From Phyllobates terribilis (Eukaryota), in assembly GCF_046119375.1 (NCBI RefSeq), contig NW_027362767.1, positions 246,884,001-246,948,000 of the forward strand: a DNA stretch of 64,000 bases, read 5' to 3'. Below, piece after piece: positions 1 to 64,000 of the stretch (positions within the stretch are counted from its first letter, which is position 1; every line of letters begins with the position of its first letter). The notes under the pieces are model-generated. The model was not told the DNA's origin, searched no databases, and saw only the letters and a list, made by a program, of their open reading frames with translations. The position numbers and the translations under genes were made by a program.

Positions 1-555
1 GTATGTCCGATGTAGAGTCAGGAGGTCCTCACACACATTAGAAAGTCATCTGATACTGCTGAATTCAGCCAAATTTAAAGGGGTCATCCAGCTGTGGGGA
101 CAATCTGTGTTTTACGTAAAGAAAAAAAAAAAAAAAATTGTAATCGTATTTTATCAAAATTTTTACAATATTCGCCTTCAAAAGCCTTTGTGTAGCCCTG
201 TCTATTACTGGTTGGAGAATGAGTTTACGGAGAAACAGTCAGTGAGCTCATTCACATTGTATGAAGGCAGAATTTGTTACTCTGAGCCCGTAAAAGCCAA
301 TTGTTTAATTAAACCCAATTGCAAAATTGATATACGGCTTTTGCATTGAAGTTTTCTGGGACCCCTTGTGATTGCTAAAATAGGGAGCACGCAGTCTGAT
401 TGTGCGCCACCAGCATTAGTGCAGCAGGGATAAGATGCATAGGCGGTACTGTGCCTTTTATATGGCCATTATCATATGGTCCATACGTGACTATTGAGCC
501 CTGGTAGTCCCAATCTGACCATGAAAGCCATTGTAGGGGCCCACAGGGAACTCAC

Positions 556-636
556 CTTGGATTTTAAGATCAGATCCTCCTTGGTGACTTCTCCAATGGA
601 ATCTAGATGAGGACAGAACTCGTCCATCTCGCCCAT
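556..636 (-). CDS. USP20: Ubiquitin-specific peptidase 20, first coding exon (rest of gene is off the left edge of the window)
   Basis: The minus strand reads MGEMDEFCPHLDSIGEVTKEDLILKSK, matching the USP20 N-terminus (CPHLDSIGEVTKEDL, start of the zf-UBP domain). GTGAG donor at 555-551. Exon acceptor at 697-696, so the exon spans 556-695. Head-to-head with C9orf78, as in mammals. Confidence 0.93.
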
Positions 637-1627
637 AGTGTCCACAAGTGACGGCGAAAAGGTCCTCGCCCCGAACCTTGATGATCAGAGAAAACCTGGA
701 AAAAAAAACAGCAAGAACAAGGGATGAAATAAATCAGCTGCTACAGGGGAAGCGGTTGCTTAAATGACAATTTCTTAACCAGGACCCTGGTGCTGCAATC
801 AATGACGACATCACTGAGAAGGTCACTATTAATACAGGTTATAGTCTGCAGCTTCACCTCCGGACCGACAGGAAAAAGGGCAGAGGCAGAAAAAATAGAG
901 GCCAAGATGCTGCAACCTCTTAATGGTGCAGACATTTTTCATTTTTGCCATTTTGCTTTTTTCCTCCCCTTCTTCCAAGAGTCAAAATTTTCCTCCAAAA
1001 TAGCCGTATTAGAGCTGGATTTTTATTTTATGTTGCCATTTTCAATAACATCATTTATTTTACCATAATAGGTCACAAACAAAACACCCCAAAAATTCCA
1101 AAAGGGGACAAGTTGCAGAAAAAAAAGAAAAAAACAATCCCGCCATGATATTTGTTTGTGCCATATATGTGGATTGAACAAATTCTGGAGATTGTAAAAA
1201 AAAATAAAAAAAAATAAAAAAAAAAAGTCTTTTATTTTGCTTGTGGAGCTGTACATTTTAATGGCACCACTTTGGGGTACAGAGGACTTATTTTTATTGC
1301 AGTTTTCTGGGGGCAGAGAAGCAATTTATACTTTTTTCCTTTACAAAGTTTTAACTATGGAGTTAAATAATTTTATTTTTTCGTAGCTCAGACTTTTACA
1401 GAGGCCGGAACACCAAATATGGTTTCTTTTTTTATATTGTTACATTTCTGTATTACATTTTTAAGTGGTGAATAGGGGGAGATTCAAGTTTCTGGGGTTA
1501 TTTTTTTTTTTTTAGAATTTTTATCCCCTGTATAGGACCTGAACCTACATTTATTTGATTGCATGATCTGTTTTTATGTAAATCACTGAATAATAAAAGA
1601 AAAAATAATAATTTTGCAACTTTCATA

Positions 1628-1810
1628 GGCCACGGCCCCACTATCAGTATTCGGTCAGTATTTTTTCTCAGGAGTGGGAGCCAAAACCAGGTGAGGAACA
1701 ATCAGAAAAAGGTATAATAGAAACAAGTCACCAATTCTGCATTTATCACCCACTCCTGGTTTTGGCTTCCACTCCTGAGAAAAAAAATACTGATAGTGGG
1801 GCCGTGGCCT
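1628..1810. mobile_element. Short hairpin MITE (second copy at about 5214-5400)
   Basis: TIRs GGCCACGG(C)CCCACTATCAGTA...TACTGATAGTGGG(G)CCGTGGCC. A near-identical copy lies in C9orf78 intron 3. Confidence 0.65.
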
Positions 1811-3088
1811 TACTCTGCATTTTAACTCCTATGTAAGTGTCAAGATCCCTGTTTGCAGGCAGTGACTGGAAACTCACTTGCTGAAATCCAGTCTCTGCTA
1901 ACTCTGTACAGAGCTTGGACATGAAATTGTCAGTAAAGTTGAGTTGCATAACAGTAATAGGCTCAGATATTAGCCCCCGAATAACCACAACTCCCAGCAA
2001 GCTCAGGGAGCCACAGGTTGTCAGGGCATGTTGGGAACTGTAGATCTGCACTAGCTGGAGAGCCACAGACTGTAGATCACTGGATTATATAGTCAGAAAA
2101 TGTAAAACCTAACTTTTATGGAATTTTCCATAATAGAATTCTTTCAGATTGGTTCTACTGGAAACCGTCAGCAAGCAGGCTAGAGGATGACGCGTCTCAT
2201 GATGAGATTATTGATATTCTAATCATAACCAGCCCCACTGTACGCAGACGGCCTCCTCACTACTCCTGAGAATTAGAATCAAATCCATGATCATGTGACG
2301 CCTGAAAGTGTCCACAGGATTTACCGTAAAGGTCTTATATGCGCGGGTTCTAAAGGAAGGGAAGGGGGGTCCCGCATCTATCGTCAGGGGAACCCAAATC
2401 TGCACTTAGTGCCGCCCCACAGAACAGGTCAGATGCTGATTTGGATCCACGCAATGGTCGACATTTACTACCACTTTCCAAAAGTCAGACGACGTACACC
2501 GAGTCCATGTGCCAAATACTGTATATAGATAAAAGAAAAAAAAACAACTATGTGCCTGCAGTTGGAGCAAAGTATGCTATGAAAATAAATAAATGCAGTG
2601 ACCTTAATTAATACAGGATAATGTCCTGACAACTAGGCAAAGAACGGGAAGAGTTGTCATGGGGACGCTCCTTCCAAAATACACATATATATCCGTATAT
2701 ACCAGAGTGTATTGCCCCCCTGAGACCAGTTACACTGCGGTCCATCTGCCAGACATTATCAGAGGTGACAACCCCTGTGGGGGCTCTAATGATGCCATAT
2801 TGGTTGTCACCCAGCTTTCCCAAAGCCCAGAAAGGCAAATTTTCCTAGGAGACAGGAATTGCGCATATATCATTACACAGAGCGGTCACTCAGGGCTCGG
2901 GGAAAGCTGGGTGAAGACACCTGGGCAGCCATATTGGTTGTCACCCAGCTTTGCCAGGAGGATAATGCATCTTTCCAGTAACAACGTCCACATATATATA
3001 GATATATATCTATATATACACACAGTATATCTGCCCCTGCCCGCAGTATACCCGTCTGCTCCGGGTGCAGCCTCCGCAGGACTCTCAC

Positions 3089-3200
3089 CTCCTCTCCCTC
3101 CGGGCTATGGCACAGCCGCCTGCACACGGGGCCCCATCTTTCTGCAGTTGTTGACGGATGATTCCTTAGCTCCACCCCCTCCTCTCACTGCCAGTGATGG
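3089..3200 (-). other. USP20: Probable non-coding exon 1 of USP20
   Basis: Minus-strand AG|GTGAG donor at 3088-3084 inside the GC-rich promoter. The 5' boundary is approximate. Confidence 0.5.
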
Positions 3201-3312
3201 GGTGGAGCCTAAAAGCCTCAGAAGGGCGTTATACGTCATCACTCCGCGCCGGAAGTAAAGTCGTCTTACTGTTGTTTACATCCAGTTCTCGAGACTCGTG
3301 TGTAAATCGAAG
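3150..3312. promoter_or_regulatory. Bidirectional USP20/C9orf78 promoter
   Basis: CpG-rich segment between the divergent genes. ETS/GABP site CCGGAAGT at 3249-3256 and CRE half-site ACGTCA at about 3233-3238. Confidence 0.7.
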
Positions 3313-6300
3313 ATGCCAGCCGGTAAAAACTTCCGCAGGCGCAAAGCCTCCAGCTCGGAGGAAGAGGAGGAAGACCAAGGGGTGACCAAGGAGGTTAGGT
3401 CAGTGACGGATTATTACCATGGGATGTTCATGATGTCCAAGCAACCAATCAGATTCCACCTTTCATTTTTAGAAACCCCCTTTGAAGAGTGATAGAAGCA
3501 ATCTGATTGGCTGTTTTTGTCTTCTTTTTTTAATCTTTGCAGCAGTATTGATAGATTGTGGTAGAAACACAGGAGAATCTCCTCCGTGTGACGTCTGTGT
3601 CGCTGCTATTCTTAATACTTTTTTTTTTATGTTTGTGCAGAAGGAAACTTGAAGAAGCTAAAGAGGTGCAGAGTCTAAGAAAGCGACAAAATGGTGTAAG
3701 GTAAGAGAGAGAAAGAAACATATTCAGCTGAGGGTTTGCTACAATTGTATCCAATCGCATGTGAGAGAAACTGCCTGGATTGTGCACTTATAATACATTG
3801 TGCCTGCACCGATACATTGTACCAAACTAAAAGATGTCAGCGGAGTGTTACACCGCCTGGATGTTTACCTACAATGACCCCCCTCACCCCTGTGTTCTCT
3901 CTGCAGTGCTGCAGCTCTGTTGGTGGGAGAAAAATTACAAGAAGAATCAGTAATGGCGGTGAGTCCATGTGGTATTAAAGGGGTCGTACCAAAATATGAA
4001 GTTATCCCCCATTCATTAGATAGGGGATAAGTTCCTGATTGCTGGCGGTGGGGGGGGGTCCTACCTCTGCCCCCTACCGCTGGTGGTCACAACTGCTCAC
4101 TACTGCTCTTTTCGCATAGAGGACTTTGTAACCGTTTTGGGGATCCCATCCATTGGACCACCAGCAATCAGGAAGTAATCCCCTATCCCACGGATAGGGG
4201 GTAACTTCATATCTTGATGTAAAGCCTTTTAAAGGGGTTGTCTGGTCTAAAACTCAAAGTCTGCAGTCATTGTGTGTGACTGCAGACTTGTGAATCCCCA
4301 CATAATGTGCACTGCAAGCTTTGAGGATTCTCCGGTGCTGGGAGCAGGCGCGTGTTCACAAGTATGCAATATGCATATTCCCAGCCACATTCCAACTAGA
4401 CTGTTTCCAGGCTAGCTCAATACAGTTGCATTGAGCAAGGCCATGCATGTCTAGTCGGAATGTGGCCGGGAATATGTTGCATGCTTGTGTCCATGCGTCC
4501 AGCAAGCTGAGGATCCTCACAGCTCGCGGTGCGTGATGTGAGGATTCACAATTCTTTCACACAGAATGACTGCAGACTTGGAGTTTTGGACCAGACAACA
4601 GCTTTAAGGTAGGTTTTCCAAATATGTTAATTTCTTGTTATGGTACAGCATCCAGTCATATGAAAGGAACCCTCCAAGCAAAACTGGGAAAAGATGTTGT
4701 GTGTAGGGGGTGAGTTGTGACATGATTCAGGAGAACAAACGAGAGATTCCCTCTAATGCTCCGCTTATTTCAGGTCCCCTCCTAGACATAACTCATTGTT
4801 TCAATTCTGCAAGAGGGTTTCTTTAAGTTGTGACTAAGGCCAGATGAGATTACCGGGCTCAACCGCAGGGTCTCCTAACCTGTGCTACCTGACTCATAGG
4901 CATATATGAGACTGTTGGGTCAGGAGATGCCATAGTGGGACTGGTCCATATATCACATAGGTGTGAGATCTGCCTTATGAGAAGCACAATAAACTGGTTC
5001 TCATATCTCTCAGGGGTCCAAGAAGCTGAGATCTCTGCTGCTGTTTTGTTAGTCCTCACACTATAGCGCTACCTTACCAGCCATACATTTTCGGTGCTGG
5101 CATTATTTAGTTTGCACCAAGAAAGGACCTGTACCCGAATTAACCACAGCATGTGTCTGGAATCAGAGATCACTCCAGTCCTGTCTGTTTAACCCCCTCA
5201 GACGCTGTGGTTAAGGCCACGGTCAGTATTCGGTCAGTATTTTTTCTCAGGAGTGGGAGCCAAAACCAGGTGAGGAACAATCAGAGAAAAGGTATAATAG
5301 AAACAAGTCACCAATTCTGCATTTATCACCCACTCTTGGTTTTGGCTCCCACTCCTGAGAAAAAATACTGACCGAATACTGATAGTGGGGTCGTGGCCTA
5401 ATAGTGACTCCGGTATCGCAGGAGGGTAGTCTGTAGGAGCGTCCCTCTGTGACCCCCAAATAGCACCTCAGTGACGCAGTTGCAAGGTTCTGAATTGGTT
5501 TTGTGGTAACTGGGAGCCTGATGAAGGTAATCACATGGACTCCCAGTATGCTGCACCTGCTCAGAACCTCTTTTTATGATTGTTTGTCTATTCATAGGAT
5601 GATCCTTTCAAGGTCAAAACTGGAGGGATGGTGGATATGAAAAAACTGAAGGATCGCGGGAAGGACAGGTAACTTTCTATGTAATGCTGTGACGCCGGAT
5701 GAGGAGGTCGGAGCTCGTCTGACGTAATTCATTCTTTTTCCTCCAGTAAGATTGGAGACGATGAAGAGCTGAACCTGGGGACCTCGTTCTCCGCGGAAAC
5801 CAACAGGAGGGATGAAGATGCCGACATGTAGGTGTACGGATAGTGCCAAGGCAGTCTGATATCGCCCTTCATTGGCGGTATTAGTAATCAGAGTAAAAGC
5901 TGTGGGATGTTGGGGGTTGTTCTCCACAATTTGGCAATTGTACTATGCATTATTAATACTAACAATATCTCTTATATTTGCAATTTCAGGATGAAGTACA
6001 TAGAGACAGAGCTGAAGAAAAGAAAAGGAATAATTGAGAACGAAGAGAAGAAGGTGAAGCCGAAGAGTGCGGAGGATTGCTTGTACGAGCTCCCGGACAG
6101 CATCAAGGTGTCCTCCGCCAAGAAGACCGAGGAGATGTTGTCCAATCAGATGCTGAGCGGCATCCCGGAGGTGGACCTGGGCATAGAGTATGTGAGCTTC
6201 GTGTATATACCTGCCGTGGGAATTAATGACAGTTAAAACAAATGTGACAGATGTAAATAAAATATTTTATTATTTTTAGTGCAAAAATCAAAAACATCAT

Positions 6301-7889
6301 CTTCACCGAGGAAGCCAAAGCCCGCTTACTGGCCGAGCAGCAGAATAAGAAAAAGGACAAGCAGACTTCCTTCGTGCCCACTAACATGGCTGTCAACTAC
6401 GTACAGCACAATCGATGTAAGATCATGGTATATGGTCATGGTATAATAACTCGTAGGCCCCTCCAACAATATTTAGTGTTGTGAACCGAGCGTCATTCCC
6501 ATAGACCATAAACCGAGCAGAACCCGAGAAAGTGCACCTCCGCTCCAATGGGGACGGGGCTGCCGGAACCATTCTCTGAGTTCCTATCTCGCAATTGCTG
6601 GGGCTCCTTCTGTTGGGCAATCAACAGTTAGCAAATTATGCCATATCCCATGGTTAGAGGATAACTTGTTTTTTTTTTTTTTCTTTTTAATGATCCGTTA
6701 ATGGGGCTGAGATGACATTTTTGTGTTAACAATGGCAGATGCACATTGGCAGCTCCTTCATCATTGATTGTCGGAATTAATTACAAAAAAATAATGAGCT
6801 CCCTGCTAAATACCCATATTACAATACAGTATCCAAAGATCGCTATATTGCAAATTATGTGATAAAACTTGGAATTCTGTTAAGGAGGTTAATATTGGAG
6901 AAAACAATGGTTTTGTCTTCCCCAGATCCACCTCTTTCCTGTCCGAAGGCCATATTTAATATGATTTGCTTGCATGAGGTTAAGCTGTGATACCAGACTC
7001 AGCCCATGGAGGAAAGGGGCGCCGTTTCTGCACAGAACAGTTTCTTAAGCCCCCGTCTCACATAGCGAGATCTCTAGCGAGATCGCTGCTGAGTCACGGT
7101 TTTGGTGGCGCAACAGCGACCTCACCAGCGATGTCGCTATGTGTGACACTTTGCAGCGATCAGGCCCCTGCTGTGAGGTCGCTGATCGCTGCAAAGTGTC
7201 CTGGACCATTTTTTGGTCGTTGCCCTCCCGCTGGTCAGCACACATCACCGTAGCGGAGTGGTAACCATGATAAACAGCGGGTTACTAAGTGCGCATGTGC
7301 CCCTAGTAACCCGATGTTTATCATGGTTACCAGCCTGCGTCTGCTTCAGCAGGCTGGTAACCAGGAGCAGGACATCGTGGAAAGATTCTTTCCACGATAT
7401 CGCTGCTCTCCTGATCGTTGGTGAACCTGCCTGTTTGACAGCTCACCAGCGACCACATAGCGACGCAGCAACGATCCCTGACAGGTCGTATCGTTGTCGG
7501 GATCGCTGTAGCGTCGCTAAGTGTGACGGGGCCTTTAGAGTACAGCTTAAAAGGGTTGTCATAAATGCTTCAATAGACAACATTTATCACCTATTCATAG
7601 GAGAGATGATAAATGTACAATACAGGGGGACTTAGGTTGCTGAGACCACCACCGATTGCAAGAACGATTATAAAATATTGTGTGTATATGGAGCGGTAGT
7701 GAGCATGTGCGACCACCACTCCTATTGACAGTGAATGGAGCAATGGTCGCACATGCTCACTACCTTTCTATTCATACACCCCAATTATGTCTGGTCAGAC
7801 CCCCAGCAATCATGCATTCTGCAGATAGGTGTGATATATAATATATATATAATATATATTATATATATATATATATATACATACATACA

Positions 7890-7920
<31 letters not shown>

Positions 7921-8332
7921 CTCTTATCACCACTTTAACGACCCTTTTCCCTGTTGGTTTTCAGTCTACCAGGAGGACCTGAACACCCCTTTGAGACGTC
8001 ACAAGGAAGAGCCAAAAGCGCGTCCCCTCCGTGTAGGCGACACAGAGAAGCCAGAGCCTGAGAGTGAGTATATAGCTGGGGCTCTGGAGACACAAACCTG
8101 GGGCTGTAGTTGGCTCCAGCTATTCCCTAAGGAGGGAAAACTACGCTTTGTCAGACATTTATACCTAGTTTTATCGCAGATGAACATGAATGATTATTTT
8201 TATATGTATATTTCCTGATTGTATCATCCTTCATCTTCAGAATCTCCTCCAAACCGCAAGCGTCCATCCAACGAGAAGGCCACGGACGACTATCATTATG
8301 AGAAATTTAAGAAAATGAACCGACGTTACTAA
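3313..8332 (+). CDS. C9orf78: C9orf78 / TLS1 spliceosome-associated protein, complete, 291 aa
   Basis: Nine GT-AG exons join in frame: 3313-3398, 3641-3700, 3907-3958, 5598-5668, 5747-5827, 5990-6187, 6280-6416, 7965-8063, 8241-8332 (876 nt, TAA stop). Contains LGTSFSAETNRRDEDADMMKYIETELKKRKG, KKTEEMLSNQMLSGIPEVDLGI and NEKATDDYHYEKFKKMNRRY. Confidence 0.97.
3978..4608. mobile_element. Two adjacent T2/Kolobok-type MITEs
   Basis: TTAA-bounded elements with AAGGGG termini and internal inverted repeats (about 3978-4230 and 4231-4608). A related partial copy lies at about 34950-35165. Confidence 0.6.
7048..7534. mobile_element. T2/Kolobok-type MITE (second copy 45292-45799)
   Basis: TIRs AAGCCCCCGTCTCACATAGCGA / TCGCTAAGTGTGACGGGGCCTT with TTAA-like flanks. 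A highly similar copy is at 45292-45799. Confidence 0.75.
7835..7920. repeat. (TA)n-(TACA)n compound microsatellite
   Basis: Directly visible in C9orf78 intron 7. Confidence 0.95.
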
Positions 8333-8949
8333 TGCTGCAATCCAGTGACCTGTAACACCCAGTAATGAGGCGCGATGATGGAGCTGGGAGTACTTTTCTT
8401 TATTTCCTTCTTTTTCTTCTACCGCCACATCACATCCAGCTAAGACACGTGGAAACTAAAGACAATGACTTGAGTCTAAGGGACAAAGACTTCAGTGTTA
8501 TTCGTGGATTTATGTCTGTATTTTATTTTTATTAACTGTTAGCTACATTGTATCCAGCAAAGGGAGGCAATTAAACAATCTCTTCACCATTGTGACGTGT
8601 TGTTTTTTTTTTGCAGCAATTTTATGTAGGAATTGAACTCGCTTTACTGTAACTTAAAAAAAATGTGAAAACTGCTTCTTCTTCTTCTTCTTCTTCTTCT
8701 TCATATCTCTATGCGCAGATATGATGTCTTTATGTCAGAGGCCTCATTATTGAGGCTGCACTACTGAGATATTCAGATGACCACATACCTCCGTGTTATC
8801 ATGAAGACTTTATCCAGCTCCAAATTCAAAGCGGGTCGTAAGTGCAGATTTATTACATGATCGGGCTCCGCTCTACCTGACAAATCAGGAGCAGTCATGT
8901 TACCGTCCCTCAGTAGTGCAGCCGCAGGCTTTAGGCCTTCAACTTCAGA

Positions 8950-10030
8950 AACTCCTATCTCAGCAAAGGAGATTGATGTTAAGTTGTTTTCACACTTTCT
9001 ACCCCATCACGACGACCAAGCGATATATATTTTTTTTCCTCCCTTTCTTCCAAGAGCCATAACTTTTTTATTTTTCCGTCAATATGGCCGTGTGAGGGCT
9101 TTTTTTTGCAAAATGGGTTGTACAGTTTAACAACACCATTCATTTTACCATATAGTTTACTGGAAAATGGGGAAAAAAAATTCCAAGTGTGTTTAAATTA
9201 CAAAAAAAGTGCAAATCCACATTAGTTCTTTACCTGGCAATATGATTCTCCAGGTCAGTATGAGTACACAGATACCAAACCGGTATAGTTTTTTATTATT
9301 ATTATTATTATTATATAGGTGGTGGAAAAAAATGTTGGAAATTTGTAAAAAAAAAAAATAATAATAATAATTTGTTTTTGTCGCCATTTTCCAAGACCTG
9401 TAACATATTCATTTTTCAGGATCTGGGGCCGGGTGATGGCTTGTTTTTTTGCACTGATGTTTTTACTGATAGCATTTTGGGGTAGATACGATGTTTTGAT
9501 CGCCTCTTATTGCATTTTGTTGCAACGTTGCGGCGACAAAATAAAAACTGTAATTAAGGTGTTTTGATCTTTTTTTTTCTCGTTAAGTCATTTACCGATC
9601 AGATTAATTTATTTTATATTTTGATAGATCGGGCATTTCTGAACGCAGCGATACCAAATATGTGTATTTTAATTGTATTATTTTTAATGGGTCAAAAGAG
9701 GGGTGATTTGAACTTTTGTCTTTTTTTTTACTTTTTACAATCTTCAATAGTCCCCTTAGGAGACTTGAAGCTGCGATCGTCCGATGCCCTGTGCTACACA
9801 AAGCTGCAGAAATCACAATCTATGAATGCCGGCGCTCACAGGGGATCACAATGACCGGCACGGGGGTCTTCTGCAGACCCCTGGATGTCATGACACACTT
9901 CCGGCTGACGTGTGTTGTCAGCCAGTGATTAGCTATAATTCTCCTCGTCTGGTACAGTATTTTAGCTATGGCAAGATGCACTTGACACATACCCCCAATG
10001 TCCCCCACGACGCCCAGGAACCTGTGTTCA
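8950..10030. mobile_element. Degenerate non-autonomous DNA-transposon-like repeat (related sequence at about 890-1500)
   Basis: AT-rich repeat whose motifs (GAAATTGACCTT/AAGTTGTTTTC, TATGGCCGTGTGAGGGCT-like, AAATGGG..GTA) recur in the opposite orientation at 900-1500. Family not determinable. Confidence 0.45.
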
Positions 10031-11019
10031 GTCTTAATATTTTTTTTGTTTTTTATGAATACCATATTTTCATTTGTGCTACATTTTTGTCACTGTGTGT
10101 TAATACTAAGAATACATTGTCTGGCTCAATCTAAAAACTGAGCAGCATGACACAAGATCGATTTGGCCTTGATCCGGTTGCCCATTTATTAAATGTGTGT
10201 TCCCATCTTACTCATTTATAGAAAAGCAGCAGGATGTGGCATAAATGCCCAAAAGGTGCAACTTCAACCTCAAGGGACCCTCAGCTGTTTGGATGCCGGG
10301 GGGTCTAGTGACCTCCCGTTCATTAAATATCATTCATTGTGGGTTTTATACAGATCTGGCAGCTAATGATGTCTAGGCTAACCAATGACACATATTAGGG
10401 TCCCCCATGAAGATTAGATAGCTGTGGGGCTGAACAATTATTCGGCCATAGCTGTTTGCCCCTGATCCTCCATACTCAGGATCACTCAGCTCGGCCGTGC
10501 TGTCCTGTGTCTTCTATGGGAAAGCTGGATGCCTGCTCCACCGTCCGGCAGGGATTCCTATATCTTTGGATCTGACAGATTACAGTGCTGTGAAGCTACA
10601 AGACATTTACTAATTTTTTATCATCCTGAACCATGCCACTGATAGACGGACATTTGACCAGACGTGTTCAGCAGCGGCCTCTAATAAAACTGCACAGCAA
10701 GGGAAATTAGCGCAGGGACAATGCTGTTCAACAGAGGCCACCGATGGTCCATTCTAGTCCAATGGCCGTCCATCAGTGACATGTTCCAGACCAGAGAGTT
10801 GCTGTGATGGGACGGCACTTCTTCATTAAGAAAATAAGTTCTATTCAGTTAATTACATTTCACCCACCTCAAAAATACTTTCCTCCCTCAAGGTTGTGGG
10901 AACGTTTAGAGCAGCGAGGAACAAACATATTACATTTTAGATTTAATATATGAAAAGTACAGGGATAATGAAAAGGTCTTTCTGACGACGAGCCCACCTG
11001 AATAACGTCATGAAGAGTC

Positions 11020-11420
11020 CTTCACAGGGGAACATCACACAGGTGGGGTGGTACAAAATACAGGGGCCGGACCCCTCTAGTCTTCATCCCACGCGCACCA
11101 ACAGCTCGGCATTACATTAATTTGGTTGTGGAACCAGGGGTGCGGCCATTTCTCCAAAGTGTCCCAGGAGCCGTTTTTCAACACGGCAACACCAGGCCAC
11201 ATGTTACTTGTGTTACTGTGAGCAGCCTGCGTGGCCTAAACATGCCACCATGGCTGCAGCTCTCCGGACTTGTCTCCCATCCGGTACATCTGGGACGTCA
11301 TTGGTCGGCAATTGCACAGGAGCTGCCACCAGTGGATCTTGATGATTTGTCTAAGTGCATTCAGCGGCAGAACCTTCCTCAGATGACCATTAATAACCTC
11401 AGTGATAAGTGCAAAGATTA
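11020..11420 (+). mobile_element. Tc1/mariner transposase remnant
   Basis: Fragments read PGAVFQHGNTRPHV and a degenerate SPDLSPI..IWDV motif. Confidence 0.65.
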
Positions 11421-14400
11421 AATTGAGATGTTTTGAGAACTTTGTTTCCATTTTTTACATGGCGGCCGGGATCTTTATGATATACCTAAACCAATCAACC
11501 TTGTTAACCCCTTCCTGCACCAAGCTGTACAGACAGTCAATAGCATTAATGTGACATACGGAATGGTATCCTATTGATCACGTTAATGGCACTATTTTCA
11601 ATAACAGAACCATCATCTTGTTTTCTATATATGTCACTTCTTCCAGATCTGTAGTGTGACTTGGACAAAAACATATTCGGACAACACCTAGCCAAGCAGG
11701 TCATCTTGAGGACAATGCAGAAAGAAAAATGTCTCAAACCGCTCGTCTTCTCTTTTCGTGGACTGACCGGCAGTGGTAAGACTTATATCAGTAATATCAT
11801 ATCCAAACATTTTAACCCAAGAGGTACCAAAACTCAATTTTACATACATTTGTGGCATCTCCTAGTTTTCTACTTGAAAGTCAAGTTGAATCCTACAAGG
11901 TAATGGAGAATATACAATATCATGGAGCTACTGCGTTATCCAAATTCTGTCTCATACAGATGTTGTCTTCTCTCTTTGTTCAGTTTTCTTTATATGGATT
12001 TCCTATTTTTTTGCATTTGTATCACATGTGGATTAGATACAGCAGTTTGGAAGGCTATGTGTTTGGTCTGAGGAGCAATAAGCTGATACCTTGCTCACTT
12101 GGATGAGCACAATTGTCCCTCTATGGAGAAGCAGAGGACGTCTGGATGGTTGCTGGTGCAGAGGAGGCAGCACTGGTGGTCAAGAGATGTGCCAGAGACC
12201 TCTGTGTGGAGCGCTGGAGAGGGGTCATCTATTGGTACGTGAATGGATCACCCAGTAGAAGGCAACATGGCTGCTTGGCCATGTGAGGTCTAGTGAGTGA
12301 GTCAAGGAGTGGACAGTGAGGAGTGGATCTGAGAGTGCTCTGGAGCCTGACCAGTAATGGCCAAGGATCCTTGTCAGCCCAAGTTAACTCGAATCTGCTG
12401 AGGCTGTAGGAAGCTCAGTTGGAAACCAGTGATGGGTGAGATTGGAGAGGTCATACCCAAGGAAGGCTTTAATGAAGACCTGTAAAGACTGCAGTAGGGT
12501 CTGGTTGCCCAGATGGTCATTGAATTGGCTGGAAATACAGTGTTGGACTATGAGAAATGAGGCCTAGCTCAAGCCCTGGAGAGAGATGAGGTCTTACTGG
12601 AAGGCTGTCTGCCAGTCTATGTGCGGAGAGGACCTGAGTAGTGGTCTGGACGTTGTCTGATAAGGTTGCCTATTAGACTGAACTTGGAGATAACCTGTGA
12701 GACGTCAAGCCCTTGTGGACCTAACCCTTGAGACACAGGGAACTGTCACAGGGACAGGGAATGGTGACAAAAAGGTGAAACTCTCCAAGGAACCGTAACA
12801 AGGACAAATCCCTTGATGACTAACCCACTGACATAAAGGGATGGTTACAGAGGAAACAGGCAGAGACCTGGAGAGTAAAGTCCGCAAGAAGAGGTAGACA
12901 ATGTAACAGGAACTAAAAAGTGGGCAAGAGAATTTTTAAAAAACTTTGTTGTGTTTATTTTGCTTATTCTGCAACGTTCACGAATAATCCTTAAACTGAG
13001 CTTCAAAGCTATTATACATTTTGTGCCTGGCAAAGAGATTGTAACCCAAACGCGCTGTGTGCCACCATGTCTGTATTAGTGGTCAGCAACTGATGAATTT
13101 GTTCTGTCAGCAATTGTTTTTTTATTTTTTTTTTTTATTTTAGGGGAACCATTTAATTTGCCCACAAGGCAAGTGACATTTTTATTTGAAGGTCTGGAAG
13201 TCAGCCAAGCTGTCTTCTTCATAAAGCCATGTGTGCAGTCGACTCTACAGAACTTTGAACCTAAGAGGAGTAGTGACATAATCAGTCCTCCCTAGATAAC
13301 CCACCACTCCCCTAATCTATGGATCTCCTTTTACTTGTTATCTGAGGTGGAACTATAGATCATGGACGATCATTTCACCCAAGGAACGAGCGTTTTGCTC
13401 TTTTGACAGTGCCATATTGCAAAGTCCCTTCCATGTCGCAGGCAAGCACTAATCTTTTATATCTAAAGACTATGATGCCTTCTTTTCTTTACCTACAGGA
13501 CCAGCTGGACGCATGGATCAGAGGGAACGTGTCGCGTTTTATGCGCTCTTCATATTTGATGACATTGACAAGATGCATCCAGGATTCTTGCATTCCCTAA
13601 AGCCGTATTTTGATTATCATGATAACATTGATGGCGTGTCTTAAATAAAAAAAAGTTTTCATCTTTATGTGGTAAGGGCGACATCAAATAGGTTGTCCCA
13701 GAATCCTATGTGAAGGGCAGTGATGTTTGTACGGGAGCAGTTTTGTGTAGAAGAGCCAACATTATTCTACTTATTATTTTTTCTGGCCTAGATAGATAAC
13801 CGTCAGCCTGGAAATTTTGCCTAAGAGGTTTTTGACCTCTTTGTAGAGCATGGTGTCTTCTATCATGAAAGTTCAATACTTTCTTACTTGGTGTCCTGTC
13901 ACTGTGCAAAGCACCAGACCTTTGTTATCCATGGAGGCTAGTGGGCTACTGGAGTTCAGTGGTCCTCAGTGGCAATAGAGGCAGCACTGTCACCTATAGG
14001 CCCGTAGCCCAAGCCATGCCACTTGATGCAATTGTTACACATCTGTCCCGGGTATCCTAGGTTCCGCTCCCTTCTCCTGTGCCCGTTGCCCTCTATTGTG
14101 CTTCACGTTGGATTTTGCAGGTTGTCCTGTGTGAATCAATGACATCATCTCCCTAGACCTATTTAAGGACCATTGACACAAACACACCTGTATCTTGGGA
14201 CTGAGACTCTAGTGTTCCTTGTTTGGTGGGTTCCATTATCTGTACTACTGTGTTTCAACTCGCATCCTTCCATGCCGGGTTCCACTCCATCTGTCCAACT
14301 GCACCTGAATTTCTAGTTAGTCCTAGTCCTCACAAATCCATGTGTCCTCTGGAAGATGCACCAATGACTGTGGTCTGTGTGCCCACCGGAAATAGAGGCT

Positions 14401-14550
14401 TAGAGGATCCACCTCACCTGGTAAGCTTTTAAAGAAATGCTGTATTGGGTGATATCGGATAAGACATAAAGGCATTTGGCTCGCTGTTCTCATTAGATAT
14501 TGTGTGAACATTAGGTTCTTGGTTGTAGACTGTGCTCCTCAGGTCATTAC

Positions 14551-15063
14551 TATGACGCTAGTCACTACTCACGGACAGACAGTGAGGCAGAGAAGTCAGA
14601 CGTTTTCGGGGTCAGTACCAAGAGTGTACGTAGAAAACCAAAGGGAAAGACAAAGGTGTAAGTCAGATCACGGTCTGGGATCAAATACCAGGAGATTGGG
14701 GATCAAAGCAAAAGGGAAAGACAAAGGGATTGTCAGAACATGGTCCAAAGGGTCAGGAAGCAGAAGATCAGAACTCAGCACAACAGAATCAGGCAAACAC
14801 CAGGAAGCACAAACTAGGTCTGGCAGGGATCAGAGACAGACAGCTCAGCTGGGCAATCTCCACAACAGAGAACACCTGGAGGAAGCCCCGCACCTCCCAG
14901 TCACAGATTGGGCAGCTGAGTTATCAATCAAAATACCGACAGCTCAGCATGCCAATCACAAGATTGAATGGCCGAGCTGTCAATCAAAACACTGATGGCT
15001 CAGCATGACCCAGATTCCAGAGGGCAGCGAAACAGTCACTCACTGAGCGGTGGAGTCGTGACA
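14551..15063. mobile_element. Solo LTR (Ty3/gypsy type)
   Basis: Termini TATGAC...GTGACA flanked by 5-bp TSD ATTAC (14546-14550 and 15064-15068). Confidence 0.75.
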
Positions 15064-18000
15064 ATTACTAGATGTTATAGATTCGGAATAATTCTATAGT
15101 TTTGTCTTTTTTTATTCCTTTGTAATACCGGATCAAATATTATTTTAATTTTTGTTTTGATGTTCCATAGGCAATGAAAGCAAAGGGAGACGATCTGATT
15201 ATTTAACGTGCACAACAAATTATCCAATTATTTGCTGACATCGATAAAAAGTGAGTATGAAACATGGACAAAATATTTTAAAAATGGGAAGTCTATGAAC
15301 TCGGACCCCTCCCAAGCTCAACTGGAGAGACTCTGCAAAATTTTGGGGAGAAATTAATCACTGAAGTCTATCTATAGGTCTCTAACCAGAACACCAATTT
15401 TTTTTTCTGACGCCTAAAGGGATGCTCCCATGTGGGGCTTTTATAGCTTAGGCTATGTTCCCACGAACATTTAGTAAGTGCAGCATCTCTGCAACTATTA
15501 GGTAGATTAGATTACTTGTGTTTTTCTTTTATTGATTTGCTTAGTGAATTTTTTTTTACATGACTTTTTATCGCTTTTTTTACGTTGTGTTTTTTTGTCT
15601 CTTTTTGGTTGGTCATGATTTAAATAAAATAAAGCTGTTTTTTATACTTCCTGGTATTTTGCTTTGACTAAAGAGATGGAAGGAAAGAGATAAAGGCTAG
15701 CAGGAGAAAAGAAGGAGGACGACATAGTAAGAGGCACAGGGTAGCTGATGCACTTACTCTTAATAGCAAAATCGGATCAATGGGTCTGTAGGAATAAAAA
15801 CTATTTTATTGGTTAGATTATGCTAAAATATCCAGCTCTCTATTATCTCTATTAATTCCCTTAGGGGAAAGTGTTTGCAGTGTATGAATCCAATAGGATT
15901 CCCTTAATTCTAGTAGCTGTATTTGGTTCCCTCCACGTCTCGATCTTGAAACCTGTTCAATTATCTGGAAATGTAATTGTGATAGCGAAAGTTTGAATAA
16001 GAAAAATGGTGAGTTAGTGCTAGCCGCGTCTTGCCGCATTGGATGGTCGATTTGTGGCTTGGGATGCTGTCTCCTTTGTGTTGGGTACTTTCACCCACAT
16101 AGAAAAGGCAGCATGGACGATATATGCCACGAAGTTGTCTCACGTGTGTAAGATCCTTTTATGGGATAGGATTTTCATGTTTGTGGATATATTAATGGCG
16201 GCGGCGTGTAATGTTGTGCAGGAAGCCGACTGGTCTCTATGACACACATCCAGCTGAAATAGGCACTGGCGTCGGCGGGCCCCTACCGCACAGGCCCGGT
16301 TGAAGTCGCACCCTCTATGACTTCAATCATTACGCCCCTGGGCTGTTTCTCACATTGCAGGAGATGTTGTGGATAATTGATGTCTAAGAATTTTTTTTAG
16401 CTATCTCATCTAGTCTAGTTGGTAAGAGTGTATCACTGGTGACTATTCTAGTTGTCCTTTGGGAACTGGGGAGACTAATTTTGGTGGATTTAAGATGGCA
16501 GCTGGAGTAATGGAGTAAGCTGTTACAATCAGTGGGTTTGGAGTAGAGATCGGCTGTAAGGAGAACCTCATTGCTCTTGATGACTGAAGTGTCAAGCAAT
16601 TATATTTTAGGGGTGTTATAGTTAAGTGTAAGCTGGAGTACTGCTCTGTCGGAATTAAGAAAGGAGACAAAGGCAATAAGTGTATCAGGAGGATCTCAAG
16701 ATCTGGTCTTTACCTCTCATTTAAAATACCTTTAGTACTACAACCTTTTCGAAAAATTGTTGGAATTAACCTAAAGATTTATTGATCTATTTCTTTTACC
16801 CATTCAAACAGAAAGGGTTTCTGAGACTGTCCCTTGTGATATAAATATTGAATTAAAAGTATTGAATTATTTGTAATTTGCCTAGCTCAATTTCTAAACT
16901 CTGTATTTCAACATACTAATTAGACCTTCCTCACCTGTGGGACTCTTTTTGTTACCACCATAGTTACCTTCACGTTGAAGAGATGTGGTGCGGTTAGTCC
17001 CATAAGATCTACAGAACACTCCTCTGTGGCACCATCATGTTCCCCTTTATGCTCAAAACTTCCTTTTTCCCCCTCTAGCTTTACTGGTTAACACTACTGT
17101 TACCCGTAACTACAACTGTATTTGCTTTATTACTAATCCCATTCATCTAATGACTGTCTTTTTTCCCCTCCTCTTTCCCCCAATGACTCAACCCACTCCT
17201 TGGTCCACCTCAACTGACAATCAGTATAATTGTTTTCCACCACAACCCCTTTAACCCCCTTTAACCATGGAAGCTAAACAAGAAATATTCAAACTAGCAA
17301 ATTTCAACACACATGGTTTAAATTCACCTATTCCAAGATCGCAAACATTAGCTAGGTTCAGAAAAAAAACTTTTGACATACTTCTTCTACAAGAAACCCA
17401 TTTCCAAACAGGGAAACTCCCCTCCTTTGAAAAAGCTAATTTCAACTAATGGCACCATGCTACTTCACCCCAGAAAGTTTCTAGAGGAGTATCGATAGCT
17501 TTCACTAAAGATACGCCTTTTCTACTAAACAAATCTTTAATTGACCCTGAGGGACGCTTTATTTTTGTGAAGGGCCTCTTGGCAGGATCCTTGGTCACGA
17601 TTGGTAATCTATATGCCCCCAACAAGAAGCAGATCAGATGGATATTATCCAAATTGAACAAATTTCGGGCCTTCAATGAAGGCACTCCAATTATTGGAGC
17701 GGACCTCAACACTCCTCTGGAGCCGTCTCTGAATTCCTCTTAAAAAAAAAGCCATATCTCCCTCAGAGACCAAGCCAAGATAAAAAAAATCACTACATAC
17801 ACTCTCACTCATCGACTTATGGGGATTTTGTCATCCCACTGAGCTAGACTACACTTTTTTCTCTCACGCGCATAATTCCTATCATAGGATAGACTATGTT
17901 TTCCTACCCAAGTCTCTCCTTTCACTAACTGTTGTAACATCCCTGGCGGCGTGCTGGCATGGCTTACCACCTCCCACCATGCAAGACCGCCATCTTACCT

Positions 18001-18513
18001 ATCAGTCCAGGCTGCACACTTTGCTCCAGTACCTGCTGCACGGTTACTGCCTGTTTCTTATAGTTACTGTGTGCACAGTCCTAATGCGTCCCCAGCCTAT
18101 TGCTGTGAGTCACTGGATACTTAAACCCCCTCCACCCAGTAGGAGGTGCCTGAGCAACACTTTCTTTCAGTGTGTTCTGTGCAACTGAGTTGCCAGGTCC
18201 TGTCCTGTATCTTGTCTGTTTCCGCCACCCTGGGGGCTGTATACCCAGGCCTGTTACCTGTATCTGTGACTTCTAGTCTGTTTCCGCCACCCTGGGGGCT
18301 GAGTTCCCAGGCTCGTTCCTGTATCTTGTTCCTGGTTCAGTTCCTGTCTGAACAGTGTCCTAGCCCATTACTTGTTTGTCTCTATGTCCGTATCTTCCCT
18401 TTTCCTGCAGTGTCTGAACCTGCACCTAACTCCAACTGGTTGTCTCTGTACTACTGTTTGTGAGTTTAGTGTCCGCTCGCTACTTCATTGTAAGTACCTT
18501 GTGTGTATTTTCT

Positions 18514-19009
18514 CTGCTCTGCTTGTCTACCGCACTTGCGGGTTTTGCTCTGCTCTACTTGTTTACCGTACCTGCTGGTTTTGCTCTGCTCTGCTTGTCT
18601 ACCGCACCTGCGGGTTTTGCTCTGCTCTGCTTGTCTACCGCACCTGCAGGTTTTGCTCTGCTTTGCTTGTCTACCGCACCTGTGGGTTTTGCTCTGCTTG
18701 TCTACCGCACCTGCGGTTCTTGCTCTGCTTGTCTACCGCACCTGCGGGTTTTGCTCTGCTCTGCTTGTCTACCGCACCTGCGGGTTTTGCTCTGCTCTGC
18801 TTCTCTACCGCACCTGCGAGTTTTGCTCTGCTCTGCTTCTCTACCGCAACTGCGGGTTTTGCTCTGCTCTGCTTGTCTACCGCACCTGCGGTTTCGCTCT
18901 GCTCTGCTTGTCTACCGCACCTGCGGGTTTTGCTCTACTCTGCTTGTCTACCGCACATGCGGGTTTTGCTCTGCTCTGCTTGTCTACCGCACCTGCGGGT
19001 TTTGCTCTG
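18514..19009 (+). repeat. 36/31-bp minisatellite inside LTR A (resumes at 23322-23388)
   Basis: Unit CTGCTTGTCTACCGCACCTGCGGGTTTTGCTCTGCT, about 15 copies. It generates the spurious 12-aa-periodic ORFs. Confidence 0.95.
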
Positions 19010-22000
19010 TGTTAAAGGGTCCGGGTGGTGGAACCTCTGTGCTGCGGTGCAAGGAGGGACCCAGAGGGGCGTAACTAAGTATCAACTCGAACCGACCCTG
19101 GTCGGACGGCGGCTAACGACTCTGTGACCAGGGAGGATCCGAGCTGAGGGACCAGGTGCTACTCTGGGGACGACCTTGTAAGAGAGCAGGTGGCTCCCAC
19201 AGGCCAGATGGCTGGGACTGACCGGTATAGCGGATGGACAACAAGCAGGCAGAAGTCTTTGGGTAGCTGATGGGTGGTCACGGCAAGTGACAGCAGAGCA
19301 GGTAGAAGTCTCTTGGCTAGCAGGCAGGTGGTCACGGCAAGTGACAGCAGAGCGGGTAGTAGTCTCTTGGCTAGCAGGCAGGTGGTCACGGCAAGTGACA
19401 GCAGAGCGGGTAGAAGTCCCTTGGCTAGCAGGCGGGTAACAGATGAGTGCTTCCAGGTGAGCGGACTAGCAGGCACGGCAGGTAGCAGACAGGTAACTGG
19501 TAGGTGCTTCCTGGTAAGCAGGCGGGCTTGCCCATAGACAGACTGGCGGGTACAACGGAAGGCAGACTGTCAGGCTGGAGAGTAGTCAGGCTGGCGGACT
19601 GGAACAGTAGTCAGGCTGGCAACTGGACCATAGGGCTGAAGCAGAGGTAAGTATACATGTGCAACAACTATTGCTCCGGCCCCTCCATTTTGGAGGAGGT
19701 GCCTTATATATGGGAGGTCCTCCGGCTATTGGCCGGAGACTCCTTAGGACGGCTCGAGCGGCCCCTTTAAGAGAAAGAGAGCGCGCGCGCGCCCTAAGCA
19801 CAGTGCCCGGGAAGCTGCGCGCGCCGGCAGCAGCAGGAAGAGGAGCGCGGAAGGACGCCGCTCGGGGAGCGGGGAGGTGAGAGGGACGGCGTCTCTGCCT
19901 GGCAGGGGGCAGAGACGCCGGTGCTACAGTACCCCCTATTTACGCCCCCTCTTTTTTAGGCCAGGCAAAAAAATTTTTAGGAGAAGCGGGGCATGGATGT
20001 TCTCCCTGGGTTCCCAAGTTCTCTCCTCTGGACCAAACCCCTTCCAATCCACCAGAAAAAAGGTTTTCCCCCTTACCCTTTTGGTGGCCAGAATATTCTC
20101 TACCTCAAAAATGTCCTCAGCGGAAACCGGAGCAGGGGAGGAACCTGGATTATTAGAAAAATAATTAAAGACAACGGGTTTGAGGAGAGATACGTGGAAG
20201 GAGTTGGGAATCCGTAAGGTGGCAGGGAGTTTTAGCTTGTAGGCCACCGGATTTATCTGGTTAAGGACTTCAAAAGGACCGATGAACCGAGGACTCAACT
20301 TGTAGGAGGGTATTTTGAGCCGCACATGTTTGGAGGAGAGCCAAACCTTGTCTCCTGGACGGAATTGAGGCAGATCCAGACGTCTCTTGTCAGCAAATCT
20401 CTTCATCCGCTCGGAGGATTGAAGAAGTGTGGACCTAGTACTCTCCCAAATGGTAGAAAATTCACTGACCAGAGACTCCGCGGCAGGGTTGTCCACAGAA
20501 GCGGAGACGGGAAACGGAATCCGGGGATGTTGGCCAAAGACTATAAAAAACGGCGACTTGGAAGTGGATTCGCTCTCATGGTTGTTATAAGAGAATTCGG
20601 CCCAGGGTAGGAGGTTCACCCAATCAGTATGGTGGGCATTTACAAAGTGCCAGAGATAGCTAGTAAGTATCTGGTTGATCCGCTCCACTTGACCATTGGA
20701 CTGTGGATGGTAAGCGGAGGAGAAATCCAGGGTGACGTCCAGCAGCTTACAGGTAGCTCTCCAGAAGCGTGAGGTGAACTGAACCCCTCGATCCGACACG
20801 ATGTGGAGGGGTAGGCCATGAAGACGAAAGATATGGAGGAAAAAGTCCTTCGCAAGCTCTGATGCAGATGGGAGACCAGACAGAGGAATGAAGTGGGCCA
20901 TTTTAGAAAAGTAGTTAGCGACCACCCAAATGACTGTACAACCGGCAGAGACAGGGAGATCTGCAATAAAGTCCATAGCAATATGTTGCCATGGGGCATC
21001 AGGTACGGGAAGAGGCAAGAGATGACCGGCAGGTAGATGTCTGGGAACTTTGTTGCGGCCACAGGACGAACAGGCTGAGATGAAGTCTATCACATCCTTG
21101 CGCAGGGTAGGCCACCAGTAATGCCAGGTGATAAGCAGGAAGGTCTTCTTTTGGCCAGCATGGCCGGCTAGTTTAGATGAATGACCCCAGCGAAGAACCT
21201 TCTCACGATCTGGTACTGCTACAAAAGTCTTACCGGGTGGAAGACGAGTTAGATCCAAGGGAGCCACCTTCATCACCTTAGAGGGGTCAATAATGTGCAT
21301 AGGCTCCTCCTCCCGATCGAAGGACAGGAAGGATCGGGACAAGGCGTCGGCTTTGACATTCTTGTCCGCCGGGCGGAAATGCAGGATGAAGTCGAAGCGG
21401 GCGAAGAACAAAGACCACCGGGCCTGACGCGGATTGAGTCTTTGGGCATTTTGGAGATATGCCAGATTTTTGTGATTCGTATAGATGATCACCGGGTATA
21501 GAACCCCTTCCAGCAGGTAGCGCCATTCCTCCAGCGCCAATTTAACGGCTAACAATTCTCGGTCTCCGATGGAGTAGTTGCGCTCAGACGAGGAGAAGAG
21601 CTTGGAGAAGAAGCCGCAGGTGACCATTCTCCCGGATGAAGACTTTTGAGTGAGCACCGCTCCGGCTCTGGAGGAGGAAGCATCAACCTCCAGGAAGAAC
21701 TGTTTGTTACAGTCCAGACGGTGCAGTACTGGGGCAGAGGAGAAGGCTTCCTTTAAGGAAAGGAAGGCCTCCTCAGCTTCGGGCGACCATACCTTGGGAT
21801 CTGCTCCCTTACGGGTGAGAGCAGATATGGGAGCAGTCCGGGAAGAGAAGTGCGGGATGAAGAGACGATAGTAGTTGGCGAAGCCCAGGAATCGCTGAAT
21901 CGCCTTCAACCCCTCCGGACGGGGCCACTTATGGACAGCAGAGAGCTTCTCAGGATCCATTCGTAAGCCTGTCTGGGAGATGACATAGCCCAGAAATGGA

Positions 22001-23321
22001 AGAGAGGTCTGCTCGAAGAGGCACTTCTCGTATTTTGCATAGGGGTGGTTCTGCCTGAGCCTAAGCAGGACCTGACGAACATCCCTCCGGTGTGTGGGAA
22101 GATCCGGAGAGAAGACCAAGATATCGTCCAGGTATACCACCACGCAGGAGTAGAGAAGATCACGGAAGATGTCATTGACCAATTCTTGGAAGACGGCGGG
22201 AGCATTGCAGAGACCGAAGGGCATCACATGGTATTCATAGTGACCGTCACTGGTATTGAATGCTGTCTTCCACTCGTCTCCTTGACGGATACGGACCAGG
22301 TTATACGCTTCACGTAGATCCAGCTTGGAAAAGATCCTGGCGCCCTTAAGGCGATCAAACAACTCGGAGATGAGCGGCAGGGGGTATTTGTTTTTTACCG
22401 TGATCTGATTGAGTCCTCTATAATCAATACAGGGGCGTAGCGAGCCATCCTTCTTCTTGACAAAGAAGAATCCGGCTCCAGCCGGGGAAGTAGACTTCCG
22501 GATGAATCCCCTAGCCAGATTCTCCTCAATGTATTCAGACATGGCCCGGGTCTCGGCCGCCGACAACGGGTAAATACGCCCACAGGGTGGAGTGGCGCCA
22601 GGTACCAGGTCGATCGGGCAATCATATGGCCTATGGGGTGGCAGTGTCTCTGCTTCCTTTTTACCGAAGACATCCGCATAGGACCAGTAAAGAGCCGGAA
22701 GACCGGGTAAATTAGCTGGGGTAGGTGGTGGACGAGCCGGGCGAACCGGAACCAGGCAGGTCCTATGGCAGTCCTGCCCCCACCGGAGTACTTCACCGGA
22801 TTGCCAGTTCAGCACGGGTTCATGTATCTGGAGCCAGGGAAGACCTAGCAATAGGGAGTGAGAGAGTCCGGACAGCACATGGAAGGAGATCTTCTCAGAG
22901 TGCAGCATTCCCACCTGCAGGGTTATAGGTTCAGTGACGAGCAGGATGGTCACCGGAAGGAGTCTTCCATCCACGGAGGCGACTGACAATGGTTCAGCCA
23001 AAGGTTTGGTGGGAATTCGGTATCTCTCTACTACCAAGGACTGGGAAATGAGGTTTCCAGTAGCTCCAGAATCCAGATGAGTGATTTCAAAATGACGGTT
23101 CTCTCCCCAGGAGATAGAGACAGACAAAGTCAGGGATGGAGAGGGCTTACTTTTGCCTAGGACGACCTCTCCGAGCGGTCCTAGACACTGGCATTTCCCG
23201 GCTTCTCTGGGCAGGAACGGATGGAGTGCTCCTTACTGCCACAATAGAAACAGCTCCCCTCGGCTCGGCGTGAGAGGGACGGCGTCTCTGCCTGGCAGGG
23301 GGCAGAGACGCCGATGCTACA
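19010..23321 (-). mobile_element. Ty3/gypsy chromovirus element 'B', internally deleted (most of the 5' LTR and gag missing)
   Basis: TG...CA ends with TSD CTCTG (19005-19009 and 23322-23326). Full 3' LTR at 19928-19010, preceded by a polypurine tract. Only about 55 bp of the 5' LTR remain (23321 to about 23268). Confidence 0.9.
19936..23127 (-). CDS. Gypsy pol polyprotein (PR-RT-RNase H-integrase-chromodomain), open for 1063 codons
   Basis: LDSGA (protease), YLDD (RT), EVDAS and DALSR (RNase H), H..GH...C..C plus IAMDF/VSDRG/GQVER (integrase), and FLVDWKGFGPEERTWEP (chromodomain). Confidence 0.95.
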   Translation of the reverse strand: MSVSISWGENRHFEITHLDSGATGNLISQSLVVERYRIPTKPLAEPLSVASVDGRLLPVTILLVTEPITLQVGMLHSEKISFHVLSGLSHSLLLGLPWLQIHEPVLNWQSGEVLRWGQDCHRTCLVPVRPARPPPTPANLPGLPALYWSYADVFGKKEAETLPPHRPYDCPIDLVPGATPPCGRIYPLSAAETRAMSEYIEENLARGFIRKSTSPAGAGFFFVKKKDGSLRPCIDYRGLNQITVKNKYPLPLISELFDRLKGARIFSKLDLREAYNLVRIRQGDEWKTAFNTSDGHYEYHVMPFGLCNAPAVFQELVNDIFRDLLYSCVVVYLDDILVFSPDLPTHRRDVRQVLLRLRQNHPYAKYEKCLFEQTSLPFLGYVISQTGLRMDPEKLSAVHKWPRPEGLKAIQRFLGFANYYRLFIPHFSSRTAPISALTRKGADPKVWSPEAEEAFLSLKEAFSSAPVLHRLDCNKQFFLEVDASSSRAGAVLTQKSSSGRMVTCGFFSKLFSSSERNYSIGDRELLAVKLALEEWRYLLEGVLYPVIIYTNHKNLAYLQNAQRLNPRQARWSLFFARFDFILHFRPADKNVKADALSRSFLSFDREEEPMHIIDPSKVMKVAPLDLTRLPPGKTFVAVPDREKVLRWGHSSKLAGHAGQKKTFLLITWHYWWPTLRKDVIDFISACSSCGRNKVPRHLPAGHLLPLPVPDAPWQHIAMDFIADLPVSAGCTVIWVVANYFSKMAHFIPLSGLPSASELAKDFFLHIFRLHGLPLHIVSDRGVQFTSRFWRATCKLLDVTLDFSSAYHPQSNGQVERINQILTSYLWHFVNAHHTDWVNLLPWAEFSYNNHESESTSKSPFFIVFGQHPRIPFPVSASVDNPAAESLVSEFSTIWESTRSTLLQSSERMKRFADKRRLDLPQFRPGDKVWLSSKHVRLKIPSYKLSPRFIGPFEVLNQINPVAYKLKLPATLRIPNSFHVSLLKPVVFNYFSNNPGSSPAPVSAEDIFEVENILATKRVRGKTFFLVDWKGFGPEERTWEPRENIHAPLLLKIFLPGLKKRGRK

Positions 23322-26300
23322 CTCTGCTCTGCTTGTCTACCGCACCTGCGGGTTTTGCTCTGCTCTGCTTGTCTACCGCACCTGCGGCTCTGTTCCTGTA
23401 TCCCAGTCTGTACTGGTCCCTATCCTGCCTGCGTTCCTACCTGCCAGTACCCACCTGTCTGCACACCAGCCGTGCCTGCCAGTACCCACCTGTCTGCATA
23501 CCAGCCGTGCCTGCCAGTACCCACCTGTCTGTATGCCAGCCTAACCTGCCTGTTTCTGCATTCCCCGGTGTGGGTCAACAGCTGTGACCGGGGTCTCACC
23601 TGGAGTAGCACCTGGTCCCTCTGCTCGGTTCCTCCCTAGTGCACAGAGTTGACTGAGCCGCCGTGCGACCCTTCGTCGGACCGAGTTGATACTTAGTCAC
23701 GCCCCTTCAGGCACTCCTCGGTTCATGGTCCAGTGGGATCACTAACCACGCTCACGCCAGTCAGTCCGGGCGTGTGCGTGACAACTGTTAAATCAGAAAT
23801 ACTTCATTCGGTTCATTCTGACCATTCAGTAGTCTCAGTTTGCTTCTCGCTCTCTAAATCCCACTCTATCCACCACACATTGAGACTGAATGAATCAATT
23901 TTACTGTCTGACATCAATAAAAAGCGCATCCAAACCACCCTAACCAATTTCTTCGAAATCAATGCAACACCAGAAATCAAATTCTCAACCCTATGGGAAG
24001 CTCATAAATCAGTGATCAGAGGAGAACTGATTTCCATGGCGTCCTACATAAACAAACAACGCAAAAAACATACACAAACCCTTTACAAGGAAATAGCAGA
24101 TCTAGAAACACAACACAAAAGAACTCTGCTACATCAAACTTTGGAAGCCCTCACAGACAACAACTAAAGGACTTATTAAATAAGCAATCTGCTAAACAAT
24201 ACCTTAATTGGAAAAATCGCATGTTTGTGCATGGTGATAAGGCTTCCAAATTGATGATGTCCTAAATTAAAATAAGGCAAGTCCGAACCAGCATACATAC
24301 CCTGAAAACCTTCAGCGGCCACCGTACAACAGATCACAACATTATTACATCAGAATTCTTAAAATACTATTCAAATCTATATAACCTTTTTCCTGACTAA
24401 TCTGTTCAAGAAAAAACTAGAAAACGTACATACATACAATCATTCTTAACAAAACTCAATTTACTAAGGACCAACAAGTAGCATTTTCTAGGCCATTTGA
24501 TATAAAGGAGGTTAGGTCTATCCTGTCAAATAGCCCCAAAGGGAAGGCACCGGGCCGTGATGGTCTCCCTATTACATATTATAAGACCTTCTCCTCGATT
24601 CTTGAACCCCACCTTCTCAATATGTGCAATGGAGTACTCCAAGGTGAATCCTTCCCTCCCCAAACGCTTGAAGCCCACATCTCTCTCATACATAAAGAAG
24701 GTAAAGATCCGGAATGTTGCAGTAACTGCAGACCGATTTCTTTACTAAACGTGGATCTCAAAACGTATGCTAGCATGCTGGCAAAACATATAGCAGATGT
24801 TTTGCCAAAATTGATATCACCAGGTCAAACTGGCTTCATTAAGGGAAGGGAGGGTAAGGACAACGCCTGGCGAGTTCTCCACCTGCTACAGTACTCTATC
24901 CACCATAAGCTTCCATTGGTGCTCTTAGGCACCGACACGGAGAAAGCCTTTGACAGGGTAGACTGGACCTTCTTACAAGAGATACTTAATGGCTTTAATT
25001 TTCCCCCTGTTGTGACATCGGCAATACGCCAAATGTACTCTCATCCCTCAGCTAAAATTAAAATGAACAATTCCCTCTCTAATCCTTTCACTATTCATAA
25101 CGGAACAAGGCAAGGCTGCCCCCTTTCACCACTTTTATTTATTATGGTGATGGAACCTTTGATTAAATCCATTAATCAATGTGAGGACATAGTGGGGGTC
25201 AATATCCATGGTATCCACCATAAAACCATGGCCTTCGCTGATGACCTTCTCATCTCAATGACACAAACCTCACAAAGGGATTCCGGCCCTTATGCAGATT
25301 TTAGACAAATATGGTTCCTTGTCCAACTTCAAAATAAATCTTTCCAAATGTAAAGCACTGGGAAAAAAACATACCAATACACACCATAAACTGCTTTAAA
25401 ACCGAATTCCCATTCAGATGGCCAGAAAGTCACATCACTTATTTGGGCATCAAGATAAGTACATCCTATAAAGACTTATTTAAACTTAACTATAAACCTC
25501 TTCTTGTTACAGTCACAGACCACATCAAGCAATGGAGGGGTCCCTATCTCTCTTAGTTTGGCAGAAAAAAACTAATTAAAAGCGTTATTTTATCCAAATT
25601 CATTTACCTATTTCAAATGCTTCCCATTTCTCTGTCCAAAACATACTTATCCAAAATTAACTCACTCTTTTTTAAATTACATTTGGAACAAGCACCTACC
25701 AAGATTGAACTCCCTAACTTTATCGCTCCCTAAGAGATCGGGCAGTATGGGAGTACCCAATATCCATAAATACTACCAAGCCGCCATACTATCCAGAACT
25801 ACTGATTGGATCAGAAAAACGAGGGAGAAGCTATGGCTCTCCATAGAAGAACATATGTCACCTATACCACTGCGCTCAATAATTCTATCTAACCTCATTT
25901 TAACAAATAAAACTACATTTCACAACCAACTAACACGCACAACGGTCAAACGTTGGTTAACAGTCGCAGATTCTTTAGCTCCCCTCCTATCTCCATTATC
26001 TCGAGCATCGGACTTACTAACCCCAAGCTTAGGATAACCCAAATCACATAATACAGGAAGACATGTAGAAACCTCCCCCTTAATAGACCAACTACTGAAG
26101 GATGGCTCCTTCATCACCTTCCAAGAAATGAACGCCTTGCCTACAATGTCCAACTTTAATTTTCTCCATTATGAATCTTTAAAAAAGGCAGTACATCAAG
26201 ACTTGATAAAGGGAGATCCCTCTAGACCACTCACTGCTTATGAATCTCTTTGCGCACAGACAAGTCCGCCAAAGAAAATCCTCTCTTCTCTCTACAACAT

Positions 26301-28939
26301 CCTACTCTTGAAGGATATATCTCAGAAGAGAGCATTCTTGTTAAAATGGGAAAAAGAGTTGGGTACCTCTTTTACTGAATCCCAAAGCAAACAAATATAT
26401 AATTTCTCACATGGTCCTTCACAATGTGTCAGGGTTCAAGAGAACTCCTATAAAATAACCTCTCAATGGTACACAACACCCATCCAGACTCATAAATGAT
26501 TTTCTACTACCCCAGAGCTTTGTTGGAGGTGTGAAAGGGATAAAGGATCTTAATTACACAAATGGTGGAATTGCCCAGTTATTCAAAGATTCTGGAAAAT
26601 GGTATCCCAAACCCTATTTGAACTGCTACATATACACTTGACCTTAACCCCAGAACACATATTCTTAAACCTCCCCATTAAATCGGACAAAAAATTCCTA
26701 TCTTAATTAGTTTATTTTGTTCTATCGGCGGGTAAGCTTCTCATACCACCACTTTGGAGCACACCTGATTTACCAAGCAAGAAGCAATTGCTTCTCAAAA
26801 TTGACTAATTATTCCAAACTGAACAACTGGCAGACTTGTCAATGCAAAATCTCGCCTCCTTTTATCAGGTTTGGACTCCATGGCAGAAATTCAGAAACTC
26901 AGCTTCCTTCCTATCCTCTATCACATAAACTGTCTCAACATTTTAAAGTACGCTATTTTTACTTTTAACCTCTTCATACAGTGATTGGACCACCCCCCCC
27001 CCCTGCTCACTTTCCCATCCCCTTCTCTTCCTCCCCTTTTTATCCAAGTTTCCTTTTCCTCATACCCCAGTTGATTATTTGAACCTTTCATTTTTTTTAT
27101 GCATTCTTGTTTCTCGTTTTCTTACATTGTCATTACTTATATATGGAGACAAAACGGTCTCTCTTTTATGTTATACACTGTCTATATGTTCAAACTGAGT
27201 CATCTCTATTATTGTGTATTGCTGCAATCTACATGACAATACCTTGTACCTCAAATTCAAGTCTTTAAAAAATTTGCTGTACCTTTTTTCTACATGATTT
27301 GATTCAGCTTGAAAAATTGAATATGTTATCTGTTATATCTAATTCTTTAATAAATAAAACATTGAAAACAAAACAAAATAAGTGTATCTGGAGGACTGTT
27401 CCAGATTCAAAAGATTTCATCAATGTATCTATGCCAGCAAATTGAATGTTGCATAAATAAATCATTTCTATAGATGTATTTGTTTTCTAGATGCTAATAT
27501 GGCAGTTGGCATAGGCAGGTACCACATTGGACCCCATGGCTGTGCCTCAAATTTGGAAATAGAATTTGTCTCTAAAAAGAAAAAATGTTTCATGTAAGAC
27601 AACAGTGAGAAGATCAATACATAGTTGAATAGAATCATGGGACAGGTGAGAATTATTGAGCGTATCAATTACATTACAGCCTGTAAGCCCTTGTCATGTT
27701 TAAAAGAGGTGTATAAGCTGTTAACATTGAGAGTGACCATTTTGCTGTCTGGGGCAACCGTTGATAAATTTCTAATGGTCTAAAGAAAGTGGCCTGTATC
27801 TAGTGTGAAGGATGCCGCTTTCTTGAGCAAAGGAGTAACAATTTCCTTCAAATAGGTGGATAATGATGAAAGAATAGAGTCAGTGGAGATGACTATGGGG
27901 CATGCCTGTGAATTCTATAGGGATTTATATATTTTTGAAAAAAAGTAAAACATCACGGTCACTGGGTGTGGATTGGTGAGGAAAGTGACGGTCTTTTGAT
28001 TAATGGTGTTATTGTTTTGATGTATGGTGATCTTCTGATGGAGCTTGTGATGGTAGAAGTGGGATCATAAGGAATTTTCTTGTATGTGGTTTCTGTCTGT
28101 AGGTGAATTTTACAACTGCGGCCTGATAAAGAACAGCGTTATTGACGTCTTTGTACCGTTTCTGCCTTTGGAATCAGAGTATGTGAAGATGTTCATTAGA
28201 GCAGAGCTTGAGCGGCCGGGAAGAAAAGTAGATAAGAAGTTTGTCTGCAGGATTGCCAAAGGCGTAGATTATTTTTTTCAATCAGATCATTTTTTATTGT
28301 GAAAGATATTAAGATACATTCACATTTTAATTAGTTTTTAGAAGAGACAATCAAAACTAAATAAAAGAAAGGAAACACAAATAAAAAAAACATAAGTCAA
28401 CCAAATACAAACCGGTTCCTATTAATGGTCATCGTAGGTATTATCATTCGTTTACTACAAATTACATATATGGATACAAATATAAATGAATACCATCTGA
28501 CTGCTGGTGTATTGCATTAAAATACAGAGAACCAGAGCATTTACATGTAATTATTTTTGACACTTTTGTTTTCCAAGATCTAACACTTTGGGTGTGAAAG
28601 GCATGGATTATTACCGCAAGGAGGAACAATTTTTTTAAAAAATGGCTGCAAAAATGTGCACATACGGGTGCACAATCATTCCACAAGCTATAGAAATTTC
28701 TACCATACAGCAGATTGAAGACATAAAATCGAAAATAAAAAATACCTTCCAAACTGGTGTGTCTTCATTATTGCTGTCACGAGCATTGCCTGCCTCAAGC
28801 CCTGTTTCACAAAAGTGATGTGCGACATTAGTTTTCCCATGCGCTGTTATGAAACATGGCTATAAGTAATTAAGCAGGCATGTATCACATGTGAATCGTA
28901 CAGCACAAGAAAGAGAACTGATGGAGTCACGTGGCCTAA

Positions 28940-29606
28940 TATGACAGCGGTGGGTGTGGAAACACTGCGCCACTGGCCGGGCTTACCCTGGAAGGGCATG
29001 ACTAGGTAACTACCTGGTCTTCACTAGAGCCTCTGATAGTGAGGATAGGCTTGGGCCATTAGGGTAGTCACCAGTTGCCACTCCAGGGCAGTCCCCGGAC
29101 CTGTAGCAGCTGACCCACGGGTCAAGGGATAAATGCGAGGCACAGGGGCAAAGGTGATCCAAGGTCAGGGCGGGCAGCACAAGATCAAAATATGAAGCCG
29201 GGGTCAGGAGTCGAGAGGTCAGACAAAACAAGTGAACAAGCCGGTTTGCTAACAGGAGAGTCAAAGCAAACATGCACATTGACAGATTAATTACTTGAGA
29301 TGGACTGGAACTGCGAACCTAAGTTCAGGTAAGTTGTGGAGGGAGGAGCTGCCTAATATATCCACTGCTGGCAGGGGATTGGTCAGGAAAGCAAAACTCT
29401 GAAGGACACAGAGGGATAAATTCTTGCAGAATCTGGCCGTGCCTCCCTATAGCCAGGTGGAGACTCTCCAGCAACAGGGGAATCCAGCAGTGCTGGAAGT
29501 GCTACAAGAGGCAGTTCAGCGCGATGGCCTAACACTGGGAGGAGTAGAGCGGTGAGCGTAGTGAGTAGGACAGAGCTGAGAAAACATGCAAGTTATCAGC
29601 GTGACA
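28940..29606. mobile_element. Solo LTR
   Basis: Termini TATGAC...GTGACA with TSD CCTAA (28935-28939 and 29607-29611). Confidence 0.75.
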
Positions 29607-29843
29607 CCTAATCTTGTCAGGGGTAAGCTAATTTAATGGGGTGTAAATTACACATTTGCTGACGGTTGCACAGATACATGTTTTTGAAATAGGAAATTAT
29701 CCCTGTTAACCCATTTAAGGACCCATATAAATTATTAGTAAAAAATCAGGATTAGATCTGTGAACCCCTTACTAGAATTCAAAATAAAATGTAAAAATGC
29801 GTTTTGAACTAACAAAGTGTATAAAACAACTTGTTCTTGACAC

Positions 29844-31534
29844 TGTCAAGCAAGGTGTGGGAAAGACTAAGTGCAACACGAAAGGAAAAGGGGGAGGAAG
29901 CCCAAAAACTAGGGAAAGGAGGAGTGGAGACCCCTAGGCAGATCTAATATCACCCTGCCTACCCTACAGTCCCTATATAGGTTCCACACCTATCGCCGAG
30001 CGGGACCCTAAACCCTGGATGACCCTAAAGCTTGGCCCTAGTTAGGGAGGGGGAGGGGTGAGCACTGGTCAGGCCCCACTAGAAACTAAAGACAACAAGG
30101 TAAAAAAAGGGGATTAACTTAGCTTGAGCAGACAACAGAGGAGTAACGCCAACTGTCCTTCAAGGGCACCAGAGAAGACGCTAGCCGACTGCTAGTGCTC
30201 CTAGCCTGTACATAGAAGTATCACCGGCGATTAGCTGGAGCAAATTCAGAGTTTTTAACTTCCATGCAAGGGTGTGTCAATCAGCAGCAGGAGGGAGGTC
30301 GCCAATGGGTCTTAAAGGAAGAAGGATTAAGAAAGTGTCTTCAATGCCAAGTGCAGTGACCTTCTATAGCCAGATCCAGAGCGACTGTCTATTACACCTG
30401 ACACACCCGTGACAGTGCCCCTTCTTCTACGAGTGACCTCCGGACACTCAGGACCAGATTTCTCAGGATAAGAGGTGTGGAATGCACAAACCAACCTGGG
30501 GGCATTCACCTCTGATGCTGAAACCCACATCCTCTCCTCTGGACCATAACCCTTCCCGTGCACCAAGTACTGTAGGGAACGACACTGGAGACGAAAATCT
30601 ACAATCCTCAAAATCTGAAACTCCAAATCATCAACCATGATTGGGGGCGGCGGTAGGGGAGAGGATTCAAGAGGTTCTACATATTTCTTGAGCAGAGACA
30701 TGTGAAAGACATTGTGGATCTTAAGGGCCTGAGGTAGCTCAAGACGAAACTCTGCTGGGTCAATGACAGCAGTTAATTTATAGGGACCAATAAATCTAGG
30801 TCCCAGCTTCCAGGAAGGAACCTTCAACTTGATATTCCTGGTAGACAACTACACAAAGTCATTCACACTCAGTTCCAGACCTGGTGAGCGTTTCCTGTCA
30901 GCCATATGTTTGTACCTGTCTCCCAGGATCTTCAAATTACTCAGAATCCCCTGCCATACCGAGGAGAGCGGCAAAGAAAAACGTTCCTCCTCAGGAACTC
31001 CCGAAGCCCCTCCCCCACTAAAAGTACCGAACTGTGGATGGAAACTGTATGCACAAAAGAACGGTAACCTCTCGGTAGATTCTTGGCAATGATTATTAAT
31101 AGCAAATTCACCTATCGCCGAGCTGGACCCTAAACCACGGATGGCCCTAAAGCTTGGCCCTAGATAGGGAGGGGTGAGCACTGGTAAGGCCCCACTACAA
31201 ACTAAAGACAACAAGGAAGACAAACAAAGGGGATTAATTTAGCTTGAGCAGACACCAGAGGAGTAACGCCAACTGTCCTCCAAGGGCACCAGAGAAGACG
31301 CTAGCCGACTGCTAGTGCTCCAAGCCTGTATCTAGAAGTATCACCTGCGATTGCCTGGAGCAAACTGAGGGTTTTTAACTCCCATGGAAGGCTATGTCAA
31401 TCAGCAGCAGGAGGGAGGTCATCGATGGGTCTTAAAGGAAGAAGGATTAAGAAGGGGTCTGCAATGCCAAGCGCAGTGACCTTCTACAGCCAGATCCAGA
31501 GCGACTGTCTATTACACTTGACACACCCGTGACA
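29844..31534 (-). mobile_element. Internally deleted chromovirus gypsy element (two LTRs plus integrase C-terminus and chromodomain)
   Basis: TSD GACAC (29839-29843 and 31535-31539). LTR 29844-30414 and a partial second LTR at about 31105-31534. The internal ORF reads KLGPRFIGPY...IHNVFH.SLLK...YLVHGKGYGPEERMW. Confidence 0.87.
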
Positions 31535-32004
31535 GACACCTTGTATTGTGGCCAATTAGTTCTATGTAAAATTCTGATTTATAGATCAAGTTTTCCTCTA
31601 GAAATTTTAGTGTGAAAAGTTGTAATTTAATAAACCAAAGTGTGAACAATCCTTCAGGTATGAAAAATTCTACACAACATATTACCCAGTGGATAAATAG
31701 ACCCAATGTAAGGGATGCACTAAAAACTAACTTTTAATAATTTCATTTAAAAGTGGTCTATATTTAAAACTACTAAAGTGGACCTGTCTTATATCCTTAT
31801 GTAGGAGGGTTTCCTAACATTAGTACACCGCTATAATCAGTTACAGATAATCAACATCTCGTTATTTGGGGTTACTTCCCTGACTAGATCATGGCTGCAG
31901 TCCATGCATCTAAGTAACCTTTTATAGATGTATCTATTTCATTTCCATCCTGACAGGTGACACTCCAGAAACTAAAAAGCATTCAAATATAGCTCTCATG
32001 ACCG

Positions 32005-32091
32005 GTTTCGTCTATACAGGCTTTATCAGGGGGCCAGAGTATCTGGGGGAGCTATACTCTGGCCCCCTGATGAAGTTTGTATAGGCGAAAC
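32005..32091. repeat. Fold-back repeat with a decayed hammerhead-ribozyme-like core
   Basis: 38-bp arms with an 11-nt loop. The right arm has CTGATGA (32067) ... GAAA (32087). Confidence 0.6.
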
Positions 32092-32189
32092 TGTATTTCA
32101 GTGCTTTTTACCAAACCCTCCTGCATAAGTTAGTTTTCAAAGTTGTCATTTGTCCCTAATTTGCTGACACTTTCCAGGCACTGTCCTGC

Positions 32190-32520
32190 AAAACGTAGAT
32201 TTATTTCATAGGTAAAACATGGAATTCACTGAGTGAGGAGACGGTAATGTCAGATTCACTACACCAGTTCAAGCGGGGACTGGATGCATTTCTAGATACC
32301 AGGCAGATTTCAGCATATACTTAAAAATAAAATAAAATAGTAGGTTGATACAGGGATTTATTCTGACTGCTGGTTTCAGAGTCGGGAGGGAATTTTTCCT
32401 CAGGTGAAGATTGGCTAAATCATTTGGGGTTTTTGCCCTCCTCTGGATCAACTTTAGCAATTACAGAACTAACAGGTCGAACTTGATGGACGCAAGTCTT
32501 TATTCGGCTTTACAAACTAT
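32190..32520 (+). mobile_element. CR1 LINE 3' fragment
   Basis: GGAATTCACTG...AGGGACTGGATGCATTTCTAG...CAGGTCGAACTTGATGGAC, typical of CR1 3' ends. Confidence 0.6.
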
Positions 32521-34040
32521 GTTAAGTATTTACTTAATCAGACAGGTCAGTAGAGTTTATCGGTCCTTATTCAAGGGGTGTGAAGAATATTGGAGATATA
32601 ATTCCATGTCAATCATTTGTATCCTATTTGGCATGGGATTATAAAAAATCATTCAGTGTGCAGTTGTAACTGAACATCCAGCAGCAGCAGGGGGCATCAA
32701 GTGTCCAAAGACTGTGAGTGACAGATCACACACCCTGAGCTGCTCAGCTCAGAGCAAAAAGCTTGCTTGCCATGTGGATACCATGATGTCTAAGTTGCTT
32801 TAAGTCTATGATTTCATAAGGAGTAATGGAGATACTATACTTCCTATCCGTACATCGTGTACATTTCTGAGATCCCCAGACTGAACCGGACGCCTTCCAG
32901 GGTCTCGATCCGTTCTGGCCTCACAGGGTGGGGGGATACATAGAATAGCTGGTAGGAAACTGATAGCAAAGCTGTATTTGGTCTTAACGCCTAGCGGAGG
33001 CTCAGCTGGATCTGATGGTATCAGAACCGCCTCCCTACGACCGTCCATTAAGGAGTTATGACCCATCTGAGGGGGACTTAGGTACGACCCAGAGGGCAAG
33101 AGGGGAGTGACCCAAAAGGGGATAAAAGCTAGTGTAAGGCCATGTGGTCTCTCTCTCTCTGATGCATGCGGTCCACTTCGAACAGAGGGGCGTCATGTTG
33201 AGTAAAGTGCTGTGAAGGACCCAGCTGGAAGCCGATGCCCCTGAGGCCCAGCACACACATGGTCTGACATGACATCGGTAATTGACATGATCCATCTGCT
33301 TATATCTTTTGTACTATACCCTGTATTTGCATATCTGACCATTGTATATGTATAACCTTCTTGTATATAGTGTATTGTCTAGTGTGCCCTTAAGGCGCTT
33401 AAATATATAATTTAACATTGGGCTGCTCTTATTCCTTGATCCACAAATCCATACATCCGTTTCTTGGTTTCATTTTCCATGCTACTGGGGCTGGTTTCTG
33501 GCCCGATATAACCTTGTTAATGGACCAGAAGTATATCGAACAAGGAACTGGTGGCAGTCCGACCTGGCTGACCAGGTACTGTTTCACTGGTGCTAGTGAA
33601 AGGGGCCTCTCAGCCTGCCAGGGGTGTGAGCGAGTGTGGTGCCATGTCAGTGACTATGTGGGCCACATCCTCTCACTCCCCGTGCCTCCCTGGGCCCATG
33701 TGGACAGGGGGTGTCTGTGTAAGGTTGTGCGAAGCTGACCTTACGTGCCCCCAGGGGGAGCGGAACATTGTATTGGTACAAGTGAGGAGACTTTACCATG
33801 TGATCCCGCTGACGTAATATTGACGTTAGGTGGGGTGGCGAGATGTGGATTCCTCACATGTGATGGCAGCGCAGTAGGATTGAGATAATAGTGTGGGACC
33901 CATACTCCCAGATGCTAAAGACTACCCACAGTAGCTTTTGCTGCTGCGGTCCTAAGATCAGGTCAGCATTAGACAGTCCGAGTGCAAATGCTGTAAGGTG
34001 TGTGGATGCATCAGGTTGAAGCTCTGTGTCAGTGACCAAA

Positions 34041-34383
34041 GAGTCAAGTAGAGTTCAAACGTTTTTTCTTGCGCTGCTGGTCCACCATATGGAAAGGACA
34101 TTTCAGGAATCCAGAGCTTCCATTAAAGGATTTTATTTCCGTTTTTTACACTTTAAAATCAACGTGTTTCAAAGTCTTTCCGACTTCTTCATCCGGACAT
34201 AATATAAAAGAGATTTGTTATATTATGTCCTGATGAAGAAGTCGGAAAGACTTTGAAGCACCTTGATTTTAAAGTGTAACAAACAGAAATAAAATCATTT
34301 AATGGAAGCTCTGGATTCCTGAAATGTCCTTTCCACGTGATAGACCAGCAGCGCAAGAAACATGTTTGAACTCTACTTGACTC
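34041..34383. repeat. About 165-bp-arm fold-back element carrying hammerhead-like cores (Penelope-terminus-like)
   Basis: The arms are reverse complements centred at about 34212. The right arm reads CTGATGA-AG-AAGTC-GGAAA-GACTT-TGAAG, followed by AATAAA. Confidence 0.7.
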
Positions 34384-36439
34384 CTTCCTTCGGTCTTTTG
34401 ACCCATGGTTCTGCAGCAGATGGTATTAGCATACATAAGGTTACAGGAGGCAACCTGTAAAGGTGAGCATAAAACCTTTTTTTACTGACATTGATTTTAT
34501 CAGTTAAAGCCCTAGTTTGCGCTCTTTTTGCTTGCAGCAATTTCACATCAATGACCAAAGAGTACAAGGACGGCCAGTGACACCAGGGGCAGAGCCAGGG
34601 AGATGGCCAGTGCTACGGACGGTGGGCAGGAGGTGGAAGACAATGTTGCTCAAACAGAGGGGGAGTCCAGCCTAGGCTCACCAAGGAGCAGTTGCGGGCG
34701 GTCAGTCCCGCAGTGGGCCACTCACCACCTGCCCATACTCCCAGCCAGGCAGACTTGAATACACTTCTGCAAGCTGCCCTGGTCAGACTCGAGGCAGGAG
34801 ACAAGGTCGTCTACGAGACCCTCATAGCAGCAGCAGAACGTCACGAGACAGAGGAAGCTGCAGAATGTCAACGGGATCGCGAACACCAGCAACAAATGCT
34901 TCGGCTCCAGCCCCACCCGCAGATTTGGATACATGAGGTCACATGACAACTAGATGTGCGCCGCTGCCTCACTCAATACAAGTGAATTGAGTAAGGCTGG
35001 ACAGGTCTCGTCGGAATGTGGCCGGAATTATGCAAATCGCATACTTGCAGACATACCATGATCGCCCACTTGTGGTGCCGGCATCGGAGAATCCTGAGGA
35101 TTCACAAGTCTGTAGTTACATAGAGTAACTGCAGACTTGAGTCCCAAGCCTGGACAACCCTTTTAAGGTGATAAATATAGAATATTTGAACGTGGTCTAA
35201 CTTGTTAGTCAAGGGCTAAGCTAATGTCATAGTCCATGAGTCACCAATTGGAACTTCCATCACAGATTCTGTCATTTTCACCTAGATACTAGCAGAGCAC
35301 GTCCTATTTCTTCTGAAATAATGACGAACACCTTACAGAAACCAGACAAACCCCCATGGGATTATGAATCACATAATTGTACACAAAACACTCAGGCTAT
35401 GTTCACACAAGACTTTCTTTTAAAGGACTTAATTGCAGCAATCCACTAGAAAATCTTCCTCAAGAATGCTTGCAAAACTCTTCCTATTCATTTCTATGGA
35501 AAATCCACTTTTTAAACTTTTTTCTTTCCCTTGATGACAAAACAAATCTATAACATTATGGAATCCGCTCCAAACTGGGCAAAGTTGCAAAAAAAAAAAT
35601 CTCTTCCAAAAATGCTTCAAGAAAACACCTCCAAAAACTCCCCAAAAAAGGAACGTTTCCTCGAACTTTTATTTCAACTCCTGAAAAAAAGACCAGAGGA
35701 AATGTCATGGCAGAAACTTTATGGCCACAACCGCCTTTATTAAAGCTCAACCATTGTAGACGGTACAGACTGCTGAGCTTGGTGATTGGCTGCAGCCAAA
35801 ACACTGAGACAGAAACAGAGAGGCTGGTGCGGGGGAGGGTGTGTGTGATCTGATCTTGTTATTTTCCATGCATTCTATCATTTGGGGGCACCTTTTTTTT
35901 CTTAACGTGTTTAACCCTTTTAATTGAAGGCCGTCAGGTATGAGGCGGCGCTCAGGGCCCCCGTCCAGCGGGCATAGATTACAGACGTGGCCGATGGACC
36001 CGGTCCTGCCAGTCGGTTGGCACCAACTCTAGCTTTCAACCACCTTGAATTGGAGGCAAGTGATTGGCTAATCGGGTATTTTCTCCCATTTCCAGTGGGT
36101 CGAAACGTTAACAGGAAGTAGGGACCACCAGGGACCCTGCCATTGACCCTGTGAGTGTTAAGGGTGCTGCAGGGAGGGTATCAATTTTTATTTTTTTTAA
36201 ATAATTTCAGCCCCCTCTTATAAAAACAATGTTGTTGCCCATAGCAACCAAATTTTAGATCTATTTTTTTCTGAGAATCTCTGAAAATGTAAGAAGCAAT
36301 CTGACTAGTTGCTATGGGCAACAGCTCCACATTTGCTTAGCCTAGCAAGCTGAAGGTAATATAAAAAGCTGCATTCTGGAGAAAGTAGTCACATATCAGA
36401 TGCCCTCCTTACTAGAACATGAACATCACTGGCACTATA

Positions 36440-36605
36440 TTTACCTAAATCCGCCCGACCACCTCGAAACCTACAGAAATAGTGAAACATACAATCCAAG
36501 TTTTCTGCCCTTGTTAGAAATGGCCGCCGCCGCGGTGCGGAGGAAGTGACGTCATGTCTGGTCAGTTGAGAGTGCCCGCCCGCCTGGTTTTTCCTTATCC
36601 GGGCT
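36440..36605 (+). promoter_or_regulatory. CpG-rich promoter of the torsin-1-like gene
   Basis: GC box CCGCCC at about 36451 and an overlapping ETS-CRE motif GGAAGTGACGTCA at 36542-36554. Confidence 0.7.
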
Positions 36606-39600
36606 ATGAAGTTGCTGAGAGCGGCGCTGTGGTTTTTACTCCCGGTGGTCACCCGGGGGGAGCCCATCTCCATCACGGTCGGTACTGTGTCATTGATCAC
36701 CGGGGTCATCTCTTACTATGGCCTACACAGCTACCTCTGGGGCAGCAGCCGGATGGAGGGAACTGTCAATGTCACAGGTAATGGAGAATAAGGCAACAAC
36801 ATGCCCTATAAGCTATGCTGGGAGTTGTAGTCCTACAGCAGCTGCATGCCCACAGGTGGCAGATCCTTGTGATTGGTGTGCTGGGAGCTGTAGTCCTGCA
36901 GCAGCTGCATGCCCACAGGTGGCAGATCCTTGTGATTGGTGTGCTGGGAGCTGTAGTCCTGCAGCAGCTGCATGCCCACAGGTGGCAGATCCTCGTGAGT
37001 GACAATACTGGAAGCTGTAATGCTAAAACTATTTAGTTTTTGTGCTTTTTTTGTCTTTTTTTTTTGCATATCAGAAAAAAATGATAATTTTTAATCCACG
37101 TTTGCTCTTATATACAGAAAAAAAAAGTCTCCCAAGTTTGTCGTCCTCATCAAACAATAAAAAAAAAAAAAAACAGACTACACTTGGATGAGATTTTTTG
37201 GGGGGTGGCAGGGAGCAATCAGACTGCAAAAAAAACCACAAAAAAATTATTTTAGCTTCCCCATAGCTTCTAATGGGTATGTGAACTCATGTATGAAGAG
37301 GGGTGTCCTGCTTGTTACCCCAGTCTATAAGGCCTCATCCAGACATCTGTGTGTCACGGACGTGTTCTTTATATGTTTTTGATACAGGAAAAAATGTCTC
37401 ATTGTACCCTGTTAGTCCGTAAATAGAAAAATATATGGAGCGTCCTCAGTGGCTGATACCATCTTTTCAGTCAGCCATTAAAAAGTAACAGGTAATTGAG
37501 GTTTTAAGACTCCTCAGGTCTCTTCATCAGGTTCAGAATAACACAAATCTGAAGAGTCACATATTTCTACACAACGGGACACAGGAATAATGCAATAATA
37601 ATACAAGTGACGGAAAGCAGAACTATCACTATGGGAGAGGGAGAATCACTTATGGCTGTAAATATTGGAGCAGTTCATAGATAAGGAGTGTGGAAGTTTT
37701 ATTGTCTTGTGACTGAGGTCTGGTCCAGGGTTGTGATGACCCCCACAGGTCTGAGAGGCACATTCCTTATTTGATGTAGCAAGATATAAATCCATGCGGC
37801 ACATTCATTCCTGCTCTGAGTGTTCCACGTTGTCATTAGTTTGTTCTCCCAGACTCTTCGGTCTCTCTGGGATGTGACGTTCCCTTTCAGTACCAGCAGT
37901 TTCAAGTCCATGATGCTGTGATCAGGGCTAGCGAATACTTGGCCACAGGTAGATCTATTATTTTTTAACTTTTATATTGTGGTGATGAAAATTCATCCTC
38001 ATTCAAAGTTTTTGTCCTGTCTCCCGTAACATACAGACCCCCAGCTGAACATTTGGTACATATATTTAAGTACACCCCATCAGATGTGCAGCTATAAAAC
38101 TACTTGGGATCTTGTAGTCTCTTTATCTTCTTCCTCGGTCATTATTCCTGTTGTTGGAGAGGACAATGAGGCTTCTCAGTGGCGTCAGAAAAATCCTTTG
38201 TGAATCAGGGCTAAAATCCAAGATCAATTGAAAACCAGATTGCAAGAGCCACCGGAATATCAAGGAATCATCTCCTACATTACAAAACCAATGCAGAAAG
38301 CAACCGGGTCCCTTTAGTAGTCACCTACAATCCAAACCTGGAGGAGCTGCACGGAGACTACAACCATTTTATTACAAAAAGATGCCCTATTAAAGTCTAT
38401 ATTTCTGGACCCCCCCCCTGTGTTATAGGCAGCCCCCAAATCTAAGAAGCATCATTGTCAGAAGCTCCCTGTCCCTCCACCAACAGGAACCTCCCCCTGC
38501 AACCAGAAAAAATGGAAAACCTGTTCATTTATAATGGCCACGGACAAGATCCCCAACTCACATCAGGACTACAAGATCCCAGGTTCTTTCAGCTCCATCA
38601 AATCTTATTTATATGTACCAAATGTCCAGCTGGGGGTCTGTATGTTGGGGAGACAGGGCAAAAACTTAGAACAAGGATGAATTCTCATCGCCACACAATA
38701 GAAAAAAAAAGATATATCTGTGGCGGAACATTTTTGTATCCCTGATCACAGCATCATGGACATGAAACTGCCAGTATTGAAAGGTAACGTCACATCCCAG
38801 AGAGACAGAAGAGTCTGGGAGCACAAACTTATCCCAACCGGAACACGCGTCTTATTTGTGGATCAACCATTCAAGTGAATAATCTGTGAAAACAACCACA
38901 GACAGCTCTCGGTTGCCAGATGTGTCCAGTAGGAGGAGCTCGGAATAAGTTTCTTGTTTGCATACAAGAAGAATGGCTGCCGTTGGTAGAAAAGAGAAAA
39001 TTTTGGATAAAATGCACTCATGAAAAAAAGGTCCAACACAACTGATGTCTGAATGAGACCTAAGACTGATAAAAGCAGCGGGCAGAGTCGCCCTCCAGGC
39101 TGTCCTCCTGCAGGGGATTGTCCAGATACCAATACCAGCTCCTGGCAATATCAGCTGGAGATGAAGCTACTTAAAGGGATTGTCCATTTGAAAAAAACAA
39201 AACAAAACATGTAGCTGTGTTCCTCATCTACTGTAAACACTTTACAACCTTTTAATTCCAAAGATTTTTCCAATCTTAAGATTTCCAAAAATTGTCAGAT
39301 TTCTTATTTTAATTAGTTAAAAAAAAAATCCAATTAAATAAAATCTTTAACATACTTAATATTCTGATCTTCCAGCTCTGCAGTTGGACTTTGACAGTCA
39401 TATATTCGGACAGCATCTGGCCAAGCAGGTGATACTAAAGGCTGTTCCTCGGTTCCTGAGCAATGAAAATCCTAAGAAACCCCTGGCGCTCTCCTTACAC
39501 GGCTGGACCGGGACGGGCAAGAACTATGTCAGCCAGATCCTGGTCAACCACATCTACTCGGAGCCCATGAGGAAGAAGTGCGTGCGTACGATTGTGGCCA

Positions 39601-42600
39601 CGTTTCACTTTCCACATGCCAATAAAATCCAGACATACAAGGTAATGAGCTGCATGGCATGCAGCATAGATCTACCGTTCTGTGTATACAGCTCCTATGC
39701 AGACTTATTTGTATCCTTGACTACAATCCTTTAGTAGTCTGATCCTGCTGGCATGCACTCTCCCATCTGCGATTACACAGGATCTGTTTGTAACGCTGGG
39801 GAAACAAAACGGTAAGAGATTTCTAATCCTGTTTTTATATTTTAGGTGCACAACACAAAGAGGTTGTAAATTGGACTTGCCCTATAAGAACCTCATTTCA
39901 CAGTGGCCTGGTTGTATTAGGGGATTGCTATTTATGCAGTTCTCTCATTTGTAACCCCTTAAGTACTAGGCTCAGGAGCTAAGCCCTCTCCATACATGAC
40001 TGACGCCAGCTGTGCTATACAGCTGCACCTGACTCTAGTCACTGCCATTTTACCCTTTAGATGACGCTTTCATTTTCAGACAGTCTAATTTAAATGGTTT
40101 AAAATGATGTTGCCAGCTAAAGCATTATATTAGTACAAACTAGCCAGAATCTTTGAAAATTCCTGGAGAACAAAAGAAGTCCCAGAAGATTGGAGAAGGG
40201 CAAATGTTGTCTCTATCTTCAAAGAAATGAAAGAAGCTGGAGCCAGGAAATTACAGGCCAGTGAGCCTTACTTCTATACCAGGAAAGATCTTTGAACACA
40301 TTATTAAACAGCATGTATGTAAGTACTTGGACAAGAATATAGTAATTAACCAGAACCAGCATTGGTTTGTAGCAAGCAAATCATCCCCTTTTTAGCTGTT
40401 TTTTTTTTCTTGAATCTTAGGGGAATTTTAATTCCTCTTATTGTGGCTTTGCTTTTAGTTTAGTGTTAGGACTCGTAAGTATGAGGACCCTTGACGTGGG
40501 TTGCGAGATTGTGTATTGCGGTCAAAATATAGACCAATACCTCATATATTATATGTATGTATTTTTTGCACTTTTTTTAATTCCAGGGTGTAGCCAGGCC
40601 CATCAGTGCTGGTATTATAAACTAGGGTGTTTGTCCTCATGGGGTGCACTCAGATAGTACCGGGCAGCCCGCCTAGTCTAATAGTATGGGCATCACTAAT
40701 GGGCTGTAAGCTGGATACTGTGCACTACCCAAGTGTGACCAGCGCCCTATACAAGCCTTTTTTTGTGTGCAATTTTAATACTAAACAATCACCCCCTCCA
40801 TGAACTAGTAGGTTGTGAGTGGTTGACTCATCAGTATTTTGCACCTGTGTTGCCGCCATCTTTATTATATGGGTTTATGGGTTTGCTGCATCCTGTTAGT
40901 GCATTAGTTCTGAGGTCTGGGCAGGTAAATACTGCTGCCCTTTTTGCTGTTTTTTTTTTTTTTTCTTGAATCTTGGGGGAATTTTGTGTTAGGAGAAGCA
41001 TAGAGTCTAGATCACATGAAGTAATTATCCCCCTCTACTCCTCCTTGGTCAGACCTCATCTGGAATAATGTGTCCAGTTCTGGGCGCCACATCTTAAAAA
41101 AGACATGAAGAAACTGGAGCAAGTTCAGAGAAGAGCTACCAGCATAGTGAGCGGACAGCAAACTATGTCCTACGAGGAACGGTTAAAGGATCTGGGAATG
41201 TTTAGCTTGCAAAAAAAAAAAAAAGACTGAGGGGCGACTTAATAGCTGTCTACAAATTGTCACTATTAAAAGTCATGTTTTAATACTTTCCTTCATTGCT
41301 GCTGATGCTGGATTTCTTTCGCTTAGCTGTCTACAAATATCTGAAGGGCTGTCACAGTGTAGAGGGATCATCCTTATTCTCATTTGCACATGGAAACACG
41401 AGAAGCAATGGGATGAAACTGGGAGAAGATACAGATTAGATGTTAGAAGACACTTTTTGACAGTGAGGGTGATCAATGAGTGGAACAGGCGGCCACGAGA
41501 GGTGGTGAGTTCTCCTTCAATAGAAGTCTTCAGAGGCTGGACAGACATCTGTCTGAGATGGTTTAGTGACTCCTGTATTGAGCAAGGGGTTGGACACGAT
41601 GACCCGGGAGGTCCCCTCCAACTCTAACATTCTAGGATTCAAGCAATCACCGGTTTATGTCCCCTAAGGGGACTAAAAATATATGTATAAAGTAGGTTAA
41701 AAAAATGTTTGTCACCTCCTTTGCCCAATCCAACAATTAAAAAAAAAAAAAAAGCATATTCTTTATCGCCGTGTCTATAAAATTATGATCTATACATATA
41801 GCAGCATGGTGGCTCAGTGGTTAGCACTGCGGCCTTGCAGCACTGGGCTCCTGGGTTCAAATCCCACCAAAAACAACAACAAGGAGTTTGTATGTTCTCC
41901 CAGTGTTTGCGTGGGTTTCCTCCCACACTCCAAAGACATACTGATGGGGCTCACAATCTAGATTCCCTAATAAGGACAACGATGATAATGTCTGTAAAGC
42001 ACTGGGGAATTAATGGCGCTATAGAAGTGAGTAAAAAAAAAAAGTACTAACCCCTAGAGGGTAAACACTGCTAAAGGGGAAAGAAGCAAAATGTCACTCG
42101 CCATTCTATTGTCCCTGCACTTTCCCGAAAAAATGCAATGCATTAAAATGTTCCCTAAAATGTTATCAGTGAAAACTGCAGCTCATCATGCAAAAGACAA
42201 GCAGGTTTTTCATTTACTTTTGCCGGAGCCCGTGCGCTGATAGTCTCATCTCTTCCCCCATACAGGACCAGTTACAGACTTTGGTGAAAGACTCTGTGAA
42301 GGGCTGCGAGCGCTCCATCTTCATATTCGATGAGATTGATAAAATGCACCCCGGCCTCATCGACGCCATCAAGCCTTTCCTGGATTACTATGAGCACGTC
42401 GATGGAGTATCGTACAGGAAGGCCATGTTCATTTTCCTCAGGTGAGCGTCTATATCTCTCCATTGCTCCTAAGGAAAACCCCTTTAAGTCCCAAACAGGC
42501 CTAACTCTTAAAGGGGTTATCTGTCGCTGTCCACATCAGAGGCTCTGAGAGGCCACCCCACACGTCTCCCACGATTTCTGCACAGGTCTTATTCATTAGT

Positions 42601-43755
42601 ATGTGACACGTGCACCATACCTGCCGCTTCTGCACACTCCCTGACAGGTGTGTGGGGCCATAACGTCATCGGCACTGCTCGCCTCTGATGCGGAAGTGAT
42701 CAGCACCAGGAATCCCTTTAAGGAGAGACTATACTTTATCAACCAGGGCAGCAATCATTGAAATCGCACTTAAAGGGAGTCTGTCAGTACAAAATGACTG
42801 TTCAAACCAAGCACCGGCATCAGTGCTCCTTTTTGCTTACTTGTTTTCCATCTACCTCCACCCTTCCCTGGCTAAAGTAAAGCCACAGCTGTCAATCAAG
42901 GAAGAAGGGGGTGGAGGTAGATGGAAAATAAGTAGTTGGGAAAGTGTAATGAACTTTTCGACCACACTAAAATTGCACCAAGTACGTGTGCTTGATTTGA
43001 ACAGTCATTTTGGGCTGACAGAGTCCTATGATTTTTATGGGTGTTACATATATATATTTTTTCCCCTGTATATTTTATATACCAGTAATGCTGGAGGAGA
43101 GAAGATCACAGAATTATCTCTAAAGTTCTGGAGAGCTGGAAGAAATAGAGAGGAAATCAAATTATCTGATGTAGAAAGGGATGTATATTTGTCTGCCTTC
43201 AACAAGAAAGACAGTGAGTATGATGTGTGGTCCAGAAACGGACTTCACCCCTTAATCTATGGCTCCAGGAGGAGAGATAAGTGGATATTCTTCCATATCT
43301 GGCATCCAGCTGGAAAGGATATGTGGGAGGAGTTTGGTGACCTGCTGTCTGTCAGTTACCTGATCTCAGCCAATCATGAAGAGGGGGAGTGTTTTCTGAA
43401 ATATTGGAGGAGAGCAGCTGACTGTCCTTTTCAGCTGATTGCCAAAAAACTTTATTTTTTTGTAATTGTATTTTTTTACTAATTCTCCCACCCGTCTCTG
43501 CTCATTTTAGGTGGTTACTGGCACAGCAGCCTGATAGATAAAAACCTGATTGACATCTTTGTGCCGTTCTTCCCCATGGAGTTCCAGCACGTGAAGATGT
43601 GTGTGAAGGCGGAGCTGGAACATCGCGGCTTTGTGCCGGATGAAGAGACCATGGTCGCCATCGCCAAAGACATGACTTATTACCCCTCTGGGGAAAAAGT
43701 TTACTCTGTAAAGGGCTGTAAAACTGTGTCCACAAAGCTGGATCTTTTCCTATGA
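36606..43755 (+). CDS. Torsin-1 family AAA+ ATPase (divergent torsin-1A/1B-like paralog), complete, 328 aa
   Basis: Five GT-AG exons join in frame: 36606-36777, 39376-39641, 42266-42441, 43086-43213, 43511-43755 (987 nt). Signal peptide plus hydrophobic segment, FGQHLAK, Walker A GWTGTGKN, Walker [10 protein letters not shown], sensor-1 SNAG, sensor-2 KGCK. Confidence 0.95.
36816..36992. repeat. 63-bp tandem repeat, 3 copies, in torsin intron 1
   Basis: Unit GCTGGGAG(T/C)TGTAGTCCT(A/G)CAGCAGCTGCATGCCCACAGGTGGCAGATCCTTGTGATTGGTGT. Confidence 0.9.
37500..38830. mobile_element. Penelope-like fragments: plus-strand GIY-YIG piece with an inverted copy of its 3' end upstream
   Basis: [22 protein letters not shown] at about 38635-38700 (+). 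The segment at about 37830-37925 is the reverse complement of 38742-38830. Minus-strand CTGATGA hammerhead-like remnant at about 37505-37532. Confidence 0.75.
40140..41640 (+). mobile_element. CR1 LINE (RT fragment 40140-40390; 3' part about 40990-41640) with an intervening unrelated insert
   Basis: [14 protein letters not shown]...[20 protein letters not shown], and a 3' terminus GGTCCCCTCCAACTCTAACATTCTAGGATTC. Confidence 0.85.
41801..42030 (+). mobile_element. tRNA-derived V-SINE (HE1/DANA-like)
   Basis: Box A TGGCTCAGTGG and box B GGTTCAAATCC, followed by the V-domain GGAGTTTGTATGTTCTCCC..GTGGGTTTCCTCCCACACTCCAAAGACATA. Confidence 0.8.
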
Positions 43756-46700
43756 CGTATACATTGCACGGACTGGCGGCCTCCACTTCTTGCCCTACGA
43801 GTTGGTCAGTTTTTCCCGCTTTTCGAATGAACTCCTGTGGCCTTCGGCGTCCTGGATTGGACGTAAATTTTGGGAGCAGACCCCCAGGCAATGGTCTGCC
43901 ACTTTTTACGGAATGATGATCACTTTGATGAAGACTATGTATATATTATGTCATGATGGATCTGATTTCTACTTGAAGAATTAATAATTATCTACATGAA
44001 TTAGTGTTTTTATCCACGTCTGCTACGTCTAAGTCATCTGTCGCCAACCTATCGCTTTCCAGCTGTTGCAAAACTACCAGTCCCAACATTACCTGACTGC
44101 CTCCAGCCCAGCTATATAGCGCCATGCCACAGCTGGGGTTAGGATCGGCAGAGTCCAGTTTGTGAATGAAGAGGTACTGAGCATGTGCGACCCTCTGTCT
44201 ACAAGGCTGGTGGTCGCAGGTGCCCAATGTCGCTCATCAAGAGAAGCAGGAGGAGAGGTTAATCGGCTCGTGAGCGGTGACATGACGGACCTGCCAGCAG
44301 AGCGCTGTGCATAACAAGTAATAGAGCATCCGACATCATACCGGGGCCTTTCGAAATATAGTCCTGGTGATTTTGCAGACTTTTTCTGTGCCCCCTGATT
44401 GGGTTTTCATGACCGTTTAGTGACTTCCCTTGCACCCACTAGCTCAGATGTATTATTTAAATAGGTATCTGAAAGCAAACCTAATGGCGCCGGTTAACTT
44501 AAAGGGCTTGTCCAGTTTTAGCAAATTAAAGGTAATGTATCATCAGAAAATGAAATACTGTTTAAAAAAAAAAAATTGCCACTAGGCCTAGAATTAGACT
44601 CCTACTTTCTGTTCTTCACATGGACGATATCAAAAATAGACAGACTTGGACCCTATTAGTTTGTATAGAGGAGTTATCTAGGCGTGCTCTAATCTGAGCA
44701 AAGATCATTGTACAGGAGGATGAGGAGGTGAGCTGTGGTAGCACAGGAACCACCATTCACAATGGGCAGTCACAGCTCTCCTCCTCCTCCTCCTGTACAA
44801 TGGCTGATAACACCTCCTATATACAGTAGATAACACAGGATCCACCATTCACAATAGGTGATAACACAGCTCACCCCCCCCCCCCCTCAGTATATAGTAG
44901 ATAACGGAAGATCCACCATTCACAATGGTTTGTCTATATACATTGTACACAGAAAGAAGCCAATCAGAGGTGTGGGCTTAGTTATACACGGCTCAGTATT
45001 CTGAGCTCTGCTAGATCTGAGAAGACTGCGATTCTATCACAACTGCTTCACCGAGTAACCTAAGGGACACAGCTGGAATCAGAGTCTCTGCCCCTACATT
45101 GTGCTGTTAGATTATATAACAAAAACCTGATGACAGATTCCCTTTAAATAAGTAAGTCTGGCTTCTATTAAAGCTGATGCAGAGATTTGAAGGTGGCTAG
45201 TTTAGTTATTAAAATGAGCTGTCAGCCAGCCCCCTTCTCACACAGCTCTGATGATTCTCTGACACAGGAAACGAATTGCCAAAAGCCTTTAAGCCCCCGT
45301 CTCGCATAGCGAGATCGCTAGCGAGATCGCTGCTGTGTCACGGTTTTGGTGACGCAACAGCGACCTCACCAGCGATGTCGCTATGTGTGACAATTTGCAA
45401 CGATCAGGCCCCTGCTGTGAGGTCGCTGATCGCTGCAAAGTGTCCTGGACCATTTTTTGGTCGTTGCCCTCCCGCTGGTCAGCACACATCGCTGTGTGTG
45501 ACCAGCGGGAGCAGCGATCAGGCTGGTGACCATGATAAACATCGGGTTACTAGGTGCGCATGTGCCCCTAGTAACCCGATGTTTATCATGGTTACCAGCC
45601 TGCGTCTGCTTCAGCAGGCTCGTAACCAGGAGCAGGACATCGTAGAAAGATTCTTTCCACGATGTCGCTGCTCCCCTGATCGTTGGTGAGCCTGCCTGTT
45701 TGACAGCTCACCAGCGATCACATAGCGACGCAGCAACGATCCCTGACAGGTCGTATCGTTGTCGGGATCGTTGCAGCGTCGCTAAGTGTGACGGGGCCTT
45801 TAGCCTGCTTGCTGATTGTTTCCAGGAAGCAGAAATATCTGGTTTTATAAACCGCAAAGAGTAAAAGAAAAGCTAATATTTTAACATTCACTTTGTATCT
45901 GGTGTTTATTAAAGGTTAGGCACCGTTACTCTCTGGCCTTACATACGTCCTTCCCTCCTGGCGTTCGTGTTATTTTAATTTTATTTTTTTTATTATTCCA
46001 CTAGACATTTCCAGATTTTTGTTCTGTATGTTTATAAAATAAAAAAAACATTAAAAAAAAGGAAGCTGTGAATGTAACAGTGTAATAAATTATTTCTTGT
46101 CAATTGGAAATCTTATGACAGCCGATCTCCGGTTACTCGACCATTAGGTAACAGTCAGAGATACCACGTGCTGCCGGCGGCAGGATCACAAGCTGGAGAG
46201 AGTATTGCTCTGGGTTAATGTATACTCTGACTATAAGAGCATTCATACATGGGCTTAGCTATAGGGTCTAGCCCATCTGCCCCATGAGAAGAGACCGTTG
46301 TTGTATACGGTACATGGGGCCCATGAGACAGATTTATTTATTTTATTGGTGCCCAGTTATGGAGCAATCATGTGACACTTGGCCGCGTTAAGTCCGCCAG
46401 TCCTTTGTAGCAGATCCATTGGTGGATCCCCGCTTTATGGAAAATTGAGGGAACTTGAAGGTTTCCATAAGTCCCATTCATCCCCCTGGTGTGTAACATC
46501 CAGCCCTTCGCCCCCAGTGTAGAACATTCGGCCCCCCGCCATGCCGCCTGTCTTTACTAACACGTGACATATCGGTGGTGCAGAGCTCCCTGATACCAGC
46601 GCGGTCCTGTAATAGGAGCCTCCGGGGTAACAAGTCCGTCCATGACATTTCTTCCTCCTAAATCTTCCCCCATCACCTGTGAGTGATATTATTGAGAAGT

Positions 46701-47205
46701 GGAAGGAACCGCAGCAACTCAGCCATGAAGTGCAGACCCCGTAACATTACAGAGCGGGGGGCCGAGTGCTGAGGAGCAGAGGGCAGAAAAGTCACCACCG
46801 CTCTGCTGACCCCATAACTGCAGAGTCCAGACCTCCTCTAGTATAACATCAGCATAAACACAGCGCCCCCGCTGGGAACTTCATGGCCGAGTAGGTATTT
46901 TGTCGAATCTGCAATAGAGGACGCAGGAGTGAACGCAAATAAAAAAATAATGTGAAGAAGAACATTTTTTTTCTTTTATTGGAGCAATGTAATGGTTAAC
47001 TTGGTGACATTAGTGCCGTGACTCGCACCATGATATACAGTATCTAGAATCAAAACTGAAACCGCATAGTCTGAATTTCCCTTCTTTTACGTCACGATCA
47101 TAAATATGCATGTGATAAAAGCACCTGATCTATAGTGGGTGAAGGTTTGAACAAACAATGTAGTGTGAACCTCAGCTCCCTTGCTCCTGCGCTGCTCCCG
47201 CTCTC

Positions 47206-47416
47206 ATGGCTGCTGTCAGGGGGTCCCGTCCCACGACTTGGCTCCTCTTCTTGCTGGTGGCGCCTCCGCTCCTCCATGTCGTTGTGTCCCTGGAGCCTAT
47301 CACCACAGGCCTCGCTATAGCAGCCGCCTCGGCCATTACAGCCTACCTGTCCTCTGAGATCTACTGCGGGTTGCTGTCGGAGTGCTGCCAGGTGGACAAG
47401 CCCTTCAATAGTACAG
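47206..47416 (+). CDS. TOR1B: Torsin-1B-like protein, exon 1 (remaining exons beyond the window; intron over 16.5 kb)
   Basis: Signal peptide, then LEPITTGLAIAAASAITAYLSSEIYCGLLSECC...FNST, versus recalled TorsinB FEPITVGLAIGAASAITGYLSYNDIYCRFAECC...LNAS. Phase-1 GT donor at 47417, the same phase as the neighbouring paralog. The 1B versus 1A assignment rests on this one exon. Confidence 0.75.
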
Positions 47417-48325
47417 GTTAGATGGGGTAATAAAGGGTTAAATGGGCTACTGCTGGTGATCTGCTGGTAGTTATTGTCCTTCAGCATATGGCATGCTGCA
47501 GTGGAAGAGGCATAGGTCTGATGTGCAAAATAATGGGGTGACCACCGCAGGGGAACAATTGGCACCAACCTGGCACCATTTGTAATCATGAAGCCTTATA
47601 GACTACATCTGGCCCTTTGTTTTGGAAATGGGGGTGTCCTTGCTCATGTACCACTAAGAAGATTGAAATCGGCGCATTGGGTCATTTTCTTATGGAGACT
47701 CTTATGGCTAATAGACAGGAACCTCTGGTGTTAAGGGGGTTATCCAGCGCCTCTCATTGAGATATAAGGGGCACTGGTGATTTAGTGTCCGGGGACGGCC
47801 TGCCAGGTGTAGTGCATACTTCCTAATTAATTGGATTGGTGCATAATATATTGTTTGGGCACAGTATCTGGCCAGCTGCCAGATGATGCCACATCACCAG
47901 CGCCTCCTACCACACTAAGAGAGAATGAGAGGCGAAAACTACTGAACTAAACCCGTAGGATATTTCCTATTGGTTTGGTCAGTGCTGTATATCTGGATCT
48001 GAATCGTTTGCAACTGTCTAATATACTTTGTGTCCGTCTCTTCACATTTTCAAGACCTCTGCTTGCTGTCAGTGAATAGGAACCGTTCATGTCTCCATGC
48101 TAATGGGGTGATATGGCAAAAGAAGGGCTAAAAATGGCCTTTTGTCCTGCCATGCATGGAAGCTCAGTAGTGCTAAAGGCAGAGCCTACTAGGCCGCCTG
48201 TCAAAGATGGAAGGGGAAACTTAAAACAGGTCGCAGTCCCCTCATTATTAGAGTTGGCTGGAAAAACAAAGGTGGCACCTGCATGCCTATAAGACCCTGT
48301 GCACACTGCGCCCCAGCCCTAAGTA

Positions 48326-49838
48326 CAGTAGTGTTCAAAATAATAGCAGTGTGTTCAAAAACATGAGTTAAGCACAAAATCTTTATATTAGTTTTTATTC
48401 CCATGCATAGAGTCAACCAACTTCTAGCAGTGTCTGCATTTTTCTTTACAAACTCACAATATGTCTGTTTTTTTTGAGAACTTAGCATTCCTGTGAATCC
48501 CTAACCTAATATTTAGTTGTTACCCACAGTTTTTTAGAACTGCTTCACATCTATGTTGCATAGAGTCAACCAACTTCTGGCACCTAACAACTGTTATTCC
48601 AGCCCAGGATTCTTTGACTATATCCCACAATTTTTTGGCATTTCTTGTTTTTGCCTCAGAAACTGCATTTTTTATGTCACCCCACAAGTGTTCTATCAGA
48701 TTAAAGGCCGGGGATTGGGCTGGCCACTCCATAACCTAAATTTTGTTGGACTGGAACCAAGGTTTTGCTCATTTATTGGTGTGTTTAGGGTCGTTGTCTT
48801 GTTGAAACACCCATTTCAAGGGCATATCCTCTTCAGCGTAAGGCAACATGACCTCGTCCAGTATTTTAATATATGCTAACTGGTCCATGATCCCTGGTAT
48901 ATGGTAAATAGGTCCGGCACCATAGTAAGATAAACATGCTCATATCATGATGCTTGCACCACCATGCTTCACTGTCTTCAGAGTGTACTGTGGCTTGGAT
49001 GCAGAGTTTTGGGGTTGTGTGATGAACTGTCTGTGGCCCTTGGACCCAAAAAGAACAATTTTACTTTCATCAGTCCACAAAATGTTTCTCCATTTCTCTT
49101 TAGGCCAGTTGATGTGTTCTTTGGCAAATTGTATCCAATTCAGTACATGTCTTTTTTTGACAGTGGGTCTTTGCGGGGACTTCTTTCTAAGAGATTAGCT
49201 TCACACAGGCATCTTCTAACTGTCACAGTACTCACAGGTAACTTGAGACTGTCTTTGATCATCCTGGAGCTGATCATTGACTGAGCCTTTGCCATTCTGG
49301 CTATTCTTCCATCCATTCGAATGGTAGTCTTCCATTTTCTTCCACATCTCTCTGATTTTGCTTTCCATTTTAAAGCATTGGAGAACCTTTTAGCTGAACG
49401 GCCTATCATTGTCTGCACTTCTTTATAAGTTTTACCCTCTCCAATAAACTTTTTAATCAAAGTACGCTGTTCTTCTGAACAATGTCTCAAAAGACCTATA
49501 TTTCTTAGGCTTTCAAGGAGAAATGCATGTACAACATGTGCTGGCTTCAACCTTAAATAAGGACCACCTGGTTCACACCTGTTTCCTCACAGAATGATTG
49601 ACCTCACTAATTGAACTCCACACTGCTATTATTTTGAACACATCTCCTTTCAATTAATTATTCAAATACACAGACTCAAGAACCTGCAGATCATGAATGC
49701 TGAGTCTGGTGGTTTTCTGAGAATCGACTGCACCAACTGGTAAATTGTTTGACATGTGGTGATATACAGTAATTCATAACAAAAACAATGATTAATCTGG
49801 TTAGTCATAGTGGACTGGTATTATTTTGAACACTACTG
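48326..49838 (-). mobile_element. Tc1 element, degraded transposase
   Basis: TA-flanked TIRs CAGTAGTGTTCAAAATAATA. Minus-strand fragments WPAQSP.FNLIEHLW and an N-terminal HTH (GKTYKEV...GRS). Confidence 0.9.
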
Positions 49839-50128
49839 TACGGCATAAGCATAAATCATATCCATAGGGTTCTATAGATTTGACCAAGGTTATAAGAGTG
49901 CGTATTTTTTTTGGCCATATATTGTATTGTATACAAAAGTGATGTGGACCCTATGAGCAATGTATGTTTATATGGTGGAATATATTGGGAAATGTTCTCC
50001 AAATATACTGCAGTGTCTGGTACAAAGACTACATTTCCCAGAATACAATTGACCTGAAAAATGGCAAGCTGCGCTGGGAGATTTCAGCTCTGAAGCCTGC
50101 AAAATTGCAAGTGCTGTCCTAGAATATA

Positions 50129-51699
50129 CACTGCTCAAAAAAATAAAGGGAACACTTAAACAACACAATGTAACTCCAAGTCAGTAACACTTCTGTGAAA
50201 TCTACCTGTCCAGTTATGAAGCAACACTGATTGTGAATCAATTTCTCCTGCTGTTGTGCAAATGGAACAGACAACTAGTAGAAATGATCGGCAATTAGCA
50301 AGATACCCCCTATAAAGGAGTGGTTCTGCAGGTGGTGACCACAGACCATTTCTCTGCTCTCATCCTTTTTGGCTGTTGTTTTGGTCACTTTTTCATTTTG
50401 CCATTGCTCGCACCCCTAGAGGTACAGTAGCATGAGGCGGTGTCTACAGTACAACCCACAGAAGTAGCTCAGGTAGTGCAGTTCATCCATGATGGCACAT
50501 CAGTGCGAGTTGAGTCAAGAAGGGTAGCTGTGCTGTCAGCACAGTGTCCAGAGCATGGAGCAGATACCAGGAGATGTGGAGGGAGCCATAGGAGGGCAAC
50601 AACCCAGCAGCAGGACCGCTACCTCCGCCTTTGTGCAAGGAGGTATAGGAGGAGCACTGCCAGAGCCCTGCAAAATGACCTCCAGCAGGCCACAAATGTG
50701 CATGTGTCTGCACAAACGGTTAGAAACCGACTCCATGAGGGTGGTATGAGGGCCCGACGTCCACAGATGGGGGTTGTGCTCACAGCCCAACACCGTGCAG
50801 GATGCTTGGCATTTGCCACAGAACACCAGGATTGGCAAAGTCGCCACTGGCGCCCCGTGCTCTTCACAGATGAAAGCAGGTTCACACTGAGCACATGTGA
50901 CAGACGTGACAGAGTCTGGAGACGCCGTGGAGAGCGATCTGCTTCCTACAACATCATTCAGCATGACCGGTTTGGCAGTGGGTCAGTAATGGTGTGGGGT
51001 GGCATTTCTTTGGAGGGCCACACAGCTCTCCATGTGCTCGCCAGAGGTAGCCTGACTGCCATTAGATACCGAGATGAGATCCTCAGACCCCTTGTGAGAT
51101 CATATGCTTGTGCAGTTGGCCCTGGGTTCCTCCTAATGCAGGACAATGCCAGACCTCATGTGGCTGGAGAGTGTCAGCAGTTCCTGCAAGATGAAGGCAT
51201 TGAAGCTATGGACTGGCCCGCCCGTTCCCCAGACCTGAATCCGATTGAGCACATCTGGGACATCATGTCTCGCTCCATCCACCAACGTCACGTTGCACTA
51301 CAGACTTTCCAGGAGTTGGCGGATGCTTTACTCCAGGTCTAGGAGGAGATCCCACAGGAGACCATCCGAAACCTCATCAGGAGCATGCCCAGGCGTTGTA
51401 GGGAGGTCATACAGGCACGTGGAGGCCACACACAATACTGAGCCTCATTTTGACTTGTTTTAAGGACATTACATCAAAGTTGGATCAGCCTGTAGTGTGT
51501 TTTTCCACTTTAATTTTGGGGGTGACTCCAAATCCAGGCCTCCATTAGTTAATAAATGTGATTTCCATTGATGATTTTTGTGTGATTTTGTTGTCAGCAC
51601 ATTCAACTTTGTACAGAACAAAGTATTCAATGAGAATATTTCACTCATTCAGATCTAGGATGTGTTATTTGGGTGTTCCCATTATTTTTTTGAGCAGTG
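50129..51699 (+). mobile_element. Tc1 element, near full-length, DD34E transposase with 5' frameshifts and a premature TAG at about 51340
   Basis: TA-flanked TIRs CACTGCTCAAAAAAATAA.GGGAACAC. Motifs FTDESRF, QDNARPH and [12 protein letters not shown]. Confidence 0.95.
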
Positions 51700-51757
51700 T
51701 ATAATTAACAAGAAAAAGACAGGGCACACATATCTATATATATAATTGTCTTATCCC

Positions 51758-51800
<43 letters not shown>

Positions 51801-54800
51801 CAGGAAATCCCGCGCCGCTCATTGGTCCGGCAGCGGCCAATCAGCGCCGCGGGATTTCTGAAAAAAGATGGCGGCCGTTAGCGGCTCATCTGCGGGACGG
51901 AGCTGAGCGGCGATGCAGCTGGGAGATGAGCGCCGCGAGGCGCTCATCTCCCGGCCGGCAACAGCAGAAGGAACCCGACCGCCGGACCCATCTGCGGGAC
52001 GGAGATGCAGCCGGGAGATGAGCGGCGCGAGGCGCTCATCTCCCGGCCGGTATCAGCGGAAGGACCGCCGGCGCCGCTGACCTCCATGTGGAAGGGAGGA
52101 CCGGGGAGTGGCGCTGCGGGTCGGGATTCTTCTGCTGCGAGCACCCGCTATGTCCCGGGTTCTCGCAGCGTAAGTTCCCGCACAGGCAGCGCCGCTCCCC
52201 GGTCCTCACCAAGACGATTCGATGATTGGTCGCGGTCTTCGGACCCGACCAATCACTGATCTTAGCGCAAAACTTAAACACCGCTGTGCTGATTGGTCGC
52301 CGACGCTGCCCGTGACCAATCACGGATTTGGGCGCCACATTTAAATATCGGCCGCGAACAATCAGCACAGCGGTGTTTAAATGTGGAGCCAAGATCGGTG
52401 ATTGGTCGCGGCCGATATTTAAATTTGGCGCCCAAATCGGTGATTGGTCGCGGGCAGCGTCCGCGACCAATCAGCACAGTAGTGTTTAACTTTGGCCGCA
52501 AGATCAGTGATTGGTCGCGGGCCAAGTCCGCGACCAATTAACGATTTGTGCGGCACATTTAAATAGCGGCCGCGACCAATTGGACCCGCAGCGCCGCTCC
52601 CCGGTCCTCCCTTCACGCCCTAGCCGCATGGATGTCAGCGGCGCTGCCTGTGCGGATACTTCCGCTGCGAGAACCCGGGACATGAGCGGGCGCTCGCAGC
52701 AGAAGTATCCCGACCCGCAGTGCCGCTCCCCGGTCCTCACTCCACACCCTAGCCGCTGATGTCCCCATAGTATCCGCATGGTGTTACAAGGTCCGGACAT
52801 TTGTGTTAAAAATCACCGATTTGGGCGCCAAATTTAAATATCGGCCGCGACCAATCACCGATCTTGGCTCCACATTTCAACACCGCTGCACTGATTGGTC
52901 GTGGACGCTATTTAAATGTGGCGCCAAAATCGGTGATTGGTGGCGCCCAGCGTCAGCAACCAATCTGCACAGCGGTTTTTAAATGTGGAGCCAAGATCCG
53001 TGATTGGTCGCCGCCGATATTTAAATTTGGCGCCCAAATCGGTGATTGCTCGCGGGCAGCGCCTGCGACCAATTAGCGATTTTTAACACAAATGTCCGGA
53101 TCTTTGTAACACCATGCTGATACTGTGGGGACATCAGCGGCTAGGGTGTGAAGGGAGGACCGGGGAGCGGCGTTGCGGGTCCGGATACTTCTGCTGCGAG
53201 CGCCCGGTCATGTCCCGGCTTCTCGGAGCGGAAGTATCCGCACAGGCAGCGCCGCTGACATCCATGCGGCTAGCGTGTGTAGGGAGGACCGGGGAGCGGC
53301 GCTGCGGGTCCGGATACTTCTGCTGCGAGCGCCCGCTCATGTCCCGGCTTCTCGGAGCGGAAGTAGCCGCACAGGCAGCACATGTGACAGACATGACAAA
53401 GTCTGGAGACGCCGTGGAGAGCGATCTGCTGCCTACAACATCATTCAGCATGACCGGTTTGGCAGTGGGTCAGTAATGGTGTGGGGTGGCATTTCTTTGG
53501 AGGGCCACACAGCTCTCCATGTGCTCGCCAGAGGTAACCTGACTGCCATTAGATACCGAGATGAGATCCTCAGACCCCTTGTGAGATCATATGCTTGTGC
53601 GGTTGGCCCTGGGTTCCTCCTAATGCAGGACAATGCCAGACCTCATGTGGCTGGAGTGTGTCAGCAGTTCCTGCAAGATGAAGGCATTGAAGCTATGGAC
53701 TGACCTGCCCGTTCCCCAGACCTGAATCCGATTGAGCACATCTGGGACATCATGTCTTGCTCCATCCACCAACGTCACGTTGCACCACAGACTGTCCAGG
53801 AGTTGGCGGATGCTTTACTCCAGGTCTAGGAGGAGATCCCACAGGAGACCATCCGAAACCTCATCAGGAGCATGCCCAGGCGTTGTAGGGAGGTCATACA
53901 GGCACGTGGAGGCCACACACAATACTGAGACTCATTTTGACTTGTTTTAAGGACATTACAGCAAAGTTGGATCAACCTGTAGTGTGTTTTTCCACTTTAA
54001 TTTTGGGGGTGACTCCAAATCCAGGCCTCCATTAGTTAATAAATGTGATTTCCATTGATGATTTTTGTGTGATTTTGTTGTCAGCACATTCAACTTTGTA
54101 CAGAACAAAGTATTCAATGAGAATATTTCACTCATTCAGATCTAGGATGTGTTATTTGGGTGTTCCCATTATTTTTTTGAGCAGTGTATAATTAACAAGA
54201 AAAAGACAGGGCACACATATCTATATATATAATCGTCTTATCCCGTCTGTTTGTCTGTCTATCTGTCTGTCTGTCTGTCTGTCTGTCCAGGAAATCCCGC
54301 GTCGCTCATTGGTCCGGCAGCGGCCAATCAGCGCCGCGGGATTTCTGAAAAAAGATGGCGGCCGTTAGCGGCTCATCTGCGGGACGGAGCTGAGCGGCGA
54401 TGCAGCCGGGAGATGAGCGCCGCGATTCGCTCATCTCCCGGCCGGCAACAGCAGAAGGAACCCGACCGCCAGACCCATCTGCGGGACGGAGATGCAGCCG
54501 GGAGATGAGCGGCGCGAGGCGCTCATCTCCCGGCCGGTATCAGCGGAAGGACCGCCGGCCCGCTGACCTCCATGCGGAAGGGAGGACCGGGGAGCGGCGC
54601 TGCGGGTCGGGATTCTTCTGCTGCGAGCACCCGCTATGTCCCGGGTTCTCGCAGCGTAAGTTCCCGCACAGGCAGCGCCGCTCCCCGGTCCTCACCAAGA
54701 CGATTCGATGATTGGTCGCGGTCTTCGGACCCGACCAATCACTGATCTTAGCGCAAAACTTAAACACCGCTGTGCTGATTGGTCGCCGACGCTGCCCGTG

Positions 54801-57800
54801 ACCAATCACGGATTTGGGCGCCACATTTAAATATCGGCCGCGAACAATCAGCACAGCGGTGTTTAAATGTGGAGCCAAGATCGGTGATTGGTCGCGGCCG
54901 ATATTTAAATTTGGCGCCCAAATCGGTGATTGGTCGCGGGCAGCGTCCGCGACCAATCAGCACAGTAGTGTTTAACTTTGGCCGCAAGATCAGTGATTGG
55001 TCGCGGGCCAAGTCCGCGACCAATTAACGATTTGTGCGGCACATTTAAATAGCGGCCGCGACCAATTGGACCCGCAGCGCCGCTCCCCGGTCCTCCCTTC
55101 ACGCCCTAGCCGCATGGATGTCAGCGGCGCTGCCTGTGCGGATACTTCCGCTGCGAGAACCCGGGACATGAGCGGGCGCTCGCAGCAGAAGTATCCCGAC
55201 CCGCAGTGCCGCTCCCCGGTCCTCACTCCACACCCTAGCCGCTGATGTCCCCATAGTATCCGCATGGTGTTACAAGGTCCGGACATTTGTGTTAAAAATC
55301 ACCGATTTGGGCGCCAAATTTAAATATCGGCCGCGACCAATCACCGATCTTGGCTCCACATTTCAACACCGCTGCACTGATTGGTCGTGGACGCTATTTA
55401 AATGTGGCGCCAAAATCGGTGATTGGTGGCGCCCAGCGTCAGCAACCAATCTGCACAGCGGTTTTTAAATGTGGAGCCAAGATCCGTGATTGGTCGCCGC
55501 CGATATTTAAATTTGGCGCCCAAATCGGTGATTGCTCGCGGGCAGCGCCTGCGACCAATTAGCGATTTTTAACACAAATGTCCGGATCTTTGTAACACCA
55601 TGCTGATACTGTGGGGACATCAGCGGCTAGGGTGTGAAGGGAGGACCGGGGAGCGGCGTTGCGGGTCCGGATACTTCTGCTGCGAGCGCCCGGTCATGTC
55701 CCGGCTTCTCGGAGCGGAAGTATCCGCACAGGCAGCGCCGCTGACATCCATGCGGCTAGCGTGTGTAGGGAGGACCGGGGAGCGGCGCTGCGGGTCCGGA
55801 TACTTCTGCTGCGAGCGCCCGCTCATGTCCCGGCTTCTCGGAGCGGAAGTAGCCGCACAGGCAGCACATGTGACAGACATGACAAAGTCTGGAGACGCCG
55901 TGGAGAGCGATCTGCTGCCTACAACATCATTCAGCATGACCGGTTTGGCAGTGGGTCAGTAATGGTGTGGGGTGGCATTTCTTTGGAGGGCCACACAGCT
56001 CTCCATGTGCTCGCCAGAGGTAGCCTGACTGCCATTAGATACCGAGATGAGATCCTCAGACCCCTTGTGAGATCATATGCTTGTGCGGTTGGCCCTGGGT
56101 TCCTCCTAATGCAGGACAATGCCAGACCTCATGTGGCTGGAGTGTGTCAGCAGTTCCTGCAAGATGAAGGCATTGAAGCTATGGACTGACCTGCCCGTTC
56201 CCCAGACCTGAATCCGATTGAGCACATCTGGGACATCATGTCTTGCTCCATCCACCAACGTCACGTTGCACCACAGACTGTCCAGGAGTTGGCGGATGCT
56301 TTACTCCAGGTCTAGGAGGAGATCCCACAGGAGACCATCCGAAACCTCATCAGGAGCATGCCCAGGCGTTGTAGGGAGGTCATACAGGCACGTGGAGGCC
56401 ACACACAATACTGAGACTCATTTTGACTTGTTTTAAGGACATTACAGCAAAGTTGGATCAACCTGTAGTGTGTTTTTCCACTTTAATTTTGGGGGTGACT
56501 CCAAATCCAGGCCTCCATTAGTTAATAAATGTGATTTCCATTGATGATTTTTGTGTGATTTTGTTGTCAGAACATTCAACTTTGTACAGAACAAAGTATT
56601 CAATGAGAATATTTCACTCATTCAGATCTAGGATGTGTTATTTGGGTGTTCCCATTATTTTTTTGAGCAGTGTATAATTAACAAGAAAAAGACAGGGCAC
56701 ACATATCTATATATATAATCGTCTTATCCCGTCTGTTTGTCTGTCTATCTGTCTGTCTGTCTGTCTGTCTGTCCAGGAAATCCCGCGTCGCTCATTGGTC
56801 CGGCAGCGGCCAATCAGCGCCGCGGGATTTCTGAAAAAAGATGGCGGCCGTTAGCGGCTCATCTGCGGGACGGAGCTGAGCGGCGATGCAGCCGGGAGAT
56901 GAGCGCCGCGATTCGCTCATCTCCCGGCCGGCAACAGCAGAAGGAACCCGACCGCCAGACCCATCTGCGGGACGGAGATGCAGCCGGGAGATGAGCGGCG
57001 CGAGGCGCTCATCTCCCGGCCGGTATCAGCGGAAGGACCGCCGGCCCGCTGACCTCCATGCGGAAGGGAGGACCGGGGAGCGGCGCTGCGGGTTGGGATA
57101 CTTCTGCTGCGAGCGCCCGCTATGTCACGGGTTCTCGCAGCGTAAGTACCCGCACAGGCAGCGCCGCTCCCCGGTCCTCACCAAGACGATTCGATGATTG
57201 GTCGCGGTCTTCGGACCCGACCAATCACTGATCTTAGCGCAAAACTTAAACACCACTGTGCTGATTGGTCGCCGACGCTGCCCGCGACCAATCACGGATT
57301 TGGGCGCCACATTTAAATATTGGCCGCGAACAATCAGCACAGCGGTGTTTAAATGTGGAGCCAAGATCGGTGATTGGTCGCGGCCGATATTTAAATTTGG
57401 CGCCCAAGTAGTGTTTAACTTTGGCCGCAAGACCAGTGATTGGTCGCGGGCCAAGTCCGCGACCAATCAACGATTTGTGCGGCACATTTAAATAGCGGCC
57501 GCGACCAATTGGACCCGCAGCGCCGCTCTCCAGTCCTCCCTTCACGCCCTAGCCGCATGGATGTCAGCGGCGCTGCCTGTGCGGATACTTCCGCTGCGAG
57601 AACCCGGGACATGAGCGGGCGCTCGCAGAAGTATCCCGACCCGCAGCGCCGCTCCCCGGTCCTCCCTTCACACCCTAGCCGCTGATGTCCCCACAGTATC
57701 TGCATGGTGTTACAAAGGTCCGGACATTTGTGTTAAAAATCGCAGATTGGTCGCGGGCGCTGCCCGCGACCAATCACCGATTTGGGCGCCAAATTTAAAT

Positions 57801-59140
57801 ATCGGCCGCGACCAATCACCGATCTTGGCTCCACATTTAAACACCGCTGTACTGATTGGTCGCGGACGCTATTTAAATGTGCCGCCCAAATCGGTGATTG
57901 GTCGCGCACAGCGTCGGCGACCAATCAGCACAGCGGTGTTTAACTTTAGCGCCAAGATCACTGATTGGTCGCGTGCGGAGAGCGCGACCAATCAGCGAAT
58001 CGTATTGGTGAGGAGCGGGGAGCAGAATCGTATTAGTGAGGACCGGGGAACACCGCTGCCTGTGCGGATACTTCCACTCAGAGAAGCCGCATGGTGTTAC
58101 AAAGATCCGGACATTTGTGTTAAAAATCGCTGATTGGTCGCTGGCGCTGCCCGCGACCAATCACCGATTTGGGCGCCAAATTTAAATATCGGCCGCGACC
58201 AATCAGCACAGCGGTGTTTAAATCTGGAGCCAAGATCGGTGATTGGTCGCGGCCGATATTTAAATTTGGCGCCCAAATCGGTGATTGGTCGCTGCCAGCG
58301 ACCAATCAGCTATTTTTAACACAATGTCCGGACCTTTGTAGCACCATGCGGATACTGTGGGGACATCAGCGGCTAGGGTGTGAAGGGAGGACCGGGGAGC
58401 GGCGCTGCCTGTGTGGATACTTCTGCTGCGAGAACCAGGTACATGAGCGGCCGCTCGCAGCAGAAGTATCCCGACACGCAACGCCGCTCCCCGGTCCTCC
58501 CTTCACACCCTAGCCGCTGATGTCCCCATAGTATCCGCATGGTGTTACAAGGTCCGGACATTTGTGTTAAAAATCACCGATTTGGTCGCCAAATTTAAAT
58601 ATCGGCCGCGACCAATCACCGATCTTGGCTCCACATTTCAACACCGCTGTACTGATTGGTCGCGGACGCTATTTAAATGTGGCGCCAAAATCGGTGATTG
58701 GTGGCGCCCAGCGTCGGCGACCAATCTGCACAGCGGTTTTTAAATGTGGAGCCAAGATCCGTGATTGGTCGCCGCCGATATTTAAATTTGGCGCCCAAAT
58801 CGGTGATTGGTCGCGGGCAGAGCCTGCGACCAATTAGCGATTTTTAACACAAATGTCCGGATCTTTGTAACACCATGCTGATACTGTGGGGACATCAGCG
58901 GCTAGGGTGTGAAGGGAGGACCGGGGAGCGGCGTTGCGGGTCCGGATACTTCTGCTGCGAGCGCCCGGTCATGTCCCGGCTTCTCGGAGCGGAAGTATCC
59001 GCACAGGCAGCGCCGCTGACATCCATGCGGCTAGCGTGTGTAGGGAGGACCGGGGAGTGGCGCTGCGGGTCCGGATACTTCTGCTGCAAGCGCCCGCTCA
59101 TGTCCCGGCTTCTCGGAGCGGAAGTAGCCGCACAAGCAGC
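50890..59140 (+). repeat. Tandem triplication, about 2486-bp period (Tc1 3' half + Helitron 5' part)
   Basis: Units start at 50890, 53377 and 55863. Tc1 right TIRs end at 51699, 54186 and 56672. Identical ORF pairs are offset by 2486 (e.g. 52274/54760, 53114/55600). Confidence 0.93.
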
Positions 59141-60127
59141 CGCTCCCCGGTCCTCACCAATACGATACGCTGATTGGTCGCGCCCTCCCGACGCGACCAA
59201 TCAGAGATTTGAACGCTGAATTCAAACACACTGTCCGCTGCTTAGTAACACGGCGCGCGACATTTAAAACCTGCTTCTATGATTGGTCGCGGACGCCGCC
59301 CGCGACCAATCACAGATTTCCACGCCAAATTTAAACACGCTCTCCGGCCAATTACCGCAACATTTCAAATATCTACGCCACGTACGGGAGATAGCACGGC
59401 TAACTCCGCCCATGTGGTCATGTGACTCACAAAATTGCTCATAACGTACTGAGCAGGTTTTCTCTGTCACACTGTGCGAGGGACTTCAGTCAGACTGTGC
59501 GAGGGACTTCAGTCAGACTGTGCGAGGGACTTCTGTCACACTGTGCGAGGGACTTCTGTCACACTGTGCGAGGGACTTCAGTCACACTGTGCGAGGGACT
59601 TCTGTCACACTGTGCGAGGGACTTCAGTCACACTGTGCGAGGGACTTCTGTCACACTGTGCGAGGGACTTCTGTCACACTGTGCGAGGGACTTCAGTCAC
59701 ACTGTGCGAGGGACTTCGATTAGAGGAATGAGGCAGCCATACAAACCACATTGACAGACCGCGCTGTGGATGCTGGATGTGACACGATGACGGATAACCC
59801 CGGCCACAGCCCATCATTCACTGTGGTGCGCGGAACAGCAGACCCCTGGCTGCAGCCGCAAATAGTTGTGATGTAAACTGAAGCAACATACGGCTGCAGG
59901 CGGGAGAATTAGGTGCTGGCTGTGCGTCGTCAGCGATGTTGTCACAAGCAGGATTGACAACATGACGTAATGACAAAATTCATTAGGGTCACCGAGGGGA
60001 TACATTGTGAAGTTAATTAAAAGTAGTGCACAACCCATTTAAACACTGCTTCGCTGCTTAGTGGCGCCCGGTCAGCCGCATGCATATTCTAGATTACCCG
60101 ATGCATTAGAATCGGGCCACCATCTAG
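56706..60127 (+). mobile_element. Non-autonomous Helitron (complete copy; 3'-truncated copies start at 51733 and 54220)
   Basis: A|TC 5' end (TCTATATATATAA) followed by (TCTG)n. 3' hairpin CCCGAT-gcattaga-ATCGGG, then CCACCATCTAG|T. Inserted in an AT dinucleotide with no TSD. Confidence 0.85.
59464..59716 (+). repeat. 23-bp minisatellite, 11 copies, inside the Helitron
   Basis: Unit C(T/A)GTCA(C/G)ACTGTGCGAGGGACTT. Confidence 0.95.
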
Positions 60128-61386
60128 TGTATTATTTTGGGCTGGGAACATATCTCGTCAGTATGGTATTACCCCACAATGTATCATAACAGTGTTCATG
60201 GTGATGTACTCCTATGTACGGTAATCATTAAACAACAGGAAAAGAAATGGAGTAAACTAAGAACACCCAAAGGAATAGAATAGAACTGAAAACACATACA
60301 AATGGAATACGTTATTGATAAGTATAAAAATAATTAATACAATATATATCTATAAGGAGGTCATAATAAACAATAACACAAGTGATAAACAGGAAGGGAA
60401 TCATCTCCAAAAAGTTGTGTGAGAAGGTGGTGATTACTGCAATTAGAATACCGATATGCACATAATTATTTGTATCGGATATATGTATAGTATACATAGT
60501 ATAAATGAATCAACAATGTATATAAAAAAATCCATAGAAAGAAATACATACATCCTGTTACTACCAACTGAGAAGACATGCATATAGTAATTAGGCAAAA
60601 TCATTCATCATAGGGAAATAGTCAAAATGGCAAGTGCATGAGAGATGTATATAACGTGTCTGAGTAATGCAGGTGGAATAGATCTGTCATGCAATGTCTA
60701 TAAAGTCATGCAGGGCTTGTGTCAACAAAATGGATATACAGTGGGTACGGAAAGTATTCAGCCCCCTTAAATATTTCACTCTTTGTTTCATTGCAGCCAT
60801 TTGGTAAATTCTAAAAAGTTCATTTTTCTCTCATTAAAGTACACTCTGCACCCCATCTTGACTGAAAAAAAAAATGTAGAAATATTTGGAAATTTATTAA
60901 AAAATAAAAACTGAAATATCACATGGTCATAAGTATTCAGACCCTTTGCTCAGTATTGAGTAGAAGCCCCTTTTGAGCTAGTACAGCCATGAGTCTTCTT
61001 GGGAATGATGCCACAAGTTTTTCACACCTGGATTTGGGGATCCTCTGCCGTTCTTCCTTGCAGATCCTCTCCAGTTCCGTCAGGTTGGATGGTGAATGTT
61101 GGTGGACAGCCATTTTCAGGTCTCTCCAGAGATGATCAATTGGATTTAAGTCCGGGCTCTGGCTGGGCCAGTCAAGAATGGTCACAGAGTTGTTCTGAAG
61201 CCACTCCTTTGTTATTTTAGCTGTGTGCTTAGGGTCATTGTCTTGTTGGAAAGTGAACCTTCGGCCAAGTCTGAGGTCCAGAGCACTCTGGAAGAGGTTT
61301 TCATCCAGGATATCGCTGTACTTGGCCACATTCATGTTTCTTTCAATTGCAACCAGTCATCCTGTCCCTGCAGCTGAAAAACACCC

Positions 61387-62512
61387 TGTAGCGTCGGCGT
61401 CCCTGCCTCCTGCTAGGCAGGGACGCTGTTCCCCTCACCTCTCCACTCCGTGCCCGGCGTCCTCCTCCCGCTCTGCTGGCAGCGCGCGCTGCTTCCCGGC
61501 CACTGTGCTTAGGGCGCGCGCGCTCCTCCTCTATTAAAGGGGCCGCGCGCGCCGTCCTAAGGAGTCCCCGGCCAATGGCCGGAGGACCTCACCATATATA
61601 AGGCACCTCCTCCAAAATGGAGGTGCCCGAGCAATGTTGTTGCAAAGCCTTCACTCTGCTTCAGCCCTCAGGTCCCGCGACCAGTTACCTGCCAGTCACC
61701 TGCCAGATTCCTGCTTGATACCTGCCTGATATCCGTTTACCTGCTTGCAAGCCTGCGGTCCGACGGTCTGCCTTCCGACACCTGTCAGTCTGTCTATGGA
61801 CCAGCCTGCCCGCTCACCTGGGAGCGCTCATCTGCTACCTGCCTGCTAGCCTACCTGGAGGCTCCGCTGTCACTTGCCGTGGCCGCCTGCCCGTCCAGAG
61901 ACTCTTGCCCGCTCACCTGGGAGCGCTCACCTGCTGCCTGCCTGCTAGCCTACCTGGAGGCTCTGCCGTCACTTGCCGTGACCACTTGCCTGTCCAGAGT
62001 CTCTTGCCTGCTCACCTGGGAGCGCTCACCTGCTACCTGTCTGCTAGCCTACCTGGAGGCTCTGCTGTCACTTGCCGTGACCACCTGCCCGTCCAGAGAC
62101 TCTTGCCCGCTCACCTGGGAGCGCTCACCTGCTATCTGCCTGCTAGCCTACCTGGAGGCTCTGCCGTCACTTGCCGTGATCACCTGCCTGTCCAAAGACT
62201 TTCGCCCGCTCACCTGGGAGCGCTCACCAGCCACCTGCCTGCTGTCCTTCTACCCAGAGACTGTCCCTGTCACTTGCCGTGAGTACCTGTCCTTCTACTC
62301 AGAGATTGTCCCTGTCACTTGCCGTGACTACCTGCCCTTCTACCCAGAGACTGTCCCTGTCACTTGCCGTGACTACCTGCCCTTCTACCCAGAGACTGTC
62401 CCTGTCAATTGCCGTGACTACCTGCCCGTCTTCCCCGGGAGCCACCCGCTTCCTTACAAGGACCGCCCCCTTGTATAGTTGCTCAGAGGTTCTGCCTCCC
62501 AGACCCGTTACA
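61387..62512 (+). mobile_element. Solo LTR of the same family as gypsy element B
   Basis: TGTAGC...GTTACA with TSD CACCC (61382-61386 and 62513-62517). Shares CATATATAAGGCACCTCCTCCAAAATGG and the terminal hairpin with LTR B. Internal repeats of about 99 bp and 39 bp. Confidence 0.9.
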
Positions 62513-62583
62513 CACCCCCATAGCATGATGCTGCCACCACCATGTTTCACTTTTGGGATTGTATTGGGCAGGTGATGAGCAGT

Positions 62584-63571
62584 AAATCACCACATCTACA
62601 CTGGATTACAGTGCAGAAAAACAAAGAGATCCATTAATGTAATTAAAAATTTGTTTTATTTCATCAATAAGTTAAAATCATAACAACGAAAGTCATCCAC
62701 ATAACATAGAATTAAAAAAGCAGAGTGCCCAGTAAGGGGGACAAACTCCTGCACAACAATATAGTGTACAATAGGCTAAAAAAATGACTATTTTGGTATA
62801 ATGTTACTGTAGTATATAAGACCTCCTTACAAAAAATCTCTATACACCATTTGTAATATGCTATATAACTATAGCTTGATATAGTAGATATGAATCAATG
62901 AGGGGAACAAAACCCTTTACTTAGACCACAATAATATGCAGAAGTCAAACAAAAGACAAAGATAATCATTCATATGAGATGAGCCAAATACCTGATCAGT
63001 GTGATGTCAGGAGATAAGCCATGGTACAATGTACCTAAAGTGAGAGCAGGACGCTGTCCACCTTCACGTTGTACCATGGCTTATCTCCTGACATCACACT
63101 GATCAGGTATTTGGCTCATCTCATATGAATGATTATCTTTGTCTTTTGTTTGACTTCTGCATATTATTGTGGTCTAAGTAAAGGGTTTTGTTCCCCTCAT
63201 TGATTCATATCTACTATATCAAGCTATAGTTATATAGCATATTACAAATGGTGTATAGAGATTTTTTGTAAGGAGGTCTTATATACTACAGTAACATTAT
63301 ACCAAAATAGTCATTTTTTGAGCCTATTGTACACTATATTGTTGTGCAGGAGTTTGTCCCCCTTACTGGGCACTCTGCTTTTTTAATTCTATGTTATGTG
63401 GATGACTTTCGTTGTTATGATTTTAACTTATTGATGAAATAAAACGAATTTTTAATTACATTAATGGATCTCTTTGTTTTTCTGCACTGTAATCTAGTGT
63501 AGATGTGGTGATTTATGGATTTGTTTGAAGAGCCATTTTTTACATATATATATACAATTATTTGATGTTTA
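62584..63571. repeat. Near-perfect 446-bp-arm palindrome inserted with a 14-bp TSD
   Basis: Arms at 62584-63029 and 63069-63514, a 39-bp spacer and a 57-bp tail. TSD AGGTGATGAGCAGT at 62570-62583 and 63572-63585. Confidence 0.9.
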
Positions 63572-64000
63572 AGGTGATGAGCAGTGCCTGGTTTTCTCCA
63601 CACATACCGCTTAGAATTAACACCAAAAAGTTCTATCTTCGTCTCATCAGACCAGAGAATCTCATTTCTCATAATCTGGGAGTCCTTCATGTGTTTTGAG
63701 CAAACTCTATGCGGGCTTTCATATGTCTTGCACTGAGGAGAGGCTTCCGTCGGGCCACTCTGCCATAAAGGCTCGACTGGTGGAGGGCTGCAGTGATAGT
63801 TGACTTTCTGGAACTTTCTCCCATCTCCCTACTGCATCTCTGGAGCTCAGCCACAGTGATCTTGGGGTTCTACTTTACCTCTCTCACCAAGGCTCTCCTC
63901 CCACGATTGCTCAGTTTGGCTGGACGGCCAGGTCTAGGAAGACTTCTGGTGGTCCCAAACGTCTTCCATTTAAGGATTATGGAGGCCACTGTGCTATTAA

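Follow-up and report, generated by a model that had tools for sequence, protein, structure and literature searches.

The torsin-1 gene that occupies positions 36606-43755 on the forward strand of the window, the whole 64,000-nt stretch of Phyllobates terribilis DNA that we analyzed, is most probably (we put the probability at about 0.8) the frog ortholog of TOR1A, intact, spliced, expressed and held under purifying selection, in which non-mammalian features are combined with a burst of change on the hyloid stem. We regard it as a functional gene of the ordinary kind, with a modest modification shared across the clade.

Gene structure and conserved torsin features

The gene is composed of five exons totaling 987 nt, which encode 328 residues followed by a TGA stop codon, with a clean reading frame and GT-AG borders for all introns. 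The protein was analyzed one exon at a time, by profile search and alignment, with human TorsinA chains 5J1S and 6OIF as references for the HMMER single-exon alignments. Exon 1 (36606-36777, +), which opens with the ATG, contains 57 whole codons and ends in phase 1, is 93% identical to residues 1-58 of the Dendrobates protein P0152. Hydropathy peaks twice along it, over residues 1-16 and about residues 19-38, on either side of a conserved EPIS motif, a pattern consistent with a predicted signal peptide followed by a predicted hydrophobic membrane-association domain, an arrangement that defines the Torsin-1 subfamily (PMC5425593). Next comes a linker of 13 residues (36714-36752, +), which sits in the place of the LYCLFAECC cluster of TorsinA (C44/C49/C50) and contains no Cys, and then an NVT sequon (36768-36776, +) at the ancestral exon-1-end site, absent from mammalian TOR1A. 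This is the only N-X-S/T across all five exons.

As for the remaining exons, the Torsin profile (PF06309) matches exon 2 (39376-39641, +) with 121 bits against a cut-off of 27 (E 3e-35), and TOR1A_C (PF21376) matches exon 5 (43511-43755, +; TGA at 43753-43755) with 89 bits, also against a cut-off of 27 (E 2e-25). The Walker A motif in exon 2, a noncanonical GxxGxGKN that reads GWTGTGKN (GKN at 39516-39524), and the Walker B motif FIFDEID in exon 3 (42266-42441, +; DE at 42329-42334) both align to TorsinA. So do the sensor-1 Asn, which is the first whole codon of exon 4 (43086-43213, +), and, in the small domain encoded by exon 5, the sensor-2 KGCK (43711-43722; C319/K320) and the KMC that holds its redox partner C280 (43600-43602). 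By profiles and motifs, the predicted product qualifies as a Torsin AAA+ ATPase.

The frog protein resembles human TorsinA (TOR1A; 5J1S, 5J1T and 6OIF) in its Torsin and TOR1A_C domains, predicted signal peptide, EPIS motif and hydrophobic anchor, as well as in Walker A GKN, Walker B DE, sensor-1 Asn and sensor-2 GCK with its C280 partner, and the HMMER exon alignments contain no insertion or deletion relative to it across exons 2-5, α7 and its loop included. Human TorsinA has six conserved Cys (44, 49, 50, 162, 280 and 319) and two occupied sequons, N143 and N158 (PMC8889903), whereas the frog gene keeps only C162 (42305-42307), C280 and C319 and has neither sequon. In the N143 region, the human HFPHASNITLYK is replaced by 12 other residues, including ANKIQ (39618-39632), while in the N158 region IRGNVSACARS is replaced, with KDSVKG at 42287-42304. 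Likewise, VAEEMTFFP becomes IAKDMTYYP, with K-D instead of E302-E303 (codons AAAGAC, 43666-43671). The frog gene further differs by Q113, V316, a new Cys at TorsinA position 128 (TGC, 39579-39581) and about 15 hyloid-specific substitutions. In its description of the gene, the initial annotation was accurate: the ORF is intact, with Walker A, Walker B, sensor-1, KGCK and KMC all in the five-exon frame, none of the whole codons of exon 1 encodes a Cys, NVT is the sole sequon left, with none at N143 or N158, and K-D stands in place of E302/E303.

The nearest protein is the Dendrobates tinctorius "torsin-1A-like" P0152, which is 93-99% identical per exon. Its AlphaFold model has a pLDDT of about 90 over residues 51-328 and matches 5J1S_A with a TM score of 0.92 (normalized to target length) at 58% identity. 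Judged by this proxy, the window protein is predicted to share the AAA+ fold of solved TorsinA, C-terminal small domain included. It would be a lumenal AAA+ ATPase of the endoplasmic reticulum and nuclear envelope, in which a torsin AAA+ domain is preceded by a signal peptide and a monotopic hydrophobic anchor, and by homology it would hydrolyze ATP only when LAP1 or LULL1 provides an arginine finger.

Genomic position and distribution of the divergent features

The initial annotation took the gene for a paralog. This label does not hold because the gene fills the slot of TOR1A, with C9orf78 on one side and tor1b on the other, and because its relatives track the frog species tree; it is the anuran tor1a, the positional ortholog of TOR1A, and not a private paralog. 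The window order is Hep_59, a degenerate torsin copy, torsin-1A and tor1b, all on the forward strand, the upstream anchor being an exon of Hep_59, the C9orf78 homologue (5991-6191, +; PF07052, E 8e-16). Human TOR1A likewise follows C9orf78 directly, in the same orientation. In otter, Hep_59 is followed by TOR1A and by an oppositely oriented TOR1B, which is the window order except for the orientation of TOR1B; in contrast to the human locus, frog tor1b is in tandem with tor1a and not convergent, and a tblastn search of the window with the gene's exons detected the degenerate copy upstream and no convergent torsin copy downstream. Spea has USP20, Hep_59, a 329-aa gene, a 189-aa Lectin_C gene and a 339-aa gene, with Hep_59 and the 329- and 339-aa genes pointing the same way, while Dendrobates and Engystomops have a 328-aa gene and then one of 341/342 aa on one strand. 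Orthologs of 328 aa are present in seven hyloid species, and the torsin-1A or torsin-1A-like proteins of other frogs (Xenopus tropicalis P0168, Spea P0166 and Dendrobates P0152) share length (325-330 aa), synteny and clade with the window gene.

The neighboring tor1b, a paralog from a tetrapod duplication (PMC3460957), adjoins tor1a on the same strand and has an identical exon-1 phase. Its exon 1 (47206-47416, +), which is 78% identical to Anomaloglossus torsin-1B-like P0245 and is followed by an intron extending beyond the window, differs from that of tor1a in keeping C44/C49/C50 (IYCGLLSECC), and it retains an NST sequon; frog 1B proteins, of about 340 aa, also keep the N158 sequon. The third copy (11667-28673, +), which lies 8 kb upstream of torsin-1A, between C9orf78 and torsin-1A, is degenerate, carrying stops as well as a frameshift and an insertion, and is related to Eleutherodactylus coqui P0182, an extra copy that falls inside the anuran 1A-type clade with an end branch of 1.97. 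Extra tandem torsin copies were seen in hyloids only, and besides such decaying or divergent copies no further 1A-type gene was found in these frogs.

Site states were tabulated across 66 proteins. The N143 sequon is confined to mammalian and squamate 1A and to Alligator 1B. The set of six Cys and two sequons is a description of the mammalian protein, and N143, being missing in all frogs and fish sampled, cannot define the TOR1A orthogroup. The site table indicates that N143 is a late amniote gain, which frogs and fish never had, and not a site that was replaced here, as first annotated. The ancestral pair of glycan sites is the exon-1-end site, here NVT, and N158. Zebrafish Torsin1 (tor1), a single pre-duplication gene, has predicted N-glycan sites at residues 63 and 164 (PMC3460957), which correspond to these two sites, and most other frog torsin-1A proteins have the exon-1-end sequon. 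K302 with D/E303 predominates in frog tor1a, is found in most frog tor1b and occurs in several fish tor1 (K or R at 302 in the fish); among frog 1A-type proteins, three species have R or N instead of K302. Every other frog 1A-type protein also has Q113 and V316, and so do many fish. The notion that replacement of the DYT1 "EE" is atypical is therefore abandoned, K302 with D/E303 being common in non-mammalian tor1.

A second set of features is restricted to fewer frogs. The N158 sequon, present in 57 of the 59 other vertebrate torsin-1 proteins, is missing in all seven hyloid species and in both myobatrachoids, while the 16 frogs outside Hyloidea and Myobatrachoidea retain it. Linker Cys 44, 49 and 50 are all lost in the seven hyloids (7/7), and at least one of them is found in all 18 non-hyloid frogs. 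Fish tor1, unlike the window gene, keeps N158 and has the CC pair in most species, with one Cys only in two of nine. The combined absence of N158 sequon and linker Cys is seen only in the seven hyloids and the window gene, as is the presence of Cys128. About 15 near-invariant sites are changed in hyloids, several of them within stretches 123-132 and 154-158, and in the α7-α8 loop both K309 and the residue after it are changed in all hyloids. The initial annotation called the gene lineage-specific, which is right in that the losses of the Cys cluster and N158 sequon are derived, but these are hyloid-wide (7/7) and not this genome's own, and the N158 loss also occurs in myobatrachoids. A literature search found no paper on hyloid torsin variation.

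As for activator binding, the α7-α8 loop has been stated to be crucial for binding of LULL1, which is abolished by single-residue deletions of E303, M304 or T305 and left undisrupted by removal of the E303 salt bridge (Demircioglu et al. 2016, PMC4999309). The window gene, like human TorsinA, has interface residues R288, M304, T305, K317 and D327, and it differs at K113, E302 and D316, as do all frog 1A-type proteins. Altered activator specificity is not supported by the sequence, because there is no deletion here and removal of the E303 salt bridge spares LULL1 binding.

The gene shows a dN/dS of 0.098 against Engystomops genomic DNA and of 0.12 against a spliced Logan transcript, which are two hyloid comparisons made with no branch model. 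These values indicate strong purifying selection on torsin-1A since the hyloid radiation, with a dN/dS of about 0.10. We consider it unlikely that the gene is a lineage-specific torsin-1 paralog that was neofunctionalized, with membrane release, folding and LAP1/LULL1 specificity all shifted. Such a history would agree with the long hyloid stem (0.38, vs 0.11 for the ranoid stem), with the change of about 15 near-invariant positions, including K309 in the α7-α8 loop, with the loss of Cys cluster and N158 sequon, and with the extra tandem torsin copies in hyloids. However, the TOR1A slot is filled by the window gene itself, the other 1A-types being decaying or divergent tandem copies only, K302 with D/E303, Q113 and V316 are shared with other frogs and many fish, α7 and its loop are free of indels, and purifying selection has been strong since the hyloids radiated.

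Phylogeny, splicing and expression

In our careful tree, the anuran 1A-type clade has a support of 100/99 and branches largely as the frog species tree, and the hyloid subclade has a support of 100/100. The final tree was rooted on fish, five rows being dropped: P0001, P0012, P0020, P0032 and P0182 (three long-branch, and P0001 chimeric). In a midpoint-rooted quick tree, the root of which fell within the fast frog clade, the frog genes stood outside all torsin-1; this placement was gone after fish rooting and removal of the five rows. When exon 5 was searched against a 50%-identity protein library, matches were mostly fragments and only P0001, from E. coqui, was close, although it is a truncated and apparently chimeric model.

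Sequence alone is no proof of 1A orthology, because in the free tree the anuran clade and Pleurodeles fall outside (amniote 1A + Rhinatrema) + 1B, with weak support (85/60 and 88/73). An AU test did not reject anuran 1A-type and amniote 1A as one clade (p 0.39; log-likelihood difference 2.3). The best fish-rooted tree, with anuran 1A-type and Pleurodeles sister to (1A + 1B), and the sharing of V316 and Q113 with fish tor1 could be taken to mean that the gene is neither 1A nor 1B and represents a third torsin-1 lineage of old origin that survived in frogs, perhaps also in salamanders, but was lost elsewhere, true tor1a having been lost in frogs. We find this quite improbable: the topology is weakly supported, as the AU result illustrates, mammalian TOR1A has the identical place, beside C9orf78 and in the same orientation, there are two torsin-1 genes per frog wherever both types were recovered, and more losses are needed than under simple rate acceleration.

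The RNA-type contigs show that torsin-1A is spliced and expressed. The joints 39641/42266, 42441/43086 and 43213/43511, which are the three junctions of exons 2-5 covered by the splice evidence, each occur in contigs from four runs, which come from two studies and are presumed RNA, and contig depth in these presumed RNA runs is 50-180 over exons and 3-9 over unique introns. The dN/dS and expression checks proposed in the initial annotation came out in favor of a functional gene, dN/dS being about 0.1 and not near 1, and expression being evidenced by spliced contigs in four presumed RNA runs over three junctions of exons 2-5. One contig piece begins at 39373, near the exon 2 start at 39376. That this is a decaying or unexpressed gene copy, as the degenerate torsin copy 8 kb upstream might suggest, is extremely improbable, and the pseudogene reading is contradicted by the frame, open over five exons with consensus splice sites, by the dN/dS and by the spliced contigs in four runs (presumed RNA), all catalytic motifs being retained as well.

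Two layers of change and their meaning

In the frog TOR1A ortholog, two layers of change are superimposed. The first consists of plain non-mammalian features, namely the absence of an N143 sequon, K302 with D/E303, Q113 and V316. In the second, the hyloid-stem burst, the N158 sequon and the last linker Cys were lost, Cys128 was gained just before strand β2, and about 15 near-invariant positions were altered. A C44-C162 bond has been proposed. Because every frog 1A-type protein sampled has C162, C280 and C319 plus at least one more lumenal Cys (44, 49, 50 or 128), we infer that Cys128 may replace the lost N-terminal Cys as the partner of C162. In the P0152 model, Cys126 (position 128) is directly before strand 127-131 (β2), and Cys160 (position 162) is between helix 139-159 and strand 164-168. 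Hyloid torsin-1A would carry one glycan, not two. Cys49/Cys50 is the site implicated in proteolytic release of torsin from the membrane; hyloid torsin-1A would be unable to undergo release that depends on it, and the adjoining tor1b keeps the ancestral linker.

It is conceivable, and we propose it only tentatively, that the protein was re-engineered in one burst on the hyloid stem, in which the N158 sequon and linker Cys cluster went, the C162 partner moved to Cys128 and the α7-α8 loop changed, a period that the tandem copies may share. If so, hyloid tor1a would be permanently membrane-anchored and singly glycosylated, with regulated release left to tor1b, and the two genes would give TorsinA biology a natural set of separation-of-function alleles.

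The main yield of our analysis is the correction of a mammal-centered reading, and no new kind of system. E302 is not conserved, K being normal in frogs and frequent among fish. Conservation applies instead to the acidity of residue 303 and to the absence of indels from the α7 helix and the loop after it, in keeping with the structural argument that the dystonia allele exerts its effect by making α7 shorter. Hyloid tor1a is a natural mutant, without N158 and C44/C49/C50 and with Cys128, that is still strongly constrained, and it could help test the roles of the N158 glycan, the proposed C44-C162 bond and Cys49/Cys50 cleavage.

The focal gene has conserved motifs and is constrained and expressed

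The torsin-1 gene at 36606-43755 on the + strand (the focal gene) is composed of five exons, with a coding length of 987 nt (328 codons plus TGA) and introns that are GT-AG throughout, in phases 1, 0, 2, and 1. When aligned singly to human TorsinA chains 5J1S and 6OIF, every exon proved gap-free, including exons 3 (42266-42441) and 4 (43086-43213), while exon 2 (39376-39641) matches Pfam Torsin (E 3e-35) and exon 5 (43511-43755) matches TOR1A_C (E 2e-25). Walker A, Walker B, sensor 1, and sensor 2 (KGCK) with its partner Cys are retained. Exon 1 (36606-36777) is devoid of Cys and displays two hydropathy peaks, corresponding to the signal peptide and the membrane-association domain, on either side of a conserved EPIS motif. 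The exon alignments bear out all the sequence statements of the initial annotation: TorsinA ASNIT reads ANKIQ, RGNVSA reads KDSVKG, and AEEM reads AKDM (AAAGAC at 43666-43671), the NVT at 36768-36776 being the sole sequon. Directly after exon 1, intron 1 contains a 63-bp tandem repeat (36816-36998, 2.9 copies, 97% matches).

The nearest database protein is the torsin-1A-like P0152 of Dendrobates tinctorius, with 93-99% identity per exon, which places the window in a related lineage of poison frogs. The AlphaFold model of this ortholog has the fold of human TorsinA, with a TM of 0.92 normalised by target length. The gene is under constraint. Nei-Gojobori counts, made exon by exon and summed across exons, give a dN/dS of 0.098 with Engystomops genomic DNA as the reference (325 codons, dS 0.71) and of 0.12 with a 1.7-kb Logan contig, a spliced transcript of another hyloid-type sequence.

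The gene is also expressed. Contigs from four Phyllobates terribilis runs of two studies, with a run type guessed to be RNA, were placed on 37800-43799, which covers exons 2-5 only. They carry the predicted GT..AG joints 39641/42266, 42441/43086, and 43213/43511, and a single 2,054-nt contig spans exons 2-5. Contig depth is 50-180 in exons versus 3-9 in unique intron sequence. Although the run type was guessed, the spliced forms and thin intron cover fit mRNA. Both checks proposed in the initial annotation, dN/dS and expression, favor a functional gene. A minor GT..AG joint from 39810 to 42265, whose donor is 169 nt past the end of exon 2, was seen at depth 4 in one contig of one run. In each of the four runs, summed contig depth climbs to thousands over the intronic stretches 38600-38800, 40200-40400, and 41000-42000, where partial contigs abound. 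The likeliest source is transposable-element families, transcribed or multi-copy, and not the gene's own signal. Two differences in exon 5, 43636 C>G (Pro to Ala in GFVPDEE; contigs of three of the four runs) and 43622 A>G (His to Arg in LEHRG; one run), are probably polymorphisms, since both alternative residues are found in other hyloid orthologs.

Genomic position and phylogeny

In related species the gene already bears the label torsin-1A-like. Relatives of 328 aa with ~80-90% identity occur in Eleutherodactylus, Rhinoderma, two Bufo species, Dendropsophus, and Engystomops, and the torsin-1A proteins of the remaining frogs (325-330 aa) are roughly 60-70% identical to the focal product. A distinct torsin-1B-type protein (339-364 aa) was found in nine frog species, two of which are hyloids with a sampled 328-aa protein.

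The gene order in the window, all on the + strand, is an exon of a Hep_59 (C9orf78) homologue (5991-6191; PF07052, E 8e-16), a degenerate torsin copy, the focal gene, and tor1b exon 1 (47206-47416, phase 1), which has an intact IYCGLLSECC Cys cluster and an NST sequon. Intron 1 of tor1b (>16 kb) extends beyond the window end, and a G+C-rich block at 52-60 kb falls within it. In Spea bombifrons, C9orf78, a 329-aa torsin, a 189-aa Lectin_C gene, and a 339-aa torsin-1B share one strand, preceded by USP20 on the opposite strand; the C-type lectin gene separating tor1a-type from tor1b lies at 16144-17401 of the Spea sequence L005. In Dendrobates and Engystomops a 341/342-aa torsin comes next after the 328-aa gene, in the same orientation, while in otter C9orf78 and TOR1A share one strand and TOR1B is convergent. 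The focal gene therefore occupies the TOR1A slot, the orientation of tor1b being the sole positional difference between mammals and the frog locus. Sager et al. 2012 placed the TOR1A/TOR1B duplication at the tetrapod root, with flanking genes conserved from mammals to amphibians (PMC3460957). In their text TOR1B adjoins C9orf78 (PMC3460957), whereas TOR1A does so in the otter and Spea gene tables.

The phylogeny across amphibians, fish, and amniotes called for in the initial annotation was computed with IQ-TREE on 66 vertebrate torsin-1 proteins, P0152 standing in for the focal product and fish tor1 serving as outgroup (rows P0001, P0012, P0020, P0032, and P0182 were excluded). In this tree the frog 1A-type proteins form a clade (support 100/99) that branches largely as the frog species tree does, and within it the hyloids form a subclade (100/100) with a long stem of 0.38. 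The 1B clade (100/99) takes in frog, newt, and caecilian 1B, and amniote 1A forms a clade of its own. Placement relative to amniote 1A is weak: the frog 1A-type clade and Pleurodeles fall just outside 1A + 1B with support of 85/60 and 88/73, but a single 1A clade with frogs included is not rejected by the AU test (p 0.39, log-likelihood difference 2.3). The economical reading of tree, AU test, synteny, and copy number is that the gene is a TOR1A ortholog evolving at an accelerated rate, rather than the paralog initially proposed.

Traits common to non-mammals and changes on the hyloid stem

Two of the traits first described as atypical are usual outside mammals (residue numbers are those of human TorsinA). 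The supposedly replaced N143 sequon is restricted, among the 66 proteins, to mammalian and squamate 1A and Alligator 1B, and is present in 0 frogs and 0 fish. The ancestral glycan pair comprises N158 and an exon-1-end sequon, the latter present in the focal gene; the two sites predicted for zebrafish Torsin1 agree with this (PMC3460957). At the DYT1 dystonia site, E302-E303, all 66 proteins have D or E at position 303, and K occupies position 302 in several fish as well as in the majority of frog 1A-type and frog 1B proteins; the exact K-D pair recurs in Pseudophryne, five of the seven sampled hyloids, Bufo 1B, Rhinophrynus 1B, and Scleropages. Alignment to TorsinA revealed no indel in this helix or the following loop. 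LULL1 binding is abolished by deletion of E303, M304, or T305 but left intact by loss of the E303-Arg276 salt bridge (Demircioglu et al. 2016, PMC4999309). Because removal of the salt bridge is tolerated and the deletions are absent from the focal gene, the K-D pair gives no grounds for expecting a cofactor defect. The interface positions Q113 and V316 are common to every frog 1A-type protein.

The other traits are real losses, but not private to this genome. The N158 sequon, present in 57/59 non-hyloid proteins, is absent from 7/7 hyloids and from the window; the only non-hyloid proteins without it come from two myobatrachoids, which are also the ones without W154. All tor1b proteins have the linker Cys trio (44/49/50), as do almost all amniote 1A and the majority of fish; one linker Cys is left in ranoids, myobatrachoids, Bombina, Discoglossus, Hymenochirus, and Leptobrachium. 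Complete loss, as in the Cys-free exon 1 of the focal gene, is confined to hyloids and common to all seven sampled.

Unremarked in the initial annotation, a new Cys appears at position 128 in 7/7 hyloids and the window (TGC at 39579-39581). All sampled frog 1A-type proteins have Cys 162, 280, and 319 and at least one lumenal Cys among 44, 49, 50, and 128, with one or two additional cysteines in a few. A C44-C162 disulfide has been proposed, not demonstrated, for human TorsinA (PMC8889903). The AlphaFold model of P0152 places the new Cys immediately before strand β2, and Cys162 between the long helix and strand β3. Strands β2 and β3 are adjacent in the AAA+ fold. We hypothesize that Cys128 replaces the linker Cys as the partner of Cys162.

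At least 6/7 hyloids are altered at fifteen positions whose invariance across the other 59 proteins is 88% or higher: C50, G85, G123, S126, H130, F132, W154, I155, G157, N158, S241, L270, L272, V300, and K309, the last in the α7-α8 loop. The window has the hyloid state at 15/15. Several of them cluster in stretches 123-132 and 154-158, which suggests coordinated remodelling of one region. We found no paper describing hyloid-specific torsin changes.

Further torsin copies and predicted function

The degenerate third copy (11667-28673, +) best matches the Eleutherodactylus coqui torsin-1A-like protein P0182 (320 aa). Of its exon-like pieces, all on the + strand, one occupies 11667-11840, the next (13496-13641) carries a frameshift and a stop, a third (15124-15258) has two stops, and 28102-28338 with 28605-28673 contains one stop and an insertion of ~270 bp. 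Within the frog 1A-type clade P0182 forms a very long branch; copies of its type differ from other torsins by a canonical GSGKT Walker A in place of GKN, with ECC and GNVS retained. In another E. coqui protein, P0001 (GDO78_015990, 244 aa), exon 2 is of the P0182 type and exons 3-5 are of the 328-aa type, so that it would be a recombinant copy or else a chimeric gene model. In Engystomops, positions 1-8000 of L002/L003 hold torsin models of 241 aa and 206 aa (or a fused 613-aa model) upstream of the 328-aa gene. Given these further copies in E. coqui and Engystomops, tandem torsin expansion looks like a hyloid trait.

By homology, the focal product would be a lumenal, membrane-tethered AAA+ ATPase whose active site is complete only with LAP1 or LULL1 (PMC4999309; PMC5425593). 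It would carry one N-glycan rather than two. The Cys49/Cys50 site has been implicated in proteolytic membrane release (Zhao et al. 2016, as cited in PMC8889903 and PMC5425593); because the focal product lacks it, membrane release, if any, would proceed via another site, while the adjacent tor1b keeps the ancestral linker. Altered activator specificity is not indicated by the sequences, the K309 loop change leaving a small opening for it.

Together, these findings confirm what had been observed in the focal gene and support its interpretation only in part. The gene is an ordinary, functional frog tor1a ortholog; half of its "atypical" traits are plain non-mammalian ones, and the other half are old derived characters common to the seven sampled hyloids.
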